Made by a program: the position numbers and the translations under genes
Part shown: positions 1-64,000 of the stretch, one piece after another
Numbering within the stretch: position 1 is the stretch's first letter
Layout: each line of letters opens with the position of its first letter
DNA from: Candidatus Woesearchaeota archaeon
GTDB taxonomy: Archaea; Nanobdellota; Nanobdellia; Woesearchaeales; SKIA01
Direction of reading: 5' to 3'
Assembly (NCBI GenBank): GCA_046704725.1
Contig: JBJKRI010000002.1
Span: forward strand, 18,285-82,284
DNA length: 64,000 nucleotides
The notes under the pieces: generated by a model
The model's database searches: none
Told to the model about the DNA's origin: nothing
Seen by the model: the letters and a program-made list of their open reading frames with translations, nothing else

Positions 1-300
1 AACCTGACGACGTTCGCGCAACAGAACCCCGACCAGATGAGCGGCTTCAAGGCCTTCATGGAGTCCGTCGAGAAGCCCGGCGTGCTCGATGTCAAGCAGA
101 AGCACTTGATCGCGACGGCGTGCTCGATATCCGCGCACTGCGAGTGGTGCATCAGCTTCCACGTGCGGGGGGCGCTCGATGCCGGAGCCACGCGCGAGGA
201 GGTCATGGAGTCGGCGTGGGTCGCGGTGCTCATGGGCGGCGGTCCCGCACTCATGTACATGCAGGGCGTGCTCGAGGCGCTCAAGGACTTCGGGCAGTAG
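1..300 (+). CDS. carboxymuconolactone decarboxylase / AhpD-like family protein, 5' partial
   Basis: Frame is open from window base 1. Sequence has HCEWCISFH (CxxC) and is AhpD-like. ORF 37..300 in track; probably starts upstream of window. Confidence 0.55.
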   Translation, partial: NLTTFAQQNPDQMSGFKAFMESVEKPGVLDVKQKHLIATACSISAHCEWCISFHVRGALDAGATREEVMESAWVAVLMGGGPALMYMQGVLEALKDFGQ

Positions 301-479
301 GTCCGGGTCTTGGGTTTCTAGCGGATTGGCGCGAGCATCGGCTTTCGTCTTGCAGGCACCGTTCGGCTCTAGATGGTCGGCGACATCCCCGGTGATGGAG
401 ACGCGTTTGATGAGGGTGCGGCGTTCGAGCGGGTCAGCGTCGAGCCAGGCGTTCCAGAATTCGTCAGCAAGGTCTTCGG

Positions 480-814
480 TCATCTCAGTCCACCAGTGCC
501 GTGAACCTGTGGATGAGGAGCTGCTGCGTGGCCGGCGCGATGCTGCCGATCTTGCCGAGCACGAGCTCTTTTCCGATCCGCAGCGGCGCGTCGGCGCGGA
601 TGGCGCTGTTGAGCGGGAGGCCGGATTCTTCCTTGCGGAGCTGGACGGACGTGTCGTTCGGCCGCGAGGTGATGGCGAAGACGAGGACGTCGGCGTGGCC
701 CTCGTTGTACCGGTCGTTCGAGAGGACGACCGCCGGTCGGCGCTTCATCCCGTGCTGGTCGCTGAAGGGGAAGGGCACCGTCACGATGTCTCGCTGCTTC
801 AGAGGCCCTTCCAT
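480..814 (-). CDS. mazF: MazF/PemK family endoribonuclease toxin
   Basis: 109 aa with the PemK-like pattern (IVTVPFPFSD...RPAVVLS...). Overlaps the upstream antitoxin by about 16 nt. Confidence 0.75.
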
Positions 815-1041
815 GCCTCGTCCTCCTCGGGCGTTTTCCAGACCCTCTTGAGTCCGCGCTCCGACAGCGTGAGCCAGCCCGCTTTCTCCACGAGCGCTTC
901 CACATCCTCTTGCTTGCGCAGCACGATGCCGTTCGCCGTCTCGAAGAGCGCGAGCCTGCTGCCTGCCGCGAGGCCGTACCTGTCCCGGATGCGCTCCGGG
1001 ATGACGAGCTGTCCCCGGCTCGAGAGCGTGATAAGTTCCAT
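799..1041 (-). CDS. mazE: AbrB/MazE-type (SpoVT-AbrB) antitoxin
   Basis: MELITLSSRGQLVIPERIRDRYGL... looped-hinge-helix pattern. Start moved to the internal Met (track ORF 799..1167 over-extends into the upstream repeat). Confidence 0.65.
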   Translation of the reverse strand: MELITLSSRGQLVIPERIRDRYGLAAGSRLALFETANGIVLRKQEDVEALVEKAGWLTLSERGLKRVWKTPEEDEAWKGL

Positions 1042-1133
1042 TGGATAAGTAAGATTTTCCTTATTCATAACTCTTGTGGTCAACGCGATCACCTTGGGGT
1101 TGGAGAGGTGCTGACGCTTGAAAAGGCATTCTC

Positions 1134-1196
1134 CCGTGGCTGTCCTGTGAGGACTTCCGAGATGCACGGAGGATTTCCGGAACGGGTGTTGATGGG
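1134..1196. promoter_or_regulatory. F1 upstream module copy 1 (about 55 bp conserved element with palindrome TTCCGGAA) upstream of mazEF on the minus strand
   Basis: Sequence ...ctgtcctgtgaggacttccgagatgcacggaggatttccggaacgg... is near-identical to copies at 1689, 17712 (reverse complement) and 19226 (reverse complement). Always about 60-150 bp upstream of a TA operon in the same relative orientation. Confidence 0.6.
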
Positions 1197-1217
1197 TGCT
1201 GTTCAGGTGTGTGACGC

Positions 1218-1472
1218 CTATTTTGGATAGCGATGGTCGGTGATGATTTTCTCCGGATACAGCTCTCGCCGTCTCTGGTCGAAGGAGAAGACGATCCTGT
1301 AGGGCCCGATCCGCACGCGGGAATGCCTCCTCAATGGTCCGCGCAGCCGCTTGTGGCGCGTCGGATCCTCCGCGACCTGCTCGATCTTCTTCAGGACACG
1401 TCGCCGTGCTTGGGCGTCGAGTCCCTTCAGATCGTCCGCGAATTCACGCGTCGGTAGGATCCTGTAGGTCAT
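1218..1472 (-). CDS. RelE/ParE superfamily toxin
   Basis: 84 aa, ...RIGPYRIVFSFDQ... RelE-like core. Overlaps the upstream small antitoxin gene. Confidence 0.65.
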   Translation of the reverse strand: MTYRILPTREFADDLKGLDAQARRRVLKKIEQVAEDPTRHKRLRGPLRRHSRVRIGPYRIVFSFDQRRRELYPEKIITDHRYPK

Positions 1473-1635
1473 TCCAGTCCGCGAAATCGCGGCGCCTGAC
1501 CTGCTCTTCCGAACGCTTCAAGGAGTCCATGAATCCCTTGTCCTGCGAGAGTTCGAGGGATTCGAGGAGCGCATCCGCCTCGTCACGGATATGCCTGAGC
1601 CCCTCCCGGGTCTCCTTGTCGACGCTCATATGCAT
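1444..1635 (-). CDS. putative antitoxin, small acidic protein
   Basis: 63 aa ORF immediately upstream of and overlapping the RelE-like gene. A TTTATC TATA-like box lies about 25 bp upstream of its start. Confidence 0.45.
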   Translation of the reverse strand: MHMSVDKETREGLRHIRDEADALLESLELSQDKGFMDSLKRSEEQVRRRDFADWNDLQDPTDA

Positions 1636-1688
1636 GGTCAGGTCCTCGCGGTAGATAAACCTACTGCATCCTGTTATACGTGCCTTGC

Positions 1689-1746
1689 GGCCGTGGCTGT
1701 CTTGTGAGGAATTCCGCGATGTACGGAGGATTTCCGGAACGGTGGG
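1689..1746. promoter_or_regulatory. F1 upstream module copy 2 (contains palindromes GGAATTCC and TTCCGGAA), upstream of the relBE-like operon 1635..1218
   Basis: ...gtcttgtgaggaattccgcgatgtacggaggatttccggaacgg...; same element as 1134, 17712, 19226. Confidence 0.6.
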
Positions 1747-1759
1747 TGGTCAGTATCCC

Positions 1760-2143
1760 TCACGCCTCGTCGATCTCTTTCTCCACCGCGGTCGCGCACG
1801 CATCGAAGGCTTTTTCCGCGAAGTCCAGAGCGTCGTCCGCTTCTGCGACCTGCGCGGCGTAGCCGTCGTAGTTGATCCTGTGCCGCACGCGCTTGACATT
1901 CTCGATGTACGCGAGCGGCCGCGCCGTCTCGATCTTCAGCCGTTCGAGCTCGGTGAGCTGCGTGCCGTGGTCCGTGCTCTTGATTCCGGCGAGCGAAAGG
2001 CGCGCTTCTCCGAGCATGCGGAACGCCTCGTAGACGTTGCGGACGATTGTCGCCGCCGTGGTGTCGTTGACGGGAATCTGCTGCGCTGCGGCGATGTCCC
2101 TGCGCGCTTGCTGCACGAGGTCGCGAGCGCGGCCAGGGTTCAC
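1760..2143 (-). CDS. HEPN domain protein (partner of the adjacent nucleotidyltransferase)
   Basis: C-terminal about 125 aa of track ORF 1760..2500 is helical and HEPN-like; the upstream part of that ORF is Arg-rich junk. Start is uncertain; a candidate GTG overlaps the MNT stop. Confidence 0.5.
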   Translation of the reverse strand: MNPGRARDLVQQARRDIAAAQQIPVNDTTAATIVRNVYEAFRMLGEARLSLAGIKSTDHGTQLTELERLKIETARPLAYIENVKRVRHRINYDGYAAQVAEADDALDFAEKAFDACATAVEKEIDEA

Positions 2144-2742
2144 GTACGCACCTCGAGGAATCCCTTGAGCACGATGCCGTTGGCGATGCTGTTGAACAGG
2201 TTCACCCCGATGCGGTTCCGGCAGAAGACATGGAGATTCACCTGTACGTCCTTCCTGTATCCGACCGTGGCTATGGTCGCGACGGGGACGATCTGCAGTT
2301 CGATGTCGTCGGGCACCTCCACAGCGATGTCGATATCGCTTCTCTCCGTGTCCTGTCCTGTCCTGTAGCTCCCGAAGAGGATCATGTTCTTCGCTTGCGG
2401 GATCTGCTGCTCTATGAGTCTGATGAGGCCGGATTCGTATATCGTCCGGAGGTTGTGTCCGATCTTCCGGCTGAGGTTGAAGATATGCTCGGTGTTGCAA
2501 CGCAGGCGGTGCATGCGTCCGAACACTTCCTTGTGGAGAAAGCCGCTCTCCACGAGCTGCGGGATGATCTCCTGCGCCGTTGACTTGGATATGCCCACTT
2601 GCTCGACGAGTTCGTTCACGCTCACGCCCTGGTCGGGGAAACTGAAGAACCAGAGCAGGATGCGTTCGAGGCTGTCCTTGAGCTCCTTGGCCTTCCGTTG
2701 CTCCTGCAGGCGTTCGGCGTCCCTAAGCGTCTTGAGCGGCAT
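2140..2742 (-). CDS. minimal nucleotidyltransferase (MNT) with N-terminal winged HTH
   Basis: GSYRTGQDTERSDIDIAVEV is the classic GS...DxD nucleotidyltransferase motif. N-terminus is HTH-like (VNELVEQVGISKSTAQEII). Confidence 0.7.
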   Translation of the reverse strand: MPLKTLRDAERLQEQRKAKELKDSLERILLWFFSFPDQGVSVNELVEQVGISKSTAQEIIPQLVESGFLHKEVFGRMHRLRCNTEHIFNLSRKIGHNLRTIYESGLIRLIEQQIPQAKNMILFGSYRTGQDTERSDIDIAVEVPDDIELQIVPVATIATVGYRKDVQVNLHVFCRNRIGVNLFNSIANGIVLKGFLEVRT

Positions 2743-2796
2743 ACTATCGGTACGCTATAGTACCATATAAAGTTTTTTATGTACCACCTGGTACTA

Positions 2797-3120
2797 TTAT
2801 GTACTGATTCGGACGCCTTCCCTGAAGCTGTTGGCGCTGTCCTTGCACAATATGAAGATGCAGGCGTCGTCCCGGAAAGGCTCCTTGTCGTCGATGGCTC
2901 GGAGAAGAGCGTCCTCCAAGCTCGATGCGGGACGCAGCGAGCCGTCCCAGACGAAGAAGAGACGGCGATAGTCGTTGTTGTTGAACTCCTCGACGAGGAT
3001 GAAGCGTTCGGAACTGGAGGCGAGGACGATGTGGGCGGTGACGAAATCCTCCGGATCGGCCCTGGTGAAATCCTCGGAGAAGATGTCGGTATCCATCAAT
3101 GCGCGGGCGAGCGGGTGCAT
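2797..3120 (-). CDS. hypothetical protein
   Basis: 107 aa acidic ORF with coding-like composition and no recognised domain. Confidence 0.3.
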   Translation of the reverse strand: MHPLARALMDTDIFSEDFTRADPEDFVTAHIVLASSSERFILVEEFNNNDYRRLFFVWDGSLRPASSLEDALLRAIDDKEPFRDDACIFILCKDSANSFREGVRIST

Positions 3121-3408
3121 GGATGCGGGAGAGGAGCGGAGGAGAATATCCGATTAATGGAATGCTTCGCGCCTTCACGGAACGCATTGAAAGCACGGCG
3201 TGTTCGTGTCTTTCAAGTATTTCGGAGAGTGGCGGGACAAAGCCAAATGAATCGCGGCGCCGAGAGCATGCAATTTGCCGATGATACGCGTGACTACGCG
3301 CCGAATTTATATAGCATGCTGGCAACAATTGTAGGAAGCATGGTGCACATCCTTCGAGACGGCAGTAAGTTCCTTCCCTGGGACCTCAATTCCGAGGAGG
3401 ATTAGAGC

Positions 3409-5448
3409 GTGTCCTACAAAGACTTGGACCTGCAGAATCGACCAGGCAGTTTTGATTCGACTAGAGACAATCTTATTCGGGACTTTTATATTCCCTGCCT
3501 GAGCCAGGCGCAGAGATATCGTCGGGTGGCAGGATTCTTCAATTCAGCTTCTTTCTGGGCTGCGATTACAGGCATTAGGAGGCTCATCTCGAACGGCGGG
3601 AAGATCCAGTTGGTTTGTAATGTCCACGTCAACTCTCAAGATGTCAAAGATTTAGAGGTCTATGCCCGGCACATGCAGGAAGATTTCGTGGACAATGTGG
3701 ATGCTGATGATACCCAGTTGTCACTATTGGGCTACCTGCTGAAAGAACAGATACTGGAGATGAAAATCGCCATAGTACCCACAGGGATATTGCATTCTAA
3801 ATGGGGGATATTCACAGATTCAGAGGACAATCATATTCTCTTCACAGGTTCCGAGAATGAAACCTATTCCGGTTGGAGCAGACACAGCGAACGGTTCGAC
3901 ACGCATCTAAGCTGGATTGAAAGCGATTACAATAGGTTCGTGCAGCCAAGTCTAAATGACTGGGATGCGGTCTGGTATGATCGCGCCGAGAACGTTAAGG
4001 TAATCCCCGTCCTCGAAGCTCTCAAGCGGAAATTGATTCAGGTGGCTGCCGATGGTCCTCAACAAGCGACTCGCATTGACGAACGGCTGGAAAGAGAGGC
4101 GCTGCAAAAAATTAAGCTTGGACGCGAACTAGCAACAGAGCTAGTGAACGAGAAATTGAGACCTTACCAGCATGAGGCGGTCGTAGAATGGATGTTCAAT
4201 GAGCGAAATGGCCTCTTCCATATGGCTACCGGCACGGGAAAGACCATCGCTGCTAAAGCGTGTATCCGAGTCCACAGCAGTAGGACTAATGGCGTAGTCG
4301 TCGTTGCTGCGCCCACACAGCTTCTGGTTCGGCAGTGGGTGTCGAGCCTGAACAAGTCAGGCATCTATGACGTTATCGAGGTGATGGATTCTAAACATAA
4401 GTGGATTCAGAATCTCAGGACAAGAATACAACGCAGAAATATGGGCCTGGATGAGACGGTGGTGATTGTTGCAACCTACAAATCATTTAGTGATGATGAT
4501 TTCCAGACCATACTGCAAGATTCAGGCCAAGAAATCCTTCTAATCGCGGATGAGGTGCACCATTCTTGGACAAGAAGCGTAAGAAGGCATCTTGATTCGA
4601 AATTCAAGTTTCGACTGGGATTGTCGGCCACTCCCGAACTTTTTTTCGATAAGGACGGCACAAAAGCGATGCAGGACTACTTCGGCGGAGTGGTATTCCG
4701 TTTCGCGATATCAGATGCTATTCCGCAATACCTAAGCCGCTACGAGTATTATGTCCGGGTGGCTTTTCTGAGTCAGGAAGAACTCGAGAGATTTAGACGA
4801 CTCTCTGCTCGGATCGCCAGCATCATCAGCAGCAATAAAGGAAAAGTGGATAATCGCGTCCTAGCCCTGTTGATGAAGAGGGCGCGGCTGGTTTCGGGCA
4901 GTGAAAACAAGTTACCTGTTCTAGACTCTCTATTGGATGATTTGCGTCCGCTCAAGCGAACAATCGTCTATTGCTCGCCCCGGCAGATATCAGATATCAA
5001 AAGACTGTTGAGATCTAAAGATATCCGCGCTCACCAAATCACATATCAAGAGCCTTTGCAGCAGAGGAAGAGATTAATTCAGCAATTCCTTGACAAGAGA
5101 CTCGACGCCATCATCGCGATGAAAGTACTCGATGAAGGCATTGATGTGCCAGGCATCTGGTCAGGCATCATCTGCGCGAGCAGCTCTAATCCTAATGAAT
5201 ATGTGCAGAGGAGGGGGCGTATTCTGAGGAAGTCTGACGACTGTCCGCTTCCCTCTATTTATGATATACTCATTATCCCCCATGACAATTGGGACGAATA
5301 CTCTGATTCGGATACCCACCTCCTGAGAAAAGAGCTCAAGCGAATTGAGGAATTCGCTTCAACAGCGGAAAATGGCGACAAAGCTATAAACGAGTTACAT
5401 CCATTATTCAATGTACTGAAGCAAAATGGCGAGACGAAGAATCAATAG
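3409..5448 (+). CDS. PLD-family (HKD) nuclease fused to SF2 DExH helicase (ResIII-type); SauUSI-like without a C-terminal reader domain
   Basis: HKD motif ILHSKWGIFTDSEDNHILFTGSENE in the first about 200 aa. Helicase motifs MATGTGKT (I), DEVHH (II), SAT (III), QRRGRILR (VI). GTG start; 679 aa. Confidence 0.8.
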   Translation: MSYKDLDLQNRPGSFDSTRDNLIRDFYIPCLSQAQRYRRVAGFFNSASFWAAITGIRRLISNGGKIQLVCNVHVNSQDVKDLEVYARHMQEDFVDNVDADDTQLSLLGYLLKEQILEMKIAIVPTGILHSKWGIFTDSEDNHILFTGSENETYSGWSRHSERFDTHLSWIESDYNRFVQPSLNDWDAVWYDRAENVKVIPVLEALKRKLIQVAADGPQQATRIDERLEREALQKIKLGRELATELVNEKLRPYQHEAVVEWMFNERNGLFHMATGTGKTIAAKACIRVHSSRTNGVVVVAAPTQLLVRQWVSSLNKSGIYDVIEVMDSKHKWIQNLRTRIQRRNMGLDETVVIVATYKSFSDDDFQTILQDSGQEILLIADEVHHSWTRSVRRHLDSKFKFRLGLSATPELFFDKDGTKAMQDYFGGVVFRFAISDAIPQYLSRYEYYVRVAFLSQEELERFRRLSARIASIISSNKGKVDNRVLALLMKRARLVSGSENKLPVLDSLLDDLRPLKRTIVYCSPRQISDIKRLLRSKDIRAHQITYQEPLQQRKRLIQQFLDKRLDAIIAMKVLDEGIDVPGIWSGIICASSSNPNEYVQRRGRILRKSDDCPLPSIYDILIIPHDNWDEYSDSDTHLLRKELKRIEEFASTAENGDKAINELHPLFNVLKQNGETKNQ

Positions 5449-5604
5449 GATTATTCTTGAAAAGATTGATGTTCTAGACGACCGTAAGCTTAAAGCATTT
5501 CTTACAGAGGTGATTGATCATGAGTTGTCTAATCTCGAGAACAGCAAAACACGCTACAAGGACGAGTACCTAGATTTGCTTGATAGGGTGGTGAGGTCGA
5601 CCTG

Positions 5605-7605
5605 ATGTGGATTTCGAATGTGGGGATTAGGAATTTCCGTCCGTTTTGCGGAGGAGACGATTATTTAGAGATTGATCTCCCACCGAAGTCGGCGCGGGCA
5701 ATTACTGTGGTGAAGGCGAAGTCTGACGTGGGAAAGACCACCTTTCTTTCAGCAATCGCGTGGTGTCTCTATGGTCGAGAGACTTCAGAGAACAAGGATA
5801 AAGAGCTCCCTCCTTTTAGCACATCACGATTATACGCCATGGGCGAGAAGGATATAGACAGCATGGAGGTAAGCCTAACGTTAAATGATGATGAGTCGAA
5901 CCTGCCCATTTACACTATCAAGAGAAGCCAGAATTTTCAGAAGTATACGGGCGATGATTCCGCGAACCAGCTGATTTCTCTTGGAGAGAGCTCTCTCGAA
6001 GTTGCGGAATGGGACGAGAAGAACAACTTCTTAGTTATCCCCGATTCCAGTGCGCAGAGGGTGGTGAACGAAATTCTTCCTGAAGAAATCCACTTGTTCT
6101 TCCTTTTTGAGGGTGAGAAACTAGAGAGGCATTTTAGTTTCATAGAACCCGAGACTGTCAGAGGAGCTATTGAGCGGACTTCTCAAATCGAGCAAGTGCA
6201 TCGTGCGATACGCCATCTCAACTCCGTTAAGGATAGCGTTTGGGACGAGGATGATCCCCAACCAGAGATGAAGGCGTTGCGCGAAGAAATTGACGGTCTG
6301 CAAGGACTTAACGATCAGAACGAGAGGAAACGACAGGAGCAGGAGAAAGAGATATCAGGCATGAATTCAGAGATATCCGATATCGATTCTTTCCTCGGAA
6401 AGCATGACGAAGAAGCGATTCAACAACTGAGTCTTGAAGCGCAAAGTATTGAAAAAGATTTTCAGCGGGAACGGGAAAAGCTGCGAGGCCTGAAAACCTC
6501 GTGGTCGAAAGAGGTTCTGTACGCTGCACCGCCGGCGCTCGGAGCAAAGAGCCTGTCGGAACTCCATCAAGCGCTTATCAACGAGCGTGCCAAGGACGCG
6601 CTCCAACCAAATATTGACAGCAGATCTCTCATGGATCTTTTGGAGCATAATCGATGTGTCTGCGGCCGATCTCTCGATCCGAATAACAAAGCAGATGAGA
6701 AACACATAGCACTAATCAAAAAGAAGCTGGAAGCTAACAAGCTCGACGAAGCAAGCGAATTAATCCGGGAAGGAGTCTTTAAGATACAGTCGGCATGGGA
6801 AAAAGCTTTGGGCTCTTTCGAGACCATTGAGGAATTCCATGAACAAGTGAAGGAGAAGAAGAAATATTTGAGGGAGAAGGAGTCCCTCCTGCAGGAGAAA
6901 CAAGAGCGGCTAGTATCCTTAGGAGATAACGTTGTTGAGACGAAGCAACGCAGAAAAAACGAGCTGGAGATGGCGAGGAGACGGTTAGAGGAGAGCAATG
7001 CCCGCCTCAAGCTAGCGATGCAAAACCGGGGAGTCGAAATCGCGCAGAAAAGAAGAGACCTGGAAAGGAAAGGCAGAAAGCTCAAGGGATACGAATTGTC
7101 GAAGAAAAAAGCGGCATTTCTTGACTCCTCCCTCGAAGCGCTAGAAAATATCCGCGATAGCATCCTCAGCGAGGTTCGCCAGAAGGTTCAGCAAGAGACG
7201 TGGAAAAGCTTCTCTAATATCCATTGGCTCAAAGACAAATATACAGACTTCATCATTACGTCGGATTACGAGCTCCGCCTTTGTGACTCTCAAGGAAGTA
7301 ATTGGATAGCTAATCTGGCAGGAGGACCGAAACAGATTTTTCTGCTATCCTTTATCGCGGCTCTGAACAAGGTATCGGGCTTCAGGTTCCCAGTACTCAT
7401 AGATACGCCGATGGCAAATCTCGATCAACAGCAGAGATTGAATGTCGCCTCTTTGCTGCCCATGTATCTCAAAGACTCTCAGGTTATCATTCTTGTGAAG
7501 GATCAGGAATACGGAGAAGAAATCCGCAAGCTGATACTGCCCAGACTATCTGAGGAGTACGAGTTCCGGATTAATGACGGATGCACGAAGGTGATACGGT
7601 GCTGA
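5605..7605 (+). CDS. Rad50/SbcC/DndD-like ABC ATPase with coiled coil and CxxC zinc hook
   Basis: N-terminal Walker A KAKSDVGKTTFLSAIAWCLYG. Central RCVCGRSL hook flanked by long K/E-rich coiled coils. C-terminal signature LAGGPKQ plus Walker B FPVLIDTPMANLD. Confidence 0.8.
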   Translation: MWISNVGIRNFRPFCGGDDYLEIDLPPKSARAITVVKAKSDVGKTTFLSAIAWCLYGRETSENKDKELPPFSTSRLYAMGEKDIDSMEVSLTLNDDESNLPIYTIKRSQNFQKYTGDDSANQLISLGESSLEVAEWDEKNNFLVIPDSSAQRVVNEILPEEIHLFFLFEGEKLERHFSFIEPETVRGAIERTSQIEQVHRAIRHLNSVKDSVWDEDDPQPEMKALREEIDGLQGLNDQNERKRQEQEKEISGMNSEISDIDSFLGKHDEEAIQQLSLEAQSIEKDFQREREKLRGLKTSWSKEVLYAAPPALGAKSLSELHQALINERAKDALQPNIDSRSLMDLLEHNRCVCGRSLDPNNKADEKHIALIKKKLEANKLDEASELIREGVFKIQSAWEKALGSFETIEEFHEQVKEKKKYLREKESLLQEKQERLVSLGDNVVETKQRRKNELEMARRRLEESNARLKLAMQNRGVEIAQKRRDLERKGRKLKGYELSKKKAAFLDSSLEALENIRDSILSEVRQKVQQETWKSFSNIHWLKDKYTDFIITSDYELRLCDSQGSNWIANLAGGPKQIFLLSFIAALNKVSGFRFPVLIDTPMANLDQQQRLNVASLLPMYLKDSQVIILVKDQEYGEEIRKLILPRLSEEYEFRINDGCTKVIRC

Positions 7606-8549
7606 AAATCAAAGATTTGAGGGAGGTGTTGGGGAGGAACCTCGGAATATCGTACGAAATGAGAGACAAGTTCAGACAGGTACTCTCAGGACACGTCTTT
7701 AGCACGGGAGAGTATGACCAGAAGACGATTTTTCTATTATCCGTTGCACTCGCGAAGTACATGAAACAGAAGAGGAAACCCTTCAAAGGAGGCTCCACTA
7801 CCAAGAGAATTGGGCTTGTGAACATCAGTTCGTTAGAAGACGAGGAACTGTGGTACTTGGCATCAGTCGCGTTCGAAGAAACCAGAAGTCTGAAGACGCT
7901 TACGGATGGCCCGGAACTGAGAAAGATATGTGAAGAGTACGCCCACAGAGGTATCGATGAGCTTCTTAAGCTCACCCACGAATTTGGAACACAAGATGGA
8001 TTTGTGCTCAGGCTTGAGGCGCTTAGCCGAGAGGCTATGAAGAAATCGACGATTTCAGTTAGCGGTACTGCAGTATCCAATCTACGAGCTCTTGTGGAGC
8101 TAGGTGAGAAAATAAACCTCGAGTTCAAATCTACTCTTAGAATCAACTTGCACACCAAGAAGCCAGACAAGGAGATTACCTTCTCGGTGCTAAAGACTAT
8201 CGCCGCTTTTTTGAACACTGGAGGGGGAACTCTCTTGATTGGCTATAACGAGAAGGACGACTCTTTTCTGGACGTTTCGACAGACAACTTTCCCGATAGC
8301 GACAAGTATGAGCTTTTTCTTGTCAACCAGATACGGGATCGAATCGGTTCTGACTACACATCGTTCATCAAGATGCGCTTCTCCACGGCAGAAGGGCATA
8401 CAGTATACGTAGTCGACTGTGAGCCCTCGCCCAGTCCTGCGTATGTAAAGGAATCGGATAAAGAGAAGTTCTTTATCAGGCAAGGTCCCTCAACTCAAGA
8501 GTTAACGGGAAGCGCTATGGCAAAGTTCCTCAAGGACCGCTTCGAATAG
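7581..8549 (+). CDS. AlbA_2 (Schlafen-like, divergent AAA_4) domain protein
   Basis: C-terminal ...EFKSTLRINL...VLKTIAAFLNTGGGTLLIGYNEKDD... matches the AlbA_2 core. Start overlaps the end of the upstream ATPase gene by 25 nt, suggesting translational coupling. Confidence 0.65.
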   Translation: MHEGDTVLKIKDLREVLGRNLGISYEMRDKFRQVLSGHVFSTGEYDQKTIFLLSVALAKYMKQKRKPFKGGSTTKRIGLVNISSLEDEELWYLASVAFEETRSLKTLTDGPELRKICEEYAHRGIDELLKLTHEFGTQDGFVLRLEALSREAMKKSTISVSGTAVSNLRALVELGEKINLEFKSTLRINLHTKKPDKEITFSVLKTIAAFLNTGGGTLLIGYNEKDDSFLDVSTDNFPDSDKYELFLVNQIRDRIGSDYTSFIKMRFSTAEGHTVYVVDCEPSPSPAYVKESDKEKFFIRQGPSTQELTGSAMAKFLKDRFE

Positions 8550-8961
8550 CATTCTCGACTTTTTGAGGAATCTCGTCCAGCCGAAGAACATCGTGTTCCC
8601 AAACCCTAATCACACTCCAACCTCGCTCCTCAAACCATTCGTCCTTCTCGCGGTCCCGCTCCACGTTCCGCGCGAGCTTCGGCCCCCAATACTCAACGTT
8701 CGATTCCGGCATCCGGAAGTGCTCCGGGCACTTGTGCCAGAAGCAGCCGTCCACGAATATCACCGTCCGACGCGACACCATCGTGATGTCGGGCCTGCAG
8801 CGTATCTCCGGGAAGTACTTGTGCAGGGAATACCTGTATCCCGCGCGGTGCAGCGCCCTCCGGAGCCGTAGCTCCGGCTTCGTGTCCTTCCCGCGCACCC
8901 GCGACATGATGCGGCTGCGCACCGCCTTCGACACCGTATCCACTGGACAGCCGTGGTGGAC
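8530..8961 (-). CDS. vsr: very short patch repair endonuclease
   Basis: ...SRVRGKDTKPELRLRRALH...VIFVDGCFWHKCPEH... matches the Vsr family (E. coli FTHGCFWH). The track ORF is longer (to 9180) and the start is uncertain. Confidence 0.75.
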   Translation of the reverse strand, partial: VHHGCPVDTVSKAVRSRIMSRVRGKDTKPELRLRRALHRAGYRYSLHKYFPEIRCRPDITMVSRRTVIFVDGCFWHKCPEHFRMPESNVEYWGPKLARNVERDREKDEWFEERGWSVIRVWEHDVLRLDEIPQKVENAIRSGP

Positions 8962-9033
8962 GCCTTCATAAAAGCGTTTGGCGTATGGATGCCCAGCGAT
9001 CGAAAGGATTATAAAGCGCGTCCGAGAGGCTGA

Positions 9034-10731
9034 TTGATGGGGAGGGATGAGATGACGAGAAAGCGTCTGACCGTCGCGGATTTCTTCTGCGGCGCGGGCG
9101 GATGGAGCGAGGGATTCCGGCAGATGGGCTTCGAGATGCGTTTCGCGCTCGACCACTGGCAGCCGGCCGTGGATACCCACGAGCTAAACCATCCCGACTG
9201 CGAGACCGTCCGCATGGACATCCTCGAGCTCGACACCCCCGAGAGGATAGACGCGGTCGTCCCCGACACGGATATCATCGTCGGCTCTCCTCCGTGCGTC
9301 TCCTTCAGCCATTCCAACAACGCGGGCAAGGCCGACAAGTCGCTCGGCGTCCGCCTCATCGAATCCTACCTGCGCATCGTCCTGTGGAAGAAGAGCAAGG
9401 GCGTGCTCAAGCACTGGTGCATGGAGAACGTCCCGAACAGCGCCAAGTACACCAAGGACCGCTACACGTGGAAGGAGCTCGGGCTCCCGGGGAAGGGCCC
9501 CGACCTCGAGGTCCCCGTCCGAGAGTTCCTCGTGGCGGCCGACTTCGGCACGCCGCAGACGCGCAGGCGCTTCGTGTGCGGGGACTATCCGGTGCCGGAG
9601 AGGACGCACGACGAGGAGTCCTGGGTCACGATGCGCCACGTGCTCCGGTCGTTGGGCGAGCCGCTCGGGAAGCGCCCACGGACGGCGAAGGATCCGGTCT
9701 TCGGCTTCTCGCTCCCTGCCAAGCGCCTCACCGACCACTACTATGACACTCGCGTCGCGCCGTTCGAATGGGAGAAGGCCCGTCGCCAGAAGGAGGACCA
9801 CGGCTATATGGGCAGGATGTCCTTCCCCGAGAATCTTGACCGTCCCAGCAGGACGGTCATGGCGACGCGCTCGGCGAGCACGCGCGAGGCCATCATCCTC
9901 GGCGCGGGCACCGACGAGGATGGCGACCCTGTCTACCGGCTCCCGACCATCAGGGAGGTCGCGTGCTACATGTCGTTCCCCATCACCTACCAGTTCCAGG
10001 CGGACTCGGAATCCAACAAGTACCGTCTCGTCGGCAACGCCGTCTGCGTCGGCATGTCCCGGGCGATCGCGGCGGCGATGCTCGACGCGGAGGGGCGGCC
10101 GCGGCCCGAGGGTTTCATCGCGCAGGACATCGAGCCGCCGGGGACGGATCTCACCGGGCTGCGCAAGGAGATAAAGGAGCCGTCTCCCCGGAGGGCGGAC
10201 GCTCGTTTCAAGCGTCACGTGCCGTACCTGAAGGTCCGGAGCTTCCGCGTCGAACTCACGAACGAGCCTTCTGATTTCGACAAGGATTCCATCGTGTGGG
10301 ACGCCGTGCTTCACTACGGGAGCGGCAAGTCGGCGGAGGCCGTCAGTATCCCGTTGCAGTATGCGATGGCGCTCGCGAAGCAACTGCCGCAGTTCCCCGC
10401 GTTCCGTTCCGCCTTCTCTGATATCGTCGAGCAGTTGCCCGACGCGGAGGGTTTCCAGGATCTCTTCACGCAGCGGCTCCGTGGCGAGCGTCTCCTCTCG
10501 CCTTCGGAGGCATTGGAGGAGGTGCGCCGCCTCGTCGACGAGCATCTTCCCGAGGACCGCTTCGGGGATGTCGAGCTGAGGATCCCGCCGTCGTTCCGGC
10601 TGAGCCGCGGACGCATCCCCGGCCGTATCGCGTTCGCGCTCTTCGCTGTGCGTTCCATCGCCGACAAGGTCAATGGAAAAGCTTCACGGTCGGCCACGGC
10701 CCCGCAGCAGGCGGCCGTGCTCTCGGACTAG
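9034..10731 (+). CDS. DNA (cytosine-5)-methyltransferase with C-terminal extension
   Basis: Motif I DFFCGAGG, motif IV GSPPCVSFS, ENV motif (MENV). 565 aa. Confidence 0.85.
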   Translation: MMGRDEMTRKRLTVADFFCGAGGWSEGFRQMGFEMRFALDHWQPAVDTHELNHPDCETVRMDILELDTPERIDAVVPDTDIIVGSPPCVSFSHSNNAGKADKSLGVRLIESYLRIVLWKKSKGVLKHWCMENVPNSAKYTKDRYTWKELGLPGKGPDLEVPVREFLVAADFGTPQTRRRFVCGDYPVPERTHDEESWVTMRHVLRSLGEPLGKRPRTAKDPVFGFSLPAKRLTDHYYDTRVAPFEWEKARRQKEDHGYMGRMSFPENLDRPSRTVMATRSASTREAIILGAGTDEDGDPVYRLPTIREVACYMSFPITYQFQADSESNKYRLVGNAVCVGMSRAIAAAMLDAEGRPRPEGFIAQDIEPPGTDLTGLRKEIKEPSPRRADARFKRHVPYLKVRSFRVELTNEPSDFDKDSIVWDAVLHYGSGKSAEAVSIPLQYAMALAKQLPQFPAFRSAFSDIVEQLPDAEGFQDLFTQRLRGERLLSPSEALEEVRRLVDEHLPEDRFGDVELRIPPSFRLSRGRIPGRIAFALFAVRSIADKVNGKASRSATAPQQAAVLSD

Positions 10732-12074
10732 TCCGTCCTCGTGAACGCCCCGTGTATGACCTTTTTCAGATAGTCCGTCCGGATGAAGAACCCTTTCTTC
10801 ACGACCTCGATGCCTCCCGGGGCCTCGACAGTGTCATTGCCGTCGCTCGCTTTCGGGCGTGTCTGCAGTATCTCGCCCATCGCGCCGGTCAGCTTGTCGG
10901 CCTTCTTCGCCTTGACGAGCCGCTTCGCCTGCAGCCAGTCGCGCCGCATGGTATCGAGCGTCTCTGTGTTCGGACGATGGTAGATGATGGAGTGGAGTAT
11001 GGCCTTGCCTTGCGGCGCTCCGCGCTTCGGGAGCAGCAATATGACGAGCAGCATTCGTTGGACGTCCTCGAAGGCCTTCGAGTCCTCCCACTCGGTCGTG
11101 ATTATGTCGTTGTAGTCGAACCCTCGCAGGCTCATCGCATAGATGGGACGCAGTCCAGGGTTGCAGCGGACGGTCTTCACATTGATGCCCGATTCCAGCA
11201 GCTCCTTCGCGTGCTCCTCCCCCTTGCGCAATCCGAGTGCCCTATACACGACGCTCGCCGCATAGCTCTTCGCGCCGCGCGAGCTGTTCCCGCCGAACTC
11301 CTCGCGCAGCTCGTCGATGGTCTTCCCCCAATACTGCATGCTCTCGATGACGATGCGCGCCATCAGCTCCGAAGGGTCGTCGACGCGCAGCCTGGTCATG
11401 AGCGAGGCCTCCGTGCCGATCTCGGCGCGGGCACGCTTGAGTATGACGTCTAGCAGCGTCCGCCGGAGCGCGAACGCGCGCGACGGCGCTTCCACCGTTC
11501 GCTTCCCGTACCGCACCCGTCGCATCTCGCCTTTGGATCCTTTCCGGCGCGCGACGAGGAGGAGAGTGTCCGATTCGCTGATGGTGTCGGGCTCGCCCGC
11601 GACGACCTTCCGCTTGATCGACTCCCAGTCGTGCGCGAAGACTTTCCAGTCGTTCGCCGTCGGCGTCCAGAGCGTCGCGGTCTCGACGCGCGAGTCGAGG
11701 AAGTCGTCCGCTTCGCTGTAATAGATGATGAGCAGCCGCTCCATCTTCTTCCTGATCTTCGCGCCCGTCCATCTCTCCTTGCGGATGCTCTCGAAATCGA
11801 TCATGCCGAGCGTCAGGGGATACTTCGGGCCGCCGTGGCGGTTGAGAGGCGCGGTCTTGAGCTCCACTCCCGCCTTCGGGAAGTCGGGGCGGCTCTCGTT
11901 GTCGCGCTCCTTGCCCATGATACGCTCGATGATGTTCCCGACCCCGCTCTTCCCTTTCGGTCTCTTGAACGTGAGCCCTCGCTCGGCCGCTATCTGACCG
12001 ATGCTCTTGCCTTCGAGCGATTTCGCGAAAGCGAGGATGCTCTTCGGTTTGGAGTCGTCGAAGGATTGTCGCAT
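10728..12074 (-). CDS. Sau3AI-like (MutH-family) type II restriction endonuclease
   Basis: RPDFPKAGVELKTAPLNRHGGPKY resembles the Sau3AI/MutH N-terminal catalytic region. About 450 aa, similar in length to Sau3AI. Start set at an internal Met; the upstream part of the track ORF is low-complexity. Tail-to-tail with the C5 methyltransferase gene. Confidence 0.7.
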   Translation of the reverse strand: MRQSFDDSKPKSILAFAKSLEGKSIGQIAAERGLTFKRPKGKSGVGNIIERIMGKERDNESRPDFPKAGVELKTAPLNRHGGPKYPLTLGMIDFESIRKERWTGAKIRKKMERLLIIYYSEADDFLDSRVETATLWTPTANDWKVFAHDWESIKRKVVAGEPDTISESDTLLLVARRKGSKGEMRRVRYGKRTVEAPSRAFALRRTLLDVILKRARAEIGTEASLMTRLRVDDPSELMARIVIESMQYWGKTIDELREEFGGNSSRGAKSYAASVVYRALGLRKGEEHAKELLESGINVKTVRCNPGLRPIYAMSLRGFDYNDIITTEWEDSKAFEDVQRMLLVILLLPKRGAPQGKAILHSIIYHRPNTETLDTMRRDWLQAKRLVKAKKADKLTGAMGEILQTRPKASDGNDTVEAPGGIEVVKKGFFIRTDYLKKVIHGAFTRTD

Positions 12075-12405
12075 GCCAGAACCCGCTCCCCGCTCCCTAT
12101 TAATTGTTGCTCTTCTCCCCATCCCCTCACTCCCACACGCCTCCGTCCATTTCCCGTCCCTCGTCGACCGTGTCAGGGATTGCGCGCTCTCTTTCGATCG
12201 CGCCTTCATTTCGCTCCCCTGTACGCATTGACGTCGGTGAGCTGCTCGGCGCGGAGCTCGTTCTCGACGTGAACTCGCCCAATGCCTTGTCTTTCTCGGG
12301 TGCTGTCGTCTCCCCGGGCGGTACCGGTTTGCTCGTCCCGCATCACACCGTCGTCACGCCGGGCATCTGGCCCCGTCAGACCCTGGAGGAGCACGAGCGC
12401 GCTTT

Positions 12406-12427
12406 CCTGACGCGCATCGCCGCCTAG
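12406..12427. repeat. 22-bp junction repeat J1 (cctgacgcgcatcgccgcctag)
   Basis: Exact or near-exact copies at about 13146 and 13693, each at the boundary of small cassettes. Confidence 0.7.
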
Positions 12428-12720
12428 CCGTCTGCGACGATCCCGCTCTCCACGAGCGCTGTGTCGAGCGCGAGGAATCGTTCGACGAGCGGGTGTTTCT
12501 CGTCCAATCGGTACAGCCGCGCTTTCCCGCGCTTTCCCGCTCCGCGCAATACCTTCGCTCGTACCAGCCCGTCCCAGACGGGCTTGGCGGTCTGGAAGGC
12601 CATTCCTTCCTCGCGCACGAGGTCCGCGAGCGCGTGGCTGAATTCGCGATTGTCCAAGAAATAGTCGATGATGCGTACAGTCGGCGAGGCCCCGAGCACC
12701 TGCCGGAAGACCGTTTCCAT
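12424..12720 (-). CDS. winged-helix DNA-binding protein
   Basis: 98 aa with an HTH-like pattern (...EFSHALADLVREEGMAF...RLYRL...). Confidence 0.45.
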   Translation of the reverse strand: METVFRQVLGASPTVRIIDYFLDNREFSHALADLVREEGMAFQTAKPVWDGLVRAKVLRGAGKRGKARLYRLDEKHPLVERFLALDTALVESGIVADG

Positions 12721-12846
12721 ACCGCATGAAAAGATTAAACGGATTTAAGTTTATCGCTCGCGTGGCCGGTTTTTCCTTCACACGTGCCTGACTCCTTCCG
12801 GAACGCGGACGGTCCTCGCTTTGAAGGGCGCATCCGTTGGCAGGGC

Positions 12847-13089
12847 ATGCCCTCCCTCGAGCGTCATATCCTCCGCAAGCTCTACCGTCGCCGCTGTATC
12901 GGCGCAAAGCACACCGCAGCGGAGAACGCCCTTTCCGGTGTGCCTGCGCATCTTCGCAAGCGCGCGAAGCACGCCCTCGCAGGGCTCATCTCGGACGGCT
13001 TGGTGCGCGCGAAACCGACGGCCTACGGTCTGCAGGTCAGTCTCGAGCCCGCTCGTTTGCCCGAGATCAGGCGTATCCTTGGCGTCTGA
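12847..13089 (+). CDS. small winged-helix protein
   Basis: ...LSGVPAHLRKRAKHALAGLISDGLVRAK...YGLQVSLE... wHTH-like. Start chosen at an internal Met. Confidence 0.3.
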   Translation: MPSLERHILRKLYRRRCIGAKHTAAENALSGVPAHLRKRAKHALAGLISDGLVRAKPTAYGLQVSLEPARLPEIRRILGV

Positions 13090-13145
13090 GCGCCCCCTCA
13101 CTCCTGATATTTATCCTCGGGACGGTCTCGTCACGGACAAGATCT

Positions 13146-13167
13146 CCTGACGCGCATCGCCGCCTAG
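13146..13167. repeat. 22-bp junction repeat J2
   Basis: cctgacgcgcatcgccgcctag, identical to J1. Confidence 0.7.
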
Positions 13168-13186
13168 TGCCCTTCACTGGACACCT

Positions 13187-13441
13187 ATGCCCGCAAGCTA
13201 TACCTTTATCTTCTCCGTCGTCCTCTACATGGTCATGACGCGTTTGACGGCGGTGATCGAGGAGGAGGACGGCGTGTTCATCGCGAGCTGTCCGGAGATC
13301 GGCACCGTCAGTCAGGGGGCGACGCGGAAGCGCGCCTTGCGGAATCTCAAGGAGGCGACGGAGCTGTACCTCGCCGAGTTCCCGCACGCTCGCAGCGCGC
13401 AGGTGACTGCTTTCGAGGTCGCCGATGCCGCCAAGGCGTAA
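13187..13441 (+). CDS. hicB: HicB-family antitoxin (UPF0150)
   Basis: ...LTAVIEEEDGVFIASCPEIGTVSQGATRKRALRNLKEATELYL... is the typical HicB N-terminal domain. The true start is probably the internal Met near 13235. Confidence 0.6.
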   Translation: MPASYTFIFSVVLYMVMTRLTAVIEEEDGVFIASCPEIGTVSQGATRKRALRNLKEATELYLAEFPHARSAQVTAFEVADAAKA

Positions 13442-13655
13442 GCTCTCCGGAGCGGAGTGCGTGAAGGTCCTCTGCAATTGTTTCGGTTTCCGCGTGGCGC
13501 GCCAGAGCGGCAGCCACATCATCTTGCGCAAGGAGACTGCGGATGGCTCTGTGGGAACTGTGGTGCCGGCGCATCGTGCCTTGCGTATCGGCACGATCAA
13601 GAGGATCCTCCGTCTCGCGCACGTGGATGAGGACGCGTTCTGGGCGGAGGTCTGA
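13425..13655 (+). CDS. hicA: HicA-family toxin (YcfA-like)
   Basis: 76 aa, ...GFRVARQSGSHIILRK... HicA pattern. Overlaps the hicB end. Confidence 0.6.
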   Translation: MPPRRKLSGAECVKVLCNCFGFRVARQSGSHIILRKETADGSVGTVVPAHRALRIGTIKRILRLAHVDEDAFWAEV

Positions 13656-13692
13656 TGCTGCTACGCCTGCTGCCCCCCTCCCAACCATGACT

Positions 13693-13714
13693 CCTGGCGC
13701 GCATCGCCGTCTAG
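13693..13714. repeat. 22-bp junction repeat J3 (cctggcgcgcatcgccgtctag)
   Basis: Two mismatches relative to J1 and J2. Confidence 0.6.
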
Positions 13715-13728
13715 CCCTGCCCCATCGT

Positions 13729-14052
13729 TCACGGCAGCAACAGCCGTAGCTTCTCCGCCACGTTTTGCACCACTCGCTCCGGAGCCTTTCCCGCTTTCCG
13801 CGCCTTTCGCGCGATCCAATCCACTGTCCGCACTTGGTCGGCGAGGACCACGCCTTTCACTTTTCCGCGCAGCGCGACCTCGAAGGGATAGCCTTTCGCG
13901 CGTGTCGTGATCGGGCACGCGATGAGCAGTCCTGTGCGTCGGTTGTACTCGACGGGTGAGAGCACCAACGCCGGCTTGCCGCGTTGTTCGTGCCCTGCTG
14001 TGGGTGAGAGGTCGAGCCAGACGATGTCGCCCCTACCAGGCTTCGCGTCCAA
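13729..14052 (-). CDS. mazF: MazF/PemK toxin
   Basis: ...GDIVWLDLSPTAGHEQRGKPALVLSP... Confidence 0.75.
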   Translation of the reverse strand: MDAKPGRGDIVWLDLSPTAGHEQRGKPALVLSPVEYNRRTGLLIACPITTRAKGYPFEVALRGKVKGVVLADQVRTVDWIARKARKAGKAPERVVQNVAEKLRLLLP

Positions 14053-14263
14053 CGGGCCCTCCCCAGTCGGTCTCTTCTTGCCGCTCCACTCCCTCGAGGA
14101 GCGCGGCCAGCCGTTCCTCCTTGCTGGGTCGTTTGAGCGTGATGCCGTTTCCTGCCTTGTCCAGCTCGAGCTCCGCGTCGAGTTGCCAGTCGAGGTCGTC
14201 GACGACGCTTTTCGGCAGGCGGATGGCGTAGCTGTTGCCCCATTTGCGGATGCTGATCCTCAT
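14033..14263 (-). CDS. mazE: AbrB/MazE antitoxin
   Basis: MRISIRKWGNSYAIRLPKSVVDDL... SpoVT-AbrB pattern. Confidence 0.7.
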   Translation of the reverse strand: MRISIRKWGNSYAIRLPKSVVDDLDWQLDAELELDKAGNGITLKRPSKEERLAALLEGVERQEETDWGGPVGREAW

Positions 14264-14264
14264 G

Positions 14265-14326
14265 TAGATACAAAGTATATCCTTCTTTATCTGTCTTCCG
14301 GCAGGACGACCGGAAAAGTGATCCCG
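14265..14326. promoter_or_regulatory. P upstream module copy a (TATA-like ATAAAG plus inverted repeat cttccgg..ccggaaaag), directly upstream of mazE
   Basis: ...aagtatatccttctttatctgtcttccggcaggacgaccggaaaagtg... is repeated at about 15460 and 16080, each directly upstream of a minus-strand antitoxin start. Confidence 0.6.
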
Positions 14327-14351
14327 GCGGACCCCTCCATCTGTTCTCGCT

Positions 14352-14488
14352 GGACGCCTACGCCCGCAGGCTCTGCCTTTATCTTCTCCGTCGTCCTCTG
14401 CATGGTCGTGCGTTTGACGGCGGTGATCGAGGAGGACGGCGTGTTCGTCGCGAGCTGTCCGGAGATCGGACGCATCCTGGGCATCTGA
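14352..14488 (+). pseudogene. hicB remnant (5' fragment duplicate of 13176-13311)
   Basis: About 130 bp near-identical to the start of hicB, with a 3-bp indel. It lacks a proper start, ends after ...CPEIGRILGI and has no hicA. Confidence 0.55.
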
Positions 14489-14542
14489 GCTCTCGTGCCC
14501 GATCCGATTGCGAGACGATCCCTCATGCCGCTGCTTCGCGCT

Positions 14543-14806
14543 TCAGAACACTGCGTCCTCGTGCGAAACGAAGAACGTGACCTTCTCGTTCCTCTCCAGC
14601 TGTTTCACCGCGTACTCCATCCGCGCCGCCGCGGATTTGTCGTCGCAGAGTATCGCGTGCAGCAATCGTCCGTACCTGTGCCCGCGCACGTACTTCGAGC
14701 CGCGTCCGCTCTTGTGCGCGTCCATCCGTCTCGGAAGGTCGTTGGTGATGCCCGTATACAACGTTTCATCAGAACATTCGAGCAGGTAGACGTACCAGAA
14801 GTCCAT
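14543..14806 (-). CDS. GIY-YIG nuclease domain protein
   Basis: MDFWYVYLLECSDETLYTGITNDLPRRMDAH... is the canonical GIY-YIG N-terminus; 87 aa. Confidence 0.7.
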   Translation of the reverse strand: MDFWYVYLLECSDETLYTGITNDLPRRMDAHKSGRGSKYVRGHRYGRLLHAILCDDKSAAARMEYAVKQLERNEKVTFFVSHEDAVF

Positions 14807-14848
14807 CAGAAAACGTTCCGGCCGTCTTCTGACTTAAGCGTTTCGCGG

Positions 14849-15241
14849 TCAATCGATGACAGTCACGCCGGCCTTCCCGAACTCCGCGTCGAAGGTCGCG
14901 ATCCGGTCAGCGCCGTGCGCTCTCATCTGCGCGAGCAGCACGGCGTCCGTGAAGGAGAATCTGTTCTTTCCCGTGAATATCCTCCACGCCTCCTCGAGCT
15001 CTTTCGCGTTCGTGAAGGCTATCGCCACGCTTGTCCGCCGCACCTCAGTCCCGGCGAGCACGGCCACGCGCTTGTTCACGCGCCGCGTCAGGACGTTGAG
15101 CAGCTCGTCGAAGACGTACTCGCTCATGATGATGTCGTCGTCCACGATGCGCGCGAGCACCGCGACCGCGCGCTCGTGCAGCGCATCGCGCGGGTTGAGG
15201 TAGGCGACGTACACGTTCGTGTCGATGAAGGTCCTAGCCAT
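14849..15241 (-). CDS. vapC: PIN-domain toxin
   Basis: MARTFIDTNVYVAY... carries the PIN N-terminal Asp; 130 aa. Confidence 0.75.
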   Translation of the reverse strand: MARTFIDTNVYVAYLNPRDALHERAVAVLARIVDDDIIMSEYVFDELLNVLTRRVNKRVAVLAGTEVRRTSVAIAFTNAKELEEAWRIFTGKNRFSFTDAVLLAQMRAHGADRIATFDAEFGKAGVTVID

Positions 15242-15458
15242 ACAGGGTCTCGTCGATCTCTTGGCTCAGGCGTTCTGTGCCCTTTCCGAAGTCGAAGGTC
15301 CGCATCCGCGTGATCGGGATGGTCTTTCCTTCCTGCTGGTCGAGCCACCCGCGCATCGCCTCGTTCATGGCTTGCCCCACGTTCTTGTCCCGCCGCGCGG
15401 CGGCGATCTTGAACTCCTTGAAGAGCGCGTCGTCCACATTCCGCACACTGATTGTCAT
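15234..15458 (-). CDS. vapB: VapB-type antitoxin
   Basis: MTISVRNVDDALFKEFKIAAARRD... Start moved to the internal Met; the track ORF extends into the P repeat. Confidence 0.55.
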   Translation of the reverse strand: MTISVRNVDDALFKEFKIAAARRDKNVGQAMNEAMRGWLDQQEGKTIPITRMRTFDFGKGTERLSQEIDETLYG

Positions 15459-15459
15459 A

Positions 15460-15522
15460 CAAGTAAACAAGTATACTTTCTTTATCAGTCTTGCGGCGCC
15501 AAGACCGGAAAACCGGGCGTTG
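15460..15522. promoter_or_regulatory. P upstream module copy b
   Basis: ...aagtatactttctttatcagtcttgcggcgccaagaccggaaaacc... Confidence 0.55.
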
Positions 15523-15537
15523 CGCATAGCTAGAGAC

Positions 15538-15894
15538 TCAGGGTATCGTCACAAGGCCGAGGCTCACGCGCAGCGCCTCGTCCAGTTCCAGCATCGTCTT
15601 GACTTCCCCGACCCGTTTCACCAGCCGCCTCTTGTCCACCGCGCGGATCTGGTTGCACAGCGCTTTGGAAGGCTGCGAGAGCCCGCTCTGTTTCCCGAGC
15701 GCGACATCCGTCGGGTGCAGCCGATCCACGTGCTTGGACGTCACCGGCGCGACGATCGTGGTGGGACTGTAGGCGTTACCGATATCGTTCTGGATCACCA
15801 CCGCGGGCCGGGCGTTGCGGATCTCGCTGCCGACGGTCGTGCCGAGATCCACGAGCCAGATCTCGCCGCGTCTCACAGCTCGAACGCGTCCCAC
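15538..15894 (-). CDS. mazF: MazF/PemK toxin
   Basis: ...GEIWLVDLGTTVGSEIRNARPAVVIQND... Confidence 0.75.
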   Translation of the reverse strand: MGRVRAVRRGEIWLVDLGTTVGSEIRNARPAVVIQNDIGNAYSPTTIVAPVTSKHVDRLHPTDVALGKQSGLSQPSKALCNQIRAVDKRRLVKRVGEVKTMLELDEALRVSLGLVTIP

Positions 15895-16079
15895 TCGGCG
15901 AATTCCTCCATCTGTTCTGCTGCGACCGCTTCGTACTCTTCTATGAGCCGTTCGCGCAGCCGTGCGCGGCGCTGCCCCTGCGCCAGGCGCCGGATGACCG
16001 TGTCGTAGCTCTCCCGCTCGTCCTTGAGCGTGTCCAGCGCCGCTTTGGTATCCTCGTGGAGCTTGATCGTCGTGACCAT
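15873..16079 (-). CDS. putative antitoxin (68 aa)
   Basis: MVTTIKLHEDTKAALDTLKDERESYDTVIRRLAQ... Only the first about 68 codons of track ORF 15873..16769 look coding; the rest is antisense to the plus-strand gene. Confidence 0.45.
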   Translation of the reverse strand: MVTTIKLHEDTKAALDTLKDERESYDTVIRRLAQGQRRARLRERLIEEYEAVAAEQMEEFAEWDAFEL

Positions 16080-16142
16080 GGTATACCTAAAGTATACCTT
16101 CTTTATCTGTCTTGCGCCTTCCGTCCCGGAAAACCCAGTGAT
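16080..16142. promoter_or_regulatory. P upstream module copy c
   Basis: ...aagtataccttctttatctgtcttgcgccttccgtcccggaaaacc... Confidence 0.55.
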
Positions 16143-16211
16143 GGCGCTGCCGTCCCTGCGGGCCAGCGTGCCTGCACAATCTTTTTCAACCGCCCTACCG
16201 CGAATCGTACC

Positions 16212-16946
16212 ATGAAAGCGCGCGACTATCTCGAGAAGCTCGGCGAGCTCGCGCCGCGCGTCGAGCAGCTCGCCCGCATCGAACGCAACAGGAAGCGACG
16301 CCTCAACGAGCTCCTTCCGAGCCTCGAGGCGCCGACGGCGGACGACCTCAAGCGTCTTTCCGTCATGACCGCGAACGAGCGCCGGCTCGTGCACATGGTC
16401 CAGCTCGCCGTCGACCAGTGCGCCACCTACGCCTCCAAGGCGTCGGCGCGCGAGGTCCGCAGCACGGCCGTCCACGCCGAGCGATTGTTCGCGGATTTCA
16501 CCAAGCACCTGAAAGAACGCGGCAAGCGCCTCGATGTGCAGGAACGGTTCGTGGAAGAACCGCGCGCGCAGGACTTCCATGCCGCGCACGTCATCGCGCA
16601 GATGCTGCAGCGCGAGGACGAGGAGACACAGAGGCTCTTCACGCGTGCGCGTTCCGTCTTCGAGGAATCCTCCCAGGCGCTCGAGCGCCTGCTCGCCCGC
16701 ATCGCCGAGCGAAAGGACGGTCCTGTCCGCGCCATGGCGCTCGGCGTCCTCAATCAGGTCAGGGCCCATCCCTTCGGCACGATCGCGTCTGCTGTCGCTG
16801 TCACATCCCTTTCCTCGCTCATGGTCGCGCTCAGCCGCGACCCGCAGCTCGCGGCCGCCTTCAACGGACCCCTCTCCAGCGTCGTCGTGGTCTTGTCATG
16901 CGTCACGACGATCGTCCCGTTCGCGAGGGTCACAGGGGAGAAGTAG
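16212..16946 (+). CDS. hypothetical protein (helical, C-terminal hydrophobic segment)
   Basis: K/E/R-rich, coding-like; the internal Met MKARDYLEKL is the likely start. The overlapping minus-strand ORF is antisense junk. Confidence 0.4.
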   Translation: MKARDYLEKLGELAPRVEQLARIERNRKRRLNELLPSLEAPTADDLKRLSVMTANERRLVHMVQLAVDQCATYASKASAREVRSTAVHAERLFADFTKHLKERGKRLDVQERFVEEPRAQDFHAAHVIAQMLQREDEETQRLFTRARSVFEESSQALERLLARIAERKDGPVRAMALGVLNQVRAHPFGTIASAVAVTSLSSLMVALSRDPQLAAAFNGPLSSVVVVLSCVTTIVPFARVTGEK

Positions 16947-17003
16947 AGCGCCTGACGGTTCCCTCCCCGCAACCCTTAAAGACCCGCTCCCCCTCGTCCG
17001 TCC

Positions 17004-17711
17004 ATGCTCACGCTGTTCAACTCGCTCACCCGCAAGAAGGAGCCCTTCACCCCGCTCACCAAGGGCGAAGCGAGGTTCTACGCCTGCGGGCCCACCGTCT
17101 ACAACTACGCGCATCTCGGCAATCTCCGCGCCTTCTTGTTCGCCGACATCCTCCGCCGCGCATTGCAGTACGACGGCCTCAAGGTCAAGGAGGTCATGAA
17201 CCTCACCGACGTCGGGCACCTCACCGACGACGCTGACCAGGGCGAGGACAAGCTCGAGAAAGAAGCCAAGAAGGAGCACAAGTCCGCCTGGGATGTCGCG
17301 ACGTTCTACACCGAGGCGTTCCTCCATGATATCGACGCGCTCGATATCGAGCGCCCCGACGTCCTGCCCAAGGCGACCGACCATATCGCAGAGCAATGGA
17401 GCATGGTCGAGACCATCATGCGAAACGGCTATGCCTACGTCACCGCGGATGGCATCTACTTCGACACGTCCAAGCTCGATGACTACGGCAAGCTCATCCC
17501 CAACTTCGACCCATCCTCCCTAGAAGCGGGCAAGCGCGTCGACCTCGGCGGCAAGCGTCACCCGACCGACTTCGCCCTCTGGAAGTTCTCCCCTAAGGAT
17601 GAGAAGCGCCAGATGGAGTGGACCACGAGCATGGAGGTCGTGGTCGACGAGGCCATGGAAGAAGAGCTGCGCTCTATCGCGGGGAAGAACCCGCATGTGC
17701 GGATCGATTGA
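17004..17711 (+). CDS. cysS: cysteinyl-tRNA synthetase, N-terminal half (catalytic HIGH region through the ...DFALWKF... segment)
   Basis: [19 protein letters not shown] contains the HIGH motif and matches the CysS N-terminus through [18 protein letters not shown]. It then diverges into a 26-aa novel tail and stops. Confidence 0.85.
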
Positions 17712-17768
17712 AACGGGAAATCCTCCATAGCAACCGGAATTCCTCACAAGACATCCACGGCCGCAACG
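17712..17768. promoter_or_regulatory. F1 upstream module copy 3 (reverse orientation), upstream of the relBE cassette inserted in cysS
   Basis: aaacgggaaatcctccatagcaaccggaattcctcacaagacatccacggccgcaacg. Confidence 0.6.
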
Positions 17769-17812
17769 TATTTTGCCAATCGCAGGCTTGAAATACTTGG
17801 AGGCACTCTTCC

Positions 17813-18001
17813 ATGATTATGGACGCTGCGGAGATGGAAAAGCGGATACGGCGCTTGGAACGCGAGGTCGCAGACTTGCGCGCTTCGTCTGGAGAGCCGC
17901 TCACGCAAGACGAGCGTGAAGCCGTCGAGAGCTATCGCCGCGCGAAGAGCGAGGGAGAACTCATCCTCCACGAGCGAGTCTTGGAAGAATTCGGTCTGTG
18001 A
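17813..18001 (+). CDS. small antitoxin-like protein
   Basis: 62 aa, paralogous to 19327..19515 (both end in ...FGL or ...LGL). Overlaps the downstream RelE gene start. Confidence 0.5.
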   Translation: MIMDAAEMEKRIRRLEREVADLRASSGEPLTQDEREAVESYRRAKSEGELILHERVLEEFGL

Positions 18002-18258
18002 CCCGCACGCTGCTCTGGCAGCCCCGTGCGTTGCGGTATCTCCGGCGCATATCGAGAGTGAACGTGCGGTCGTTGCTGAGACGGGCGGAATCGCTGTGCG
18101 ACAATCCATTCCCGAAGGATGTGGAGCTCGTGCGGGGAGAGAAGGGGCTGTACCGTACGCGTGTCGGCGGATATCGAATTCTCTACACGTTCAATGAGCT
18201 TTCTGTCGATGTCGTGAATGTTGATAAACGCGGGCGCGTCTACAAGAGGAGAAGATGA
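17998..18258 (+). CDS. RelE/ParE family toxin
   Basis: ...GGYRILYTFNELSVDVVNVDKRGRVYKRRR; paralogous to 19512..19766. Confidence 0.7.
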   Translation: MTRTLLWQPRALRYLRRISRVNVRSLLRRAESLCDNPFPKDVELVRGEKGLYRTRVGGYRILYTFNELSVDVVNVDKRGRVYKRRR

Positions 18259-18284
18259 CGATATACCCAGCAAAGAGGGCTCTT

Positions 18285-18348
18285 GGTACGGAACGATCCG
18301 GAACCTCAAGGGAGCCACAGAACTCTGCCTGGAGGATCTTCCAGCGCC
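18285..18348 (+). pseudogene. hicB-like C-terminal fragment remnant
   Basis: Translated RNLKGATELCLEDLP versus HicB RNLKEATELYLAEFP; there is no full ORF. Confidence 0.3.
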
Positions 18349-18417
18349 CCACCGTGAATACCTGCAGTGTGGATATCCGACCGCACGGCTTTTATACCTT
18401 CGTCGCTCCGCACACGC

Positions 18418-19227
18418 ATGAAGAAGGTCAAGCTCACCGTCACGGGCTTTCCCGGCTGGCACCTCGAGTGCACGGCCATGGGCGTCAAGTACCTGGGAGA
18501 GACCTTCGACATCCACACGGGCGGCATCGACCACATCCCCGTCCACCACACCAACGAGCTCGCCCAGGCGGAGGCGGCCTTCGGCCACGACCACGCCCGC
18601 GTCTGGATGCACAACGAGTTCCTCCTGGACGAGACGGGCAAGATGGCCAAGAGCAAGGGCGATTTCCTGCGCCTGCAGACACTCATCGACAAGGGCTACG
18701 ACCCCCTCGACTACCGCTACTTCCTCCTCCTCACGCACTACCGTAAACCCGTCACCTTCACCTGGGAAGCCTTGGATGCCGCCGCGAAAGCGAGAAAGCG
18801 CCTCACCGACAAGGCCATCGAGCTCAAGAGGACCGTCTATGGAGGCGACACCGCTGCTGCCCCCTCGTCCCCCCATCCCTCCAAGGAACGCATGGCGTTC
18901 CAGGCCCGCTTCGCGCAGGCCATCAACGACGACCTCAACACCCCGCAGGCATTGGCCGTCGTCCACGACATGATCAAGAGCGATCTTGCCGGCACGGAGA
19001 AGCTCTCCCTCCTCCTCGACTGGGACCAGGTCCTCGGATTGCGCCTCAAGCAGGCGGAGCGTTCCGGAGAGGATGTCCCCGAAGACATCCAGCGCTTGGT
19101 GGATGAACGAGAGGCTGCACGCAAGGACAAGGACTGGAAGCGCTCCGACGCTCTGCGCGACGAGCTCGAGGAGAAGGGCTGGCAGGTCAATGACACGCCC
19201 GAAGGCCCCGTCCCCGAACGGCTCTGA
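18418..19227 (+). CDS. cysS: cysteinyl-tRNA synthetase, C-terminal half (GFPGWHLEC region, KMSKS as KMAKSKG, anticodon-binding domain)
   Basis: MKKVKLTVTGFPGWHLECTAMGVKYLGETFDIHTGGIDHIPVHHTNELAQ...KMAKSKGDF. Own ATG, with a TTTTATACC box about 25 bp upstream. Confidence 0.85.
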   Translation: MKKVKLTVTGFPGWHLECTAMGVKYLGETFDIHTGGIDHIPVHHTNELAQAEAAFGHDHARVWMHNEFLLDETGKMAKSKGDFLRLQTLIDKGYDPLDYRYFLLLTHYRKPVTFTWEALDAAAKARKRLTDKAIELKRTVYGGDTAAAPSSPHPSKERMAFQARFAQAINDDLNTPQALAVVHDMIKSDLAGTEKLSLLLDWDQVLGLRLKQAERSGEDVPEDIQRLVDEREAARKDKDWKRSDALRDELEEKGWQVNDTPEGPVPERL

Positions 19228-19284
19228 ACCGGAAATCCTCCGTCCGTTCCGGAACTTCTCACAAGACACGCACGCCCCAAAGCT
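19226..19284. promoter_or_regulatory. F1 upstream module copy 4 (reverse orientation; contains the 10-bp palindrome GTTCCGGAAC)
   Basis: aaccggaaatcctccgtccgttccggaacttctcacaagacacgcacg. Confidence 0.6.
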
Positions 19285-19326
19285 TCTTGCCGTTCCGTAA
19301 CCCTTATAGTCGCGGAGGACTCCCGT

Positions 19327-19515
19327 ATGGACATAGTGGAGAACGGTATCCCTGAACGCGTCGACCGCATCGAGCGCCGCTTGGACGAGCTCGAGAAGCG
19401 AGCGGACGAGACCGCGGATGCCGCCGACCGCGAGGCGATCGCCGCGTACGAGCGTGAGAAAGCGCGCGGCACGCTCGTCCCTGATGCCAAGCTCAAACGA
19501 GAGCTTGGTCTGTGA
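19327..19515 (+). CDS. small antitoxin-like protein (paralog of 17813..18001)
   Basis: 62 aa; a TTATAG box lies about 20 bp upstream. Confidence 0.5.
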   Translation: MDIVENGIPERVDRIERRLDELEKRADETADAADREAIAAYEREKARGTLVPDAKLKRELGL

Positions 19516-19766
19516 GTAGAGAGATTCGCTACTCGAACCAGGCTTACATCTTCTTGCGCCGCCTGCGCACCCCGCTCGCCAAGACCCTTCGCCGTCGCAT
19601 CCTCGCGTTGGAAAGACAGCCCTTTCCGCGTGGCGTCCGGATGCTGCAAGGGACAGGAGGCATGCTCCGCATACGCAGCGGCGATCATCGTATCCTGTAC
19701 ACCGTCTCGGACCGCCACGTCGACATCGTGCGCATAGACAAGAGAGGCCGCGTCTACAAGCGCTGA
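19512..19766 (+). CDS. RelE/ParE family toxin (paralog of 17998..18258)
   Basis: ...GDHRILYTVSDRHVDIVRIDKRGRVYKR. Confidence 0.7.
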   Translation: MSREIRYSNQAYIFLRRLRTPLAKTLRRRILALERQPFPRGVRMLQGTGGMLRIRSGDHRILYTVSDRHVDIVRIDKRGRVYKR

Positions 19767-19793
19767 GCAGCATGATTTAAGAACACTGCTACC

Positions 19794-20168
19794 ATGGAGA
19801 CGCGCATGGAACCCGAATCCGCCAAGACCCTCGTGCGCGTCCTCGGCGCGCTCCACCTCGCCTTCGGTATCATCGCCGTGCTCGTCGCTCTCGTCGGCGG
19901 CGCCTTCACGCGCTTCATGGGCATGCAGGGCATGGTCATTGCAGGAGCCCTCTTCGGCTTGATCGTCGCGCTCGTCTTCCTCTACGCGGTCTTCGCCGTC
20001 GTCGTCGGCATCGGATTGATCCGCCTCGAGGCATGGGCGCGCATCCCCGGCATCGTGCTCGGCGCGATCAGCTTGTTCTCCATCCCCATCGGGACCGCTC
20101 TTGGCGTGCTGGACATCTACTTCTTCGGTTTCGACAAGGACGTGCGGAAAATCTTCAAGAAGAAGTGA
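19794..20168 (+). CDS. small integral membrane protein (3-4 transmembrane segments)
   Basis: Strongly hydrophobic helices with a basic C-terminal tail. Confidence 0.5.
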   Translation: METRMEPESAKTLVRVLGALHLAFGIIAVLVALVGGAFTRFMGMQGMVIAGALFGLIVALVFLYAVFAVVVGIGLIRLEAWARIPGIVLGAISLFSIPIGTALGVLDIYFFGFDKDVRKIFKKK

Positions 20169-20186
20169 AAAGAAAAAGAAGGGTCC

Positions 20187-23100
20187 TCAGCCGAAGATGC
20201 TTCCGAGCCAGCTGAGGATGCGTTGCAGCAGGTTCTGATTCTGCTGCAGTTGTTGTTGCAGGTCCACGCATTGTCCGTTGCTGCATTGGTTGCTCAGGCA
20301 CTCGAAGTTGTTCTCGCAGCTCGCGTTGAGCGATTTTTGCTGTTCGAGCGTCTTTTGCAGTCCGCAGTACTCGCTCACGCCGTTCTGCTTGACGCGCGTG
20401 CCGATTGGGTAGCACAGGTTGTCCGACGTGCATCCCGGACAGCTGTTGGCCGTTCCGGAGGTGCCGGTCTGCGTGCCCGTGCCGGTCTGCCCGGAGGTAC
20501 TGCCTGTGCTCGGGGTCGACGGGATAGAAGGCGCGCTCGGCAGAGTCACGTTCGCCGCGACGGCGGTGCAGCCGGTCGTGTCAGCGCTGTTCCCGTTCGA
20601 CCACGCGGTGAGCATGGTCTTGAGCTGCGATGCGGGCATGCTGCATCGCATCTGTGATTGCATGCTCTGCAATGCGCTCTGGGCCGCTTGCGATTCCTGC
20701 TGGGCGATCTCCGTGTCCGTGTATCCCTGGTCGCGCAACGACTGCTTGAGGGCGTCGCTATACGTGACGCTCTCGACCGAGACGTCGTGCAGCGTGAGCA
20801 CGCAGTCGCTGCCGTTCTTCCCGACGATGCTACCGATCTCCTTCACCTTGGTGATGACGCCGAACAGGTTGTACGTGGTCTCGATGTTCGCGTTGGTCGG
20901 CGTGCACTGCGGCGCGGCATCGATGAGGCACGAGTAGCCCGTACAGCCCGGATTCTGTGTGGTCGTCGACGTGAACGCGCCGTTGCGGATGTTGTACGCG
21001 TTGTCGATGGCCCAGCTGTCTCCGGGTCCGAGCACGTTGCTCACCTTGCCGTTCACGAGCAGCTTGACGTTGCTGCCGCTCTGGACGAGATTGGTCACCT
21101 GGTAGGTGCCGCCGACGACTTTGAGCGTCTTGGTCTGTTGCGGACCGAGCATGGTGCTCACCGCGCAGGTTCCGGGCGTGTTCCAGATGCAGATGGTCGG
21201 GAACGGCACGATAGTTGTGTTTCCTGGGTTTGGGTTCGTGCTTCCGTTATCCATAGGAGTCACTTGCTGGAGCCGGAAACTCGTGGCGCCATTCGCCCCG
21301 ATGGACCACCAGCCGCCGGGCTGCAGGGCGCTCCCTGTCTGTCCGTTCACCTGGAAGACGTCGCCGTCGGTCATGTGCGCGGCGTACGTGACCGTGAACT
21401 GCTGTCCTTCCGCGGTGTACGTCTTGGTCTGGTGCAGCGCGAGCGTGTCGGTCACGTCGCAGGCGCTGGTCGGATCGCTCGAGCCGATGCAGAACTGCGC
21501 GATCGCGTTCCCGACGCTCGGCGGCGGGATGTCCGTGGTGTCGATCGACAGTATCTTGATGTCGTAGTTGTCGCCGATACCCATCTCGTCTCCCTGGTGC
21601 AGGTTGAAGTTCGAGACGCCGTTCGCGGTGAGTCCGGTGTGGATGGAGTCCGCGGACAGGATGTGCACGCCGATCGTCTGCTGGTTGTCCACCGTGTATG
21701 TCTTCGACATGGTGGGTTGGAGCGTGTCGGTGACGGTGCACACGCCGGCGCTGTTCTTGAGGCAGAACTCGACGATGTAGTACTGTCCATTGCTTGTTGT
21801 GGTGCCTGATCCTGCCGATCCATTGGGTGCCGCGAGGCATGCGCCATCGCTGCAGCCGTTCGTGCAGTTATGGAAGGCCTGTTGGAGGAAACCTGCTTGG
21901 CAGTAGACCTCGACCATGGCAGGGCCGCTGCTCACGACGCTGCCTTGCGAAGACGCTTGTGTGAGGCATGCGTCGTTGCCGACCATCTGGGGCTGTTGTG
22001 GGGACCAGTACCCGACCGCTTGTCCCTTGACGGCGTAATTGATGCCGCCGTCCGAGTCGGTGCAGCCGATCTGCGCGGTCGTCGTGCTGAGGGACTTCAT
22101 GATGATGGAGAGTCCGGGAGCGAAAGTCCAGCTCCCGCCCTCAGCTATGCCGGGACCTTGCTGTCCGTCGACGGAGAAGACTGCTCCTTGCGTGCCTCGA
22201 CCGACGAACAATACTGTGTAATCCTTCCCATTCACAGGGTCGGTGTGCGTCTGCCCCGCGGTGAGCGTATCCGTGAATGCGCAGCCTGTGCTGCCTGAAC
22301 GTATGCAGAAGCTCGCGACTGGGGTCGTTCCGGTGCTTCCCGTATTCGTGCTCGGGGCGCCGTTACGTAGCGTGTAACTGCTGTCCAGCGCCGTGCTCGA
22401 ACCAACGCTCAGCGGCTGGCTGTACTGGCCGTTGATGAGGAAGATGGTTCCTGCGTCCGTCTGCATCATGTACTTGACATCGTACAATCTCCCGCCGAGA
22501 TGCATTGTCGTCGTCTGCTGCGGGCTGAGCGTCGTGCCGTATACGCACGTCTGCGGGTCGGTGTTCTCCGTCGCGCATATCGTCGCAGGGGTCTGCGTGT
22601 CGTGCGAGACATCGTTCACACGGATGCCCAGCGTGCCGACCATTCCGCTCTGGCCCGCGGACAGGAGCGGGCCTTGCACGCCGTTCACGCGGAGGCTCGC
22701 TTGGCTGTTCTCGATGCCGGTGACCGTGACATCAAATTGCGCGCCGTTCAAGGTATAGGTCTTCGTCTGTCCTTCGAAAAGTGTGTCGTTGAGGGGGCAG
22801 GTGCCGGCTGTCGTGTACATGCAGAACTGCACGCCGAGCTCAGAGTTGGTCCCGCCGGGCGTGTATGCTGCGTCGATCGTCTGCTGGAACGTCGAGTATG
22901 GCTGCGCGCCCGAGATCTTCTGTCCGTTGATGAAGAATTCAGGTACTCCTTTCACGCTGTTCGTGGTACCGTCGTGCATGTCTGTCGCGAGCGATTGGTT
23001 CGCCGCTCCCAGGTCGCAGCCCGGCGACGAGGTGATCGTGTAATCGTTCACGAAGATGTTGTGCAGGTTCGTGTAGCCCACGCTTTCGGCGAAGCCGCAT

Positions 23101-23396
23101 TCCACCATCAACGATTCGTGCGTATCGCCCGGGTATTGGCCCTCGAGCGGGAACATGTGGACCACGAGCTTGGCCTTGCCGGTCGCGATGTAGTTGTCCG
23201 CGATCTGGGGCAGCGTGTCCGTCCACCATTGCTTGACGAACGGGCTTTGCGTATCGATGTATGCTTCTATCGTGACAGGAGCGCTCGCGCTCCCGATGGT
23301 GTTGCCGTTCTGGGGCAACTGGTATGGGTCCGTGGCGTGCGCGGCCCCGACGAGCGCGAGGGCGAGCAGCACTGCCATGATGAGTGCGTATTTCAT
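20187..23396 (-). CDS. large secreted or surface protein (1069 aa), signal peptide, T/S/G/N/Q-rich, Cys-rich C-terminus
   Basis: N-terminal MKYALIMAVLLALALVGAAHA signal peptide. Low-complexity beta-rich body with many NxS/T sequons. C-terminal Cys cluster. Confidence 0.65.
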   Translation of the reverse strand: MKYALIMAVLLALALVGAAHATDPYQLPQNGNTIGSASAPVTIEAYIDTQSPFVKQWWTDTLPQIADNYIATGKAKLVVHMFPLEGQYPGDTHESLMVECGFAESVGYTNLHNIFVNDYTITSSPGCDLGAANQSLATDMHDGTTNSVKGVPEFFINGQKISGAQPYSTFQQTIDAAYTPGGTNSELGVQFCMYTTAGTCPLNDTLFEGQTKTYTLNGAQFDVTVTGIENSQASLRVNGVQGPLLSAGQSGMVGTLGIRVNDVSHDTQTPATICATENTDPQTCVYGTTLSPQQTTTMHLGGRLYDVKYMMQTDAGTIFLINGQYSQPLSVGSSTALDSSYTLRNGAPSTNTGSTGTTPVASFCIRSGSTGCAFTDTLTAGQTHTDPVNGKDYTVLFVGRGTQGAVFSVDGQQGPGIAEGGSWTFAPGLSIIMKSLSTTTAQIGCTDSDGGINYAVKGQAVGYWSPQQPQMVGNDACLTQASSQGSVVSSGPAMVEVYCQAGFLQQAFHNCTNGCSDGACLAAPNGSAGSGTTTSNGQYYIVEFCLKNSAGVCTVTDTLQPTMSKTYTVDNQQTIGVHILSADSIHTGLTANGVSNFNLHQGDEMGIGDNYDIKILSIDTTDIPPPSVGNAIAQFCIGSSDPTSACDVTDTLALHQTKTYTAEGQQFTVTYAAHMTDGDVFQVNGQTGSALQPGGWWSIGANGATSFRLQQVTPMDNGSTNPNPGNTTIVPFPTICIWNTPGTCAVSTMLGPQQTKTLKVVGGTYQVTNLVQSGSNVKLLVNGKVSNVLGPGDSWAIDNAYNIRNGAFTSTTTQNPGCTGYSCLIDAAPQCTPTNANIETTYNLFGVITKVKEIGSIVGKNGSDCVLTLHDVSVESVTYSDALKQSLRDQGYTDTEIAQQESQAAQSALQSMQSQMRCSMPASQLKTMLTAWSNGNSADTTGCTAVAANVTLPSAPSIPSTPSTGSTSGQTGTGTQTGTSGTANSCPGCTSDNLCYPIGTRVKQNGVSEYCGLQKTLEQQKSLNASCENNFECLSNQCSNGQCVDLQQQLQQNQNLLQRILSWLGSIFG

Positions 23397-23423
23397 GGGA
23401 TATCGATAGAGAAGTCCGTATAT

Positions 23424-24206
23424 CTATTTTGGCTGGAACGATTCGTTCCAGGCGAATCTCTCCGTGTTCCCGTAGTCTTCTGCCACGATGAGCTCGCGGT
23501 CGAGCAATCGTTTGGTGATGCGGTGGAACGACGTCTTGGGTATCTGCAGGTCTTTTCGCACGACGCCTGCGATGGCGGGTCCGCGCGTGCGCAGGTAGTG
23601 GGCGACCCGCCTGTCTTCGGGCGCGAGCATGGCGAGCATGCCTGCGTACGGGTCTTTCTTGTTGTTCACGTATCGCGCAACTCCATAGCCGATCCCTCCG
23701 ATGAGGACTAAGAGGATGACTCCGGCGATCGCGCCGGCCGTGTAGTTGTTGAAGCGGAAGCTGACGTCGGTCACCGCGTTGGCCTCGACGGTGAGGCGCA
23801 GGGTCTGCGTCTCGGTCCCGTGCGTCGCTGTCAGGACGCAGTCGCCCGCCGGCGCGACGATGAGGAAGCTGTCCGTGACGGGGATGTCCGTCAGTCCGGG
23901 GTTGGGGCAGTGCACGGCGACCACTGCCTCGCCGTTGACCGTTCCGCGTACCATGCCGACCGGGACCAATGTGATGACATCGCCGTCGGGCACGCCGCCC
24001 CGGTCGAAGACCCCGTTGCTGTCCGTGTCCAGGGCGACGAAGCGCACGCGTGTGGCGTTCAATACCGTGGGGGAGTCCATCTCGTGCGCGTACGTGCCGT
24101 TATCCGTCCACACGCGCACGAGCGCGGCGTGCTGGGCGGGAACAAGCGCATAGGCTCCCAGGAGCGGCAGCACCAGGAGCAGCAGAGCGAAACGGGCTGC
24201 ATGCAT
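23424..24206 (-). CDS. membrane-anchored winged-HTH regulator (signal peptide, extracytoplasmic domain, transmembrane segment, cytoplasmic wHTH)
   Basis: Signal peptide, then the transmembrane segment AIAGVILLVLIGGIGYGV, then ...LQIPKTSFHRITKRLLDRELIV HTH. Confidence 0.5.
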   Translation of the reverse strand: MHAARFALLLLVLPLLGAYALVPAQHAALVRVWTDNGTYAHEMDSPTVLNATRVRFVALDTDSNGVFDRGGVPDGDVITLVPVGMVRGTVNGEAVVAVHCPNPGLTDIPVTDSFLIVAPAGDCVLTATHGTETQTLRLTVEANAVTDVSFRFNNYTAGAIAGVILLVLIGGIGYGVARYVNNKKDPYAGMLAMLAPEDRRVAHYLRTRGPAIAGVVRKDLQIPKTSFHRITKRLLDRELIVAEDYGNTERFAWNESFQPK

Positions 24207-24309
24207 ACCTTGTTTCCCTGATAGACACCTTATAAATGTTCTTCGTCTATTCTTTTTCTCCCGCCGAAAAAATCCACCCTTAAATACCCCCTAATCCCTA
24301 TACTGGAAT

Positions 24310-24636
24310 ATGGTTTTGGGACCCTTCGATATGCTAGCGAGAGCGGGCTTCGGCCGTAAGAGACCCGTCGAGGACCCCGACCAGCACTTCGCATTCATCC
24401 GGCAGCACCAGCTCCCCGAACTGCTCACCATCGTGGCCGCCCCCGACGAGCTGCGCAGCCAACGCCTCAAGGCCTACTACGACCATCGCCACCGCTCGCT
24501 CACCGTCGTCTTCCCCGAGGGCGACGATGTGCGCTTCGTCTTCCGCGAGGAGGACATCATGGTGCTCACCAAAGAGCCCTTTGTCATCGCGCGTTTCCGC
24601 GAGCGCCTCCAGGCCTCGCTCTCCCAAAAAGGATAA
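24310..24636 (+). CDS. hypothetical protein
   Basis: Coding-like composition only. Confidence 0.25.
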   Translation: MVLGPFDMLARAGFGRKRPVEDPDQHFAFIRQHQLPELLTIVAAPDELRSQRLKAYYDHRHRSLTVVFPEGDDVRFVFREEDIMVLTKEPFVIARFRERLQASLSQKG

Positions 24637-25070
24637 GAAGCGGCTGTTCCGCTCCACTAGCATGGAGATGAACGCCCCTGTGAGCACATACCTTCGAAGC
24701 GTCTTCGGGAGAATACAGGATTGGGCCTCCGAACGGCCGAGCGAGACCTGGTTCGCGCAATCCTTCGATCCGTCCTTGGAGGTGCTCGTACGCACGGAGT
24801 CCAAAGACGTCCCGCTCGGCACCCTCTACTTCAGGCTCTGGAACGAAGCCGCCTGCATCAACGTCTAAGACCACGGAAGGGTCAATATCCTCGGTATCGG
24901 TGAGACTGCGCAACTGATGCGGCTCAGTCTGAAAAAGTACCTCGGCCAGCACGTGTCGTCCGTCCCGTACTCGCCGTACGCGATGCGCGACAGCGCGGGT
25001 CGATCAATGGTGCCCCCGGGACTGCTCCGCGACGTCGCGTGAGCGTTCTCGCATAAGGTATAAGAATGGT

Positions 25071-25502
25071 GTGTGTCTCCGCTCCTGCATGGACGCAGAG
25101 ACGCCGATCAATCCACCCCGGCACCCCTCCGACCGCGCGTGCGACACCCGTCTCACGATCGACCAGCTCACGACGACTGTCGAATCGTATCTCGCCATGG
25201 AGCAGCAGGCAGAGAACCTCGATTTTCGCCGTACGGATTACCCGGAGACGATGACCTTCGCCTATCTCGGTGGACAGAATCTCCAGCATGTCCACACCCG
25301 CTTCGATTTGCTCAACGCTGGATCCCTGCAAGCCACGCTGCTCGTCACGGAAGGACGTCGTCTTATACTCGTGGCGGAGAACGGTTTTCGCAAGCACGCT
25401 CTCAAGCTGGAGGGTTATCTCCTCGAGCAGTCGTACTTCCAGCGTCGGGTGAACGTCGCGCAGGCGGATCCCGGAAGGATCGAGTACCGCGCCCGGAACT
25501 AG
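25071..25502 (+). CDS. hypothetical protein
   Basis: Coding-like composition; the start may be an internal Met. Confidence 0.25.
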   Translation: MCLRSCMDAETPINPPRHPSDRACDTRLTIDQLTTTVESYLAMEQQAENLDFRRTDYPETMTFAYLGGQNLQHVHTRFDLLNAGSLQATLLVTEGRRLILVAENGFRKHALKLEGYLLEQSYFQRRVNVAQADPGRIEYRARN

Positions 25503-26221
25503 TGGAAGCCCCAGAACAAGAAGAGTTCTCCCACGTTGCCGAGCGCGTGGATGAGAAGCGGTCCTGTCAGGCTCTTGGTGCGCTGGTAGATATAGCCGCC
25601 GATGCCGCCGAACAGCGCTACGTATCCCAGCTGCGGCAATGTCTGCAACAAGGCGTTCCCGACCTGCCCTGCCGGCGTGAAGAACAATGGCGTGATCAGG
25701 TGCATGAGCACCTCGAAGCCCGAGGCGAGGAACACGGCCGGATGCACGCGCCACGCGCTCTTGATGCGTTCTTGCAGCATGGACTGGATGACGCCGCGGA
25801 ACAAGAACTCCTCGGTGAACGGCTCGAGCACGCCGAGCGCCACGACAAAGCCGAGCGCGACCATGAATGTCGGCGACGGCGGCACTTGGAAGCTCTTGAG
25901 CAGTCCCTGCCAGAGGTCCACCAAGAAGATGGCGATCGCGCTGATGACTCCGATCGCGACGCTGCGCCAGAGCCATTTGCGCTCGAAGCGCAGCCCGAAC
26001 CATTCGGGCGGCTCGAGCATGCCGCGCGCCGCGATGATAAGCAGCACGAGTATCGGCAGGTAGGCGAAGACGGTGTACAGCCAGGCGTTCACGCGCAGTG
26101 CCTGCGCGCCGACGATGATCGCTCCCGCGCGCTCGAACACGTCGATAGAGAACGGGATGAGCGCGATGATGACGCCGAAGTTGATCAGGAGCGTGAGGAC
26201 GCTGCGTTTCCGCTCACCCAT
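25499..26221 (-). CDS. CPBP-family (CAAX) intramembrane metalloprotease
   Basis: EEFLFRG motif and HALGN motif; polytopic. Confidence 0.75.
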   Translation of the reverse strand: MGERKRSVLTLLINFGVIIALIPFSIDVFERAGAIIVGAQALRVNAWLYTVFAYLPILVLLIIAARGMLEPPEWFGLRFERKWLWRSVAIGVISAIAIFLVDLWQGLLKSFQVPPSPTFMVALGFVVALGVLEPFTEEFLFRGVIQSMLQERIKSAWRVHPAVFLASGFEVLMHLITPLFFTPAGQVGNALLQTLPQLGYVALFGGIGGYIYQRTKSLTGPLLIHALGNVGELFLFWGFH

Positions 26222-26246
26222 GGCGCTCTGCCGCGGACGTCCCTAT

Positions 26247-26555
26247 TTAAATCCTGCCGCGTGCGTACACGCCGGGCGTTGCGCTCTGAGGGGGTACGGC
26301 GATCCTCATGTAGGCAATGTCACCCAAGAAGCATCCGTTCCCTTCGATGACCAGGCGTTCTGTCCTAGGGTCATATGCCCATGCATCGCTCGTCCTGCGA
26401 GTGATGCTGCCATTCCTTAGCCGTTGATAGACATCGAGCGTGACCCTTCGGTCCCCGACGCTTGAGAGGTATGGATCGAGCGCGAGCAAGGGCACGTGGC
26501 GTCCGAGCACGACATCCAGCGTCCGCCGAAAGAATCCAGGTATCCGGTCGCTCAT
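26247..26555 (-). CDS. hypothetical protein
   Basis: 102 aa ORF of moderate composition. Confidence 0.25.
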   Translation of the reverse strand: MSDRIPGFFRRTLDVVLGRHVPLLALDPYLSSVGDRRVTLDVYQRLRNGSITRRTSDAWAYDPRTERLVIEGNGCFLGDIAYMRIAVPPQSATPGVYARGRI

Positions 26556-26586
26556 GCTATGAGTGGACTGTTGTACCTGAAAAAGC

Positions 26587-27780
26587 TTATGGACGCTGGG
26601 CCAGATCGTGGGAGAGCCGCACGAACACGCCGTTCGTCCAGCCGAAGCCGCGCTGCGTCGGGTAGCGCGCGGTCACGCCCACATCGCGTCGCACCACGTC
26701 GTACTTCTCCCAGAACGCCCCGGTCTTGTGGAAGACCAGCGCGTTGAGGGCGAGCCATTTGCGCGCGATGCGTTCCGCGTCGGCGTCCAGGCCGTAGCGG
26801 AACAGTCCTTGCACGGCGAGGTAGTGGTGCGGCGCCCAGCCGTTCGGGAAGTCCCATTGCCGTTGCTCGACGGCGAGGTCGTCGGGCTGCGTGGTGGCCA
26901 GTCCGCCGGCGAACTCCAGTTGGGACAACGCGTCTCGCACGTGCGCGGCTTGCCGTTCGTCGGCCCAGCCCGCCCACAGTGGATAGACCGTCGCCAGCGA
27001 CAGGAATGTGCTGCGCTTCCCGCGCTTGTAGTCGTAGTCGAAGAACGCTCCGCGCTCCTCGTCCCAGAACAGCTCGTTCATGGCTTTCTTCCTCCTTTCC
27101 GCTCGCGTCGCGTACTCTTCTGCCGCCCGCGGGTCTCCGAGGATGTCCATGAAGCCGGCGAGGTCTCGCTCGTAGCGGTAGAGCAGGCTGTTGAGGTCGA
27201 CGGGAAGGTAGTCCAGGCAGATGTCGCCGAAGCGGCTTGTCATGTCCCAGCCGCTCTCGTGCTCTGCCATCGTGTGGGTGACCGAGTGGTCGCAATACCT
27301 GGAGAGTCCGCGGTGGACCAGGTGCCGTTCGGGCCGCAATGATTCCATCCAGTAGCCGTCGAGCTCTTCCTTGGCGACCGCCACTGCTTCGCGGAGCCAG
27401 TCCGTGTCCCCGGTCGCTTGATAGACCTCCCTGATCATGCTCGTGAGGAACGGCGGTTGGCTCGTTCCCGTGTTGTAGATCCTGTTGCGCATGGGCACGA
27501 TGCCGAAGATGCGGAACAGGTGGAGCAGGTTGTCCACCATGCCGCGCGCCAATGACACGCGCCCTGACACGACAAGGCCGATGATGGTGAAGTAGCTGTC
27601 CCAGTAGAATTGCTGTCCTGCGAACGCGACGTCCGCGCATGGAGCGACGAACGGGCATGGCAGTCCGATGGTGATCCCGTGCGTGACCGGTGCCTCGAAC
27701 GTGAGTGCGTCCCAGGTGCGCTCGATGTGCGCGCGTGCGTCCTCGTATGTGCGCTCAAGCGCTTCGCTTTCTGTTTCCAT
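26587..27780 (-). CDS. treA: alpha,alpha-trehalase (GH37)
   Basis: Trehalase signatures QFYWDSYF and QWDFPNGWAP are present. Confidence 0.85.
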   Translation of the reverse strand: METESEALERTYEDARAHIERTWDALTFEAPVTHGITIGLPCPFVAPCADVAFAGQQFYWDSYFTIIGLVVSGRVSLARGMVDNLLHLFRIFGIVPMRNRIYNTGTSQPPFLTSMIREVYQATGDTDWLREAVAVAKEELDGYWMESLRPERHLVHRGLSRYCDHSVTHTMAEHESGWDMTSRFGDICLDYLPVDLNSLLYRYERDLAGFMDILGDPRAAEEYATRAERRKKAMNELFWDEERGAFFDYDYKRGKRSTFLSLATVYPLWAGWADERQAAHVRDALSQLEFAGGLATTQPDDLAVEQRQWDFPNGWAPHHYLAVQGLFRYGLDADAERIARKWLALNALVFHKTGAFWEKYDVVRRDVGVTARYPTQRGFGWTNGVFVRLSHDLAQRP

Positions 27781-28327
27781 GTTGTCTGTGCAGGGCGCTC
27801 TTGGCGTCCATGTCGTTGCTGCGTACCACCCACGCTATCGCTTCGATGCGGGCCAGGACGGCCACCACCCAGACGACGCTGATCGCCCAGTCGCGGATGC
27901 CGAACCAGTAGATGAAGGGGAGCAGGAGGGTGAATGTCGCCATGCTCAGTTTTCCGCTGAGCAGGTGCGGGGTCGCGAGCGTCCTGGTGCGCGCGTACGA
28001 CACGATCGCGAAGATGATGAAGGTGAGCACGACGAGCAGCGCGAACGGTTGGTACGCCACGTAGAGTCCGGGCGCGATGAAGGTCAGCCACCAGACCGTC
28101 CCGAGGGTGAAGATCATGTCGACGATGCCGTCGAGCCGAGCCCCGCGCGCCGATGCCGTGCCGTTCGCCCGCGCCGCCATGCCGTCGAACAGGTCGGTGG
28201 CAAGGGCGATGACGTACACGATGACCGCTGCTTCTGTCATCCCCGCCAGGAATAATATGCTGATGGGGATGATCGCGACAAGCCGCGTCCAGGTGAGCGC
28301 ATCGGCAAGGGAGGGAAATTGCGGCAT
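27755..28327 (-). CDS. CDP-alcohol phosphatidyltransferase family protein
   Basis: DLFDGMAARANGTASARGARLDGIVD matches the D-G-x2-A-R...G-x3-D-x3-D motif; polytopic. Confidence 0.8.
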   Translation of the reverse strand: MPQFPSLADALTWTRLVAIIPISILFLAGMTEAAVIVYVIALATDLFDGMAARANGTASARGARLDGIVDMIFTLGTVWWLTFIAPGLYVAYQPFALLVVLTFIIFAIVSYARTRTLATPHLLSGKLSMATFTLLLPFIYWFGIRDWAISVVWVVAVLARIEAIAWVVRSNDMDAKSALHRQHGNRKRSA

Positions 28328-28490
28328 TTTCCATACTGGGATACACTCCTTTAAAAACTTGTATTTTTTCGGTCATGGCGAATAGCTCTTCTCAAGGCTG
28401 TTCGCCGCTCGGATAGGGCTGTTTTCCGGCGCCCGTTGCACTGGACACGCGGCCAAAAACCCTTATAAGGCGTCTTCCTGTCTCGAGCGC

Positions 28491-29279
28491 ATGGCGCGGA
28501 TGCAGTCCCCCTCCTCCATCAACACCTACAAGCAATGCCCGCGCAAGTATTACTATCGTTACATCAAGCGCTTGCCCTCGAAACCGAGCATCCATCTCGT
28601 GCGCGGCACGGTCGCGCACAGCGTGCTCGAGCACTTCTTCGACGAGCCCATCGAGGCGGTCGGCGACTGGCGGACCAACCTGCAGTACCACGCCTTGCGC
28701 CTGCTCGAGCACTTCTGGGACGCGCACGCGAAAGAGTTCGACAGCCTCGAGGAGACCCCCGAGGAATTGTCCGCGTACAAGGAGGAGACCAAGCGCATGA
28801 TCCTGCGCTGGGTGCAGGACTTCACCGAGCGTATCGCAAAACGCATGGACGAAGGCGAATCCTTCGAGGACGCGTTCGCCTTCCTGACGCCCCGCCGCGA
28901 GCAGGAATACCGCGACGAGGAGCTCAACGTGCGCGGCTACATCGACGCCATCGAGGAGGAGGGCGACCGCGTCGTCCTCATGGACTACAAGACCTCCAAG
29001 CGCCCGGAGATCACGCCCGAGTACCGGTTGCAGCTCGCCATCTACGCGCTCTTGTACCTGCGGCGCCACAGCAAATTGCCCGCGGAGGTCGGCATCCACT
29101 TCCTGCGCCACGATCGACAGGTCATGCGCGTCAACGACGAGCTCTTGCTGGAGGCGCAGTTCGAGATCGAGCAGGTCCACATGCTCACCCAGAGCACTGA
29201 CATCGATGACTATCCCAAGAGCCCCTCGCCGCTGTGCAACTGGTGCGACTACTACGAGAAGTGCTTTCCCAAGCGATAG
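28491..29279 (+). CDS. PD-(D/E)xK Cas4/RecB-like nuclease with C-terminal Cys cluster
   Basis: ...VVLMDYKTSK... (D...D/ExK) with C-terminal CNWCDYYEKC. TATA-like CTTATAAGG about 30 bp upstream. Confidence 0.65.
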   Translation: MARMQSPSSINTYKQCPRKYYYRYIKRLPSKPSIHLVRGTVAHSVLEHFFDEPIEAVGDWRTNLQYHALRLLEHFWDAHAKEFDSLEETPEELSAYKEETKRMILRWVQDFTERIAKRMDEGESFEDAFAFLTPRREQEYRDEELNVRGYIDAIEEEGDRVVLMDYKTSKRPEITPEYRLQLAIYALLYLRRHSKLPAEVGIHFLRHDRQVMRVNDELLLEAQFEIEQVHMLTQSTDIDDYPKSPSPLCNWCDYYEKCFPKR

Positions 29280-29363
29280 ATGTTCTGCTTCCCATGGCCG
29301 TACAGACCTTCATCGGGAAGAGGTGGTGAAAACAGTTAAGAAGCCCGCATCCCTTCCGGATAG

Positions 29364-29909
29364 ATGCGTCCAATCAATCCCGACGGGCTCGCGTACCGGA
29401 CGCTCGCTTTCATCGGTGCGCGAAAGCATCCCCTGTACAGCGATCTGGAAAGCGCTATCTTCTCGGTGGAGTACAGGCTGCAGAACGTTCCGGTCGACTC
29501 CGACGGGAACGCGCGGCCGCCCAGTCTGCACACGCTCGACGAACAGGGCAAGACCATCTCCGTCGTGAATCTGCACCGGTTGACCGACGCGGCGGCGAGC
29601 GTGCGTCGTGCGTCGCGCTGGGAGCGGGTCATGGCCGCCGGTTTCTCCGTGGCGACAGCAGCCGCGCTCTACCTGGGAGCGCACGTGGGTGACACCTACT
29701 CGGGCATAGCGGCCGCGGTGGCTGTTTCCGCGACAAAGCTCATCGTCACATCCGAGTATCGGCGCGTGACGCTCGACGCGCCCATCCGTGCGTACGAGGA
29801 TGCCGATGCCTTGCTGCGGGGCCTCGGTCCATATCCGGACGGTCCCCGACCGCCGAACGGAGGGATACCCGCTCCGTTGCCGGAAGACACCCTCGGTTGG
29901 GCTGCCTGA
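29364..29909 (+). CDS. hypothetical protein
   Basis: 181 aa with a possible transmembrane segment. Confidence 0.3.
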   Translation: MRPINPDGLAYRTLAFIGARKHPLYSDLESAIFSVEYRLQNVPVDSDGNARPPSLHTLDEQGKTISVVNLHRLTDAAASVRRASRWERVMAAGFSVATAAALYLGAHVGDTYSGIAAAVAVSATKLIVTSEYRRVTLDAPIRAYEDADALLRGLGPYPDGPRPPNGGIPAPLPEDTLGWAA

Positions 29910-29911
29910 AG

Positions 29912-30544
29912 CTATTCCCTCTCGAGGATCTCGACCTTGACCTTCGCGGCCTTCTTGAAGGCCTCGGCGTCGCTCGCATCCCCGATGAAGCTGCCCCAGT
30001 GCATGGGGATCGCCACTTTGGGCTTGATCGTGTCCGCCGCCTTCGCGGCCTCCTCGGGATTCATCACGTAGGTCCCCGACACGGGGAGCAACGCGACGTC
30101 GCATTCCACATCCGCCATCTCGGGGATGTTGTCCGAATCCCCGGAGTGGTAGACGCGTACCCCGCCGACCGTGACGACATAGCCGATCCAGCCGTTCTCC
30201 TTGGGATGGAACTTCTTGTTCGCGTTGTACGCCGGAACTGCTTCCACTGTGACATCGCCGAGCTCTATCGTGTCGCCGGCCTTCATGCCGCGCACGGTCC
30301 CGGGAAGGTCGTGCAGCTTCTCTGTGCAGTCCGACGGGCACACGATGACGGTATCGTCTGTCGCGATCTTGTCGATGTCCTCTATGCTGAGATGGTCGTA
30401 GTGGTCGTGCGTGACGAGCACGTACCGCGCGTTGGGCCGTCCCCTGCCGATCTGGTACGGGTCGATATAGATATTGGTCTCTTCGGCGTTCAGCAGGAAG
30501 CCGGCGTGCCCGAGCCACGTGATGGAGATGCCCTCGAAGTCCAT
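29912..30544 (-). CDS. MBL-fold metallo-hydrolase
   Basis: YVLVTHDHYDHLS is the HxHxDH motif. Confidence 0.75.
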   Translation of the reverse strand: MDFEGISITWLGHAGFLLNAEETNIYIDPYQIGRGRPNARYVLVTHDHYDHLSIEDIDKIATDDTVIVCPSDCTEKLHDLPGTVRGMKAGDTIELGDVTVEAVPAYNANKKFHPKENGWIGYVVTVGGVRVYHSGDSDNIPEMADVECDVALLPVSGTYVMNPEEAAKAADTIKPKVAIPMHWGSFIGDASDAEAFKKAAKVKVEILERE

Positions 30545-30567
30545 ATCTTGGCCGAGAGCGGCGCCCC

Positions 30568-31290
30568 TTAAGTATTTTTTCGTCCGGAGCGGTCGTATCG
30601 GACCTGCTCGATGTGCTGGACGTGATATTTGATGCTGTCGTACTTCTTGCGAAGCGCTCCGGTCAGGTGCAAGGGCGTGAGCGCTCCCTCGAAGGCGCGC
30701 GCGACCTGCCAGCAGCGTTCCACGCGCGCGTCGTCATGGTCGATCGCGGCGCGCACGGCCACGCGCGCGAGCTCTCCGGCGAAGTCGCACACACCGCCGA
30801 GATAGGCGGTCGTCGACACGCCCAACCGGTCCTTGTCGGGCAGCTCCTCGTCCTTGAGGAACGCGAGCAGCAATCCTGCCTCTGCGTACTCCTCGAGCGC
30901 CGCGTGGTACGCCCCGACATCCTCCGGCGTCTTTCCGGGCGCCCCGTCCTTCGCGCTCTTCGCGCGCTCCAACGCCTGCGACGCCTCGTCACCTTTCCCT
31001 TCGTGCGAGAGGAATATCGCGGTCTTGGATTCGCGCCGGATGGTCCGCGACAATGCGATGAGCCGTTCGCGGTCGGCGTCCTGCGCCTCCAGCTCGGAGG
31101 CGATGCCCGAGAAGTCAGGGATGCCTGTCATGCCTCTGTCATGCCATCCGCCTTTTTTAAGGGCTCTGCTTGCCACTCCCCACTCGCCCGTGATGCATTC
31201 CGTGAGGGGAACGGACGATACGTTTAAATACGGTCTTCCCAGGAGAGAAGCCATGTCCGTCTTCCAGAACGCCATCGCGTTCTTCGTCAA
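30568..31290 (-). CDS. translin family protein
   Basis: ...YLGGVCDFAGELAR... and ...LRKKYDSIKYHVQHIEQVRY match the translin pattern. The start may be an internal Met near 31131. Confidence 0.5.
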   Translation of the reverse strand: MTKNAMAFWKTDMASLLGRPYLNVSSVPLTECITGEWGVASRALKKGGWHDRGMTGIPDFSGIASELEAQDADRERLIALSRTIRRESKTAIFLSHEGKGDEASQALERAKSAKDGAPGKTPEDVGAYHAALEEYAEAGLLLAFLKDEELPDKDRLGVSTTAYLGGVCDFAGELARVAVRAAIDHDDARVERCWQVARAFEGALTPLHLTGALRKKYDSIKYHVQHIEQVRYDRSGRKNT

Positions 31291-31795
31291 TCTCGGCGTC
31301 TACGACGTCGTGCTGCCCTTCTTGCTCGTCTTCACCTTGATGTACTCGATGCTCGAGAAGACCAAGGTATTGGGCACCTATAAGGAGGAGGCCAAGCACA
31401 GCCTCAACGCCATGGCCGCCTTCGTCACGGGCTTCCTGGTCATCGCCTCCACGCAATTGGTGCGCACCATCAACACGGTGCTCGCCGACAGCGTCCTCCT
31501 GCTCTTGCTCTCCGTGCTCTTCTTGATGCTCGTGGGCAGCTTTCAGGGCTCGGACGAGTTCAAGCTCAGCGGCACGTGGAAGAACATCTTCATGGTCATC
31601 ATCTTCGTGGGTCTCCTGCTCATCTTCCTCAACGCGTTGGGTTGGTTGCAGGCGGCCTGGAACTACATGCTCGGTAATCTGGACGGGCCGATCGTGGGCA
31701 GTTTCGCCCTGCTCGTGGTCGTCATCGGCGGCATGGTCTGGCTGACCAAGCCGCCCGGGGACGGCAAGCCCAAGGGAAACAAGGACAAAAGTTAA
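31253..31795 (+). CDS. small polytopic membrane protein (paralog 1 of 3)
   Basis: MSVFQNAIAFFVNLGVYDVVLPFLLVF... Start at an internal ATG with a TTTAAATA box about 30 bp upstream. Confidence 0.5.
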   Translation: MSVFQNAIAFFVNLGVYDVVLPFLLVFTLMYSMLEKTKVLGTYKEEAKHSLNAMAAFVTGFLVIASTQLVRTINTVLADSVLLLLLSVLFLMLVGSFQGSDEFKLSGTWKNIFMVIIFVGLLLIFLNALGWLQAAWNYMLGNLDGPIVGSFALLVVVIGGMVWLTKPPGDGKPKGNKDKS

Positions 31796-31823
31796 TTAAA
31801 GGGAGGATTGGAGGAGAACACGT

Positions 31824-32447
31824 ATGATCGTCGCGGATTGGATTGTCTGGTTGCAGAGCATCGGTTTGGGAGACGTCATCATCCCGTTCTTCCTCGTCTT
31901 CGCCATCGCGTTCGCGGTGCTCACGAGGAGCAAGATCCTCGGCGAGCCGAGGGTGGCCAAGAAGTTCAACGCGATCATCAGCCTCGCGCTCGGCTTCGCC
32001 GTCGTGGTCCCGCACATCCTCTGGGGTAACCCGAACCCCGCGAACCCGTACCTCGCCACCGGTATGGTGGATATCGTCAAGCTCATCAACAACAGCCTGC
32101 CCCAGGTCGCCGTCGTCATCGTCGGCATCATGATGCTCTTGCTCATGATCGGCGCGTTCGGCGTGCGCTGGAAGGTCGGCGAGAGCGGCGTCGGACCCAT
32201 CGTCGTCATCGCGAGCATCGCGATCGTCGTCTACATCTTCGGCACGAACGCCGGCTGGTTCAACCACGGTCGGTTCCCGCCATTACTGTATTGGTTATCG
32301 AATCCCCAGACAGCGATGCTGCTCGTCACGCTCCTCGTGTTCGGCGTGATCATGTGGCTCATCACGCGTGATGACGAGCCCAAGCCAAACCAGAAATCGT
32401 TCATGGAGAACATGAAGGAAATGTTCAAGACGGAGGACTATAAGTAG
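31824..32447 (+). CDS. small polytopic membrane protein (paralog 2)
   Basis: MIVADWIVWLQSIGLGDVIIPFFLVF...; same architecture as 31253 and 32454. Confidence 0.5.
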   Translation: MIVADWIVWLQSIGLGDVIIPFFLVFAIAFAVLTRSKILGEPRVAKKFNAIISLALGFAVVVPHILWGNPNPANPYLATGMVDIVKLINNSLPQVAVVIVGIMMLLLMIGAFGVRWKVGESGVGPIVVIASIAIVVYIFGTNAGWFNHGRFPPLLYWLSNPQTAMLLVTLLVFGVIMWLITRDDEPKPNQKSFMENMKEMFKTEDYK

Positions 32448-32453
32448 AGGATC

Positions 32454-33089
32454 ATGGCGACGGTCCTCGACTTCAGTATCCTCGGCAGCCTCTCGGTAGT
32501 CTTCGTCTTCCTCGCGGTCTTCATCGGCGCTTGGGGATTGCTCAGCACGACCGACATGCTCGGTCTCAAGGACAAGAAGAGCGTGTACGCCGTGCTCGCG
32601 CTGGCCATCGCTTTCCTCGTCGTCCTCTCGCAGAACGTCCTCAACCTGGTGGCGTTCACCATGCCGTGGTTCGCCGTCCTCACCTTCGTCGGCTTCTTCA
32701 TGCTCTTCTTCGCGAAGATGTTCAATCCGAACCTCAACGGCGCAGAGCTCATCAGGAAGAGCGAGGTGCATGGTTTCCTCATCTTCTTCACGGCGATCAT
32801 CGTCATCTTCGGCCTCGCGAACTCCTTCGGGCAGCAGCTCCTCGAGAAACAACCAGGAGTGACGACGGCCGACCAGATATCGGGCAACACGATGCCGACG
32901 AACACGTTCGTCCCCGTCAATCAATCGAGCGCGACCAACGCCTCGAACACGGCGTCGACCACCGCGCCCAGCACCGGCAATATCGGTTCGAACATAGTGC
33001 TCACTATATTCAATCCGAAGATACTGGGCATGCTCTTCATGATGTTGCTGGGCACGGTCACCATCCTGCTCATCGCGCGCAACAACTGA
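32454..33089 (+). CDS. small polytopic membrane protein (paralog 3) with S/T/N-rich loop
   Basis: MATVLDFSILGSLSVVFVFLAVF... Confidence 0.5.
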   Translation: MATVLDFSILGSLSVVFVFLAVFIGAWGLLSTTDMLGLKDKKSVYAVLALAIAFLVVLSQNVLNLVAFTMPWFAVLTFVGFFMLFFAKMFNPNLNGAELIRKSEVHGFLIFFTAIIVIFGLANSFGQQLLEKQPGVTTADQISGNTMPTNTFVPVNQSSATNASNTASTTAPSTGNIGSNIVLTIFNPKILGMLFMMLLGTVTILLIARNN

Positions 33090-33299
33090 TATCGGTGAGA
33101 ATTCTCCGGAGGGTCAGCGGCTCTTGCGTTCCATCTTCTCGGTGATGTCCGACAACTGCTTGACGTTGTCGGTGAACACCGGCAAGACCTTGCTGAACAC
33201 TTTTTCCATCGCCTTGATCTCGGCGCCGACCTCGAGGATGTTCTTGTCGTAGGTCTCGATCTTGCCGATGAGAGCGGCTTGCAGTATATCGAAGCGGTC

Positions 33300-33731
33300 C
33301 TAGAGGTCAGCGACTACCTGTGATAATGTGGTGAGCCGCTGCTCGGAACGGTTCTTCCAATCGACCACTTTCTGGATGTCTCCTTCGAGCTCCGCCCATT
33401 TCTCGTCGATGATGGCCTCCACATACTCTTCGGTGGACACGTCGACAGAGCCGTGCGACGGGGGCGCCATCGGCGGGGATTGCGGGCTCATCTGCGGTGC
33501 CATGGGCTCTGCGGCCATGGGCGGCGGAGCCGGTTCTGAAGGCGGTGCGCCCGGCGCTGGCGGTGCATCAGGCATCCCGCCGTCGGGCGTGCTCGCCTGG
33601 TTGAGCGCGTCGAAGATCTGCGATGAGGAGTAGCCGTCGTGCTGGAGCACGTCGATGACCTGGCTGTTGGTGTAGCCTTGCCCCTTGAGCTGCTGCACCT
33701 TTGCTGTGGGGATGTCGTCTGCCATGCTCAC
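33300..33731 (-). CDS. coiled-coil protein with Pro/Ala-rich linker
   Basis: 143 aa. The coding-like reading frame continues for 61 more codons past the TAG at about 33300 (see findings). Confidence 0.45.
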   Translation of the reverse strand: MSMADDIPTAKVQQLKGQGYTNSQVIDVLQHDGYSSSQIFDALNQASTPDGGMPDAPPAPGAPPSEPAPPPMAAEPMAPQMSPQSPPMAPPSHGSVDVSTEEYVEAIIDEKWAELEGDIQKVVDWKNRSEQRLTTLSQVVADL

Positions 33732-33765
33732 CTCTGTATTCCAATCCGGCCGCTCGTTTAAAAAG

Positions 33766-34131
33766 TTATCTTGCCTGTTCCAGGAGTCGCTGGGCCTCTT
33801 CCCGCGTCAGGTAGCGCACGGGGTCCCACATCTCGAGGTACTTGCGCAGCACCAACACCTCTTGGCGGGGCGCCGCCCCCTTCACCTCCTCGAGGAAGCG
33901 GTCCATCTTCTCATCTATCTCGAGCAGCTTGCGGTAGAGCGCTTTCACGTCCTCCGCCAATCGCGCCAACTCGTTGCGCAAATCCTTCTCGGCGGCGATG
34001 AGGTTCTCGTCCGTCAATTGCCCTTTCCGTCGCAGGACGGTGTATCGCTCCTCGAGCACGCGCATGCGCCGCGACAGGTCCGACAGTCCCTGCGCGAACG
34101 GCGAGGGTCCCTGCACGGGTTTCTGGGCCAT
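33766..34131 (-). CDS. coiled-coil protein
   Basis: 121 aa, heptad-rich and coding-like. Confidence 0.4.
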   Translation of the reverse strand: MAQKPVQGPSPFAQGLSDLSRRMRVLEERYTVLRRKGQLTDENLIAAEKDLRNELARLAEDVKALYRKLLEIDEKMDRFLEEVKGAAPRQEVLVLRKYLEMWDPVRYLTREEAQRLLEQAR

Positions 34132-34522
34132 GCCCTTCCTGCTCGATATCGCTTCTTAAAGCTGCCGGAAGCCACAAGAACACGGCCCTCGTCCTGCCGG
34201 CATGGAACGCTGCGTCGTGGATGGTTGCGCAAACCCTCCGCTCTATCGGTTGTCTTTCCAGTACCGTGTCTCCGGACGCATCGAGATCGAGCATCTCGCG
34301 GTCTGCAAACACATCTTGCACATGGTGCGCCCGTGCATCTCTGGCATGCCCGTGAGCGCCTCGTACCTCTCATCGCGGACCACCGCTCCCGAGGCGCTCC
34401 GGACCATCGAGGAACGCGTCTCGTCGATGACTGAACGCGAGAAGGGCTATCTCGGAAAGCACATGCCCCTGCGCCGGAACGCTTAAAAGGCATCCTGGCG
34501 AGGAACGGATGGAAGAGGGAGC

Positions 34523-36820
34523 ATGGCGACAGGATTCTCGTACGAGGTGGTCCGACAAGGGCAGGATACCATCCTGCTCGTGGACGCGGAGAAAGCGCTC
34601 ATCGTCCCGAGCATCGAGGACAATCCCGAGTGCATGGCCGAAGCGGTCGACCAGCTCGTGGAGAACAGGGGTGTCACCAAGATCGTCTACACGCAGAAGC
34701 AGGACTACGAGTATCCCTACGACCAGACCCAATTGCTCGCCGAGCTCGCGAAGACGTACCGCGTCCTCGTCCACGAGAAGCACGCGACATACCAGGCCTT
34801 GCAGGTGCCGGGCATCTCCGAACAGGTCGCGAGCCAGCGCTACGCCTTCCTGCAGGATATCATCCACAACGAGCTCACGCGCGACCCCCTCGGCGCGTAT
34901 CTCTTGCTCCGCCGCGAACAGCGAAAAGCCACGATCGCGCGCGACAAGAGCATCAGCGACGCCGACGAGAAGGGATGGAAGGTCTATATCACCGCATTGG
35001 AGCGCATCATGGGATTGCTCGAGAAGACCGCGCTCATCCAGCAGGTCAAAGACCAGCTCGAAGGGGTGTCGGTCGGCGACCGTTCCTTGTACCGCAAGGT
35101 GTTCTTCCCGCAGATCAAGCCCGACTTCATGTTCACCAAGGTCATGGCGCAGTACCCGCGCGGCGGTCAGGAGGTGGATTCCTACGCCGTCGGCGAGACC
35201 GAGGTCGTCGTCTTCAAATTGCCGGACACCGTGCAGTACCTCTATCACGTCACGCCCCCCGAGTTCAAACTGCCCGAGGAGCAGTACGACCTGCTCGACA
35301 CCGCGCGCAAGATACTGTCCGAGCACAAGCCTACCGAGGACGACTTCGTCGACCCCGAACGCATGCGCGACGTCTTCGCGAACGTGGGCAGCGACCTGCT
35401 CGAGGAGCTCGCGCTCAAGCGCGACATGGAACTGTCCGAGGAGGAGCTCGAGAAGCTCACGCGCATCCTCATCCGCTACACCGTGGGCTTCGGGCTCATC
35501 GAGGTCCTCCTGGAGGACCCGCGCATCCAGGACATCACCGTGAACAGCCCGACCGGGCGCACGCCCATCTATCTCGTGCACGACACCTACGAGGATTGCC
35601 TGACCAACATCCTGCCGACGATCCCCGAGGTCGAGTCGTGGGCGTCCAAGCTCCGCATGATCAGCGGCCGGCCCCTCGACGAGGCCAATCCCGTGTTGGA
35701 CGCGGACATCACGATCCCTGGCGCCGCGAAAGCGCGTGTCGGCGCCATCGGACGACCGTTGGATCCCGGCGGGCTCGCCTTCGCCTTCCGACGACACCGC
35801 GACAAGCCATGGACGTTTCCGTTGTTCATCGACAACGGCATGATCAGTCCCCTCGCCGCCGGACTGCTCTCGTTTCTCATCGACGGCAACCGCACCTTCC
35901 TCATCGCCGGCACCCGCAGCGCGGGCAAGTCATCGCTCCTGGGCAGCTGCATGGTTGAGATCATGCGCAAGTACCGCATCATCACCATCGAGGACACCCT
36001 CGAGCTTCCCGGACCGCAGTTGCAGGACCTGGGCTTCAACCTCCAGCAGATGAAGGTCGCCTCCGCGTTGGCCAAGGGCTCGTCGGAGGTCCCTGCGGAC
36101 GAGGGCATCAGAACGACGTTGCGCTTGGGCGACAGCGCTCTCATCGTGGGCGAGGTGCGCAGCGAGGAGGCCCGCGCCCTCTACGAGGCCATGCGTGTCG
36201 GCGCGTTGGCCAACGTGGTCGCGGGCACTATCCACGGCGACAGTCCCTACGGTGTGTACGACCGCGTCGTCAACGACCTGCGCGTGCCGCGGACCAGCTT
36301 CAAGGCCACCGATATCATCGTGGTCGCGAACCCTGTCCGCTCGGCCGACGGCCTGCATCGTGTGCGTCGCGTCACCGAGATCGCCGAGGTGCGAAAGCTT
36401 TGGGAGGAGGACCCGCTCGAGGAGAACGGCTTCGTCTCGTTGATGCGCTACAATCCGGAGACGGATACCCTCGAGCCGACCGACGCGCTCATCAACGGCG
36501 AGTCCGAGATCATCAAGGCCATCGCCGGCGCGGTGCGCGAGTGGGCTGGTGATTGGAGCGCGGTCTGGGAGGAGATCCAGCTGCGTGCGGAGCAGAAAGC
36601 GATGATCGTGCAGGCGGCGCGCGACGACAACGAACCGTCGTACCTGGAGGCGCCTTTTGTCATCGCGGCCAGCGACGCGTTCCACCGCATCAGCGAGGAG
36701 GCCCGCGCGCAGTCGAAAGAGAATGTATCGGAGAGGATAAAGCGTGAGTTCACCATATGGCTCGAAAGGGCGCGGCAGCAGCCTCGACAACCTGAAGCAA
36801 GAAGTCGAGCAGCGGCTTAA
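34523..36820 (+). CDS. type II/IV secretion system ATPase, FlaI/PilB/GspE family (archaeal pilus or archaellum-type), 765 aa
   Basis: Walker A LIAGTRSAGKSSLLG. Asp/His box IVGEVRSEE. Long N-terminal extension. Confidence 0.8.
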   Translation: MATGFSYEVVRQGQDTILLVDAEKALIVPSIEDNPECMAEAVDQLVENRGVTKIVYTQKQDYEYPYDQTQLLAELAKTYRVLVHEKHATYQALQVPGISEQVASQRYAFLQDIIHNELTRDPLGAYLLLRREQRKATIARDKSISDADEKGWKVYITALERIMGLLEKTALIQQVKDQLEGVSVGDRSLYRKVFFPQIKPDFMFTKVMAQYPRGGQEVDSYAVGETEVVVFKLPDTVQYLYHVTPPEFKLPEEQYDLLDTARKILSEHKPTEDDFVDPERMRDVFANVGSDLLEELALKRDMELSEEELEKLTRILIRYTVGFGLIEVLLEDPRIQDITVNSPTGRTPIYLVHDTYEDCLTNILPTIPEVESWASKLRMISGRPLDEANPVLDADITIPGAAKARVGAIGRPLDPGGLAFAFRRHRDKPWTFPLFIDNGMISPLAAGLLSFLIDGNRTFLIAGTRSAGKSSLLGSCMVEIMRKYRIITIEDTLELPGPQLQDLGFNLQQMKVASALAKGSSEVPADEGIRTTLRLGDSALIVGEVRSEEARALYEAMRVGALANVVAGTIHGDSPYGVYDRVVNDLRVPRTSFKATDIIVVANPVRSADGLHRVRRVTEIAEVRKLWEEDPLEENGFVSLMRYNPETDTLEPTDALINGESEIIKAIAGAVREWAGDWSAVWEEIQLRAEQKAMIVQAARDDNEPSYLEAPFVIAASDAFHRISEEARAQSKENVSERIKREFTIWLERARQQPRQPEARSRAAA

Positions 36821-38864
36821 CCAGGAGCTCGGGGAGGCGCAGGAGGTATCGAGCAAGGAGTACGTGGAGTTCAAGCGCGACAACGTGCCGATCCATCACT
36901 CCTTGTACGAGCGTGCCTGCCGATTCGCCGGCAAGACCCTGCCGATATCCGGCGGCAAGCGCGAGAAGGATATCGCGGCGTACCTTGCCGCGGCGCACGT
37001 GGATTGCAGGCCGGGCGACACCGTCTCGCTCGCGCTGCTCGCGCCTATCGTCGTGGTGTTCTTGAGCATCGTCCTCACCGTCTTCGTCCCGTACTCCCTT
37101 GGCGGCAGCCTGTCGTCGTACTGGTTGTTGTTCTCTCTCATCCTCGGCGTGATGGCCTACATTCCCCTCAAGAACATGCCGCAGTTCCTGGCCATGCGCT
37201 GGCGCCAGCAGGCCTCGAACCAGATGGTCATCGCGGTCTTCTACATCGTCACGTTCATGCGTCACACCCCGAACCTCGAGCTCGCGCTCGAGTTCGCCGC
37301 CGACCACATCGGCGCTCCCCTCGCATTGGACCTCAAGAAGGTGCTCTGGGACGTCGAGACCGAGCGTTTCCAGTCCGTGACCGAGAGCCTCGAGGATTAT
37401 CTCGTGCAGTGGCGCGACGACGCGCGCGAATTCATCGAGGCATTGCACCTCGTGCAGTCCTCCTTGTACGAGACCTCGAACGACCGCCGCCTCTCCAGCC
37501 TGGACAAGTCTCTGGACGTCATGCTCGAGGAGACCTATGAGAAGATGCTGCACTACGCCCAGGACCTGAAGGGGCCCATGACCATGCTGCACATGCTCGG
37601 CATCGTGCTGCCCATCCTCGGCTTGGTCATCCTGCCGCTCGCCGTCTCCTTCTTCGAGACGAGCTGGACGATCATCTTCAGCTTCTACAACATCATCCTG
37701 CCCTTCGCGGTCTACTACCTTGGAAGGCGCATCCTCGCCACGCGCCCGACGGGCTACGGCCAGTCGGACATCGCCGCCGCGCAGCTCAATACCGCGAAGA
37801 AGAAGTTCGCGTCCCCCGCCTTCAAGGCCTTCGCCCTCGCGGCCGTGCTGTTATTCATCGGCGTCTCGCCCCTCATCATCCACGCCGCTTCTCCCACCTT
37901 CGACGCGCACATCGGCAACTTCAAGCTCCTCGGCTACCAGAACGAGAACGGCGTCTTGAAAGGGCCTTTCGGCCTCGGCGCCGGCTTGCTGTCCCTGCTC
38001 GTCACGCTCGCCGCCGGTCTGGGCCTGGGCATGTTCTACCGCTCGCGCGCCAAGGACCTCATCAAGCGGCGGGACGAGACGCGTCGGCTCGAGAGCGAGT
38101 TCGCTTCGGCATTGTTCCAGCTCGGCAACCGTATCGGCGACGGATCGCCTTCGGAGATCGCCTTCTCGAAGGTGGCGGCGGTCATGGAGGGGACCACCGC
38201 GGGCCGCTTCTTCGCGCTCGCCTCGAACAACATCACCTCGCTCGGCATGGGCGTGAAGGACGCCTTGTTCGACCCGCACCGCGGCGCGGTCACGCAGTTC
38301 CCCTCCGCCCTCATCGAGTCGAGCATGAAGGTGCTCGTCGAGTCGAGCAAGAAAGGCCCCGTCGAAGCCTCGAAGGCGTTGATGAGCATGTCCAATTACA
38401 TCAAGGAGATGCACCGCGTGGACGAGCGGCTCAAGGACCTCTTGTCCGACGTGCTCTCGAGCATGAAGAGCCAGATCAACTTCCTGCTCCCGACCATCGC
38501 GGGCATCGTCATCGGCATCACGAGCATGATCACCACCGTGCTCGGCGCGATCCACACCCAGGAGCAGCAGCTCGGCAGCACGGGCGGGGCCGGTTCCTCT
38601 TCCCTGGGTATCGGCTCGAACCTCTTCCATCTCGGTGTGCCCACGTATTTCTTCCAGATCGTCGTTGGCTTGTACGTCGTGCAGGTCACGTGGATACTCG
38701 CGTACCTCATCAACGGTGTGGAGAATGGCATCGACCCCTTGTCAGAGGATTGGACCCGCGGCAAGTCTTTGCTGTACGCGACCATCCTCTACACGGTCAT
38801 CGCGCTCGTCATCATCCTCATCTTCAACGTGATCGCCGGCCAGATCATGTCGAGCCTCGGCTGA
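36744..38864 (+). CDS. FlaJ/TadC-like (T2SS F domain) polytopic platform membrane protein
   Basis: 706 aa with multiple transmembrane helices and two cytoplasmic helical domains. Directly follows and overlaps the ATPase gene. Confidence 0.7.
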   Translation: MSSPYGSKGRGSSLDNLKQEVEQRLNQELGEAQEVSSKEYVEFKRDNVPIHHSLYERACRFAGKTLPISGGKREKDIAAYLAAAHVDCRPGDTVSLALLAPIVVVFLSIVLTVFVPYSLGGSLSSYWLLFSLILGVMAYIPLKNMPQFLAMRWRQQASNQMVIAVFYIVTFMRHTPNLELALEFAADHIGAPLALDLKKVLWDVETERFQSVTESLEDYLVQWRDDAREFIEALHLVQSSLYETSNDRRLSSLDKSLDVMLEETYEKMLHYAQDLKGPMTMLHMLGIVLPILGLVILPLAVSFFETSWTIIFSFYNIILPFAVYYLGRRILATRPTGYGQSDIAAAQLNTAKKKFASPAFKAFALAAVLLFIGVSPLIIHAASPTFDAHIGNFKLLGYQNENGVLKGPFGLGAGLLSLLVTLAAGLGLGMFYRSRAKDLIKRRDETRRLESEFASALFQLGNRIGDGSPSEIAFSKVAAVMEGTTAGRFFALASNNITSLGMGVKDALFDPHRGAVTQFPSALIESSMKVLVESSKKGPVEASKALMSMSNYIKEMHRVDERLKDLLSDVLSSMKSQINFLLPTIAGIVIGITSMITTVLGAIHTQEQQLGSTGGAGSSSLGIGSNLFHLGVPTYFFQIVVGLYVVQVTWILAYLINGVENGIDPLSEDWTRGKSLLYATILYTVIALVIILIFNVIAGQIMSSLG

Positions 38865-38875
38865 ACCCACGTTCC

Positions 38876-39001
38876 ATGCTCCTTATATACAGGTGTTTAC
38901 ATAAGGTGTACGTGGCTCGATGCGCGCGTTGCGGACGCCTCGATGACGAGGAAGCGATTCCCGGGGTGCCATACTTCTGCGAGGACTGCGCGGAGGACTA
39001 G
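38876..39001 (+). CDS. tiny 4-Cys zinc-ribbon protein
   Basis: CARC...CEDC; about 41 aa inside track ORF 38690..39001. Confidence 0.2.
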   Translation: MLLIYRCLHKVYVARCARCGRLDDEEAIPGVPYFCEDCAED

Positions 39002-39453
39002 TCCCAGGCCTTGTTGAGCTTCCGCATCAGGATGAACGCTCCGAGATGGTAGGCGTTGTGCTGCGCCACGATGAACAGGCAACGCAGAACGGTGTGCTTC
39101 TCGCTGCTCGGCACTCTTTCCTCGAGGTCGGCTTGTTTCGCGATCTCGATGAGCTTCTCGCGGTCCCTCTTGAATGCCGCGATGGTCTGGTCCCAGGTGG
39201 CTTGGTCCGCTTCTCCCTCCGGCCAGTAGTCCGCGGGCCATGATCGCCCCTCGTAGTCTTTCTTCGTGATGTAGTCGAGCATGTCCTCTTGCGCCCTGCG
39301 CATGTGCTCGAGCAGTTGCCAGAACGTGTACTCCACGTTCGGCGCTCCCTCGTTGTACAATGCCGGTGGAAGGTCCTCGACGGCTTTGTCGAACGGCGCG
39401 TGCGCCCCCTTGCTCTCCAACATCCTGACGAGCTGTTCTCGGAGTTCTTCCAT
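38998..39453 (-). CDS. DinB/YfiT-like (DinB_2) family protein
   Basis: 151 aa, ...FWQLLEHMRRAQED...AYHLGAFILMRKL... four-helix pattern. Confidence 0.65.
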   Translation of the reverse strand: MEELREQLVRMLESKGAHAPFDKAVEDLPPALYNEGAPNVEYTFWQLLEHMRRAQEDMLDYITKKDYEGRSWPADYWPEGEADQATWDQTIAAFKRDREKLIEIAKQADLEERVPSSEKHTVLRCLFIVAQHNAYHLGAFILMRKLNKAWD

Positions 39454-39576
39454 GTGTACCGCATATGCTATGATGCCTTAAACCTTCTGGAGAATGGGCT
39501 CGCCCGGATTGCTCGCATCCGAAGGATGCGATGCCGCAAGGACCTCGGTCCGTAGCGCTTCGAATCCGAAGAGCGA

Positions 39577-39648
39577 TGGGCTCGCCCGGATTCGAACCGG
39601 GGACAACCCGATCTTCAGTCGAGTGCTCTCCCGCTGAGCTACGAGCCC
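39577..39648 (-). tRNA. tRNA-Phe (anticodon GAA)
   Basis: Reverse complement GGGCTCGTAGCTCAGCGGGAGAGCACTCGACTGAAGATCGGGTTGTCCCCGGTTCGAATCCGGGCGAGCCCA folds as a cloverleaf (7-bp acceptor, GCTC/GAGC D-stem, anticodon loop CTGAAGA, TTCGAAT T-loop). No encoded CCA. TTTTAAA box about 27 bp upstream. Confidence 0.85.
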
Positions 39649-39668
39649 GTACGCCTGCGGAACAGGCT

Positions 39669-39678
39669 GCGCCTTTAA
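39669..39678. promoter_or_regulatory. TATA-like box (TTTTAAAGG) for tRNA-Phe
   Basis: Position -27 relative to the tRNA 5' end on the minus strand. Confidence 0.5.
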
Positions 39679-39736
39679 AAGGTGTTCGTCTGCGCAAATC
39701 CGAAAAGCATTCAAATGCCCGCTTGTCGCCAACCAT

Positions 39737-40558
39737 GTGGACTTCAAGCCGCTGGACCGGTACATCGACAAGCATCAGTTCGATCCCGAGCTGGAGATCG
39801 CGTACGGCAGGCGCGAAAAGGACGATCGGATCGTCGAGAAGTTGGCGGCCCCGCACCTGCCCCTTGCTATTAGTTTCGCCCATAGCTATTCGCGCCGCGG
39901 TTATCACGATCTCGAACAGGATCTTGAACAGGTGGCGATGATGGCGTTGTACGAGGCTGCGTGGAAGTATGACGGAAGGGGAAAGTTCACCTCATATGCC
40001 ATGTGGTTCGTGCGAAAGAACATCTTCAACTGCATCAATGACGCAGGCCGGACCGTGCGGGTTCCGCGTAACGTCTATTCAATCCTACGCAAGAGTAGAC
40101 GCCTTTTCGACGCAGAGATCGCGAAGGGTAAGAATCGGTCTGAAGCGCGCGCCGTGATCGCCGGCAGAATCAAGAACGAAGCCATCGTGGAGATGGTCGT
40201 TTCGGGAACGGGCATTCAGAGTCTTGACGCGCTTGCCTACTCGGATGGCACGCAGACGCGTCTTGATAACCTCGCGGATTCGGGGCCCGGTCCTGTCAGA
40301 CGGTTATTCCGCGGCATCAGGAATGAGGATCTCGCAATCGCGCTCCAGCGGGTCGAGGAGAGGGGAGAGCCTCATTCTCGCTACATCCGGGTCATACGCA
40401 AGTACTACAATCTTGATGGTGATGGCGACTTCACGCTTAAACGAATCGGGAGCATGCTTGGCCTGACTGAGGACCGCGTGCGGCAGCTGCGCAACAAGGG
40501 GCTGCGGGCATTGCGGCCGATTCTCGAAGAGATGGGCTATGACCGTGCGGCGGCCTGA
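39737..40558 (+). CDS. sigma-70 family RNA polymerase sigma factor (FliA/group-3-like size, 273 aa)
   Basis: Region 2 DLEQVAMMALYEAAWKYDGRGKFTSYAMWFVRKNIFNCI aligns with the consensus DLIQEGNLGLMKAVEKFD..KFSTYA.WWIRQAI. RTVRVPRNVY also matches. Region 4.2 TLKRIGSMLGLTEDRVRQLRNKGLRALR. Confidence 0.85.
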   Translation: MDFKPLDRYIDKHQFDPELEIAYGRREKDDRIVEKLAAPHLPLAISFAHSYSRRGYHDLEQDLEQVAMMALYEAAWKYDGRGKFTSYAMWFVRKNIFNCINDAGRTVRVPRNVYSILRKSRRLFDAEIAKGKNRSEARAVIAGRIKNEAIVEMVVSGTGIQSLDALAYSDGTQTRLDNLADSGPGPVRRLFRGIRNEDLAIALQRVEERGEPHSRYIRVIRKYYNLDGDGDFTLKRIGSMLGLTEDRVRQLRNKGLRALRPILEEMGYDRAAA

Positions 40559-40894
40559 CTACTCTTCGTCGTCTTCGCTCTTCTCTTCGGCTTCGGGCTC
40601 TTCGGAGCCGTCCGCCTTCTCGAGCGAGCCGTAGCGTCCAGCGGTCAGTTGCTTGTCGCCTTGCCACTCGTTCACGTAGCCGTTGACGACCTTGACCACG
40701 TCGCCGACCTTGAAGCGGTCCACGTCCTCGTTCCATAAGGTGAGGATGATCTTTCCCGAATCGTCCTCGAGCACGCTGTTGGCGACCTTGCCTGGCCGGC
40801 CGAATTTCTGGAATTCCCTCGCGGGAGATATCTCGAGGATCTTGCCCTCGACGTTCACGTTACCTTGTTTGGGCTGCAATTCACTGATTTTCAC
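40559..40894 (-). CDS. OB-fold nucleic-acid-binding protein with acidic C-terminal tail
   Basis: ...VEGKILEISPAREFQKFGRPGKVANSVLEDDSGKIILTLWNE... OB pattern with a terminal EEPEAEEKSEDDEE. Confidence 0.5.
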   Translation of the reverse strand: MKISELQPKQGNVNVEGKILEISPAREFQKFGRPGKVANSVLEDDSGKIILTLWNEDVDRFKVGDVVKVVNGYVNEWQGDKQLTAGRYGSLEKADGSEEPEAEEKSEDDEE

Positions 40895-41161
40895 TGCCGA
40901 TCACCTGTCGGGGCGAGAGTCATGCCATATATAAGTGTTCTCGCAGGGACTTTTTCGGTCTTTCCAACTATTCGGTCCGTATCATACAAGAAAGTGTATG
41001 GCGCAAGCCCATGCGCAAACGAGCCCCTGTATACTTCGACAATCCTTTGAAGCGGCCGTATTCTGACTGTCCGTACAGTAGGTTTATAAGCGAATATGAC
41101 TTCCCGGCCCAAACGGTGTGACCACTCGCCGGTTGCGTGGGTTGCATTGGGGGAATGGTTC

Positions 41162-44100
41162 ATGGGGAACAATAGTCATACAACACACACACGTCTCGCT
41201 CTCACCGCTCTTCTCATCCTCGCTTCGCTGGGCTTCGCGCTCGGCGCCGCCGGACAGGCATCGGCCGCCGTCTTCGTGCCGCTGCCGTTGCAGGTCGGCC
41301 CTGGACAGCAGTACCACAGCATCCAGGCCGCCATCGACAACGCCTCGAACGGAGATACCATCGATGTCGCCCCCGGCATCTATAATGAAACCCTGACCCT
41401 CGACAAGAACCTCACCCTCCTCGGCAACCAGAACGGTATCCCCGCCTGCGGTCGCATCGCCACAGAGACCATCATCAACGCTTCCAGCGGCAACCTCCTC
41501 ACCCTCCAGGGAGGCAGCGCAGGCTCGGTCATCGACGGCTTCACCTTCATGGGCGGCAACAAACAACTCCAATCAACGAGCGGCCCCATCGACGACGTCC
41601 AGATCCTCAACAACCGCTTCGTCGGTTTCACCGGATCCGCGATCTTCCTCAATGACCAGGGCAAGGATATCACCATCCATCAGAACTCCATTGACGGTTC
41701 TTCGACCACCGGGTCGGGCGGGATGCTCCACCTCGATACCGATAGTTTCTCCGGGATGCAGATCACGAACAATTGCCTGTTCAACGCCTCGGGCCGGACA
41801 GGATTGTTCGTGGACGGCAGCAACAATGTCGATCCGAGCGCCGACCGGAACCCGCTCATCGCCAACAACCTGTTCGACGGTCTGGACACCGGGGCGAACC
41901 TCGGACACAACGCTTTCACCGGTGGCGACATCACGAACAACACCTTCAGCAACAACGAGTATGACGGCCTGCAGGGCGGCATACAGCACACGACCATCTC
42001 GTTCAACAAGTTCCACGACAACGGACGCTTCGGAATCGATCTGACGAGCTTCGGCAGCACCAACGTGAATCGTGGCGCGCAGTACGCGAACGTCGTGGAG
42101 AACGACTTCTCCGGCAATGGCTTCTCACACGACGGCGCAGGTATTATACTGAGCAACGGCCAGGCATCAGGCACCATCGCCACGAATGTCGTGCACGAGA
42201 ACAACATCACCGGCAACAGGCAAGGAGCGATCTATACCGGCTCCGAGAGCGTCGACCTCATCCATAACTGGTGGGGAGACGCCACCGGCCCGTCCGGCGA
42301 CGGACCTGGCACCGGAGACGCTGTCAGCGGTTCGAACATCGAGTATGACCCGTGGCTGTGCAGTCCTGCGTTCACCTCGAACATCAGCATCAACGGAACC
42401 TGCGCGCAGCCCCAACCCTCGTGCACCGAAGTCCCGAAGGAATGCAGCGAGCGCACCTATCCGCTTAATGCGCTTGCCGGCGTCCACCATGGGGACCACG
42501 TCCAGGAGGACCGCTCCAACGATCCTAGCACCGGAAACAACCCGTACGACTTCTGCGGGCCGATGACCTTCACGATCCCCTCGACCATCCACACCACCAA
42601 CGGCCTGAGCCCGGATCAGTGGATCACGCTCCAGTTCAGCAACTCGACCGACAACGTCACCTGCGTCTACCACGACTCGAGCTCGCACCACGACCACGGG
42701 AGCAGCCAGCACTGGGACCTCGTCGGGTGCTACGCGGACTACAACGGTGCGACGCCGCCTGACCAGAGTTCCATCTATAAGGGAGGCGACAGCATCTCCG
42801 CCACGCATGTCCAGCTCAACATCACCGGCCAGAAACCTGAGGGCAGGGCGAACGCCCACGTGAACCTCAAGTCCGTCTGCGGTGATCCGACGCCCTCCTG
42901 CCAGCAGCCTGTCACGTGCGAGCAGGCGGTCCAGCAGGGCCTTCTCTGGGCGGACATGAACAGCGACGGCAGCGCGGTCATCCACAACAATGCGAACACG
43001 ACCTTCGAGGTCGGCATCGCGTCCTATAATATGTACAACAGCCTCAACGACCTCGGCGGCTGGGGGCTCGACACGCAGACCCTCTATGATTACATGCTCG
43101 CGAACGTGAGCAAGCAGAGCACATCGGAGCTCAACGTGGAGATCCCTGAGTGCAAGGCACAAGTGGACGTCTTCTGCTTCAACACCACCGAGAACAGCCC
43201 CATCACGCACTTCAACCAAGAGAACGGCACGTGGTACCATGGCGTGGGCAACTTCATCAACTCCACCTTCGTGGGCGAGAGCTACTGCACGAACCAGACG
43301 ACTCCGTCGTGCCAGCAGAATACCACGACGACTATCATCGTGAGCGATAACCAGGCCATGGTGAACGGCACCAACGCCGTCCCGACATGGGTCTCGACCG
43401 AGTATTGGTCGGCCGTGATCCCGAACGCGACGTGGATCTGGAGCTCGTACTACGTGCAGGACCCGCGCAACGGCGCGGTCAAGAACTTCACCCGTACTTT
43501 CACACTGCCCGGCAACGTGACGGACGCGAACCTCATGATCGCGGTGGACGACTACTATCGCGTCTGGTTGAACGGCAATCTCATCGTCACGAACAACGAT
43601 CCCAACAACTTCAGATCCAGCGGGCAGGACTATCTCGACAACTTCTCGTCCTACCTGCATCCGGGAAGCAACACGGTGGTGTTCGAGGTCACGAACATGG
43701 CGGCGAATACCGACAGCCCGACGGACAATCCTGCTGGACTGCTCTATCGCCTGAACATCACGACCGACACCTGCGGTGGCGGCAACGGACGTTCCTACTG
43801 CGGCGACGGTATCATCAACCAGGAGACCGAGCAGTGCGACGGCAGCGCCCCGGCGGGCTACACCTGCACGAACGAGTGCACGCTCGAGAGAAAGCCGTTG
43901 TTCACCTGCAACGGCGACATCGCCTACCTGGACACCGCTGCCTCCAATCAGAGCGTCCTGTATTCCGTGAACACGACGACCGGTATCGGCACGCTCAGCC
44001 ATGTCTTCCCTGAGGCGATGCGCAGCGTCGTCGCGGCGGACCACAACGGCACGCTCTACAGCATGCTGCCCAACGGCAGCAACACTGGCGATCTGATTAT

Positions 44101-47100
44101 CCTGCGCGCGGACGGCACGATCGAGCACGTCGGCCCGACCGGTCTTTCAGGCAACACCGTCGCTATGGAGTTCGCTCCCAACGGAACGCTCTATGCGATG
44201 AACGAGAACACGAACCACCTGTACGAGATCAATACCGACACAGGCCATGCCACCTATCTGCATACGTTCATGCCCGACTCGCTCGGAGTGAGCGGTGGTG
44301 ACCTTGCGGTCATGCCCAACGGCACACTCATCTACCTGCGCGCGGACGGCAACGTCTACGGCATCGACCTCAACAACAACTACACCACGACGCTGCTGGG
44401 CACGCTCGGCGGGAGCAGCTTCACGAGCCTCGGCTACGTGAACGAAACGTTCTACGGCCTCAGCCGCACCAATGACGGCCTGTACCGCTTCACGCTCGAC
44501 CCGTTCAACGGATCGCTCGTGGCGAGCAACGTCGGACCGTTCGACTTCGGTGATGCGACCACATGCCCCGCGCCCGTACAGCAGCCGACCGACCCGGTCA
44601 AGCCCATCCTCGAGTGCGTGAACGCGTACGGCGAGGGTAACTACACCGCGTACTTCGGTTATCTCAACCAGAACAGCGTGAACATCACCATCCCGATCGG
44701 CAATGAGAACAAGATCACCGGCGGCGGCCTGTCCGGTCAGGACCAGGGCCAGCCCACGGTCTTTACGCCCGGGCGCACGCCGTACTATCCGAACGCGTCG
44801 TTCAGCGTGAACTTCGACGGCACGAACATGGTCTGGACCCTCAAGGGTCCTGACGGCTCCACGCGCACATCCACCGCGAGCGCGAACAGCAAGGCCTGCA
44901 CGCCCATCTGCGGCGACGGTATCGTCGAGGCTGGAGAGCAGTGCGACGGCAGCGCCCCGAAGGGCTTTGTCTGCACGCCTGACTGCCAGCTCAAGGTCGA
45001 CACCCAGTCCGTCTGCGACCCGAACATCCAGCTCGTGAGCAACGGCGGCTTCGAGACGCCGGCTCTCGCTTCCGGAGAGTGGGATATCTTCCCGAACGGG
45101 ACGGCCGGGCTCGACTGGAACGTCGCGTGGGCCACCAATATCACGAGCTTCGGCGGTCACACGCGCCCCACCCTGGCGAACATGGAGATCCACAACAATG
45201 TCGCTGGACAGGGTGTGAACAACACGCAGTACACCGAGCTCGACAGCGACTGGTTCGGTCATAACCTGAGCCTGACGGGCAACCCTGCATCCGTGAAGAT
45301 CTGGGAGGACCTCAAGACGATGCCGAACGCGACCTACAACATCAGCTTCGCGTTCAGCCCGCGCCCGGGCACGGACGCCGCGAACAACGACCTCCTCTTC
45401 TACTGGAACGGCCATCTGGTCGACACGATCAGCGCGGACGGCTCGTCCCTGAAGACCACGGACTGGAAGTTCTACAACTACTCGCTTGTCGCGACGAGCA
45501 ACGTAACGCCGATCATGTTCGTTGACAACGGCACGCCCGACGGTCTCGGAACGTACCTCGACGCGGTGAGCACCACCTGCAGCACGCCAGCGCCAATCTG
45601 CGGCAACGGCATCATCGAGCGCGGAGAGACCTGCGATGACGGCAACAACGTCAGCGGAGACGGCTGCTCCTCGACCTGTCAGATCGAGAACGCCTGCCTG
45701 GTCCACGGCCAGACGAACACGAGCTACTACAACTCCTCATACAAGGAGTGGTACTTCTGGCACTACACGCCGGACAACTCGTCCGCGACCACGCGCTTCG
45801 TCTTCGGTCCGGGAACGCCGCTCAACAACGGCAGCGCCCAACTCGGCGTCGACCACAAGAGCCGCGCGGCGATCCTGACGAACATGTATTCCGGCACGAT
45901 GCTCCGTGACATCCAGACGTTGAAGTACAGCACGTACAACAGCACTCCTGACGGTTGGACCGTTCCGTTCATGATGCCGGCGTACACGAACGTCAGCACC
46001 GCCAACTCGTCGAAGTATCCCCAGCTGTTCTTCCAGCCCGGTCTCGCGTACAACGTGACCAACAACACCTGGCAGACGTGGGACGCGCTCTCGAACACGA
46101 GCCGTGGCTGGTACTTCATGGGATGGAACAGCAGCCGCGACTGCTCGCTCGCGCACCCGTGCACCTTCAACGAAGTGCTCTCTAACTTCCCGGACGCCGG
46201 CGGTATCAAGTGGCATCCTGAGATGGGCTTCGAGCTCGGATTCTGGGGAACGCATGACTTCACGGGCTATGTGGACAACTTCACGATTTCCACCAACAAG
46301 ATCTGCGAGCTCAACGACTTCGAGCCCACCGCGTACTGCGGCGATGGCATCGTCAACCAGCCGTCCGAGCAGTGCGACGGCAGCGCTCCCGCCGGCTGGA
46401 CCTGCACGCAGCAGTGCCAGTTGCAAGCGCCTGTGATCCCCATCTGCAACGCGACGCAAATCGTCCAGAACGGCGGCTTCGAGTCTCCGCTCGTGAACAC
46501 GAGCCAGGACTGGAACATCTTCCCTGACGGCACGGCAGGTCTTGTCTGGAACGTGAGCTGGCACAGCAACCAGACCACGTACAAGAACGAGACGCGTCCT
46601 GCCATCGCCAACGCTGAGCTCCAGAATCTCTATCCGGCCGAGAACGGCAGCCAGTACGCCGAGCTCGATAGCGATTGGGACGGCCCCACCGGCTCCCTCA
46701 CTGGCGAGCCGGCGAGCGTCACGATGAGCCAGGTCCTGCCGACCATCGCGGGCGACCAGTACGACGTCGCCTTCAGCTTCAGTCCGCGCCCGAACACGCC
46801 CGCGTCCGACAATGTCCTCGTCGTGAGCTGGGAGGGCAGCCCTGTGGATGTCATCAGCGCCGCCGGCGGTTCCTCGGTCAACTGGACGACATATCACCTG
46901 CATCTCAACGCGACGATGAACGGCTCTGAACTCTCGTTCACCGACAACGGTACGCCCGACAGCCTAGGCACGTTGCTCGACGGCGTCTCGGCGGTCTGCC
47001 AGCCCCGCGAACCCTACTGCGGCAACGGCATCGTCGATCCCGGCGAGCAGTGCGACGGCAGCGCCCCCAAGGGCTTCACCTGCACCTCTAACTGCACCAT

Positions 47101-50100
47101 CGAGGTCCACACAGAGGAGATCCCGCCCCTGTTCACCTGCAGTGAGGGCATCCTGTTCTTGGACACCGCGCCCTCGAACGAGAGCCGCCTGTATACCGTG
47201 AACACGACGACGGGCATCGGCACGCTCAGCCATGTCTTCGGTGAGGCGATGCGCAGCGTCGTCGCGGCGAACGACAACGGCACGCTCTACAGCATGCTGC
47301 CCAACGGCAGCAACACGGACGGCCTGGTCATCCTGCACGACGACGGCACGATCGAGAACATCGGTCCGACCGGCTTGCCGGGCAACACCGTCGCCATGGA
47401 GTTCGCGCCTGACGGCACGCTCTACGCGATGAACCAGAACACGAACGGCCTGTACAGCGTCGACGTCAACACAGGTCACGCGACCCTGCTCCACACCTTC
47501 GCTCCGGGAGTGCAGGGCGGCGACCTCGCTGTCACGCCCGACAACATGCTCGTCTACCTGCGCTCGGACGGCAAGGTGTACGGAGTCGACCTCAACGACA
47601 ATTACACGACGACGCTGCTCGGCAGCATCGGTTGGAGCGGTTTCACGAGCCTCGGTTACGTGAACGGTACGTTCTACGGCCTGTCGTTCAACGACAACCG
47701 CATGTACAGCTTCACGCTGGGTCCGTTCGACAGCTCGCTCGTGGCGAGCAAGGCGGGTCCGTTCGCCTACGGCGATGCCACCTCGTGTCCCGCGCCCGAG
47801 CCGCAGCCCTACGTGTGCGAGCCCGGAACACAGCTGTTGACCAACGGCGGCTTCGAGTATCCGGTCGTGAACAACTCTGCGGAGTGGGATATCTATCCGA
47901 GCGGCACCTCTGGCCTTGGCTGGAGCGCGGCCTGGGTCCCCGGACCGAACACCTACCAGAACGAGACGCGGCCTGATGTCGCGAACGTCGAGCTGCAGCA
48001 CGACGTGAACGGCTGGCTCGCCAAGCAGGGCGAGCAGTACGCCGAGCTCGACAGCGACTGGTACGGTCCCAACGACAGCGTCTCGGGAGAGCCCGCGAAC
48101 AGCATCATCTCGCAGACGGTCCCGACCGCCCTCAACGGCAGCTACCACTTGACCTTCGCCTTTAGCCCGCGCCCCGGTTCGCCCGCGAGCACGAACACGC
48201 TCCAGGTGTATTTCGGCGGACAGCTCGTCGCGAACATCACCGCGAACGGCACGAACCAGACGGACTGGACGACGTACGGCTATAACCTCGTCGCGAACTC
48301 CTCGAACACGACGCTCTCGTTCGTCGCCAACGGCACGTCAGACAGCCTCGGCACCTTCCTCGATAACGTCAGCCTGACGTGCGGCTCCACCGAGCCCGTG
48401 TGCGGCAACGGCGTGCTCGAGCAGGGCGAGCAGTGCGATGACGGCAACAATGTCAGCGGCGACGGCTGCTCTGCGACCTGTCAGATCGAGACGCCGCCTC
48501 CGGTGTGCGAGCAGCAGAACGTCACAACCCTCATCGTGAGCGATAACCAGACGATGGTCGACGGCCACAATGCGGTCCCGACGTGGGTCGCAGGCCCGTG
48601 GACCTCGCTGCCCAACGCGACATGGATCTGGAACCAGACCTATGTGGCCGAGCCCCGTGACGGAGAGACGCACAACTTCACGCGCACCTTCACCTTGCCC
48701 GGCAATGTGACCGGCGCATCCCTGCAGATCGCCGCGGACAACAGCTATCGCTTCTGGGTGAACGGCGCGCTCGTCGGCGCTGACCCGAGCCAGGACAACT
48801 ACGGCTCTGCGGACAGCTATACCAACGTGTCATCCTACCTGCACGCGGGTTCCAACACCATCGTCTTCGAGGTCGAGAACTGGGCGTGGCCAACGGACAG
48901 CCCGACGGTCAATCCCGCTGGACTGCTCTATCGCCTGAACGTCACGACCGATACGTGCGGCGGCAACGGACTGCCTGTCTGCACGCCGACGAACGTGACG
49001 CGCATGGAGGCGCCGTATCCCGCGAGCACCGTTGAGAGCGCCCATCAGGGCCTGACCCTCGGTGGACAGTCCGTGCGCCCGCAGCGCAGCAACCCGACGC
49101 AGGGTCTCGCGCTTGAGGACACGCATAGCGAGAGCGACTTCTATACGCTCGGCTTTGGCGGCAACATCACGGTCGGCTTCCATTACCCGGTCATGAACGG
49201 TCCCGGACCCGACGTGGGCGTCGTGGAGACGACATGGAAGACGAACAGCTACCCGAACGAGACCGCCGATGTCTACGCGAGCAACGACATGGTCGATTGG
49301 ACGTTCCTCGGTGTCGCCGACAACCACAACAAGTCGAACGGCGATTACACGATCAACACCTTCGACCTCGGAAGCATGCCCTACGCCAAGTATGTGAAGA
49401 TCGTGGACACGACGAACAAGTCCTTGTTCACGGGCAACAATGCGGCGGACGGCTTCGACTTGAACGCGGTCCTGTCCTTGCAGAACGACACCTATCCCGC
49501 TTGTCAAGAGCAGGGCGTTTCCACCTGCGAGCAGGCCATCCAGGACGGCAAGCTCTACGGCGCGATCGTGGACGGCACGGCCTACGTGTACAACAACGCG
49601 AGCCAGTCGTTCAACGTGAGCATGGTGTCGTATGGCGTATCCGGTCCAGCCTTGTCAGACCAGTCGCTCGTTGATTGGAGCACGCAGGTCGTGAACGGCA
49701 GCGGCAGCGCGCAATATCATGTGGACATCCCGGAGTGCGCCGCGCATGTGATGCTGGTCTGCGGCCATCCGCTCGAGGGCGATCCGCTCTATTACAACCG
49801 CGTACTCGACGAGCAGTACAACGAGGCGCCCTACTGTGGCGAGCAAGAGGGAGGGCAATCCCTCAAGCTGACGCTCTTGCCGGACTTCCCGGACAACGGT
49901 CGCTGGGAGTTCAGCTGCATGCCGACAGGATACACTCCGACGAACTATTCATGGGACTACGGCAACGGCGAGCACGCGACGGGCAACAGCTCGTACAGCC
50001 CGTTCCTGCCGGTGGTGACGTACAACAAGACAGGCCAGTACACGGTGACCTGCAACGCGACCGATGGATTCACGAATCTCACGGCCAGCATCCTGGTCAA

Positions 50101-50509
50101 CGTCACGCCTGACGAGATCGTGAACACCACGAGCACGAACACCACGAACTCGACGAACGAGACGAACACCTCGGGCAACCAGAGCATCCCGCCGCTCGTG
50201 ATACACTCGCACGGCAACGGTATCAACGTGACGTGCGACCAGTTCCCGTGGGCGAACTTCTGCCCGACAGCGGCTCCGTCGGACAACCTGGGCAACAACC
50301 AGGCGCCGATCATCACGACGGAGAGCACGGGCACGAACGGCACCGGGGGCGAGCATAACGGCACCGGCAACAATACCGGCAACAGCATCACGGGCAACGC
50401 GCTCGCGCAGGGCGGCGTCCCGCCGGGCTGGCAGACCATCCTCGCCATCGTGTTGATCGCTCTCATCCTCGCGGGAGTGCTCGGCTTGTACTGGTACAAC
50501 AACAAGTAG
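41162..50509 (+). CDS. giant (about 3,100 aa) modular cell-surface protein: signal peptide, right-handed beta-helix, Cys-rich repeats, duplicated beta-propeller-like and DUF642-like modules, PKD domain, Thr/Asn linker, C-terminal transmembrane anchor
   Basis: Signal-peptide-like LALTALLILASLGFALGAAGQASAA. NxxxN/GxT-type beta-helix repeats. Repeated CG(D/N)G(I/V)...EQCDDGN...GDGC modules. PKD-like WDYGNGEH...YTVTC. C-terminal PPGWQTILAIVLIALILAGVLGLYWYNNK. Very many NxS/T sequons. Start set at an internal Met before the signal peptide. Confidence 0.8.
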   Translation: MGNNSHTTHTRLALTALLILASLGFALGAAGQASAAVFVPLPLQVGPGQQYHSIQAAIDNASNGDTIDVAPGIYNETLTLDKNLTLLGNQNGIPACGRIATETIINASSGNLLTLQGGSAGSVIDGFTFMGGNKQLQSTSGPIDDVQILNNRFVGFTGSAIFLNDQGKDITIHQNSIDGSSTTGSGGMLHLDTDSFSGMQITNNCLFNASGRTGLFVDGSNNVDPSADRNPLIANNLFDGLDTGANLGHNAFTGGDITNNTFSNNEYDGLQGGIQHTTISFNKFHDNGRFGIDLTSFGSTNVNRGAQYANVVENDFSGNGFSHDGAGIILSNGQASGTIATNVVHENNITGNRQGAIYTGSESVDLIHNWWGDATGPSGDGPGTGDAVSGSNIEYDPWLCSPAFTSNISINGTCAQPQPSCTEVPKECSERTYPLNALAGVHHGDHVQEDRSNDPSTGNNPYDFCGPMTFTIPSTIHTTNGLSPDQWITLQFSNSTDNVTCVYHDSSSHHDHGSSQHWDLVGCYADYNGATPPDQSSIYKGGDSISATHVQLNITGQKPEGRANAHVNLKSVCGDPTPSCQQPVTCEQAVQQGLLWADMNSDGSAVIHNNANTTFEVGIASYNMYNSLNDLGGWGLDTQTLYDYMLANVSKQSTSELNVEIPECKAQVDVFCFNTTENSPITHFNQENGTWYHGVGNFINSTFVGESYCTNQTTPSCQQNTTTTIIVSDNQAMVNGTNAVPTWVSTEYWSAVIPNATWIWSSYYVQDPRNGAVKNFTRTFTLPGNVTDANLMIAVDDYYRVWLNGNLIVTNNDPNNFRSSGQDYLDNFSSYLHPGSNTVVFEVTNMAANTDSPTDNPAGLLYRLNITTDTCGGGNGRSYCGDGIINQETEQCDGSAPAGYTCTNECTLERKPLFTCNGDIAYLDTAASNQSVLYSVNTTTGIGTLSHVFPEAMRSVVAADHNGTLYSMLPNGSNTGDLIILRADGTIEHVGPTGLSGNTVAMEFAPNGTLYAMNENTNHLYEINTDTGHATYLHTFMPDSLGVSGGDLAVMPNGTLIYLRADGNVYGIDLNNNYTTTLLGTLGGSSFTSLGYVNETFYGLSRTNDGLYRFTLDPFNGSLVASNVGPFDFGDATTCPAPVQQPTDPVKPILECVNAYGEGNYTAYFGYLNQNSVNITIPIGNENKITGGGLSGQDQGQPTVFTPGRTPYYPNASFSVNFDGTNMVWTLKGPDGSTRTSTASANSKACTPICGDGIVEAGEQCDGSAPKGFVCTPDCQLKVDTQSVCDPNIQLVSNGGFETPALASGEWDIFPNGTAGLDWNVAWATNITSFGGHTRPTLANMEIHNNVAGQGVNNTQYTELDSDWFGHNLSLTGNPASVKIWEDLKTMPNATYNISFAFSPRPGTDAANNDLLFYWNGHLVDTISADGSSLKTTDWKFYNYSLVATSNVTPIMFVDNGTPDGLGTYLDAVSTTCSTPAPICGNGIIERGETCDDGNNVSGDGCSSTCQIENACLVHGQTNTSYYNSSYKEWYFWHYTPDNSSATTRFVFGPGTPLNNGSAQLGVDHKSRAAILTNMYSGTMLRDIQTLKYSTYNSTPDGWTVPFMMPAYTNVSTANSSKYPQLFFQPGLAYNVTNNTWQTWDALSNTSRGWYFMGWNSSRDCSLAHPCTFNEVLSNFPDAGGIKWHPEMGFELGFWGTHDFTGYVDNFTISTNKICELNDFEPTAYCGDGIVNQPSEQCDGSAPAGWTCTQQCQLQAPVIPICNATQIVQNGGFESPLVNTSQDWNIFPDGTAGLVWNVSWHSNQTTYKNETRPAIANAELQNLYPAENGSQYAELDSDWDGPTGSLTGEPASVTMSQVLPTIAGDQYDVAFSFSPRPNTPASDNVLVVSWEGSPVDVISAAGGSSVNWTTYHLHLNATMNGSELSFTDNGTPDSLGTLLDGVSAVCQPREPYCGNGIVDPGEQCDGSAPKGFTCTSNCTIEVHTEEIPPLFTCSEGILFLDTAPSNESRLYTVNTTTGIGTLSHVFGEAMRSVVAANDNGTLYSMLPNGSNTDGLVILHDDGTIENIGPTGLPGNTVAMEFAPDGTLYAMNQNTNGLYSVDVNTGHATLLHTFAPGVQGGDLAVTPDNMLVYLRSDGKVYGVDLNDNYTTTLLGSIGWSGFTSLGYVNGTFYGLSFNDNRMYSFTLGPFDSSLVASKAGPFAYGDATSCPAPEPQPYVCEPGTQLLTNGGFEYPVVNNSAEWDIYPSGTSGLGWSAAWVPGPNTYQNETRPDVANVELQHDVNGWLAKQGEQYAELDSDWYGPNDSVSGEPANSIISQTVPTALNGSYHLTFAFSPRPGSPASTNTLQVYFGGQLVANITANGTNQTDWTTYGYNLVANSSNTTLSFVANGTSDSLGTFLDNVSLTCGSTEPVCGNGVLEQGEQCDDGNNVSGDGCSATCQIETPPPVCEQQNVTTLIVSDNQTMVDGHNAVPTWVAGPWTSLPNATWIWNQTYVAEPRDGETHNFTRTFTLPGNVTGASLQIAADNSYRFWVNGALVGADPSQDNYGSADSYTNVSSYLHAGSNTIVFEVENWAWPTDSPTVNPAGLLYRLNVTTDTCGGNGLPVCTPTNVTRMEAPYPASTVESAHQGLTLGGQSVRPQRSNPTQGLALEDTHSESDFYTLGFGGNITVGFHYPVMNGPGPDVGVVETTWKTNSYPNETADVYASNDMVDWTFLGVADNHNKSNGDYTINTFDLGSMPYAKYVKIVDTTNKSLFTGNNAADGFDLNAVLSLQNDTYPACQEQGVSTCEQAIQDGKLYGAIVDGTAYVYNNASQSFNVSMVSYGVSGPALSDQSLVDWSTQVVNGSGSAQYHVDIPECAAHVMLVCGHPLEGDPLYYNRVLDEQYNEAPYCGEQEGGQSLKLTLLPDFPDNGRWEFSCMPTGYTPTNYSWDYGNGEHATGNSSYSPFLPVVTYNKTGQYTVTCNATDGFTNLTASILVNVTPDEIVNTTSTNTTNSTNETNTSGNQSIPPLVIHSHGNGINVTCDQFPWANFCPTAAPSDNLGNNQAPIITTESTGTNGTGGEHNGTGNNTGNSITGNALAQGGVPPGWQTILAIVLIALILAGVLGLYWYNNK

Positions 50510-50536
50510 TTCTCTTTTCTTCTCTGTTTTCGCTAT

Positions 50537-52024
50537 CTAGCGCAAGCGCTCGTGCAGCACGCGCGAGAGCTTGGTGAGCGCGACGCGGTCCTGCTTTTCC
50601 GTGTCGCGGTCGCGGACGGTGACTGTATCGTCCTCGAGCGTCTCGTGGTCGATGGTCACGCAGTAGGGCGTGCCGATGGTGGATGCGCGCAAGTAGCGCT
50701 TGCCGATACTCCCGCTCTCGTCATAGGTCGCGACCAGGCCGTCGTGCAGGAGCATCTGGAACACGTCGTTCGCCTTGGCGGCGAGCTTCTTGACAAGAGG
50801 CAGCACCGTCACCTGCACAGGCGCGATGCTGTATGGCAGGCGCAGCGTCGTCTTTCCTTCCGATGCATCCTTCTCGTCGTAGAAGATGTCGAGCAGTGCG
50901 TACACGGGCCGGTCGACGCCGAACGCGATCTCGATGACGTTGGGCACCACGCGCTCCTTGCGCTCCTCGATGAACACATCGAGCTCCTTGCCGCTCGCTT
51001 TCGCGTGCTGCCGGAGGTCGTAGTCGGTCCGGTCGTGCACGCCGCAGACCTCTGTCCAGCCGAATGTCGGCAGGTCCACCTCGATATCCCACGCGTCGGC
51101 GGCGTAGAAGGCCTTCTCGTCGGGCCCGTGCTGCCGGAGGCGTAGTCTATCCTCCGGGATGCCGAAGTCGCAGAACAGGGCGTATGCGAGGTCCAGGGCG
51201 TATGCGTAGGCGTCGCTCTGGAGGAACTTCTTGCGCGCGTCCGAAAGCCTCATCCGCAATGCGGGTTGTCCTTGCTCTTGGGTGTGCCAGTCGAGTATGG
51301 GAACGTCGTGGGTCTTGACCTTGTCGAAACCGGGCCAGTCGTCCTTCTTCTCGGGATCCACGAAGAGCTGCGCCTCCGCTTGCGTGAATTCGCGCATGCG
51401 CAAGAGGTGCTGCCGCGGGCTGATCTCGTTGCGGTAGGCCTTTCCTATCTGGAACACGCCGAAGGGCAGTCGTTTCCGGAAGTGCTCGACGTAGCGCGGG
51501 AACGGCAGGTAGGTCGCCGTCGCCGTCTCGGGCCTGTTGTAGGCCTCCATGTCCGTGCCGATCGTCGTGCGCATCATGAGCGAGTGCTGTTGTATCTCCA
51601 TCTTCCACTTCGCTCCTGAGGGCGAGGGTATCTTGTGCTTCTTGATGGCCGACAGCAATTCTTTGGGAGCGGTGGGCACGGGCTCCGCGATGCTGTTCTC
51701 CTTGTAGTGCTCCTCGATGATCTTGTCCGCCCGGTAGACGTTGCCCTCCGCGTCGGCTATGAGCGGGTCGGTGAAGCCGCCGAGGTGCCCGGAGGCTTCC
51801 CAGACCTCTTTGGGTAGTATGGTCGGCGTCTCGACCTCGAAGAAGCGGTGGGCGGAGAACATCTCGCGTATTCGCCGTTCCACGCGTCGCTTGAGCAGCG
51901 TCCCGTTCGGCCCGTAGGTGTAGAAACCCGCCACTCCCCCGTAGATCTCCGGGGACGGTCCCCAGACGAATCCCTGCTGCTGCAGGAATGGTATGAGCGT
52001 TCCGAGCCGCGCGTCGTCTGCCAT
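50537..52024 (-). CDS. glyS: glycine--tRNA ligase (archaeal/eukaryal dimeric type)
   Basis: Class II aminoacyl-tRNA synthetase of GlyRS alpha2 type over its full length (495 aa). TTATAAA box at -27. Confidence 0.9.
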   Translation of the reverse strand: MADDARLGTLIPFLQQQGFVWGPSPEIYGGVAGFYTYGPNGTLLKRRVERRIREMFSAHRFFEVETPTILPKEVWEASGHLGGFTDPLIADAEGNVYRADKIIEEHYKENSIAEPVPTAPKELLSAIKKHKIPSPSGAKWKMEIQQHSLMMRTTIGTDMEAYNRPETATATYLPFPRYVEHFRKRLPFGVFQIGKAYRNEISPRQHLLRMREFTQAEAQLFVDPEKKDDWPGFDKVKTHDVPILDWHTQEQGQPALRMRLSDARKKFLQSDAYAYALDLAYALFCDFGIPEDRLRLRQHGPDEKAFYAADAWDIEVDLPTFGWTEVCGVHDRTDYDLRQHAKASGKELDVFIEERKERVVPNVIEIAFGVDRPVYALLDIFYDEKDASEGKTTLRLPYSIAPVQVTVLPLVKKLAAKANDVFQMLLHDGLVATYDESGSIGKRYLRASTIGTPYCVTIDHETLEDDTVTVRDRDTEKQDRVALTKLSRVLHERLR

Positions 52025-52063
52025 GCATCCGGAAGGCGAATGCTCGTTTATAAGCTTTCGTCG

Positions 52064-52864
52064 CTAGGAGGCCCCGTCCGCGAGCAGACGCTTGAGATTA
52101 TTCATCGTCTCTTCTTGACTGGCTGTCACCCACCGGACCCCCGCTGAACTGAGCACCCCGATTGGCAGGGCGAGGAGTGACACGATCGGGGAGATATGTG
52201 GTTCCGCGATCCCCACTACATAGACGCTGAATGCGCATGCTGCGGTTGCTGCACATACCGCTAGGGTGTACCCCTGCATGCGCGTGTCTTGCTGGGTCAG
52301 TGCGAGCATCTTGGCGGTGAGCTCTTTCGCCATGGCGTTCATGTGTTTTTCGATCGCATGGATGAGGGAGATGATCTCTGCTTCCTCGCTGACGAGGTCT
52401 GCGTAGGCGTGGTCGTTCTCGTTCTTGAGTGCGGCGTATTCCTTTTCGAAGACCTGCAGCAGCGATTCCTCCTCGTTCGCGCACTCCCGCTCGAGCGCGA
52501 GGGATTGTTCCATGTAGTTGTCGAACGTCTTGTCGTGGCGGCCAGTACGGTCGAGCCGGGCGACGTTCGTCTGCAAGCGATCACCGCTCTTCTTGATCTT
52601 CCAGACAATATGCCGGAGCGTCGGGTCGTCGTGCCGTTTCTCATCAGCGCCGAGGAGGGCCATGAGGGCGACGCGTCTTCCCTCTCGATACCCTTCGACG
52701 TACCCGCCACTCGCCTTCCAGTCCCGCAGAAGCTCCCTGTCGAGCTTCGCTTTTTCGAACATCAGGCCCGCGAACCGCTCGCGCCGCTCCTCCATCACGC
52801 GCTTGAACGTGTTCGCGTATCTTTGGAGGTCCATACGTCTCTTTCTCATCTTTCCCTTCTTCAA
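52064..52864 (-). CDS. hypothetical protein with C-terminal transmembrane helices
   Basis: Helical N-terminal domain plus 2 transmembrane segments; true start perhaps the internal Met MDLQRY. Confidence 0.35.
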   Translation of the reverse strand: MKKGKMRKRRMDLQRYANTFKRVMEERRERFAGLMFEKAKLDRELLRDWKASGGYVEGYREGRRVALMALLGADEKRHDDPTLRHIVWKIKKSGDRLQTNVARLDRTGRHDKTFDNYMEQSLALERECANEEESLLQVFEKEYAALKNENDHAYADLVSEEAEIISLIHAIEKHMNAMAKELTAKMLALTQQDTRMQGYTLAVCAATAACAFSVYVVGIAEPHISPIVSLLALPIGVLSSAGVRWVTASQEETMNNLKRLLADGAS

Positions 52865-52935
52865 GATTCTGTTTTTTGCTCTTCGGCGCCTGAATCATTC
52901 CTAAAACATTTAAGGGATGGCTGTGACCTTCGTAT

Positions 52936-53295
52936 ATGGACATCTCGATACTCATATTACAGTTCTTCGTTGGTGCAGCGATCTTCCTCGGCCACGGTTT
53001 TCCCAAGCTCAAGGGCTTCTCCGGGACGGTCCAGTGGTTCAAGAGCATCGGTTTCGGCACCGCCGGCGCGATCTGGTCCTCCGGGACAGAGGGCATCGCG
53101 TCCGTCCTGCTCGCGCTCGGCATCTTCCCGCGCATCATGGCCGTCTTGATCGGCATCACGATGATCGGCGTGCTGGGCTTCCACATCCGCCGCAAGGATT
53201 CCTTCACCAAGGCGTGGGAGGTCCCGTACCTGTTCCTGGTGAGCATGGTGGTCATCGCGCTATCCGGAGCGAGCCTCTGGGGCTTGATCGTCTAG
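52936..53295 (+). CDS. DoxX family membrane protein
   Basis: FFVGAAIFLGHGFPKL... DoxX pattern; 119 aa. Confidence 0.6.
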   Translation: MDISILILQFFVGAAIFLGHGFPKLKGFSGTVQWFKSIGFGTAGAIWSSGTEGIASVLLALGIFPRIMAVLIGITMIGVLGFHIRRKDSFTKAWEVPYLFLVSMVVIALSGASLWGLIV

Positions 53296-53322
53296 GGCCT
53301 TCGAAAGACACTTAAACCGTCC

Positions 53323-53721
53323 TTGGAAGAGCGTCCCATGATTGATGTCACGCACGGGCTTTCCAGGTTCGATGTCATGCTCGTCCTGCAGTTCCTCGCA
53401 GGCGCTGGGCTCTTCTTCGGCCACGGGCTTCCCAAGCTGCGCGACTTCTCGAAGACGCTCGTCTACTTCCGCAAGAACGGCTATGGCGCTTTCGGCGCCG
53501 TCTGGACCGCGGCGGTCGAGGGTGTGTGCTCCGTGCTGCTCGCCTTGGCGGTCTTCCCGCGCGTCATGGCCGCCCTGGTCGGCGTGACCATGCTCGTCGC
53601 CATGTCGCACAACTGGAAGGACCGCAAGCCGTTCGAGGGCTGGGAGAACGCCTACCTCTACTTCATCGCGGCCGTCATCATCGTCTTGGCGGGCGTGAGT
53701 CCTTGGGGCATTACGCCCTGA
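53323..53721 (+). CDS. DoxX family membrane protein (tandem paralog)
   Basis: FLAGAGLFFGHGLPKL... Confidence 0.6.
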   Translation: MEERPMIDVTHGLSRFDVMLVLQFLAGAGLFFGHGLPKLRDFSKTLVYFRKNGYGAFGAVWTAAVEGVCSVLLALAVFPRVMAALVGVTMLVAMSHNWKDRKPFEGWENAYLYFIAAVIIVLAGVSPWGITP

Positions 53722-53742
53722 GTTTTCGGTCTTTATTCTCAT

Positions 53743-54144
53743 TCAGGAAATGAGTTTCGCTCCTTTCAGTCCTGCGAAATCAGTGTCGCAGGTGAGCAGA
53801 CGCGCTCCCAGGGCGTCGGCCGTCATGAGCGCGAGCGCGTCGCCGTACGAGAACTTCTTGCGTTTCTTTCTCGCTTCTGTATAGAGCCTGGACGCGTTGA
53901 TGGCGAGTTCTGCGTCGACGGGCATGACATGCATCTGGTCGAGGGTCGCGCGAGCGACGAGCTCGTCGTCAGCGCCCGTCCTTCGCGCATGCACGCACAC
54001 CTCCATGATGTTGAATGCGCACATCGTCGCTCGTTTGTGTGCGATCTCTTTCTCGACGTGCGCCCCTTTCGTTGTTCCCCGCAGGTATTCGATCCACGCG
54101 GATGCATCCAAGACGATGTCTTTACGTGTACTTGGATTGGGCAT
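53743..54144 (-). CDS. vapC: PIN-domain toxin
   Basis: ...KDIVLDASAWIEYL... Start at an internal Met; the track ORF extends to 54201. Confidence 0.7.
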   Translation of the reverse strand: MPNPSTRKDIVLDASAWIEYLRGTTKGAHVEKEIAHKRATMCAFNIMEVCVHARRTGADDELVARATLDQMHVMPVDAELAINASRLYTEARKKRKKFSYGDALALMTADALGARLLTCDTDFAGLKGAKLIS

Positions 54145-54325
54145 CCGCGTCCTTCCTCCATCCCGCAAGATCGGGGAAATCCCCGTAATGCGTCGTTGCA
54201 CGCTTCTTCGGCTCGAAGTAGATGGTGTCTCCCTCCCGCACCCCGAGGCGGTCCACGACGTCCTTAGGGATGCGCACCATGAGCGATCCGCCGATCCTCT
54301 TCACGCGCTGCATGATTTCTCCCAT
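54122..54325 (-). CDS. vapB: AbrB/SpoVT-type antitoxin
   Basis: MGEIMQRVKRIGGSLMVRIPKDVVDRLGVREGDTIYF. Confidence 0.6.
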   Translation of the reverse strand: MGEIMQRVKRIGGSLMVRIPKDVVDRLGVREGDTIYFEPKKRATTHYGDFPDLAGWRKDADAQSKYT

Positions 54326-54408
54326 GCTGTACGCGAAGAGAAATGGGTTATTATACTTTTCGATATAACTTTTTTCCAGTTCCTGGCTGAAAGCTGGAAC
54401 CCGTCATC

Positions 54409-55620
54409 CTAAGCGGCCTGCTTCGCGAGCCACGAAGCTTCGTCATCGGACAGTTCGAAGTAGTCGATGAGCGCGCTGTGCTTCTCGCGCTTGAGCATGA
54501 CCGCGATGTAGGGCAGTATGTCGTTTCGCGCTTCGCGCACGGACACGTGCGTCCGCTCCGCCACCTTCTTGGCGACGGCGTCCTTTTTCGCTCGCGCCTG
54601 GTTCGCCCGCCAGTACTGCAGCGGTCTTGTCGAGCGTTGGTATTTCGTGAATCCGCTGTAGCGTTCTTTCTTGGCGAGCGCCACCCCTGCGGTCATGTCG
54701 TCGATGACGTAGACGAGGAAACGCCACCACTGCCAGCGGCGGATGCGTCCACGGAAGACGTCCGCCCTGCTCAATGCGTCCATCGCCGCGGCAAGGTCCT
54801 CCGGCTTGGTGTACTCTCGCGGCGTGTTCTCGTCCACCCACAAGAAGACGTCGTCGATGTTCTCGTCCACCGCGTCCACGGCCTCCCTCGCGAGCTTCGG
54901 GTCGCTGCCCTTGAGGATGCGCCGCAATGCCGTGAACATGCTCTCCGCCCGTCTCCTGTCGCCCAGGTCGTCGAGGTCCTGCTTGTCGATGAGCTTGTCC
55001 TCGCCGAGCGTCTGCAGGTCTGTCAACGCGCCGCGAAGATCCCCTCCGGACCGTCTGGCAAGAGCGGTCAACGCCTCCTCCTGGTAGGCGATGCCCTCTT
55101 TCTCGCACACCCGTTTGAGCACGGAGAGCACCGACGCGTAGGGCAGGTTCTTGAGCTCGACCATCTCGACGTACTTGCGCAATGTCGAGAGCTTCTTGCT
55201 CCACGGGTCGTTCGCGGTCAGAAGCACGGGAAATGGCGACTCCCGGATGAGCGCCGCCATCGCCGCCGCGCCGCCGCGGTCTTTCGTCCCGGACAGGCCG
55301 TCGATTTCGTCGAGCAGTATGAGCTTTCCTTTCGAGAACAGTGATTGTTGCTTTGTTGCAGCGCCGACGCGCTGCTGGATGGCGTCCTTGTTGCGCACGT
55401 CCGACGCGTTGACCTCGACGATCTCCAGGTCGAGCTCTCCGGCGACGGCGTAGGCCAGGCTGGTCTTTCCCGTGCCGGCCGCCCCGTACAAGAGCAGCCC
55501 TTTCTTCTTCTGCGAGCCGTGGTTTCGCACGAACGCCAAGGTCTTCTCGACCGCCGTATCGTGTCCCTGGATCTCCTTGGTGCTCTTGGGGCGGTACTTC
55601 TCGGCGAACGGCTTCTCCAT
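54409..55620 (-). CDS. rfcL: replication factor C large subunit
   Basis: MEKPFAEKYRPKSTKEIQGHD...LLYGAAGTGKTSLAYAVAGE...LILLDEIDGL... matches the RFC large subunit family. Confidence 0.85.
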   Translation of the reverse strand: MEKPFAEKYRPKSTKEIQGHDTAVEKTLAFVRNHGSQKKKGLLLYGAAGTGKTSLAYAVAGELDLEIVEVNASDVRNKDAIQQRVGAATKQQSLFSKGKLILLDEIDGLSGTKDRGGAAAMAALIRESPFPVLLTANDPWSKKLSTLRKYVEMVELKNLPYASVLSVLKRVCEKEGIAYQEEALTALARRSGGDLRGALTDLQTLGEDKLIDKQDLDDLGDRRRAESMFTALRRILKGSDPKLAREAVDAVDENIDDVFLWVDENTPREYTKPEDLAAAMDALSRADVFRGRIRRWQWWRFLVYVIDDMTAGVALAKKERYSGFTKYQRSTRPLQYWRANQARAKKDAVAKKVAERTHVSVREARNDILPYIAVMLKREKHSALIDYFELSDDEASWLAKQAA

Positions 55621-55694
55621 GCTCGTGTGACGGCACCGCCCTTTATGGTCTTTTCCCTCGTGTCTGGTCGTGACAAATCCTTTTAAGGGGTGGT

Positions 55695-55940
55695 GTGCGA
55701 GCGGAGCGTATGGGAAGAGTGGAGCTCGAGTGCGATGACGGCATCTCCATCGAGATGTCGATCCCCGACAGGGTCGGCTATGACGAGTTCGTCTCGCACG
55801 TCGAGCGGCTCGAGAACCTCATCCGTCGCCACGAGGCGCCGGTCGCCGAGGCGAAAGAGCTCGAGCAACGGTTGACCGCGCTTGAGGAGCACGCCCAGCG
55901 TGTCATCGAGGTCCTCGACCAGATGACCCGCCAGTCCTAG
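55695..55940 (+). CDS. hypothetical small protein
   Basis: 81 aa, acidic, with a TTTTAAGG box upstream. Confidence 0.3.
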   Translation: MRAERMGRVELECDDGISIEMSIPDRVGYDEFVSHVERLENLIRRHEAPVAEAKELEQRLTALEEHAQRVIEVLDQMTRQS

Positions 55941-56392
55941 AGCGCGAGGCTCAGGACGTACAAGATGATGCCGATGGGCACGAGTATCCAGTACTCGCGC
56001 GGCGCGATCCCCCACCATTCCGTGTGCCAGGGGATGCGCTCTTTCTTGAACCGCTTGATCCCGTAGGCTGGATTGAGGACGAACCACAAGAAGTCCTCCA
56101 CCGTCCAGAGCAGGAGCACGAAGGCGATGATGCGCAGCTCGAGCGTGACGCTGAACGCCTCTCCCAGGAGGAACGGGACGTTGAGCAATGTCAGCAAGAG
56201 CAGGTTCAGGAAGAAGTGGTATCCTGTGAGGGCCTTCCCGTTGTTGAATATGCGCGTCCAGCGGTTCTCCACGCGCCAGGTCGGCAGCTCCGCGGCCCAT
56301 CCCGACCTCCCCTCGATCTGTATCTCGAGCAGGGCGAGCACGGTCGCGGCCACGAGCACCGCGACGACGAACAGGACGATCGCGAGTATCAC
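55937..56392 (-). CDS. hypothetical polytopic membrane protein
   Basis: 151 aa with 4 predicted transmembrane segments. Confidence 0.4.
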   Translation of the reverse strand: MILAIVLFVVAVLVAATVLALLEIQIEGRSGWAAELPTWRVENRWTRIFNNGKALTGYHFFLNLLLLTLLNVPFLLGEAFSVTLELRIIAFVLLLWTVEDFLWFVLNPAYGIKRFKKERIPWHTEWWGIAPREYWILVPIGIILYVLSLAL

Positions 56393-56444
56393 AGTGCTTC
56401 CACCGCGCGAGCCTTTTTATATGAATCTGTCGTCACGCCCGATT

Positions 56445-58847
56445 ATGGAGCTGCCCAAGCGCTACGACGCCCAAGAGGAGGAGCCGAAGCTCCAGGCCCT
56501 CTGGCGCAAGGAGAGGCTGTTCGCCTTCGACGAGAAGAGCGACAGGCCCGTCTTCTCCATCGACACGCCGCCGCCGTACGCGAGCGCCGATCACCTGCAC
56601 GTGGGCCATGGCATGCACTACAGCCAGTTCGAGTTCGTCGCGCGCTACAAGCGCATGCGCGGTTTCAACGTCTTCTTCCCCATGGGCTTCGATGACAACG
56701 GCCTGCCCACCGAGCGCTACGTCGAGAGAAAGCACAAGGTGGACAAGCGCAGCATCAACCGCGCGGATTTCATCAAGCTCTGCTTGGAGGAGACGCGCAA
56801 GACGGGCAAGACCTATGAGGAGCTCTTCGACAGCCTCGGTTTCTCCATCGACTGGAGCCTGCTCTACCAGACCATCGACAAGCGCAGCCAGCGCGTCAGC
56901 CAGGCCTCGTTCATCGAGCTCCACAAGAAGGGGCACTTGCGCCACGAGGACCTGCCCACCACCTGGTGCGTGAAGTGCCAGACCACGATTGCGCAGGCCG
57001 ACCTCGAGAACGTCGAGCGCAAGAGCACGTTCAACGACGTCGCTTTTTCAGTGGATGGGAAAGAAGCGATCATCAGTACGACGCGTCCTGAATTGATACC
57101 TGCGTGCGTCGCTTTGGCAGCGCACCCTGATGACAAGCGCTACAGCAAGCTCAAGGGCAAGCGCGCGAAGGTCCCGCTCATGGATTACGACGCGCCCCTC
57201 ATCTTCGACGAATCCGTCGATATGGAGAAAGGTACCGGGCTCATGATGGTCTGCACCTTCGGCGACAAGGAGGACATCGAGAAATGGCATGTCCACGACC
57301 TCGACCTGCGCATCATCTTCACGGAGGACGGCAGGCTCAATGAGCTCGCAGGACCGTACAAGGGCCTGCGTATCAAGGAGGCGCGCGAGAGGATCATCGC
57401 GGACCTGGAGCAGAAGGGCTTCCTCAAGGGCAGTCGTCCCATCGTGCACGCCGTGAACGTGCACGAGCGCTGTGGCACCGAGATAGAGTTCCTCAAGAAA
57501 AAGCAGTGGAGCGTCGTCGTGCTCGACAACAAGGATGCGCTCATCAATGCTGGCCGCGCGATCGACTGGCATCCCGCGCACATGCGCGTGCGCTACGAGC
57601 ACTGGGTCAAGAATCTCCAGTGGGATTGGGTCATCAGCCGCCAGCGCTACTACGGCGTCCCCTTCCCCGTCTGGTACTGCAAGAAGTGCGGTGCTGTCAA
57701 GCTCCCTGCGATAGACGACCTGCCGGTCGACCCGCGCGACGGGATGCCCAAGACCCCGTGCGAGTGCGGTTCGGATTCCTTCGAGCCGGAGATGGACGTC
57801 ATGGACACGTGGATGACGAGTTCGGTGAGCCCGCAGATCAACGCGCACTGGACCTTGCCCGACGAGCGCAAGGGATTCCTGCCCATGTCGCTTCGCCCGC
57901 AGGCGCACGATATCATCCGGACTTGGGCGTTCTACACGATCGTCAAGAGCCATTACCTCACAGGCCAAAAGCCGTGGAACGATGTCATGATCAGCGGTCA
58001 CGGCCAGGACCCGCACGGCCAGAAGATGTCCAAGAGCAAGGGCAACTTCGTCGTCGCCCAGGACGTGATCAAGAAGTATTCCGCGGACGCCTTCCGCTTC
58101 TGGGCGGCCTCCACCAAGCTCGGCGAGGACCTGCCCTACCAGGAGAAGGATATCGTGACCGGCCAGAAGACCGTCACCAAGCTCTGGAACGCCGCGCGCT
58201 TCTCGCTCATGCACCTCGCGTCGTATGACGGCAATGTCCCCGAGGCGGAGCTCGAGCTCTTCGACAAGTGGATCCTCACCAAGTTCGCCAAGCTCGTGGA
58301 GGACGCGACCGAATCCTTCGACCGCTATGAGTACAGCCGCACCAAGTCGGAGACCGAGAACTTCTTCTGGAACGTCTTCACCGCCGATTACCTCGAGCTC
58401 ATCAAGGACAGGCTGTATAACCCCTCCGAGCGCGGGCCCGAAGCGCACCTGTCCGCGCAGTTCGCGCTCTACGAGGTATTGCTGGGTATATTGAAGCTCT
58501 TCGCGCCGATCATGCCGCACGTCACCGACCACATCTACCGTCTGGGTTTTTCCGAGCGCGACGGCCACAAGAGCATCCATGTCACCGATTGGCCCGAGGT
58601 GCGCGAGGAGTTCCTCGACGCCGAGGCCCATCAGGCCGGCGACATCCTCGTCGGCTTCCTGTCCGAGGTGCGCAAGTACAAGTCCGAGAACCAGTTGTCC
58701 ATGCGCGCGGAGATAGATCATGCCACCATCGTGCTCCCCAAGCATTTGCGCGAGCGCGCCGAGGCCGGCCTCCGTGATTTCCAGGCGACCGCCCGCATCA
58801 CGGACATCTCCTTCGAGGAGGGCGAGCCAGCCATCCGCATCGGCTGA
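56445..58847 (+). CDS. valS: class Ia aminoacyl-tRNA synthetase, most likely valine--tRNA ligase
   Basis: HLHVGHGMHY (HIGH), TTRPELIP (ValRS-like TTRPE), DVMDTWMTSS, KMSKSKGNFV (KMSKS). About 800 aa. TTTTTATAT box overlaps the upstream ATG of the track ORF, so the start was set at MELPK. Confidence 0.75.
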   Translation: MELPKRYDAQEEEPKLQALWRKERLFAFDEKSDRPVFSIDTPPPYASADHLHVGHGMHYSQFEFVARYKRMRGFNVFFPMGFDDNGLPTERYVERKHKVDKRSINRADFIKLCLEETRKTGKTYEELFDSLGFSIDWSLLYQTIDKRSQRVSQASFIELHKKGHLRHEDLPTTWCVKCQTTIAQADLENVERKSTFNDVAFSVDGKEAIISTTRPELIPACVALAAHPDDKRYSKLKGKRAKVPLMDYDAPLIFDESVDMEKGTGLMMVCTFGDKEDIEKWHVHDLDLRIIFTEDGRLNELAGPYKGLRIKEARERIIADLEQKGFLKGSRPIVHAVNVHERCGTEIEFLKKKQWSVVVLDNKDALINAGRAIDWHPAHMRVRYEHWVKNLQWDWVISRQRYYGVPFPVWYCKKCGAVKLPAIDDLPVDPRDGMPKTPCECGSDSFEPEMDVMDTWMTSSVSPQINAHWTLPDERKGFLPMSLRPQAHDIIRTWAFYTIVKSHYLTGQKPWNDVMISGHGQDPHGQKMSKSKGNFVVAQDVIKKYSADAFRFWAASTKLGEDLPYQEKDIVTGQKTVTKLWNAARFSLMHLASYDGNVPEAELELFDKWILTKFAKLVEDATESFDRYEYSRTKSETENFFWNVFTADYLELIKDRLYNPSERGPEAHLSAQFALYEVLLGILKLFAPIMPHVTDHIYRLGFSERDGHKSIHVTDWPEVREEFLDAEAHQAGDILVGFLSEVRKYKSENQLSMRAEIDHATIVLPKHLRERAEAGLRDFQATARITDISFEEGEPAIRIG

Positions 58848-59075
58848 AACCAAAAAGTATTTCTGTGATCGTCTCTAGCCGAAGGGCATGGTTGCGCAGG
58901 GGCCTTTTCAGCTTGGGAATGCGCGCGTGTCGGCGCGGCTCGATTGCCGGACGACAGCACGCATCGATGCGCGTACCGTACGGCCGCTCGCCCATGCACC
59001 GGGGATTGATGAGGAGTATCTTCCTGACGTGCCCGAAGGTGATTCTGTGTACGCACGGATGATGCGCGATCCGCC

Positions 59076-59878
59076 CTATCGGCGCGCATAGATGCGTTGC
59101 GCGATTCGCGCGAGCGCGTCCGTGTCTTCGCTGCCAAAGAAATGGATCTCCCCGTTCCCGAGCACGTCCGCCTCGATATCGCCGAAACGTTCTGTCCGCA
59201 TTCGCATCGGATGCTCCCGGACCGGTTTCGCCGAGAGGCAGCTCGCCTGCACGCACCAGGTGATATAGTATTCCTCGGTCGGGATGTCCGCCCGTGTCTC
59301 GCAGACGGGGCACGAGCGCTCGTTGCGTATCTCTTGCTCGCCGTCCGCGGTGATAAGGAAAAGTGAATGGGGGGTGCTATCATCGAGCGCCATCTTCGTG
59401 AGCAGCGCTTGCCGCTGCGCGATGCGGTCCGCCAGTGCCGGGTCGATGTCGCGTCCGCGGCAATCCTCCACCGGCACCTTGCCGCCGTACACGCATTCCA
59501 GGCAGGGCTTTCCCGTGAAGGCGGCCGCGACGCCGTGCTGTTTTCCCGCGGCCGCGTGCACCAATGGCACGCCGTTGCGCAGGCACCATCTGTTGAGCAG
59601 GATGCGCGTGAGCATGTTGTCCGTGCAATCACAGACCGCCTCCGCTTCCGAGAGCAGGTCGAGGTTGGTACGGTCCAAGAAGGTGGCGATCGCTTTCTTT
59701 TCGAGCCGCTTTCCCAACGCATCCGCTTTCGTCGCTCCCAGCTCCTCTTCCGTGAACGCTTGTGTGGAGAGGTTTTCCTCGGAGACGATATCGTGGTCCA
59801 CGAGCAGCAGTTCGTGCTCCGACAAGAGTGTGGCCAGGCGCGAGCCGAGCGTGCCGCAGCCGACGATAGCGATCATGG
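59076..59878 (-). CDS. ThiF/MoeB/UbaA-type E1-like enzyme with CxxC...CxxC zinc site
   Basis: MIAIVGCGTLGS (GxGxxG Rossmann), CLEC and CPVC. The upstream part of track ORF 59076..60455 is Arg-rich junk overlapping flpA. Confidence 0.7.
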
Positions 59879-59911
59879 TGCGGTGAAACTTTCGGTGCTT
59901 AACTGTATTTC

Positions 59912-60962
59912 CTACCAGTCGAAGTAGGGGTTGAGGTGGATGACGAAGAGTCGGTGCTGCTTCTGGTACGGCTCCAGGCTCAATTCCTGCACCACTGTCG
60001 CGCCGCCCTCCTCGAGGCGGTGGCGCGCCTCGGCGAAGACCGCTGCCGGCTCTGCCGTGCTGTTCACTGCGGCCGCCTTCAATGAGAGGATGCCCACGCC
60101 CTGCCGTGACAGGAAGCGGTCGCAGTTCGCTAGGAAGATGCCGACCTGGTCCCGCTGCGCGATATCCTGGAAGACGACGTCCACTTTTTCCTGCATGTAG
60201 TGTGCGTAGCTGTCCGGGTACGCTGCGTCGCCGAGGATCGGCAGTACGTGCGGCATGTCTTCCGCCAACGGCAGGAAGTGCCGCATCATCTCCGGGCTCT
60301 TCTCGACGGTGATGAGCTCGACGGGTTTCTCCGCGATGTGCGAGACGGTGTATCCGTGCGACGCGCCGATGTAGAGCACGCGCCGTACAGAGAAGTAGCT
60401 CTCCGGCAGCCCGTTCTCGATGGCCGCGCGGATCTTGCTGCGGTACGGGTCCCATGGGAGCGTGCGCGGGTCGGTCCCGTGCAATGAATGCAGTTCTTTC
60501 TTCGCCCAGTTCACGCGGGGCTTTGCCGGTTTCTTCGCGATGCGTTTCTTCGTGGTCTTCTTCGTCGCTTGTTTCGCCGTGGGCTTCTTGGCCTTCTTCA
60601 CGGTCTTCTTCGCTGTCTTTTTCACGCTTTTTTTGGTCTTTTTCTTGGCCGCGCTCTTTTTCGTCGCTTTCTTTGCCGCTCGTTTCTTGGTGCTCTTCGC
60701 GACGCGTTTCGTCGTTCTCTTGGCGGTCTTCTTGGATGGGCGAGCGGTCTTGCGCGTTCTCTTTGCCGTGGGCTTCTTGGCCTTCTTCACGGTCTTCTTC
60801 GCTGTCTTTTTCACGCTTTTTTTGGTCTTTTTCTTGGCCGCGCTCTTTTTCGTCGCTTTCTTCGTTGATCGCTTGGCGGTCTTCCTTGTCGCGCGCTTCT
60901 TCGTCGTTTTCTTCGAGGGCGTGCCCGTTACCTTGTGGATAAGCGATCGAAGACTACTGGGC
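59912..60962 (-). CDS. flpA: fibrillarin-like rRNA/tRNA 2'-O-methyltransferase with about 130-aa lysine-rich N-terminal extension
   Basis: C-terminal about 220 aa matches fibrillarin (...VLYIGASHGYTVSHIAE...GVGILSLKA...). N-terminal extension is K/T/A-rich (KKTTKKRATRKTAKRSTKKATKK...). Start set at an internal Met that overlaps the nop5 stop. Confidence 0.8.
60571..60880. repeat. tandem duplication (about 110-bp unit, two copies about 200 bp apart) inside the flpA lysine-rich extension
   Basis: ...gtgggcttcttggccttcttcacggtcttcttcgctgtctttttcacgctttttttggtctttttcttggccgcgctctttttcgtcgctttctt... occurs twice, near-identical. Confidence 0.7.
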
Positions 60963-61565
60963 ATAGAGCACCTCCTGCCGCAACGACTCTCCCTTGAACT
61001 GTCCCTTGAACACGTCCAGGCGCGCCGCCAATACCGCTCTGCTCGCGAGCACGCGGAGCGCCCGTTCGTTCGTCGCGAGTTCGTGCCGTTCGAGCAGGCT
61101 CTTCCGCTGCGGTCCGCCGAAGGTTCCTGATTCGTTGCCAAGGCGCATCGCGTCGCGCTGCGTGAGCTTGCTCAGTGCGGTCATGCTGCCTGCCGCTTCG
61201 ATGAAGGCGGCCATGGTCTCCGCTCCGAGCAGCGCGTGCAGGTTCTTTCCAGCGTGCTGCGCGAGCTTGTCGAGCTTGGGCGTGCGTCCCTTGCACACCT
61301 GCTTGAGCGCTTTCCATCCCGAGTCGTCCATATCGGCTCCGATGCCGTTCGCCTGCCAGGCTTCGCGGCCGTCCTTGGCGATCGCGTCGCGCGCTTCTGC
61401 GGGCTCCATGTCGGGCAAGACGGCGAACAGCCAGTGCTCGAGGGCCCCTTCGCGTCCTTCGACGCAGCGATACGCATGGACGAGTACGGAATCGGGGGTG
61501 AGGGGTTCTCGGAGCTTGCTGCGCACCTCTTCGATGGCCTGCTGCCTCCACCCCGCAAAATCCAT
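60954..61565 (-). CDS. nop5: Nop5/Nop56-like (Nop domain) protein, short form
   Basis: Position immediately upstream of and overlapping flpA is the conserved archaeal nop5-flpA arrangement. ...AAFIEAAGSMTALSKLTQRDAMRLG... resembles the Nop domain. Only 203 aa. Confidence 0.55.
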   Translation of the reverse strand: MDFAGWRQQAIEEVRSKLREPLTPDSVLVHAYRCVEGREGALEHWLFAVLPDMEPAEARDAIAKDGREAWQANGIGADMDDSGWKALKQVCKGRTPKLDKLAQHAGKNLHALLGAETMAAFIEAAGSMTALSKLTQRDAMRLGNESGTFGGPQRKSLLERHELATNERALRVLASRAVLAARLDVFKGQFKGESLRQEVLYAQ

Positions 61566-61646
61566 GCTTTCGGGGAACGGCCAGTCCCTTATAAGCGTTC
61601 ATGTGCTGCGCCCAAGATTTAAAAGCCGAACGCCGTTCTGGGCGGT

Positions 61647-62759
61647 ATGAAGGACGCCCCGAGGATCACCGCGAAGCAGCGCTTCCATCTCAAGCAGTTC
61701 ATCAAGGAGCTGGAGCAGTATCGCGGCCGGGGGACAGAACTCGTCACTGTCTACGTGCCTGCAGGCTATGAGATGGCCAAGATCATCCAGCACCTCGCGC
61801 AGGAGCAAGGGACCGCGACGAACATCAAGAGCACGACCACGAGAAAGAACGTCATCGACGCTTTGGAGCGCATGATACAGCACCTCAAGCTCTTCGAGCG
61901 CACCCCCAAGAACGGTCTTGTCGCGTTCTCGGGCAACGTGGCCGAGCGCGAGGGGCAGTCCGACGTCAAGGTGTGGAGCGTCGAGCCGCCCGTGCCGCTC
62001 AACCAGCGCTTGTATCGCTGCGACAAGGAGTTCATCCTCAACGCCTTGCGCGACATGGCCGAGGACAAGAACATCTACGGCATGATCGTGCTCGACAAGC
62101 GCGAGGCGAACATCGCCATGCTCAAGGGAAAGACCATCATCCCGCTTGCCAGCGCGACCAGCGCTGTCCCCGGAAAGCACAAGAGCGGAGGGCAGAGCGC
62201 AGCCCGTTTCGAGCGCTTGCGCGACGGCGCCGCCAAGGATTTCTATCGTCGAGTCGCGGAGTACACTAAGGACCAGTTCTTGGGCAACAAGGACCTCAAG
62301 GGCATCCTCGTCGGCGGTCCCGGTCGCTCCAAGGACGAGTTCCTCGACGAGGGACAGCTCACCCAGGAGCTCAAGGACAAGGTCATCGCGGTCAAGGACC
62401 TCTCCTACACCGACGAGTTCGGCCTGCAGGAGCTCTTGGAGAAGTGCGAGGACGTCCTCGCCGCCGAGGACGTCATGGAGGAAAAAAAGCTCATGCAACG
62501 GTTCTTCCGCGAACTGTCGAAGAGCACCGGTCTTGCGGGCTACGGCAAGGATGAGGTCATGCGTCTCACCGAGATGGGTGCTGTCGAGATATTGCTCTTG
62601 TCGGAGACCCTTGACGACTCGACGATCAATATGTTCGAGACGGCCGCCGACCAGGTCGGCACGGACACGCAGGTCATCAGCATGGAGACGCGTGAGGGCG
62701 CCCAGCTCAAGGAGATGGGGCAGGTGGCCGCCATCCTGCGCTATCCCGTTGAATTGTAG
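61647..62759 (+). CDS. prf1: peptide chain release factor aRF1
   Basis: NIKS motif (TATNIKSTTT) and GGQ motif (KHKSGGQSAARF); 370 aa; TTTAAAA box at -27. Confidence 0.9.
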   Translation: MKDAPRITAKQRFHLKQFIKELEQYRGRGTELVTVYVPAGYEMAKIIQHLAQEQGTATNIKSTTTRKNVIDALERMIQHLKLFERTPKNGLVAFSGNVAEREGQSDVKVWSVEPPVPLNQRLYRCDKEFILNALRDMAEDKNIYGMIVLDKREANIAMLKGKTIIPLASATSAVPGKHKSGGQSAARFERLRDGAAKDFYRRVAEYTKDQFLGNKDLKGILVGGPGRSKDEFLDEGQLTQELKDKVIAVKDLSYTDEFGLQELLEKCEDVLAAEDVMEEKKLMQRFFRELSKSTGLAGYGKDEVMRLTEMGAVEILLLSETLDDSTINMFETAADQVGTDTQVISMETREGAQLKEMGQVAAILRYPVEL

Positions 62760-62815
62760 TTACCACTAACCTATAGATACATATATCCTTAAGCTTTTCC
62801 CATAGGATATCCCGA

Positions 62816-63106
62816 ATGGGAGGGTTGAAAATGCAGAAGAAACACGTACCTCTGGTCGCCATCGTGGGCGCCGCCTCCATCGCCGCGCTCTCGCTGCGCG
62901 CGCAAAGCGCAATCGCTGAACGCGGATATCACAGACAGCTCGACCTGGCCGCTTCGGAGGGGTTCGATGTCAAAGCTTTCGACGAACGCGCAGACGTCGC
63001 CCCTGAAACCATCGTCCCTGTCGATTCCTATCTGGTGCATCTCTTGCAGCAGGTGCCTTCGGACAACTGGTTCCAGATGCACGGCGGAGCCGAGCCCTAC
63101 CAGTAA
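62816..63106 (+). CDS. hypothetical small secreted protein
   Basis: N-terminal hydrophobic signal-like segment; 96 aa. Confidence 0.3.
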   Translation: MGGLKMQKKHVPLVAIVGAASIAALSLRAQSAIAERGYHRQLDLAASEGFDVKAFDERADVAPETIVPVDSYLVHLLQQVPSDNWFQMHGGAEPYQ

Positions 63107-63137
63107 CCATAAGAACACTGGTAGAGTGCACCGGGCG

Positions 63138-63821
63138 ATGGAGTGGTTGCAAGAAGCGCACGAAGAGCTCACCGAGCGTCCCGTGCCCGAACTCTCGCTG
63201 CGCTATTCCGGGCGCTTCAAGGGTTTCAACGCGAACGTGAAGTACTCGCGCCGCCACATGGAGTTCCGCCTCTCCAAGGATTGGCAAGAAGTCGACACGG
63301 AGATTCAGAAAGGCTTGGTGCAGCATCTGTTGTGCCGCGTCTACGGCCTCAAGACATCCACGATGGCGATCGAGATGTACGAGGAGTTCTTGCGCCAGGC
63401 CAGCGAGTACGCCCCGAAGGGCGAATCCGACGCGTACCTGGTCGAGCGTTTCTGGGTGCTCAACGAGGAGTACTTCTCGGGCATGCTCGCCGAGCCGACC
63501 ATCGAGTGGGGCCAGTTCTCAACGACCAAGCTGGGCAGCTACGAGTACGCGACCGACACCATCCGCATCAGCCGCGCCATGGCCGACGAGCAGGATATGC
63601 TCGACTACGTCCTCTATCACGAGATGCTGCACAAGAAGCATAAGTTCACCTGTAGCGACGGCCGCACCCATCACCACACCAAGACCTTCAAGCAGGACGA
63701 AGCGAGGTTCCGCGTCCCGGACGCGGAAAAACGCCTGCAGCGCTATGTGGCGCGTCAGCGACGCAAGAAACGCGCAACAACGCCTCGTAGCCAGCAGAAG
63801 CGTTCCTGGTGGCCCTGGTAA
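63138..63821 (+). CDS. DUF45/YgjP-like zinc metallopeptidase (HExxH)
   Basis: ...LDYVLYHEMLHKKHKF... HEMLH motif with a conserved preceding region. Start at an internal Met. Confidence 0.6.
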   Translation: MEWLQEAHEELTERPVPELSLRYSGRFKGFNANVKYSRRHMEFRLSKDWQEVDTEIQKGLVQHLLCRVYGLKTSTMAIEMYEEFLRQASEYAPKGESDAYLVERFWVLNEEYFSGMLAEPTIEWGQFSTTKLGSYEYATDTIRISRAMADEQDMLDYVLYHEMLHKKHKFTCSDGRTHHHTKTFKQDEARFRVPDAEKRLQRYVARQRRKKRATTPRSQQKRSWWPW

Positions 63822-64000
63822 CGAATATATACCTGTGTCTTCTACTATGCGGGTAGGGAGCGATGAAGCGACACATCAACTTCTCTGTAGAACCGCAAGA
63901 CGACGCGAAACATCCGTATCGTGTCTATGTCGATTTCTCGCAGGTGCGTAAAAGCCGCAGGGCACTTATCGCCAATTCTCTCTCCCGGGCGTTAGCCTCC

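Follow-up and report, generated by a model that had tools for sequence, protein, structure and literature searches.

Short recurring sequences at the junctions and probable promoters of a toxin–antitoxin array in a DPANN-like archaeon

Introduction

In the locus analysed here, small toxin–antitoxin (TA) units stand almost end to end, and short sequences recur between them and in front of their genes at 80–100% identity, whereas the TA paralogues themselves share about 50% of their nucleotides and at most 43% of their amino acids. The question is how such similar repeats came to connect such dissimilar genes, and whether they represent traces of recombination or regulatory sequences. A first-pass annotation had compared the locus to an integron-like or otherwise recombination-driven cassette array in which every TA unit carries a common promoter/operator. 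Here, "the window" refers to the whole stretch of DNA analysed, 64 kb in length.

Host and genomic context

The window and about 10 kb of flanking sequence encode eRF1, an RFC-like AAA protein, translin and Nop, indicating that the host is an archaeon, and the closest relatives of its CysRS (56–65% identity) belong to Woese/Pacearchaeota-type MAGs. This DPANN-like, uncultured host carries the array in its defence island. The GC content of the island (0.62–0.63) equals that of the genome, against 0.47 in the adjoining Pbe segment, which argues for a long stay or for spread within the genome and against a recent import. The sole other assembly of the locus is 100% identical, and no close relatives were found in sequence collections; the data comprise one genome with three to four copies of each repeat family. 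The only Rfam match in the window is a tRNA-Phe, and no match at E ≤ 1 was obtained between 11900 and 20300.

Gene content of the array

Besides four type II TA operons, the array has two small divergent genes, a gene for a GIY-YIG protein and a single decayed remnant of a fusion. Gene families were assigned by Pfam, with HicB exactly at its curated cut-off and the other listed families above theirs, and include HicB (DUF7387), HicA, two MazF/PemK proteins, MazE, GIY-YIG, PIN and a VAPB_antitox/DUF7557 antitoxin. The TA operons were recognised by pairs of small genes that adjoin or overlap, one from a known antitoxin and the other from a known toxin family.

12424–12720, minus strand: 98-aa orphan protein, no Pfam match, AF2 pLDDT 65
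12847–13089, plus strand: 80-aa winged-helix protein (wHTH2) by predicted structure, divergent from 12424–12720
13229–13441, plus strand: hicB antitoxin, Pfam at cut-off; the longest ORF starts at 13187
13425–13655, plus strand: hicA toxin, Pfam
13729–14052, minus strand: mazF/PemK toxin 1, Pfam
14033–14263, minus strand: mazE (AbrB-type) antitoxin 1, Pfam
14543–14806, minus strand: stand-alone GIY-YIG protein of 87 aa, Pfam, with its own putative TTAAGT promoter
14849–15241, minus strand: vapC (PIN) toxin, Pfam
15234–15458, minus strand: putative RHH antitoxin (vapB), from sub-threshold Pfam RHH matches and position only
15538–15894, minus strand: mazF/PemK toxin 2, Pfam
15873–16079, minus strand: PF02697/DUF7557-type antitoxin, Pfam

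The organisation is modular, with units of 0.2–0.74 kb, hardly any spacer between neighbours, both strands in use and an own promoter for each unit. The two genes of the divergent pair appear to be of a DNA-binding type, 12424–12720 only putatively. Both had been annotated as winged-helix genes, which holds for 12847–13089, whose model is confident (pLDDT 90; TM 0.6–0.8 to TubR, ArsR, MarR and F93); the product of 12424–12720 is modelled poorly and is an orphan, no homologue having been found. The sequence TTCCGGAACG lies at 12796, within the intergenic region between the two genes.

A 22-mer at unit boundaries

The 22-mer CCTGRCGCGCATCGCCGYCTAG is present three times on the plus strand, as described previously.

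12406–12427, plus strand: copy 1, motif match
13146–13167, plus strand: copy 2, intergenic, 57 nt 3' of the wHTH2 stop and 62 nt 5' of the hicB ATG at 13229
13693–13714, plus strand: copy 3, 38 nt 3' of the hicA stop and 14 nt from the mazF stop

Over 23 nt, copy 2 repeats copy 1 exactly, and copy 3 carries two transitions. No further match with up to three mismatches occurs in the 64 kb, and 100 shuffles yielded none. Their placement at unit boundaries was likewise borne out: the copies are non-coding and delimit two units, one 740 and the other 547 bp long. The CTAG of copy 1 is the source of two stop codons, one ending the minus-strand gene 12424–12720 (a TAG within the repeat) and the other an orphan plus-strand ORF that ends at 12427. 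The edges of the repeat are sharp, the sequences beside the copies being unrelated immediately on both sides. All copies are direct, and the 22-mer has no dyad symmetry on direct reading, with stems of at most 4 bp in folding.

A probable promoter module before three antitoxin genes

A module of about 55 nt occurs three times, directly 5' of the minus-strand antitoxin ATGs at 14263, 15458 and 16079, in agreement with the first-pass annotation.

14264–14317, minus strand: module copy M1, repeat match and promoter geometry
15459–15514, minus strand: module copy M2, repeat match
16080–16135, minus strand: module copy M3, repeat match, holding GGTATAC-N4-GGTATAC

In pairwise comparison, a stretch of 26 nt matches at 96%, one of 27 nt at 93% and one of 45 nt at 82%; 0 such matches would be expected by chance. 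Conservation is block-wise: an invariant TTTTCCGG is followed by 11 variable nt, about 27 near-invariant nt and 10 final variable nt. In M1, TTTTCCGG spans −54 to −47, AAGACA −34 to −29 and GATAAAG −28 to −22, together with an ATATAC box. GATAAA begins exactly at −28 from the ATG in all three modules, and −28 is also the modal start of the A/T-rich hexamer that begins between −33 and −24 in 26 of 40 operon-first genes. The modules thus hold an A/T-rich element about 25–30 nt 5' of the start codon, as in archaeal BRE/TATA leaderless promoters. Given an archaeal host whose genes appear to be leaderless, the ATAAAG earlier called TATA-like is a genuine TATA-position element, and its location at the modal position suggests that the module is a promoter common to three operons. 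Judging from this geometry, promoter activity and transcription start at the ATG are probable. The module may accordingly be read as the core promoter of archaeal genes with leaderless mRNAs: a BRE-like CAAGACA occupies −35 to −29 and the TATA variant GATAAAG −28 to −22, a (G/A)TATAC box is conserved between TATA and start codon, and the invariant TTTTCCGG lies at −54 to −47. Five of the six window copies of the TATA variant AGATAAA/TTTATCT lie at TA promoters, and hicB has a TTTATC 22 nt 5' of its ATG at 13229.

The proposed common promoter/operator stands as one promoter in three TA operons but not as an operator. The three antitoxins behind the module are an AbrB-type MazE, a putative RHH protein and a PF02697 protein, whose mutual similarity does not exceed chance, and since their folds differ, a common sequence cannot be the cognate operator of each. 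The inverted repeat CTTCCGG...CCGGAAAAG assigned to the module is present in the first copy only, with TTTTCCGG as the sole invariant arm, and the module as each antitoxin's cognate operator was ruled out on both grounds.

Local copying and truncation

The duplicate of hicB noted before was recovered at 14350–14469, matching 13177–13302 with 89% identity over 126 nt. It belongs to a fusion remnant, in line with the suggestion that units have been copied and truncated locally.

14347–14488, plus strand: fusion remnant, in which the promoter of hicB and its opening ~24 codons (hicB') are joined by microhomology at CCGGAGATCGG to wHTH2-like last codons (wHTH2')

The wHTH2-like tail has 26/32 identity, and its alignment score lies about 5 sd over shuffles. 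Homology between hicB and hicB' sets in at 13174–13177, that is, 7–10 nt past the end of 22-mer copy 2. Neither hicB' nor wHTH2' is flanked by 22-mers.

A third repeat family, J3

Outside the stretch described in the first-pass annotation we identified a third repeat, J3, of about 52 nt in four copies, which stand 5' of four further TA units of two different families.

1134–1185, minus strand: J3 copy a, 5' of mazE/mazF 485–1041
1685–1742, minus strand: J3 copy b, between a HEPN stop and the relB/relE-like pair 1218–1635
17716–17766, plus strand: J3 copy c, a few nt past the cysS N-half stop and 5' of the TA pair 17813–18258
19229–19280, plus strand: J3 copy d, directly past the cysS C-half stop and 5' of the TA pair 19327–19766

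J3 lies on one side only of its unit, the promoter side. Copies c and d begin 0–5 nt past the stop of the respective cysS half; in the nearest relative, the gap between these halves is occupied by other genes. Copies a and b are 92% identical over 52 nt, one before mazE and the other before a relB-like gene. The repeat contains the palindromes TTCCGGAA and GGAATTCC. Of the window copies of CCGGAA[AC], 13 of 36 fall inside 2.1 kb of junction DNA, and all four copies of TTCCGGAACG lie in TA junction DNA, counts that depend on one another, J2 and J3 copies being homologous repeats. No copies of the 22-mer, module or J3 were found in other genomes, and all are absent from the nearest relative, whose CysRS is 65% identical.

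Tests for integron and mobile-element features

The integron-like interpretation was not supported. No recombinase domain was found by Pfam in any sizeable ORF of the window, nor did the genes called in 7.8 kb of left and 2 kb of right flank include one; the search for an integrase or recombinase nearby, which the earlier annotation had proposed, thus ended without a recombinase of the tyrosine or serine type across about 74 kb. A regular-expression scan of both strands of 1–3000, 11900–16400 and 17500–20300 returned no attC core pair, defined as R'' (RYYYAAC) and R' (GTTRRRY) 40–160 nt apart with at least two sites within 4 kb. Among ten junctions, nine showed no single-strand hairpin (DNA folding z −0.85 to +0.49), and the exception, M3 (z −3.7), is due to its GGTATAC palindrome. 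Integron cassettes are co-oriented, whereas the units here occupy both strands and carry their own promoters. MITE- or IS-borne cassettes were also rejected, as no inverted-repeat pair surrounds any unit and no transposase domain was found in the window.

Origin and meaning of the repeats

The explanation that we favour, with roughly even confidence, combines promoter re-use with att-like or target-duplication junctions arising from local cassette shuffling, and involves no integron. One promoter would have been placed before three non-homologous antitoxin genes by local recombination (promoter copying or capture), and its boxes may also persist because a common trans-acting factor binds and reads them. 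The 22-mer would be a non-coding, double-stranded junction sequence at unit ends, either an att-like core or a duplicated target that remained as units inserted one after another at a single site, and recombination at short homologies would have duplicated, deleted and re-ordered units locally. Against this explanation stand the presence of only three copies each of the 22-mer and the module, the single known version of the locus, the failure to find a recombinase in about 74 kb or a transposase in the window, the hicB' and wHTH2' remnants without 22-mer flanks, and a module match (82% over 45 nt) shorter than the 50 nt asked of putative mobile promoters. Conservation of the repeats is compatible with selection and with recent copying alike.

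If identity were maintained by selection and not by mobility, the 22-mer, the TTTTCCGG and GTATAC boxes and the J3 palindromes might be sites of one or a few host regulators that co-control TA and defence units, with the winged-helix protein encoded between two 22-mers as candidate. Such a shared regulon, which we regard as rather unlikely, would account for the block-wise conservation of the module with variable spacers of constant length, for TTCCGGAACG between two divergent regulator-like genes and for junctions that, showing no single-strand folding, would act as duplex sites; the confidently predicted fold of wHTH2 fits as well. The enrichment of CCGGAA[AC] and TTCCGGAACG in TA junctions points the same way, tempered by the non-independence of the counts. 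However, 26–27 nt at 93–96% identity, TATA and BRE included, exceed what a transcription-factor site needs, and the 22-mer lacks dyad symmetry and lies at gene 3' ends, not at promoters. An improbable alternative is a site-specific system whose recombinase, encoded elsewhere, finds its duplex att sites in the 22-mer, in J3 or in both, excising and inserting TA cassettes by analogy with integron cassettes or Xer-dependent pdif modules. Unit sizes of 0.5–0.74 kb, near-identical, sharp-edged short repeats between unrelated genes, a duplicate cassette with homology from the edge of the repeat onward, J3 immediately past both cysS-half stops and the different filling of the cysS gap in the nearest relative would all suit it, and CALINs that have no integrase nearby are frequent among archaeal MAGs (PMC9668308). 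It is opposed by the lack of a recombinase in about 74 kb, of attC cores, of folding and of dyad symmetry in the 22-mer, by three repeat families of only three to four copies each, by the mixed orientation of the units, by J3 cassettes with a repeat on one side only, and by the lack of polymorphism in the one other, identical assembly. In a more specific form, an undescribed DPANN cassette-shuffling system would use the 22-mer and the CCGGAA-box J3 as duplex sites, in place of folded attC sites, for a recombinase encoded elsewhere and put self-promoted TA and defence cassettes into intergenic gaps, the split-cysS gap among them, which seems decidedly improbable. That the repeats are functionless last traces of old segmental duplications or gene conversion tracts is very unlikely: local duplication and microhomology deletion demonstrably happened here, and none of the repeats was detected outside the host genome, but decay predicts graded similarity instead of 22–52-nt islands at 82–100% identity amid unrelated sequence, the repeats connect non-homologous genes, and their positions relative to start codons are maintained.

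With one genome and three to four copies per repeat, the array is currently a well-documented curiosity, not a demonstrated mechanism. If the repeats are recombination sites, they would offer reduced-genome archaea a new way of building and reshuffling addiction and defence modules that needs no integron machinery. In the usual picture each antitoxin autoregulates its own operator. If the repeats are regulatory, they would define a dedicated promoter class (AGATAAA/TTTATCT plus CCGGAA boxes) co-controlling many non-homologous archaeal TA systems, contrary to this one-antitoxin-one-operator autoregulation.

Comparison with known systems

The pdif modules of Acinetobacter plasmids are small, Xer-dependent units, often TA pairs, bounded by short conserved sites of 28 bp with two inverted 11-bp arms, a 6-bp spacer and alternating orientation. 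The array resembles them in its small units, TA pairs and short conserved boundary sequences, but the 22-mer was rejected as an Xer/dif-type site for its lack of dyad symmetry (stems of at most 4 bp), and all its copies are direct. Helicobacter R-M units have reportedly been inserted with long target duplication, which is said to have been inferred in these bacteria by comparison with empty sites. Here too, selfish units of the post-segregational-killing type are accompanied by direct repeats of tens of bp and by no transposase; the difference is that two units share three tandem repeat copies.

Integrons are known from DPANN-group MAGs (PMC9668308). Like the TA cassettes of integrons and CALINs (Vibrio superintegron; PMC9668308), the array consists of sub-kilobase units, many of them self-promoted TA pairs, with repeats between units far more alike than the genes. 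Unlike them, it has no IntI, R''/R' cores or imperfect-palindrome hairpin; its junctions are of a duplex type, 22–52 nt long and of three families, its orientation is mixed and J3 is on the promoter side.

Putative mobile promoters (PMPs) were surveyed between −150 and −50 across complete prokaryotic genomes, where transfer between Archaea and Bacteria was not observed (Matus-Garcia, Nijveen and van Passel 2012; PMC3575422). They are defined by an identity of 80% or more across no fewer than 50 nt, 5' of non-homologous genes of one genome. As in that survey, nearly alike upstream regions precede non-homologous genes here with no recognisable mobile element. The common part of the module differs in being an archaeal core promoter (−54 to −10) of under 50 nt, whereas J3 copies a and b, at 92% over 52 nt, fall within the PMP definition (PMC3575422).

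Gene Content of the Toxin–Antitoxin Array

The toxin–antitoxin (TA) stretch at 12400-16150 is located in a defence island that comprises a PbeA/PbeC segment, a restriction–modification (R-M) unit, and TA arrays on both sides. The window encodes the archaeal proteins eRF1, an RFC-type AAA+ protein, translin, and Nop, and its nearest CysRS relatives are in Woese/Pacearchaeota-type MAGs (56-65% identity). The GC content of the TA stretch (0.62-0.63) is that of the genome itself.

The array consists of abutting, self-promoted small units, and its genes themselves are ordinary. Pfam matches confirmed the TA gene content proposed in the first-pass annotation (hicBA, mazEF, GIY-YIG, vapBC, and a second mazF with antitoxin) by identifying HicB/HicA, MazE/PemK, GIY-YIG, PIN, and a second PemK accompanied by a PF02697/DUF7557 antitoxin, with weak Pfam support for the RHH partner of the PIN toxin. 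Two winged-helix genes had also been proposed, one of which stood: the 80-aa wHTH2 (12847..13089, plus strand) yielded a confident winged-helix model (pLDDT 90), to which TubR, ArsR, MarR, and F93 were matched at TM 0.6-0.8. The other, a 98-aa orphan (12424..12720, minus strand), has no Pfam family match and a poor structure model. Homology searches with this orphan and with RelE_d returned the queries alone.

A 22-mer Repeat at Unit Boundaries and a Truncated hicB Copy

The 22-mer CCTGRCGCGCATCGCCGYCTAG is present on the plus strand at 12406, 13146, and 13693 (copies 1, 2, and 3), as previously annotated; these are the sole matches in 64 kb at ≤3 mismatches, and 100 dinucleotide-preserving shuffles contained 0 occurrences. 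The first two copies match perfectly across 23 nt, copy 3 differs by two transitions, and similarity stops abruptly at both edges of the repeat. The 22-mer is non-coding: copies 2 and 3 are intergenic, and copy 1 terminates an orphan plus-strand ORF and, through its CTAG, also provides the stop for the 98-aa gene that converges on it. The units bounded by the 22-mers are 740 bp (two small divergent genes) and 547 bp (hicBA) in length. Neither dyad symmetry, nor single-strand folding, nor an Rfam family match was found for the 22-mer.

Regeneration of the 3′ end of a conserved gene by the 22-mer was unsupported, the plus-strand ORF ending in copy 1 being an orphan without homologues. An inverted 17/20 match inside the restriction-enzyme gene (11343-11362) is within chance expectation, and the 22-mer-like GCGCATAGCTAG at 15522 did not score above shuffled sequence as an extra degenerate copy. 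At 15519-15533, 4 nt from the second mazF stop, GCGTTGCGCATAGCTAG resembles a shortened 22-mer (GCGCAT...CTAG) and was not above chance in a gapped scan. The tetranucleotide CTAG is approximately six-fold under-represented across the whole window (37 observed vs 228 expected); it is kept in all three 22-mers despite this rarity, and 12 of the 37 copies fall in the low-GC Pbe segment.

The reported hicB duplicate is real, with 14350-14469 matching 13177-13302 at 89% identity over 126 nt. Homology between hicB and its truncated copy starts 7-10 nt past the end of 22-mer copy 2, and therefore the edge of the repeat coincides with the edge of the copied unit. At the microhomology CCGGAGATCGG, the truncated copy runs into the final codons of a wHTH2-like gene (tail match 26/32, alignment score approximately 5 sd above shuffles), which indicates that both units once had a second, reordered copy that was later deleted down. 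The array has been remodelled by local duplication and by deletion at microhomologies.

A Probable Core Promoter Shared by Three TA Operons

The element J2, initially described as a 60-bp module and approximately 55 nt long, has three copies (M1, 14264-14317; M2, 15459-15514; M3, 16080-16135) directly 5′ of the minus-strand antitoxin starts at 14263, 15458, and 16079, with pairwise identities of 96% over 26 nt, 93% over 27 nt, and 82% over 45 nt. In a gene-strand alignment, TTTTCCGG at -54 to -47 is the same in every J2 copy and is followed by eleven bases that vary; next comes the block sAAGACwGATAAAGAArG(a)TATACTT, nearly invariant, at approximately -36 to -10, and then about ten further variable bases up to the ATG. 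The promoter geometry indicates that genes in the window are probably leaderless and TATA-driven: 26 of 40 operon-first genes have an A/T-rich hexamer that begins between -33 and -24 relative to the start codon, and the distribution peaks sharply at -28. The TATA-like ATAAAG of the first-pass annotation is correct: every J2 copy has GATAAA beginning precisely at -28, the TATA position of this genome, and CAAGACA occupies the BRE position. We conclude that three TA operons, none homologous to the others, probably re-use J2 as an archaeal core promoter.

The additional proposal that J2 supplies a common operator was not borne out. Its inverted repeat, CTTCCGG...CCGGAAAAG, is present in M1 only, and M2 and M3 carry other short palindromes there. 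The three downstream antitoxins differ in their DNA-binding folds and show no sequence relationship, and the shared J2 sequence therefore cannot be each one's own operator. Better candidates for cognate operators are the unit-specific repeats beside the ATG, namely ATAC-TTT-GTAT (M1), ACTTGT-TT-ACTTGT (M2), and GGTATAC-TTTA-GGTATAC (M3).

The TTTATCT/AGATAAA variant of the TATA box is nearly specific to TA promoters, where five of its six window copies are found in either orientation. The hicB promoter (13196-13217, TATACC-TTTATCT, forward) resembles the opposite strand of J2 (16090-16113, GTATACCTTC-TTTATCT); this TATA/GTATAC pair may therefore serve in either orientation.

The J3 Repeat Family and the Split cysS

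A third repeat family, J3, is a 40-58-nt sequence, CCGTTCCGGAAATCCTCCGT-N5-7-CGGAAnTyCTCACAAGACAnCCACGGCCGCAA, containing the palindromes TTCCGGAA and GGAATTCC. It has four copies:

1134-1185, minus strand: J3 copy a, at -144 to -93 from the antitoxin ATG
1685-1742, minus strand: J3 copy b, ending ~47-50 nt upstream of the antitoxin ATG
17716-17766, plus strand: J3 copy c, ending ~47-50 nt upstream of the antitoxin ATG
19229-19280, plus strand: J3 copy d, ending ~47-50 nt upstream of the antitoxin ATG

These copies share 82-92% pairwise identity, and the four TA units downstream belong to two families (MazEF-like and RelE/ParE-like) with coding sequences of approximately 50% nucleotide identity. 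The genes are much less conserved than the short non-coding repeats that lie at the edges of the units. J3-like sequences at ~18290 and ~12140 did not score above shuffled sequence as extra copies.

Two J3 copies start 0-5 nt after the stops of both halves of a split cysS. The N-half (17004-17711) covers positions 2-181 of Pfam tRNA-synt_1e, and the C-half (18412-19227) covers positions 187-300. The C-half is equipped with a separate TTTTATA box and ATG, and the space between the halves is occupied by a TA pair of the RelE/ParE type (17813-18258). The split is kept in the lineage, as indicated by many N-halves of approximately 240 aa and by the syntenic contig L083 of the nearest relative (65% identity for the CysRS N-half), on which cysS is split too. 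Gene content between the halves differs, with three unrelated genes in L083, and the gap is therefore a variable slot. An empty-site comparison downstream of the C-half was dropped, the neighbouring small proteins not being homologous.

The motif CCGGAA[AC] recurs in J2 and J3, in the GIY-YIG promoter, and between the two small regulator-like genes. TA junction DNA (2.1 kb) contains 13 of its 36 window copies and all four of TTCCGGAACG, counts that are not independent since the repeat copies are homologous. The TTCCGGAACG copy at 12796-12805, a motif shared with J3, lies in the divergent intergenic region of the regulator-like genes, which hints at autoregulation and at a connection with the TA junction motif.

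Comparison With Integrons and Other Genomes

The reading of this locus as an integron-like array did not hold. No recombinase or transposase domain was detected in any sizeable ORF of the 64-kb window, and none in the extra flanks from an independent assembly (7.8 kb left and 2 kb right). None of the three TA regions contains an R″/R′ attC core pair, and no junction folds better than shuffled controls except M3, which has the GGTATAC palindrome. The units are on both strands, each with its own promoter. Archaeal integrons as described have a canonical folded attC structure (PMC9668308), whereas the present locus is without it and does not qualify. Dif-like and MITE-like architectures are absent at the locus, and a structured-RNA reading was rejected after an Rfam search.

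The 22-mer had 0 matches in GTDB species representatives and in IMG/VR, and its single JGI metagenome-contig match, inside a Kelch-like ORF of a high-GC bacterium, was attributed to chance. J2 and J3 seeds gave 27 single matches in IMG/VR, none extending past the seed; overall, none of the three repeats exceeded chance in GTDB representative genomes, JGI metagenome contigs, or IMG/VR, and none is present on L083. A blastn search of the island against plasmids and phages recovered only a 164-nt mazF coding similarity and nothing relevant. Just one further assembly covers the locus (Logan SRR31309759), with 100% identity across 5,361 nt, and several exact-protein look-ups for strain variants had no matches. 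With confinement to the window and lack of variation taken as the counter-evidence, as the first-pass annotation proposed, the recombination claim is not disproved and stays unproven.

Origin of the Conserved Repeats

Why the repeats are conserved is the less firm part of our interpretation. We favour, at about an even chance, a combination of promoter copying and serial insertion, in which a promoter would be copied in front of non-homologous TA operons and insertion of successive units would leave att-like or target-duplication junctions such as the 22-mer. Three observations prompt this preference: the repeats end sharply, a repeat edge falls at the boundary of a duplication, and a flanking gene takes its stop codon from the repeat. 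Control of the units by a shared regulator would fit the block-wise conservation and the CCGGAA motif enrichment, making it a serious rival that we consider rather unlikely. A true cassette recombination system acting in trans is unsupported, and we rate it as improbable; that the locus reflects an undescribed cassette-shuffling mechanism is more doubtful still. Neutral relics are the least likely explanation of all.

TA cassettes with conserved bounding repeats are already known from integrons; the present locus is alike in these repeats but lacks integron hallmarks. Promoter re-use is known from bacteria (PMC3575422), whereas the case here is archaeal and involves leaderless promoters. What sets the locus apart is this archaeal leaderless-promoter version, together with three families of short duplex junction repeats without integron hallmarks.

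Other Features of the Window

A low-GC (47%) segment at 3409-8549 encodes the defence proteins PbeA (E 7e-196) and PbeC (E 1e-115) and a Schlafen/AlbA_2 protein; the island probably acquired this segment recently. The adjoining R-M unit (8530-12074), directly left of the TA array, encodes a Vsr endonuclease, a C5 cytosine methyltransferase, and a MutH/Sau3AI-like type II restriction enzyme; the Logan assembly breaks at 2949 and 11994, flanking both. Another TA-like pair at 1760-2800 comprises an HTH-nucleotidyltransferase (MNT) and a weak HEPN partner, with a promoter (2743-2800) crowded with GGTAC/GTACC palindromes.

An ORF at 39737-40558 has Pfam matches to Sigma-70 region 2 and region 4 (E 2e-9 and 2e-8) on this otherwise archaeal contig. 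The giant 3,137-aa ORF at 41096-50509, probably a surface protein, contains long internal repeats (e.g., 47160-47808 vs 43929-44586, 80% identity). In a T/C-rich stretch that ORFs on both strands overlap, a perfect 98-nt direct repeat (60576-60673 and 60765-60862, 189 nt apart) may have arisen by recent duplication or may be an artefact of assembly.

Follow-up and report, generated by a model that had tools for sequence, protein, structure and literature searches.

A cysteinyl-tRNA synthetase gene split around a toxin-antitoxin cassette in a woesearchaeal genome is one of a widespread family with the same split

In phage Aeh1, the gene nrdA is split by mobE, and the tails born of the insertion are essential for activity (PMC3045599). 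The resulting arrangement, nrdA-a/mobE/nrdA-b (Friedrich et al. 2007; Crona et al. 2011, PMC3045599), resembles the split cysS genes described here in that an essential enzyme gene is broken at a conserved active-site position and the catalytic residues are divided over two polypeptides. The wider cysS family also shares with it a free-standing endonuclease gene that lies between the pieces and overlaps a host half, and an insert with a GC content below that of the host gene. However, the hosts of split cysS are cellular, namely DPANN archaea and one bacterial (CPR-labelled) genome, the target is an enzyme of translation, and over 100 lineages are involved instead of one phage. Moreover, the gap in the window (the whole stretch of 64,000 nucleotides analysed here) holds a toxin-antitoxin (TA) cassette and no nuclease. 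The order N-piece, endonuclease, C-piece is also known from fractured genes in which a free-standing Vsr-like (EDxHD) endonuclease gene lies between split-intein halves (Dassa et al. 2009, PMC2677866), although these occur mainly in phages and not in cellular hosts.

Two genes for one essential aminoacyl-tRNA synthetase (aaRS) have been described as the alpha-beta LeuRS of Aquifex aeolicus (PMC3643597), the alpha/beta AlaRS of Nanoarchaeum equitans (PMC11392972, PMC3655853) and the split pheT of the Altiarchaeales (PMC4975002). The products of these genes are thought or shown to reassemble, and several of them are found in reduced or DPANN-type genomes (PMC3643597, PMC11392972, PMC3655853, PMC4975002). 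A literature search yielded no report of a split CysRS. The cysS split differs from the LeuRS, AlaRS and pheT splits in its position between the Rossmann halves, where the CP domain ends, by which the zinc site is divided; in its polyphyly, by which it is not a clade marker; and in its tie to a nuclease gene and dedicated junction peptides. Shiba and Schimmel reportedly showed in 1992 that IleRS, a class I enzyme, can be cut in or near CP1 into fragments that reassemble non-covalently and are active in vitro. These engineered cuts carry no added interaction peptides, whereas the split of cysS is natural and conserved.

In the window, cysS consists of two open reading frames on the same (+) strand, on which all features below lie, at 17004..17711 and 18418..19227. 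They are in different reading frames and separated by 706 bp. The original prediction had described two independently initiated halves with a gap of roughly 700 bp, and Pfam, the solved CysRS structure 3sp1 and tblastn agree with this description; with an intact relative as tblastn query, these two pieces are the sole matches in the window. The N-half (235 aa) matches positions 2-181 of the 301 in PF01406 (tRNA-synt_1e, E=4.6e-43), and the C-half (269 aa) matches positions 187-300 of the same family, together with DALR_2 (PF09190) and CysS_C (PF23493), both halves scoring far above the PF01406 cutoff. Among CysRS structures in the PDB, the N-half is matched with E=2e-42 and the C-half with E=2.5e-48. 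In 3sp1, residues 25-229 correspond to the N-half and 234-496 to the C-half, and in 1li5 the C-half covers residues 201-456. Compared with 3sp1, the two halves jointly span CysRS minus a loop of 4-6 residues around SPWG. This W-(D)SPWG-xG loop of the intact enzyme is replaced in the window by a C-terminal tail on the N-half and an N-terminal head on the C-half, and the enzyme is not encoded as a single polypeptide.

The core of the N-half (residues 1-206, 17004..17621; PF01406 and 3sp1) comprises the first half of the Rossmann fold and the connective-polypeptide domain, ends in ...KRQMEW, and shares 62-68% identity with the corresponding part of intact relatives. It contains the zinc ligand Cys28 (17085-17087) and the HIGH-type motif HLGN (17112-17123). 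The core of the C-half (18445..19227; PF01406, PF09190 and PF23493, with 3sp1 and 1li5) comprises the second half of the Rossmann fold with GFPGWHLEC, whose zinc Cys lies at 18469-18471, and HHTNE, followed by KMAKS (18640-18654), the DALR anticodon-binding domain and CysS_C; the original prediction had placed KMAKS and the anticodon-binding region in this half. C28 and HLGN in the N-half, and GWHLEC, HHTNE and KMAKS in the C-half, are invariant alignment columns, and the four ligands of the zinc/cysteine site are C28, C209, H234 and E238 in the numbering of E. coli CysRS. All catalytic and zinc residues are kept, and neither half contains a stop or a frameshift.

A gene interrupted by a mobile-looking cassette with a repeated 45-nt module could be a pseudogene, freshly broken by the TA cassette, with Cys-tRNA supplied by a second cysS or by SepRS/SepCysS elsewhere. 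Such a reading could also draw on the missing SPWG loop, which is otherwise conserved, and on the view taken here, which covers 64 kb of the genome. The intact motifs and the free reading of both halves argue against it, as do the conserved start codon and promoter-like box of the C-half, and the presence of the same break point, tail and head in distant lineages whose break holds no TA cassette. Divergence argues against it as well: between the window and its nearest split relative L001, pN is 0.215 for the N core and 0.194 for the C-half, against a saturated pS of 0.78-0.81. GC3 is 0.87 in both halves and host-like, and purifying selection is indicated for both. I consider the pseudogene very unlikely. 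On its sequence, the window cysS is probably anciently split, neither a fresh break nor a pseudogene, and is predicted to encode a functional two-subunit CysRS.

Each half may be expressed from a TATA-like box of its own, about 25 nt before its ATG. The box CTTTTATAC (18389..18397) is centred 25 nt before the ATG of the C-half at 18418, as the original prediction had it, and its placement implies a putative leaderless-type promoter. The N-half ATG is preceded at about 26 nt by the weak TATA-like box CCTTAAAG (16974..16981), which, with 6 of 8 positions A/T, falls under the 7/8 threshold of the window-wide TATA scan but whose spacing fits the genome-wide pattern. Genes in the window as a rule have such a box at -25, and spacings of 25-30 nt also precede GlyRS (52024), ValRS (56445), a 1069-aa gene (23396) and others. 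Because the two halves and the TA pair, four genes in all, lie on one strand, read-through could occur too. The start of the C-half at its own ATG (MKKVKL), as had been proposed, is borne out by the conserved heads of relatives, and the public gene call P0383 uses the same ATG at 18418; initiation at an in-frame GTG (18367) is improbable. The public gene calls P0001 and P0383 share one 84,341-bp NCBI contig.

The split is part of a widespread family, which the original prediction had missed and which was most likely made by a mobile endonuclease. Eight loci (L001, L002, L005, L087, L088, L090, L091 and L092) and 12 clusters of N-halves share this break and have a homologous tail and head. Across the family, the break lies at the same codon-level point, between ...QMEW and GFPGWH..., and its boundaries are exact; when the split L002 is compared with four intact relatives, DNA homology breaks off at the EW codon and sets in again with the first GFPGWH codon. 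A check of homologous contigs for the same split, which had been suggested, accordingly found it in many independent assemblies. This bears on the question whether two contigs or strains were joined at the TA cassette by an error of assembly or binning, as might be suspected of a metagenome-type contig with a repeated 45-nt module at the junction. L001, an independent assembly from JGI that is 65-70% identical, has the same break, as do eight further split loci from different projects and assemblers, and GC and GC3 are uniform over both halves; I regard an artefact as highly improbable.

An exact look-up of the N-half gave no record. Genome and metagenome scans with the N-half or its alignment gave at least 160 loci, and among the matches listed cysS is intact in all and relatives are no closer than 62-68% identity. 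In a search of representatives with an N-half profile, where clustering at 50% merges split proteins into intact clusters, only P0160 and the intact, insertion-bearing P0186 were matched into the tail. Some apparent C-halves that start with MEWDSPWG are not split genes: P0478 was rejected as a truncation at a contig end, its gene lying 83 nt from that end, and P0412, P0461 and others with this start are presumably truncations of the same kind.

The tail of the N-half, described in the original prediction as 26 non-homologous residues, has 29 residues (17622..17708, with the stop 17622..17711) and is conserved in the family. It can be aligned without gaps to the corresponding tails in 12 other split N-halves (hhalign), sharing the motif KNPx[VI]RI, and in the AF2 model it forms a helix at residues 216-228 with a pLDDT of about 82. 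The head of the C-half, MKKVKLTVT (9 aa, 18418..18444), is a conserved start in relatives, whose heads directly before GFPGWH read MKKVRISFC, MKRVKVNFK, MKKVKVRLR, MKKVKINFR and MKKTLTVK. Intact alleles have nothing that corresponds to tail or head; the window versions align with those of family members that carry a nuclease gene, called X below, in the break. Tail lengths in the family range from 26 to 45 aa, and tail plus head of the window amount to 38 aa. The tail of the window has the GC content of the core and is, in this sense, fully ameliorated. I propose that the tail is an assembly module descended from an inserted element, and that the head is its beta-strand partner.

Tail and head might instead act as a split intein, or restore one covalent CysRS by some other splicing or bypass mechanism, given that a free-standing endonuclease between the halves of a split intein is known from fractured genes (PMC2677866). 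This is extremely improbable, as the tails (26-45 aa) and the head (9 aa) are far below intein size, the first tail residue varies (T, E, D, A or N), with no conserved Cys or Ser at this position, the GFPGWH extein is not preceded by His-Asn, and Gly stands at position +1. In the window, the halves are moreover 706 nt apart, in different frames, with two genes between them. Since split cysS has no intein motifs, the halves cannot be ligated.

In most members of the family, the gap is occupied by X, a conserved gene for a zinc-finger and PD-(D/E)XK nuclease of 270-410 aa (114 clusters), which lies inside the cysS break in all 7 contexts inspected (L002, L005, L087, L088, L090, L091 and L092). 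Four Cys and a PD...E.K motif are invariant in the protein, with P209, D210, E221 and K223 unchanged in 35 sequences. It matches Pfam Phage_endo_I (PF05367, T7 endonuclease I-like) with 33.3 and 30.3 bits at a cutoff of 29.1, and its AF2 model has a pLDDT of 88. The nearest solved fold to its nuclease domain is the catalytic domain of the homing endonuclease I-Bth0305I (3r3p, PMC3239194), with E about 5e-3 and a target-normalised TM of 0.65-0.67, and the next is Vsr (1vsr). Unlike the Vsr-like EDxHD endonucleases, X has the PD...E.K motif and the Phage_endo_I match, and no EDxHD motif was evident when the X sequences were read by eye. MobE of phage Aeh1 is of the HNH type, in which it differs from X with its zinc fingers and PD-(D/E)XK domain. 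Membership of X in NUMOD3 was rejected, as there was no Pfam match. At 6 of 6 loci with X, the GC content of tail, X and head falls below that of the cysS cores. Viral contigs yielded no X, none was seen outside cysS, and neither X nor a remnant of it was found in the window, L001 or L089. As no remnant is left in these three, the former presence of X in the lineage of the window is something I infer. Its spread would probably have been by homing.

The confinement of X to the cysS locus (7/7 contexts), its conservation at 37-65% identity, its stop/start overlaps with both halves, like those of a co-translated operon, and viral contigs free of X would also suit a different history. Split and X could be old and vertically inherited, with X a domesticated third partner, e.g. 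a nucleic-acid-binding subunit, instead of a selfish gene; the patchy occurrence would then reflect transfer of the whole cysS operon and replacement by intact genes. However, X is dispensable in the clade of the window while the split enzyme stays under selection, its nuclease catalytic motif is invariant, its fold comes closest to that of a characterised homing endonuclease, the composition of tail, X and head sets them apart from the host gene (6/6 loci), and a split and an intact allele are 84% identical. A domesticated X is distinctly unlikely.

The two alleles are split P0033 and intact L016, which pair in a neighbour-joining tree of cysS (460 columns, 100 bootstraps) with a bootstrap of 87/100. 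The split alleles are monophyletic in 0 of 100 bootstraps, and the clade of the window nests with 13 intact alleles (bootstrap 86/100), away from the X-bearing ones; in this tree the split alleles are polyphyletic among intact ones. This position could be taken to mean that the lineage of the window acquired a functional split by a fission or insertion of its own, unrelated to the X element, and that the likeness of tail and head is convergent. Insertions at the same site are indeed tolerated in the intact enzymes P0217, P0190 and P0186, X has left no trace in the window, L001 or L089, and a tail-only HMM of X-linked tails matches the tails of the window and of P0002 weakly (E=0.19 and E=0.16). 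However, the same profile fits the tail of P0003, a member of the window's clade, with E=6e-4, and against convergence stand also the identical break point at the codon level, the gap-free tail alignment with its shared motif, and the head that begins MKKVK and has 9 residues, as in X-linked members. I therefore think an independent fission unlikely.

The gap of the window begins with a 45-nt module of two GGAAWTCC boxes, 21 nt apart (17714..17760), which precedes all four TA-like cassettes in the window. The pattern GGAAWTCCTC-N7-11-GGAANTYCTCAC has exactly 4 matches in the window where 0 are expected, every one upstream of a TA-like pair, in agreement with an earlier claim of a promoter/operator module, F1. 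The module is also common to MazF-type and other cassettes of the genome. It is followed by the TATA-like TTGAAATA (17788-17795), a putative antitoxin of 62 aa (17813..18001) and a toxin of 86 aa of the ParE/RelE superfamily (17998..18258; PF05016, E=6.4e-8, 33.5 bits, cutoff 23). Of the relBE cassette that had been proposed, the toxin stands, while the antitoxin is assigned by position only, with its 4-nt overlap with the toxin start; a Pfam search of its 62 aa found no family. A small upstream ORF overlapping an 86-aa PF05016 toxin is as in type II ParE/RelE cassettes, from which this one differs by the antitoxin lacking a family match and by the two-box upstream module. A second copy of the module lies directly after the stop of the C-half (19229-19275), and behind it, in the region 19229..19766, is a paralogous antitoxin-like/ParE pair (19327..19515, 19512..19766), whose toxin is 43% identical to that in the gap. 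The remaining 130 nt before the box of the C-half (18259..18388) had been read as a hicB fragment, but the ORF 18218..18421 has no Pfam match even at E<=10, and a repeat search found no copy of the spacer elsewhere in the window.

In the nearest split relatives, L001 and L089, the gap is filled by other genes, and in most of the family by X; the notion that the TA cassette is maintained inside the break does not agree with this. Judged from these loci, the cassette is lineage-specific, and the best explanation is that it is incidental to CysRS function. The interpretation in the original prediction as a stable, functional split is upheld in its core by the shared break, by selection and by the start with its box, whereas the maintained cassette, the non-homologous tail and the hicB fragment have to be given up.

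Taken together, cysS of the window probably encodes a functional two-subunit CysRS that was split by a mobile X element, which was later lost, and into whose place a TA cassette moved. Subunit alpha (235 aa) would contribute the CP domain, the first half of the Rossmann fold and one of the zinc ligands, and subunit beta (269 aa) KMSKS, the domains that bind the anticodon, and the remaining three zinc ligands. As the active site would be a composite of both, the chains would have to associate non-covalently, presumably aided by a junction module in place of the native DSPWGx loop, made of the alpha tail (strand-helix-strand) and the 9-residue beta head (strand). In this history an element consisting of tail and stop, X, and start and head would have been inserted between the ...EW and GFPGWH... 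codons, replacing 18 bp, and would have spread among the cysS genes of DPANN archaea and CPR bacteria, probably by homing. The lineage of the window would then have lost X, with the split becoming fixed, and the intergenic gap would have been colonised by one of the modular ParE/RelE cassettes of the genome. The broader proposal is that a homing, gene-splitting cassette with its own complementation peptides passed through the cysS genes of numerous DPANN archaea and of one or more CPR bacteria, and for this the balance is about even. By bringing these protein-complementation peptides along, such a cassette would let the host survive with a two-piece synthetase. The window would represent an end state, with the nuclease gone, a split that is ameliorated and can no longer be reversed, and a gap into which new genes such as TA cassettes can move.

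If the halves reassemble, they form a natural class I heterodimer whose two Rossmann halves lie on separate chains, with a zinc site shared by both. The split CysRS would then be a natural counterpart to fragment-complementation experiments and a suitable object for testing how little covalent continuity an aaRS needs. The short tail and head are also a candidate orthogonal tag for protein assembly. In surveys of completeness and metabolism of DPANN and CPR MAGs, split cysS will score as missing, duplicated or partial. The family shows all stages of a cycle, from the intact target through the element with its nuclease and the loss of the nuclease to, possibly, re-fused genes like P0186 and L076. 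If the proposed history is true, this would be the first widespread cellular example of gene splitting of the Aeh1 type, with over 100 variants provided by nature, and would add to introns and inteins a third way in which a mobile endonuclease can be neutral in an essential gene.

In the window, cysS lies on the plus strand as two open reading frames: an N-half of 235 aa (17004..17711), which covers positions 2-181 of the 301 in the Pfam model tRNA-synt_1e, and a C-half of 269 aa (18418..19227), which covers positions 187-300 and also carries DALR_2 and CysS_C. The N-half matches residues 25-229 of the solved Borrelia CysRS (3sp1) and residues 1-192 of the E. coli enzyme (1li5), the C-half residues 234-496 and 201-456, respectively. 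By this coverage the halves amount to a complete CysRS minus only the (D)SPWGx loop of 4-6 residues, and tblastn with intact relatives as queries detected no further cysS pieces in the 64-kb window. The proposed split of cysS into two halves is confirmed. The catalytic set is complete and divided between the chains, with Cys28 and HLGN in the N-half and GWHLEC, HHTNE and KMAKS all in the C-half.

The original prediction took the C-terminal tail of the N-half to be non-homologous, which is not borne out, as the tail is shared with a family of split N-halves. A search with the N-half yielded a set of proteins of 233-245 aa that align with 99-100% of the query, including its tail, and end in ...QMEW, a short strand, SDEEYxxLxxxSxKNPxIxILEVxDV and a stop, with the 29-aa tail of the window in register. 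In a profile-profile alignment with the tails of its relatives it runs without gaps up to the last residue; with an HMM of the tail only, built from other members, it reaches just E=0.19, and its clade-mate P0003 E=6e-4. The C-halves of the relatives start, directly before GFPGWH, with MKKVRISFC, MKRVKVNFK, MKKVKVRLR, MKKVKINFR or MKKTLTVK, and that of the window with MKKVKLTVT, at the ATG that the public gene call for the same contig also uses; this agrees with the separate start (MKKVKL) proposed for the second half. The conservation of tail and head (the first residues of the C-half) indicates that the break is old. AF2 predicts a helix for tail residues 216-228 in the N-half family (pLDDT about 82), and from their alternating hydrophobic residues the flanking stretches, like the head, seem to resemble strands. 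In almost every split allele the head measures 9 aa, the exact length of the native segment M-EWDSPWGx (Met of QMEW to Gly of GFPGWH), a match that could stem from a structural limit on length or from a target-site duplication that has since diverged.

A check of homologous contigs for the split showed the halves as separate same-strand genes in nine loci from different projects. In seven of these (L002, L005, L087, L088, L090, L091 and L092) a single gene, X, of 270-410 aa occupies the gap, and its start and stop overlap both cysS halves. The N-terminus of its product carries four invariant cysteines, followed by helical repeats and by a C-terminal domain that scores above the Phage_endo_I cutoff in Pfam and shows an invariant PD...E.K motif; the nearest PDB fold to its AF2 model (pLDDT 88) is the catalytic domain of 3r3p (I-Bth0305I), a homing endonuclease (PMC3239194), and the next is Vsr. 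X was found nowhere outside the cysS break, viral contigs included in the search. The family comprises 114 clusters, with the names Nanoarchaeota, Pacearchaeota and Woesearchaeota attached, plus one record labelled Candidatus Nealsonbacteria (L092, CP179891.1, 694,748 bp). There, a TFIIB-family gene (Zn_Ribbon_TF plus TFIIB; 1225-2127, minus strand) adjoins the split cysS, whose other neighbours, among them DnaX and DnaB, are bacterial. Either a CPR genome carries a gene of archaeal type here, or the record is mislabelled or chimeric.

When split L002 is compared with four intact relatives, DNA homology extends up to the final base of the EW codon and is picked up again from the first base of GFPGWH; hence, 939 bp replace 18 bp. 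The GC content of tail, X and head is below that of the cysS cores in 6/6 complete X-bearing loci (in L088 0.28, 0.37 and 0.26, respectively, vs. 0.52 and 0.47). Split alleles are interspersed with intact ones, P0033 (split) being 84% identical to L016 (intact) in the N part. In a neighbour-joining tree (55 sequences, 460 columns, 100 bootstraps) the split alleles were monophyletic in 0/100 bootstraps, P0033 grouped with L016 (support 87), the window with L001 (92), and 13 intact alleles that have the canonical MEW-DSPWGxG-FPGWH joined the window clade (86). Reversion of a loop that has been replaced would be difficult. The most economical explanation is that a single element, bringing tail and head along, invaded intact genes repeatedly. 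This would be the behaviour of a homing endonuclease gene, with cleavage by X putative, and I consider an origin of the split via a mobile endonuclease moderately likely.

Two intact genes deviate at the same site. P0186 (516 aa), an intact CysRS with many W at positions of expected G (its genome recodes UGA and was translated with the wrong code), has an insertion of ~47 aa at the break site that resembles an in-frame tail, Met and 8 aa of head (ALIVSDDFNKDTFLESSNYQGSLRIIKRSE-M-IEEEINQH-GFP); it may be a gene re-fused once X was lost, or an ancestral unsplit insertion. The intact cysS of a Candidatus Pacearchaeota (L076:5613-5630) reads EW-SAFMKM-GFPGWH, not EW-DSPWGx-GFPGWH, and the alleles closest to it are split ones, with tails beginning AF... 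and heads beginning MK.... This junction may be a scar left by deletion of the element, and if so, it would show that the SPWG loop is dispensable.

Neither X nor a remnant of it was found in the window clade (the window, L001 and L089). The gap of L001 holds two small ORFs and a methyltransferase gene, that of L089 a 475-aa gene on the opposite strand, and that of the window a toxin-antitoxin cassette, so the cassette does not count as a conserved component here; its proposed role, being kept inside the break, finds no support. The 706-bp gap in the window consists of a two-box module (17714-17760, +), a 62-aa ORF (+) that matches no family, the gene of an 86-aa ParE/RelE toxin (+, PF05016) that overlaps it, 130 nt of unassignable sequence and a CTTTTATAC box whose centre lies 25 nt before the ATG at 18418; the predicted hicB fragment finds no support. 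The TATA-like box expected ahead of the second half is thus present, and it fits a window-wide pattern: at 60% GC, A/T-rich boxes lie 25-30 nt 5' of the ATG of many well-supported genes, including those of GlyRS, ValRS and a 1069-aa protein. The N-half has a weaker box, CCTTAAAG, at equal distance from its ATG. For ValRS (56073-58847, +), homology begins at residue 125 of the longest ORF, and the true start is probably 56445, because a TATA-like box, CTTTTTATATGAAT, lies 25 nt before that ATG. The window is archaeal, as shown by its genes for the RFC large subunit and a FlaI-type ATPase.

The cassette is one of four in the window with a common upstream module of 45 nt, CCGGAAATCCTCC-N9-CGGAAnTCCTCACAAGACAnCCACGG, located at 1134-1178 (-), 1685-1735 (-), 17714-17760 (+) and 19229-19275 (+). 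It contains two near-palindromic GGAAWTCC boxes 21 nt apart and is found 50-100 nt 5' of four TA-like pairs, each different: ParE/RelE with a coiled-coil ORF (twice), RelE-like with a 63-aa ORF, and MazF-like with an AbrB-like ORF. One operator common to unrelated antitoxins would not be expected; the module may mark the boundary of a cassette or a point of recombination, or else be bound by a shared regulator. A second intergenic repeat of 46 nt (15469-15514 and 16090-16135, 80% identical; AAGTATAC[TC]TTCTTTATC.GTCTTGCG...CCGGAAAACC) adjoins small minus-strand ORFs, including a MazF/PemK-like one of 118 aa (15538..15894) and one of 97 aa (15234..15527). A defence island (3409-7605 and 10728-12209) encodes a phospholipase-D/helicase protein with a below-cutoff match to the Dnd restriction component (TIGR04095), an ATPase resembling DndD and an endonuclease of the Sau3AI/MutH family, and is unusual cargo in a small DPANN-type genome. 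Also near cysS are a 3137-aa ORF (41096-50509, +) and the 1069-aa Cys-rich, repeat-containing, secreted-looking protein (20187-23396, -), which may be DPANN-style surface or host-interaction proteins.

As the X-less split is common to the window and L001, their divergence post-dates it. Between them synonymous sites are saturated (pS 0.78-0.81), against a pN of 0.215 for the N core, 0.194 for the C half and 0.56 for the looser tail. Both halves have a GC3 of 0.87, and the tail equals the core in GC content (0.61), which indicates that the whole arrangement is fully ameliorated. Both ORFs are intact, the active site is divided between them, the junction peptides are conserved and purifying selection acts, in support of the stable two-piece synthetase originally proposed; judged from the sequences, the split cysS is very probably functional. 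The two chains would reassemble non-covalently into a CysRS-like heterodimer, a small tail/head module (strand-helix-strand plus strand) taking the place of the SPWG loop. Each half would have its own promoter, possibly with read-through over the TA pair, and the cassette would be a passenger simply filling intergenic space.

The closest mechanism is that of nrdA/mobE in phage Aeh1, where mobE splits nrdA and tails derived from the insertion are indispensable to the enzyme's activity (PMC3045599). Where fractured genes contain a free-standing endonuclease, they rely on split inteins (PMC2677866); a split intein was rejected for cysS, as intein features are absent. Natural split synthetases include LeuRS in Aquifex (PMC3643597), AlaRS in Nanoarchaeum (PMC11392972, PMC3655853) and PheRS-beta in Altiarchaeales (PMC4975002), none of which is polyphyletic or tied to a nuclease gene, unlike the split cysS. 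In the literature searched I found no report of a split CysRS. A functional split together with a mobile-endonuclease origin is, as a combined account, likely. The break is probably what a widespread nuclease-associated element has left behind, one that splits cysS and seems to bring its own assembly peptides with it. The window would then represent a late, nuclease-free stage, and the more interesting finding, the element itself, lies outside it.

Follow-up and report, generated by a model that had tools for sequence, protein, structure and literature searches.

In textbooks, bacterial transcription is marked by sigma factors and archaeal transcription by the pair TBP/TFB, and the gene at 39737 to 40558 encodes a sigma factor of the bacterial type among archaeal genes. 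In archaea, TFB with TBP positions the polymerase at promoters (PMC7289017). The gene was analyzed within a 64-kb stretch of DNA, the whole of which is referred to as the window. The features needed for the argument are as follows.

34523 to 36820: FlaI-type ATPase, followed by FlaJ
38998 to 39453, minus strand: DinB_2-family protein (Pfam DinB_2, 53.6 bits), the upstream neighbor past the tRNA
39577 to 39648, minus strand: tRNA-Phe (GAA) (ARAGORN; Rfam tRNA, 68 bits), divergent from the sigma gene
39673 to 39684, minus strand: TATA box of tRNA-Phe, CACCTTTTAAAG (the TTTTAAAG box), at −36 to −25 from the tRNA 5' end
39706 to 39717, plus strand: BRE/TATA-like box AGCATTCAAATG, of the host type, 31 nt before the GTG of the sigma gene
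39737 to 40558, plus strand: sigma-70-family gene, 273 aa, GTG start, with a group 1/2-like architecture lacking region 1.1
40559 to 40894, minus strand: single-OB SSB/RPA-like protein of the archaeal type with an acidic tail (Pfam tRNA_anti-codon and Ssb-like_OB; NCBIfam PRK06461-type SSB)
54409 to 55620: RFC-type AAA+ protein
59912 to 61141: fibrillarin
61647 to 62759: aRF1, with eRF1 domains 1-3

The gene at 39737 to 40558 encodes a full-length, RpoD/RpoS-like sigma-70-family protein of the bacterial type, comprising regions 1.2, 2, 3, the 3.2 finger, and 4. The GTG start is supported by the region 1.2 homology, which begins at residue 4 (homologue P0010 aligns over 4-266 to 4-265). All the motifs on which the sequence-only reading had based its assignment to the sigma-70 family are present in the open reading frame, and profile and structure searches agree with it. 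Pfam Sigma70_r2 (PF04542) matched residues 38-105 with 37.8 bits against a cut-off of 24, Sigma70_r4 (PF04545) matched residues 218-260 with 33.9 bits against 24.1, and the NCBIfam sigma-70 superfamily model TIGR02937 gave 57.6 bits against 42.9, so that all three cut-offs were passed. The search of the PDB by sequence matched 71 sigma chains, the best being cyanobacterial SigA and RpoS with E about 1e-18 and residues 16-269 aligned. The AlphaFold2 model, computed with 92 homologues as input, has a mean pLDDT of 86 and contains helical sigma-2, sigma-3, and sigma-4 domains; its top Foldseek matches in the PDB were sigmaS and sigmaA within holoenzymes (TM about 0.53), and all 50 of the 50 matches listed were bacterial sigma factors, the majority in RNA polymerase complexes. 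These sigmaS and cyanobacterial SigA chains in holoenzymes (e.g., 5ipl_F and 8h3v_G), the best whole-length matches by structure and by PDB sequence, have the sigma-2, sigma-3, and sigma-4 domains and the finger in common with the protein, although the identity in the structural alignments is only 25-27%.

Within the family, the group 1/2 NCBIfam models outscore those of groups 3/4, and the RpoD, SigA, and RpoS models align over nearly the full length of the 273-aa protein with scores far under their equivalog cut-offs. For the RpoD/SigA subfamily (group 1), the scores were 88.1 bits against 384.5 for the best model, TIGR02997, and 68.2 against 354 for RpoD_Cterm, and region 1.1 is absent; for the RpoS equivalog (group 2), two models gave 76.5 bits (cut-off 378.7) and 74.3 bits (cut-off 394), and both assignments were rejected. 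An ECF (group 4) identity was ruled out by the presence of region 1.2, sigma-3, and the 3.2 finger. MzaA, the sigma protein of the MZA anti-phage system, was likewise rejected, as its model gave 73.2 bits against 800, the PADLOC match covers region 2 only, and no Mza partners adjoin the gene. Archaeal TFB and eukaryotic TFIIB are functional analogues only, with no detected homology to the protein: Pfam finds only Sigma70_r2 and Sigma70_r4, and neither a Zn-ribbon nor cyclin folds.

The contig is that of a high-GC Candidatus Woesearchaeota (DPANN) and is archaeal. As the sequence-only reading had described, the surroundings include aRF1, fibrillarin, FlaI/FlaJ, tRNA-Phe, and an OB-fold protein with an acidic tail, the last identified by Pfam and NCBIfam as an SSB. 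The gene that it had called the RFC large subunit does encode an RFC-type AAA+ protein, but its identity as the large subunit was not confirmed, and the Nop5 that it had listed found no match in Pfam. FlaI was used as the query against one genome per GTDB species, which gave 13 loci, all from MAGs deposited as archaeal; by title, they include eight Candidatus Woesearchaeota, one Nanoarchaeota, one "archaeon", and two "uncultured Methanosarcinales archaeon". The closest FlaI proteins, with 75-76% identity, belong to the Woesearchaeota MAGs of isolates CSBr16_4 and CSSed162cmB_258, and FlaJ is about 61% identical to the FlaJ of the same two MAGs. With archaeal markers present and Woesearchaeota as relatives, a bacterial assignment of the whole contig, which had been named as an outcome that would overturn the reading, is not supported.

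The gene is packed tightly between its neighbors, with 88 bp to tRNA-Phe on one side and, on the other, a convergent SSB gene whose stop codon abuts that of the sigma gene (0 bp spacer). In the 70 nt upstream of verified host genes, a stretch rich in purines leads into a TTTAWA box; the motif begins 30-37 nt upstream of the start codon, so that leaderless transcripts are implied. A purine-rich stretch and a TTTAWA box with leaderless transcription are the classic archaeal arrangement. TATA boxes and leaderless starts had been reported from the sequence alone, and TATA-like boxes were recovered about 30 nt ahead of such starts. The palindromic TTTAAA box that the sigma gene was said to share with tRNA-Phe proved to belong to tRNA-Phe: since the TTTTAAAG box lies 26-33 nt from the tRNA 5' end, it is the promoter of tRNA-Phe, in the same register as other host promoters, and the sigma gene has a separate, weaker box, AGCATTCAAATG. 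With a weight matrix built from 14 host promoters, for which the leave-one-out scores of the host promoters range from 6.8 to 16.6, the sigma box scores 7.9 bits, a value reached by only 1.7% of random 33-nt windows. The box is weak, as its TATA is interrupted by a C and its score falls near the bottom of the range for host promoters. Its −31 position implies a putatively leaderless sigma mRNA.

The relatives of the protein are distant and bacterial. No match above 37% identity was found among about 15 billion proteins, which indicates that the protein belongs closely to none of the clades sampled, and its cluster at 90% identity consists of a single sequence. An exhaustive HMMER search against 1.84 billion cluster representatives yielded 27,920 sigma relatives, of which the best scored 108 bits against a self score of 607, with identities of 33-37%. 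Where members of the top clusters carry names, they are RpoD/SigA proteins from Gemmatimonadota and Latescibacterota, short primary sigma factors of FCB-group bacteria. These short RpoD/SigA proteins of about 285-290 aa are the best sequence matches (33-37% identity, E 1e-21 to 1e-20) and are of the same length class, with the same 1.2-2-3-4 architecture and without a long region 1.1 or a non-conserved insert. Unlike them, the present protein is encoded in an archaeon behind a BRE/TATA promoter. Its mean identity in the core region to 92 homologues is 29%, whereas the lowest mean of any homologue among the others is 32.5%. No close orthologue was found by the word-index search, by HMMER of the 1.84 billion representatives, in IMG/VR, or in JGI metagenome contigs, in which the sole match (L017) is an ordinary bacterial SigA with 30% identity. 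The genomic contexts of seven homologues (P0010, P0021, P0040, P0023, P0100, P0126, and P0138) revealed no archaeal sigma clade; they are short contigs, bacterial-looking, or, for P0138, phage-like.

A check of conserved synteny in related archaeal contigs, which had been proposed, found that in all 13 related loci FlaJ is followed neither by a sigma gene nor by a tRNA gene such as tRNA-Phe, and synteny with these Woesearchaeota/Nanoarchaeota loci stops at FlaJ. The codon usage is also atypical, with a GC3 of 0.708 against 0.80-0.92 for verified host genes and a CAI-like index of 0.475 against 0.59-0.77, the sigma gene being the lowest in both. The FCB-like nearest relatives, the absence from related loci, and the atypical codon usage make horizontal acquisition, as had been suggested, the best reading, and there is good support for a gene that probably came from the bacterial world. 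Elsewhere in the window, a low-GC island at 3.4-8.5 kb is clearly alien in composition (GC3 of 0.54-0.57 and a CAI-like index of about 0.32); the sigma gene lies well above these values.

The domains of the protein were delimited as follows.

39746 to 39814, plus strand: region 1.2-like N-terminal helices, aa 4-26 (homologue alignment; AlphaFold2 helices 4-12 and 17-26, pLDDT 54-69)
39824 to 40051, plus strand: sigma-2 domain, aa 30-105 (Pfam Sigma70_r2; 92-156 homologues compared; pLDDT 88-97)
40067 to 40204, plus strand: sigma-3 domain, aa 111-156 (AlphaFold2 helices 111-129, 134-144, and 148-156; full-length SigA/RpoS alignments)
40214 to 40291, plus strand: region 3.2 ("sigma finger") linker QSLDALAYSDGTQTRLDNLADS, aligned to the SLDAP..D..L.D.LAD motif of the homologues
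40292 to 40531, plus strand: sigma-4 domain, aa 186-265, with the 4.2 helix-turn-helix LTEDRVRQLRNKGLRALR (Pfam Sigma70_r4; conservation; pLDDT 86-98)

Pfam Sigma70_r3 (PF04539) gave no match at E ≤ 0.1; the three-helix domain at 111-156 is taken from the model and is spanned by the full-length alignments. Residues are compared below in the numbering of E. coli sigma-70, which was checked against known landmark residues. In sigma-2, Y87, W90, and R93 are kept (Y430, W433, and R436 in E. coli), as is the equivalent of F427. F427, Y430, W433, and R436 serve to melt the DNA and to recognize the −10 element. Just before the sigma-3 domain, RTVRVP of region 3.0 is kept, and S162 and L163 of the sigma-finger linker are kept in the alignment to homologues. 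Sigma-4 preserves R247, R249, and Q250, and in its 4.2 recognition helix the equivalents of T583, R586, R588, and Q589 are retained. Changes outside region 2.2 include W434 to F and Q437 to K in sigma-2, and R584 to E and E585 to D in sigma-4.

A further change is found in region 2.2. The equivalents of D403, L404, and Q406 are kept there, and the core-binding EGNxG (E407, G408, N409, and G411) is replaced by VAMMA. EGNxG of region 2.2 is the main contact with the β' clamp helices. The change of EGN to VAM together with that of G411 to A is unique among 157 sequences (the query and the 156 homologues retrieved), and VAMMAL in place of EGNxGL, along with W434 to F, Q437 to K, and R584 to E, sets the protein apart from the FCB-group RpoD/SigA. 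Overall, 34 of the 50 family positions that are at least 80% conserved (68%) are kept, at an overall identity of about 29%. This pattern of conserved and changed positions indicates that the fold and most of the nucleic-acid-facing elements are kept and that the canonical interface with the bacterial core has been remodeled.

The explanation that we favor, at slightly better than even confidence, is that a bacterial sigma gene was acquired horizontally, is expressed by the archaeal machinery, and would serve as an accessory transcription regulator, a function inferred from the features of the protein. A gene of the bacterial type would have reached this Woesearchaeota lineage by horizontal transfer, probably after its split from the closest sequenced Woesearchaeota, and would be transcribed by the archaeal machinery from the host-type BRE/TATA box as a leaderless mRNA, a step that has good support. 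The helix-turn-helix of sigma-4, and possibly sigma-2, would bind specific DNA, and the protein may also contact the clamp coiled-coil of the archaeal RNA polymerase, which is universally conserved. The sequence-only reading had offered a DNA-binding protein or an anti-TFB factor as roles, and both are putative.

The window contains neither a bacterial core RNA polymerase gene nor an anti-sigma gene, and promoter-like sites of the sigma-70 −35/−10 type are not enriched in it, with 7 found against 4.0 ± 2.1 expected. Over a canonical sigma factor, we favor an accessory regulator that would bind DNA or associate with the polymerase, because of the absence of a core gene from the window, the replaced core-binding motif, and the lack of enrichment of promoter-like sites. 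The part of the account according to which the protein is no longer a canonical initiation factor and has been kept as an accessory transcription regulator is weakly suggested, and our confidence in it falls somewhat short of even. The intact open reading frame, the kept conserved positions, and the promoter box in the host register speak for domestication and constraint. On the other side, the finger and the melting residues would be superfluous in a simple DNA-binding regulator and hint at an activity associated with the polymerase. As the gene has no orthologue, the pattern of conserved positions could be inherited from an unsampled donor. Purifying selection within the lineage is unmeasurable without orthologues, and this is the main weakness of the favored account. 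A bacterial-type polymerase or an anti-sigma factor may possibly be encoded beyond the 64-kb window.

A recent and still neutral acquisition would likewise be compatible with the atypical codon usage and with the absence from relatives. On this reading, a sigma gene of bacterial or mobile-element origin would have been transferred recently, be functionless in the archaeon, and have so far escaped decay. This is unlikely in our estimation, even though a singleton without an orthologue, missing from the related Woesearchaeota loci, with the lowest GC3 and codon adaptation relative to verified host genes and a degenerate core-binding motif, and with neither a bacterial polymerase nor an anti-sigma gene in the window, is what it would lead one to expect. 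Against it are the intact full-length open reading frame with 68% of the family-conserved positions kept, the tight packing among neighboring host genes (0 bp separate it from the stop codon of the SSB gene), and the host-type promoter box in the correct register. Streamlined DPANN genomes, moreover, seldom keep useless genes.

The position beside tRNA-Phe and the atypical codon usage could also point to a relic or cargo of a virus or integrative element, whose sigma-like protein would manipulate transcription during infection. The profile of phage sigma factors, phrog_351, matches the protein with 108.8 bits, and P0138, a homologue at equal distance, lies on its phage-like contig. Moreover, rpoS-like genes have been reported in DPANN viruses and in one prophage (PMC12647753), and these are likewise divergent, RpoS/RpoD-like, and associated with DPANN. 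Unlike them, the gene studied here has no viral genes, integrase, or att site around it. Neither an integrase, nor an att-type partial tRNA copy, nor viral neighbors were found in the window; the neighbors are without PHROG matches, IMG/VR holds no relative of the protein, and the flanks are genes of the housekeeping type. An integrative element at tRNA-Phe was rejected in the search for a second copy of the 3' part of the tRNA, which is not present in the window. A phage origin is not favored, as phage sigma factors are only 27-30% identical to the protein, no closer than bacterial ones. For the suggested remnant of a provirus or mobile element, the window provides no positive evidence, and we regard this origin as quite improbable.

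Another reading takes the protein for a cross-domain initiation or specificity factor, in which a sigma factor adapted to bind the archaeal RNA polymerase would direct or modulate promoter opening alongside TBP, TFB, and TFE. A sigma that is not bound to polymerase would have no use for the 3.2 finger, for the melting aromatics (Y430 and W433), or for region 3.0, and all of these are kept; the clamp-helix interface motif is remodeled while the domain is not lost, and the gene has a host-type promoter. However, such a factor has no known precedent, its singleton distribution would be odd for a basal factor, and the sigma-70-type sites in the window are not enriched. Archaeal polymerases, moreover, are not known to have the flap-tip helix with which sigma-4 partners. 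We consider this reading very improbable.

An artefact, whether an assembly chimera, contamination of the bin, or a bacterial contig, is scarcely credible, since what recommends it is a bacterial-type gene with a somewhat lower GC3 in an archaeal contig, and against it stand an independent Logan assembly identical across both junctions, a foreign segment of a single gene with archaeal genes and Woesearchaeota homologues on either side, and a GC of 0.58-0.60 here against 0.62 for the contig. The Logan contig (SRR31309759) covers 29737-44072 of the window without gaps at 99.94% identity, and all eight of the differences fall within 33273-33316, about 6 kb from the sigma gene. The second assembly is thus identical at every junction around the gene, which speaks against a chimeric locus. 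Exactly one gene makes up the foreign segment, and Woesearchaeota homologues are found for either flank, with FlaI/FlaJ upstream and part of a giant surface protein downstream, the latter 38.5% identical to the surface protein adjoining FlaJ in locus L003. The chimeric assembly that the sequence-only reading had raised as one possibility is not supported, as the two assemblies have the same bases throughout the junctions and the flanks are Woesearchaeota-like on both sides.

Sigma-70 genes have been described in DPANN genomes as "particularly prevalent in Woesearchaeota" (Castelle et al. 2021, fam00359; PMC8204110); in that work, mis-binning was excluded, no anti-sigma factors were found, and the mechanism was left open (PMC8204110). 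By this description, the gene analyzed here is alike in being a sigma-70 gene among archaeal genes in a Woesearchaeota host with no anti-sigma gene in the window, and its placement on a DPANN contig is supported by the archaeal markers on that contig, the Woesearchaeota relatives, and the agreement of the second assembly. The category has been known from Woesearchaeota since that 2021 report (PMC8204110), and the window adds no new one; the gene is a further example. New here is the example itself, which diverges strongly, is verified by a second assembly, and combines a host-type promoter with a remodeled region 2.2.

It is improbable, though conceivable, that the remodeled region 2.2 docks on the Rpo1 clamp coiled-coil and turns the protein into an alternative promoter-specificity or opening factor in a DPANN archaeon. 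The Rpo1 clamp coiled-coil is the site used by TFE and Spt5, and if such docking were true, the protein would be part of a working hybrid of the bacterial and archaeal initiation systems. Because of its archaeal promoter and altered core-binding motif, the gene is a good candidate for a first biochemical test of archaeal sigma proteins. Its interest rests on the functional question rather than on its existence: a sigma gene kept and expressed in an archaeon would raise the question whether an initiation factor from bacteria can find new use, be it together with an archaeal polymerase or as a regulator acting alone.

A region of low GC content is found at window positions 3409–8549, where the GC fraction is 0.47 versus 0.62 and the GC3 value is approximately 0.55 versus 0.85. 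The island, which is clearly a recent horizontal acquisition, and the region that follows it encode the genes listed below.

Genes of the low-GC island and of the region that follows it
3409–8549 (island): PbeA of the Pbe/Dnd-related defence system, 650 bits
3409–8549 (island): PbeC of the same system, 385 bits
3409–8549 (island): Schlafen AlbA_2 protein
9034–12209: C5 DNA methylase, composition normal for the host
9034–12209: MutH/Sau3AI-like endonuclease, composition normal for the host

At 17004–19227, the gene for cysteinyl-tRNA synthetase is broken into two ORFs with an insert of approximately 650 bp between them.

Components of the cysteinyl-tRNA synthetase region
17004–17711: cysteinyl-tRNA synthetase, first ORF, profile positions 2–181
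17813–18001: antitoxin-like small ORF, in the insert, upstream of the toxin
17998–18258: ParE-family toxin, in the insert, Pfam 33.5 bits
18367–19227: cysteinyl-tRNA synthetase, second ORF, profile positions 187–300 with the DALR and anticodon-binding domains

Because the insert carries both a ParE-family toxin and an antitoxin-like ORF, a toxin-antitoxin cassette appears to lie inside, or to split, this essential gene. Further toxin-antitoxin and small nuclease genes are found at 485–1167, 14543–15894 and 53743–54201, where two PemK/MazF toxins are encoded, one of them paired with a MazE antitoxin, along with two proteins that have PIN domains, a protein resembling RHH antitoxins and a stand-alone GIY-YIG nuclease. 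The glycoside hydrolase of the trehalase family at 26587–27780 (Pfam Trehalase, 307 bits) is likely another bacterial-type gene in this DPANN genome.

When the window was compared with the independent Logan assembly (run SRR31309759), all eight differences were confined to a 44-bp patch at 33273–33316, and the window base is A at six of them. The window version of the patch places a stop codon inside the gene at 33114–33725 (minus strand) for a 203-aa coiled-coil protein; the Logan contig has this gene unbroken. The window contains no template-repeat copy, and the patch is due either to hypervariation among strains or to a consensus error at this site.

At 59076–61141, long ORFs of the ThiF family and of fibrillarin overlap by approximately 540 nt on the same strand. 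Their Pfam domains sit in non-overlapping parts, and therefore the N-terminal extension of the ThiF-family ORF is probably spurious. The Pfam search gave no match in the N-terminal 216 aa of the fibrillarin ORF (409 aa), and the Nop5 gene, which the sequence-only reading had named together with fibrillarin, could not be confirmed.

The region at 41096–50509 encodes a giant, internally duplicated secreted or surface protein of 3137 aa, whose true start is probably an internal ATG opening MGNNSH. Its residues 2602–2795 align over 205 aa, at 38.5% identity, with a surface protein of 914 aa from L003, the closest Woesearchaeota relative, where the corresponding gene adjoins FlaJ.

P0138, a distant homologue (274 aa) of the window's sigma-70-family protein, is encoded at 10001–10825 of L021 (Logan SRR15221293_1794), a phage-like contig with densely packed, co-directional genes, which also encodes a dUTPase, a DNA ligase and a family-A DNA polymerase. 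Therefore, there are phage sigma factors of the 274-aa length class that are similarly distant from the query.
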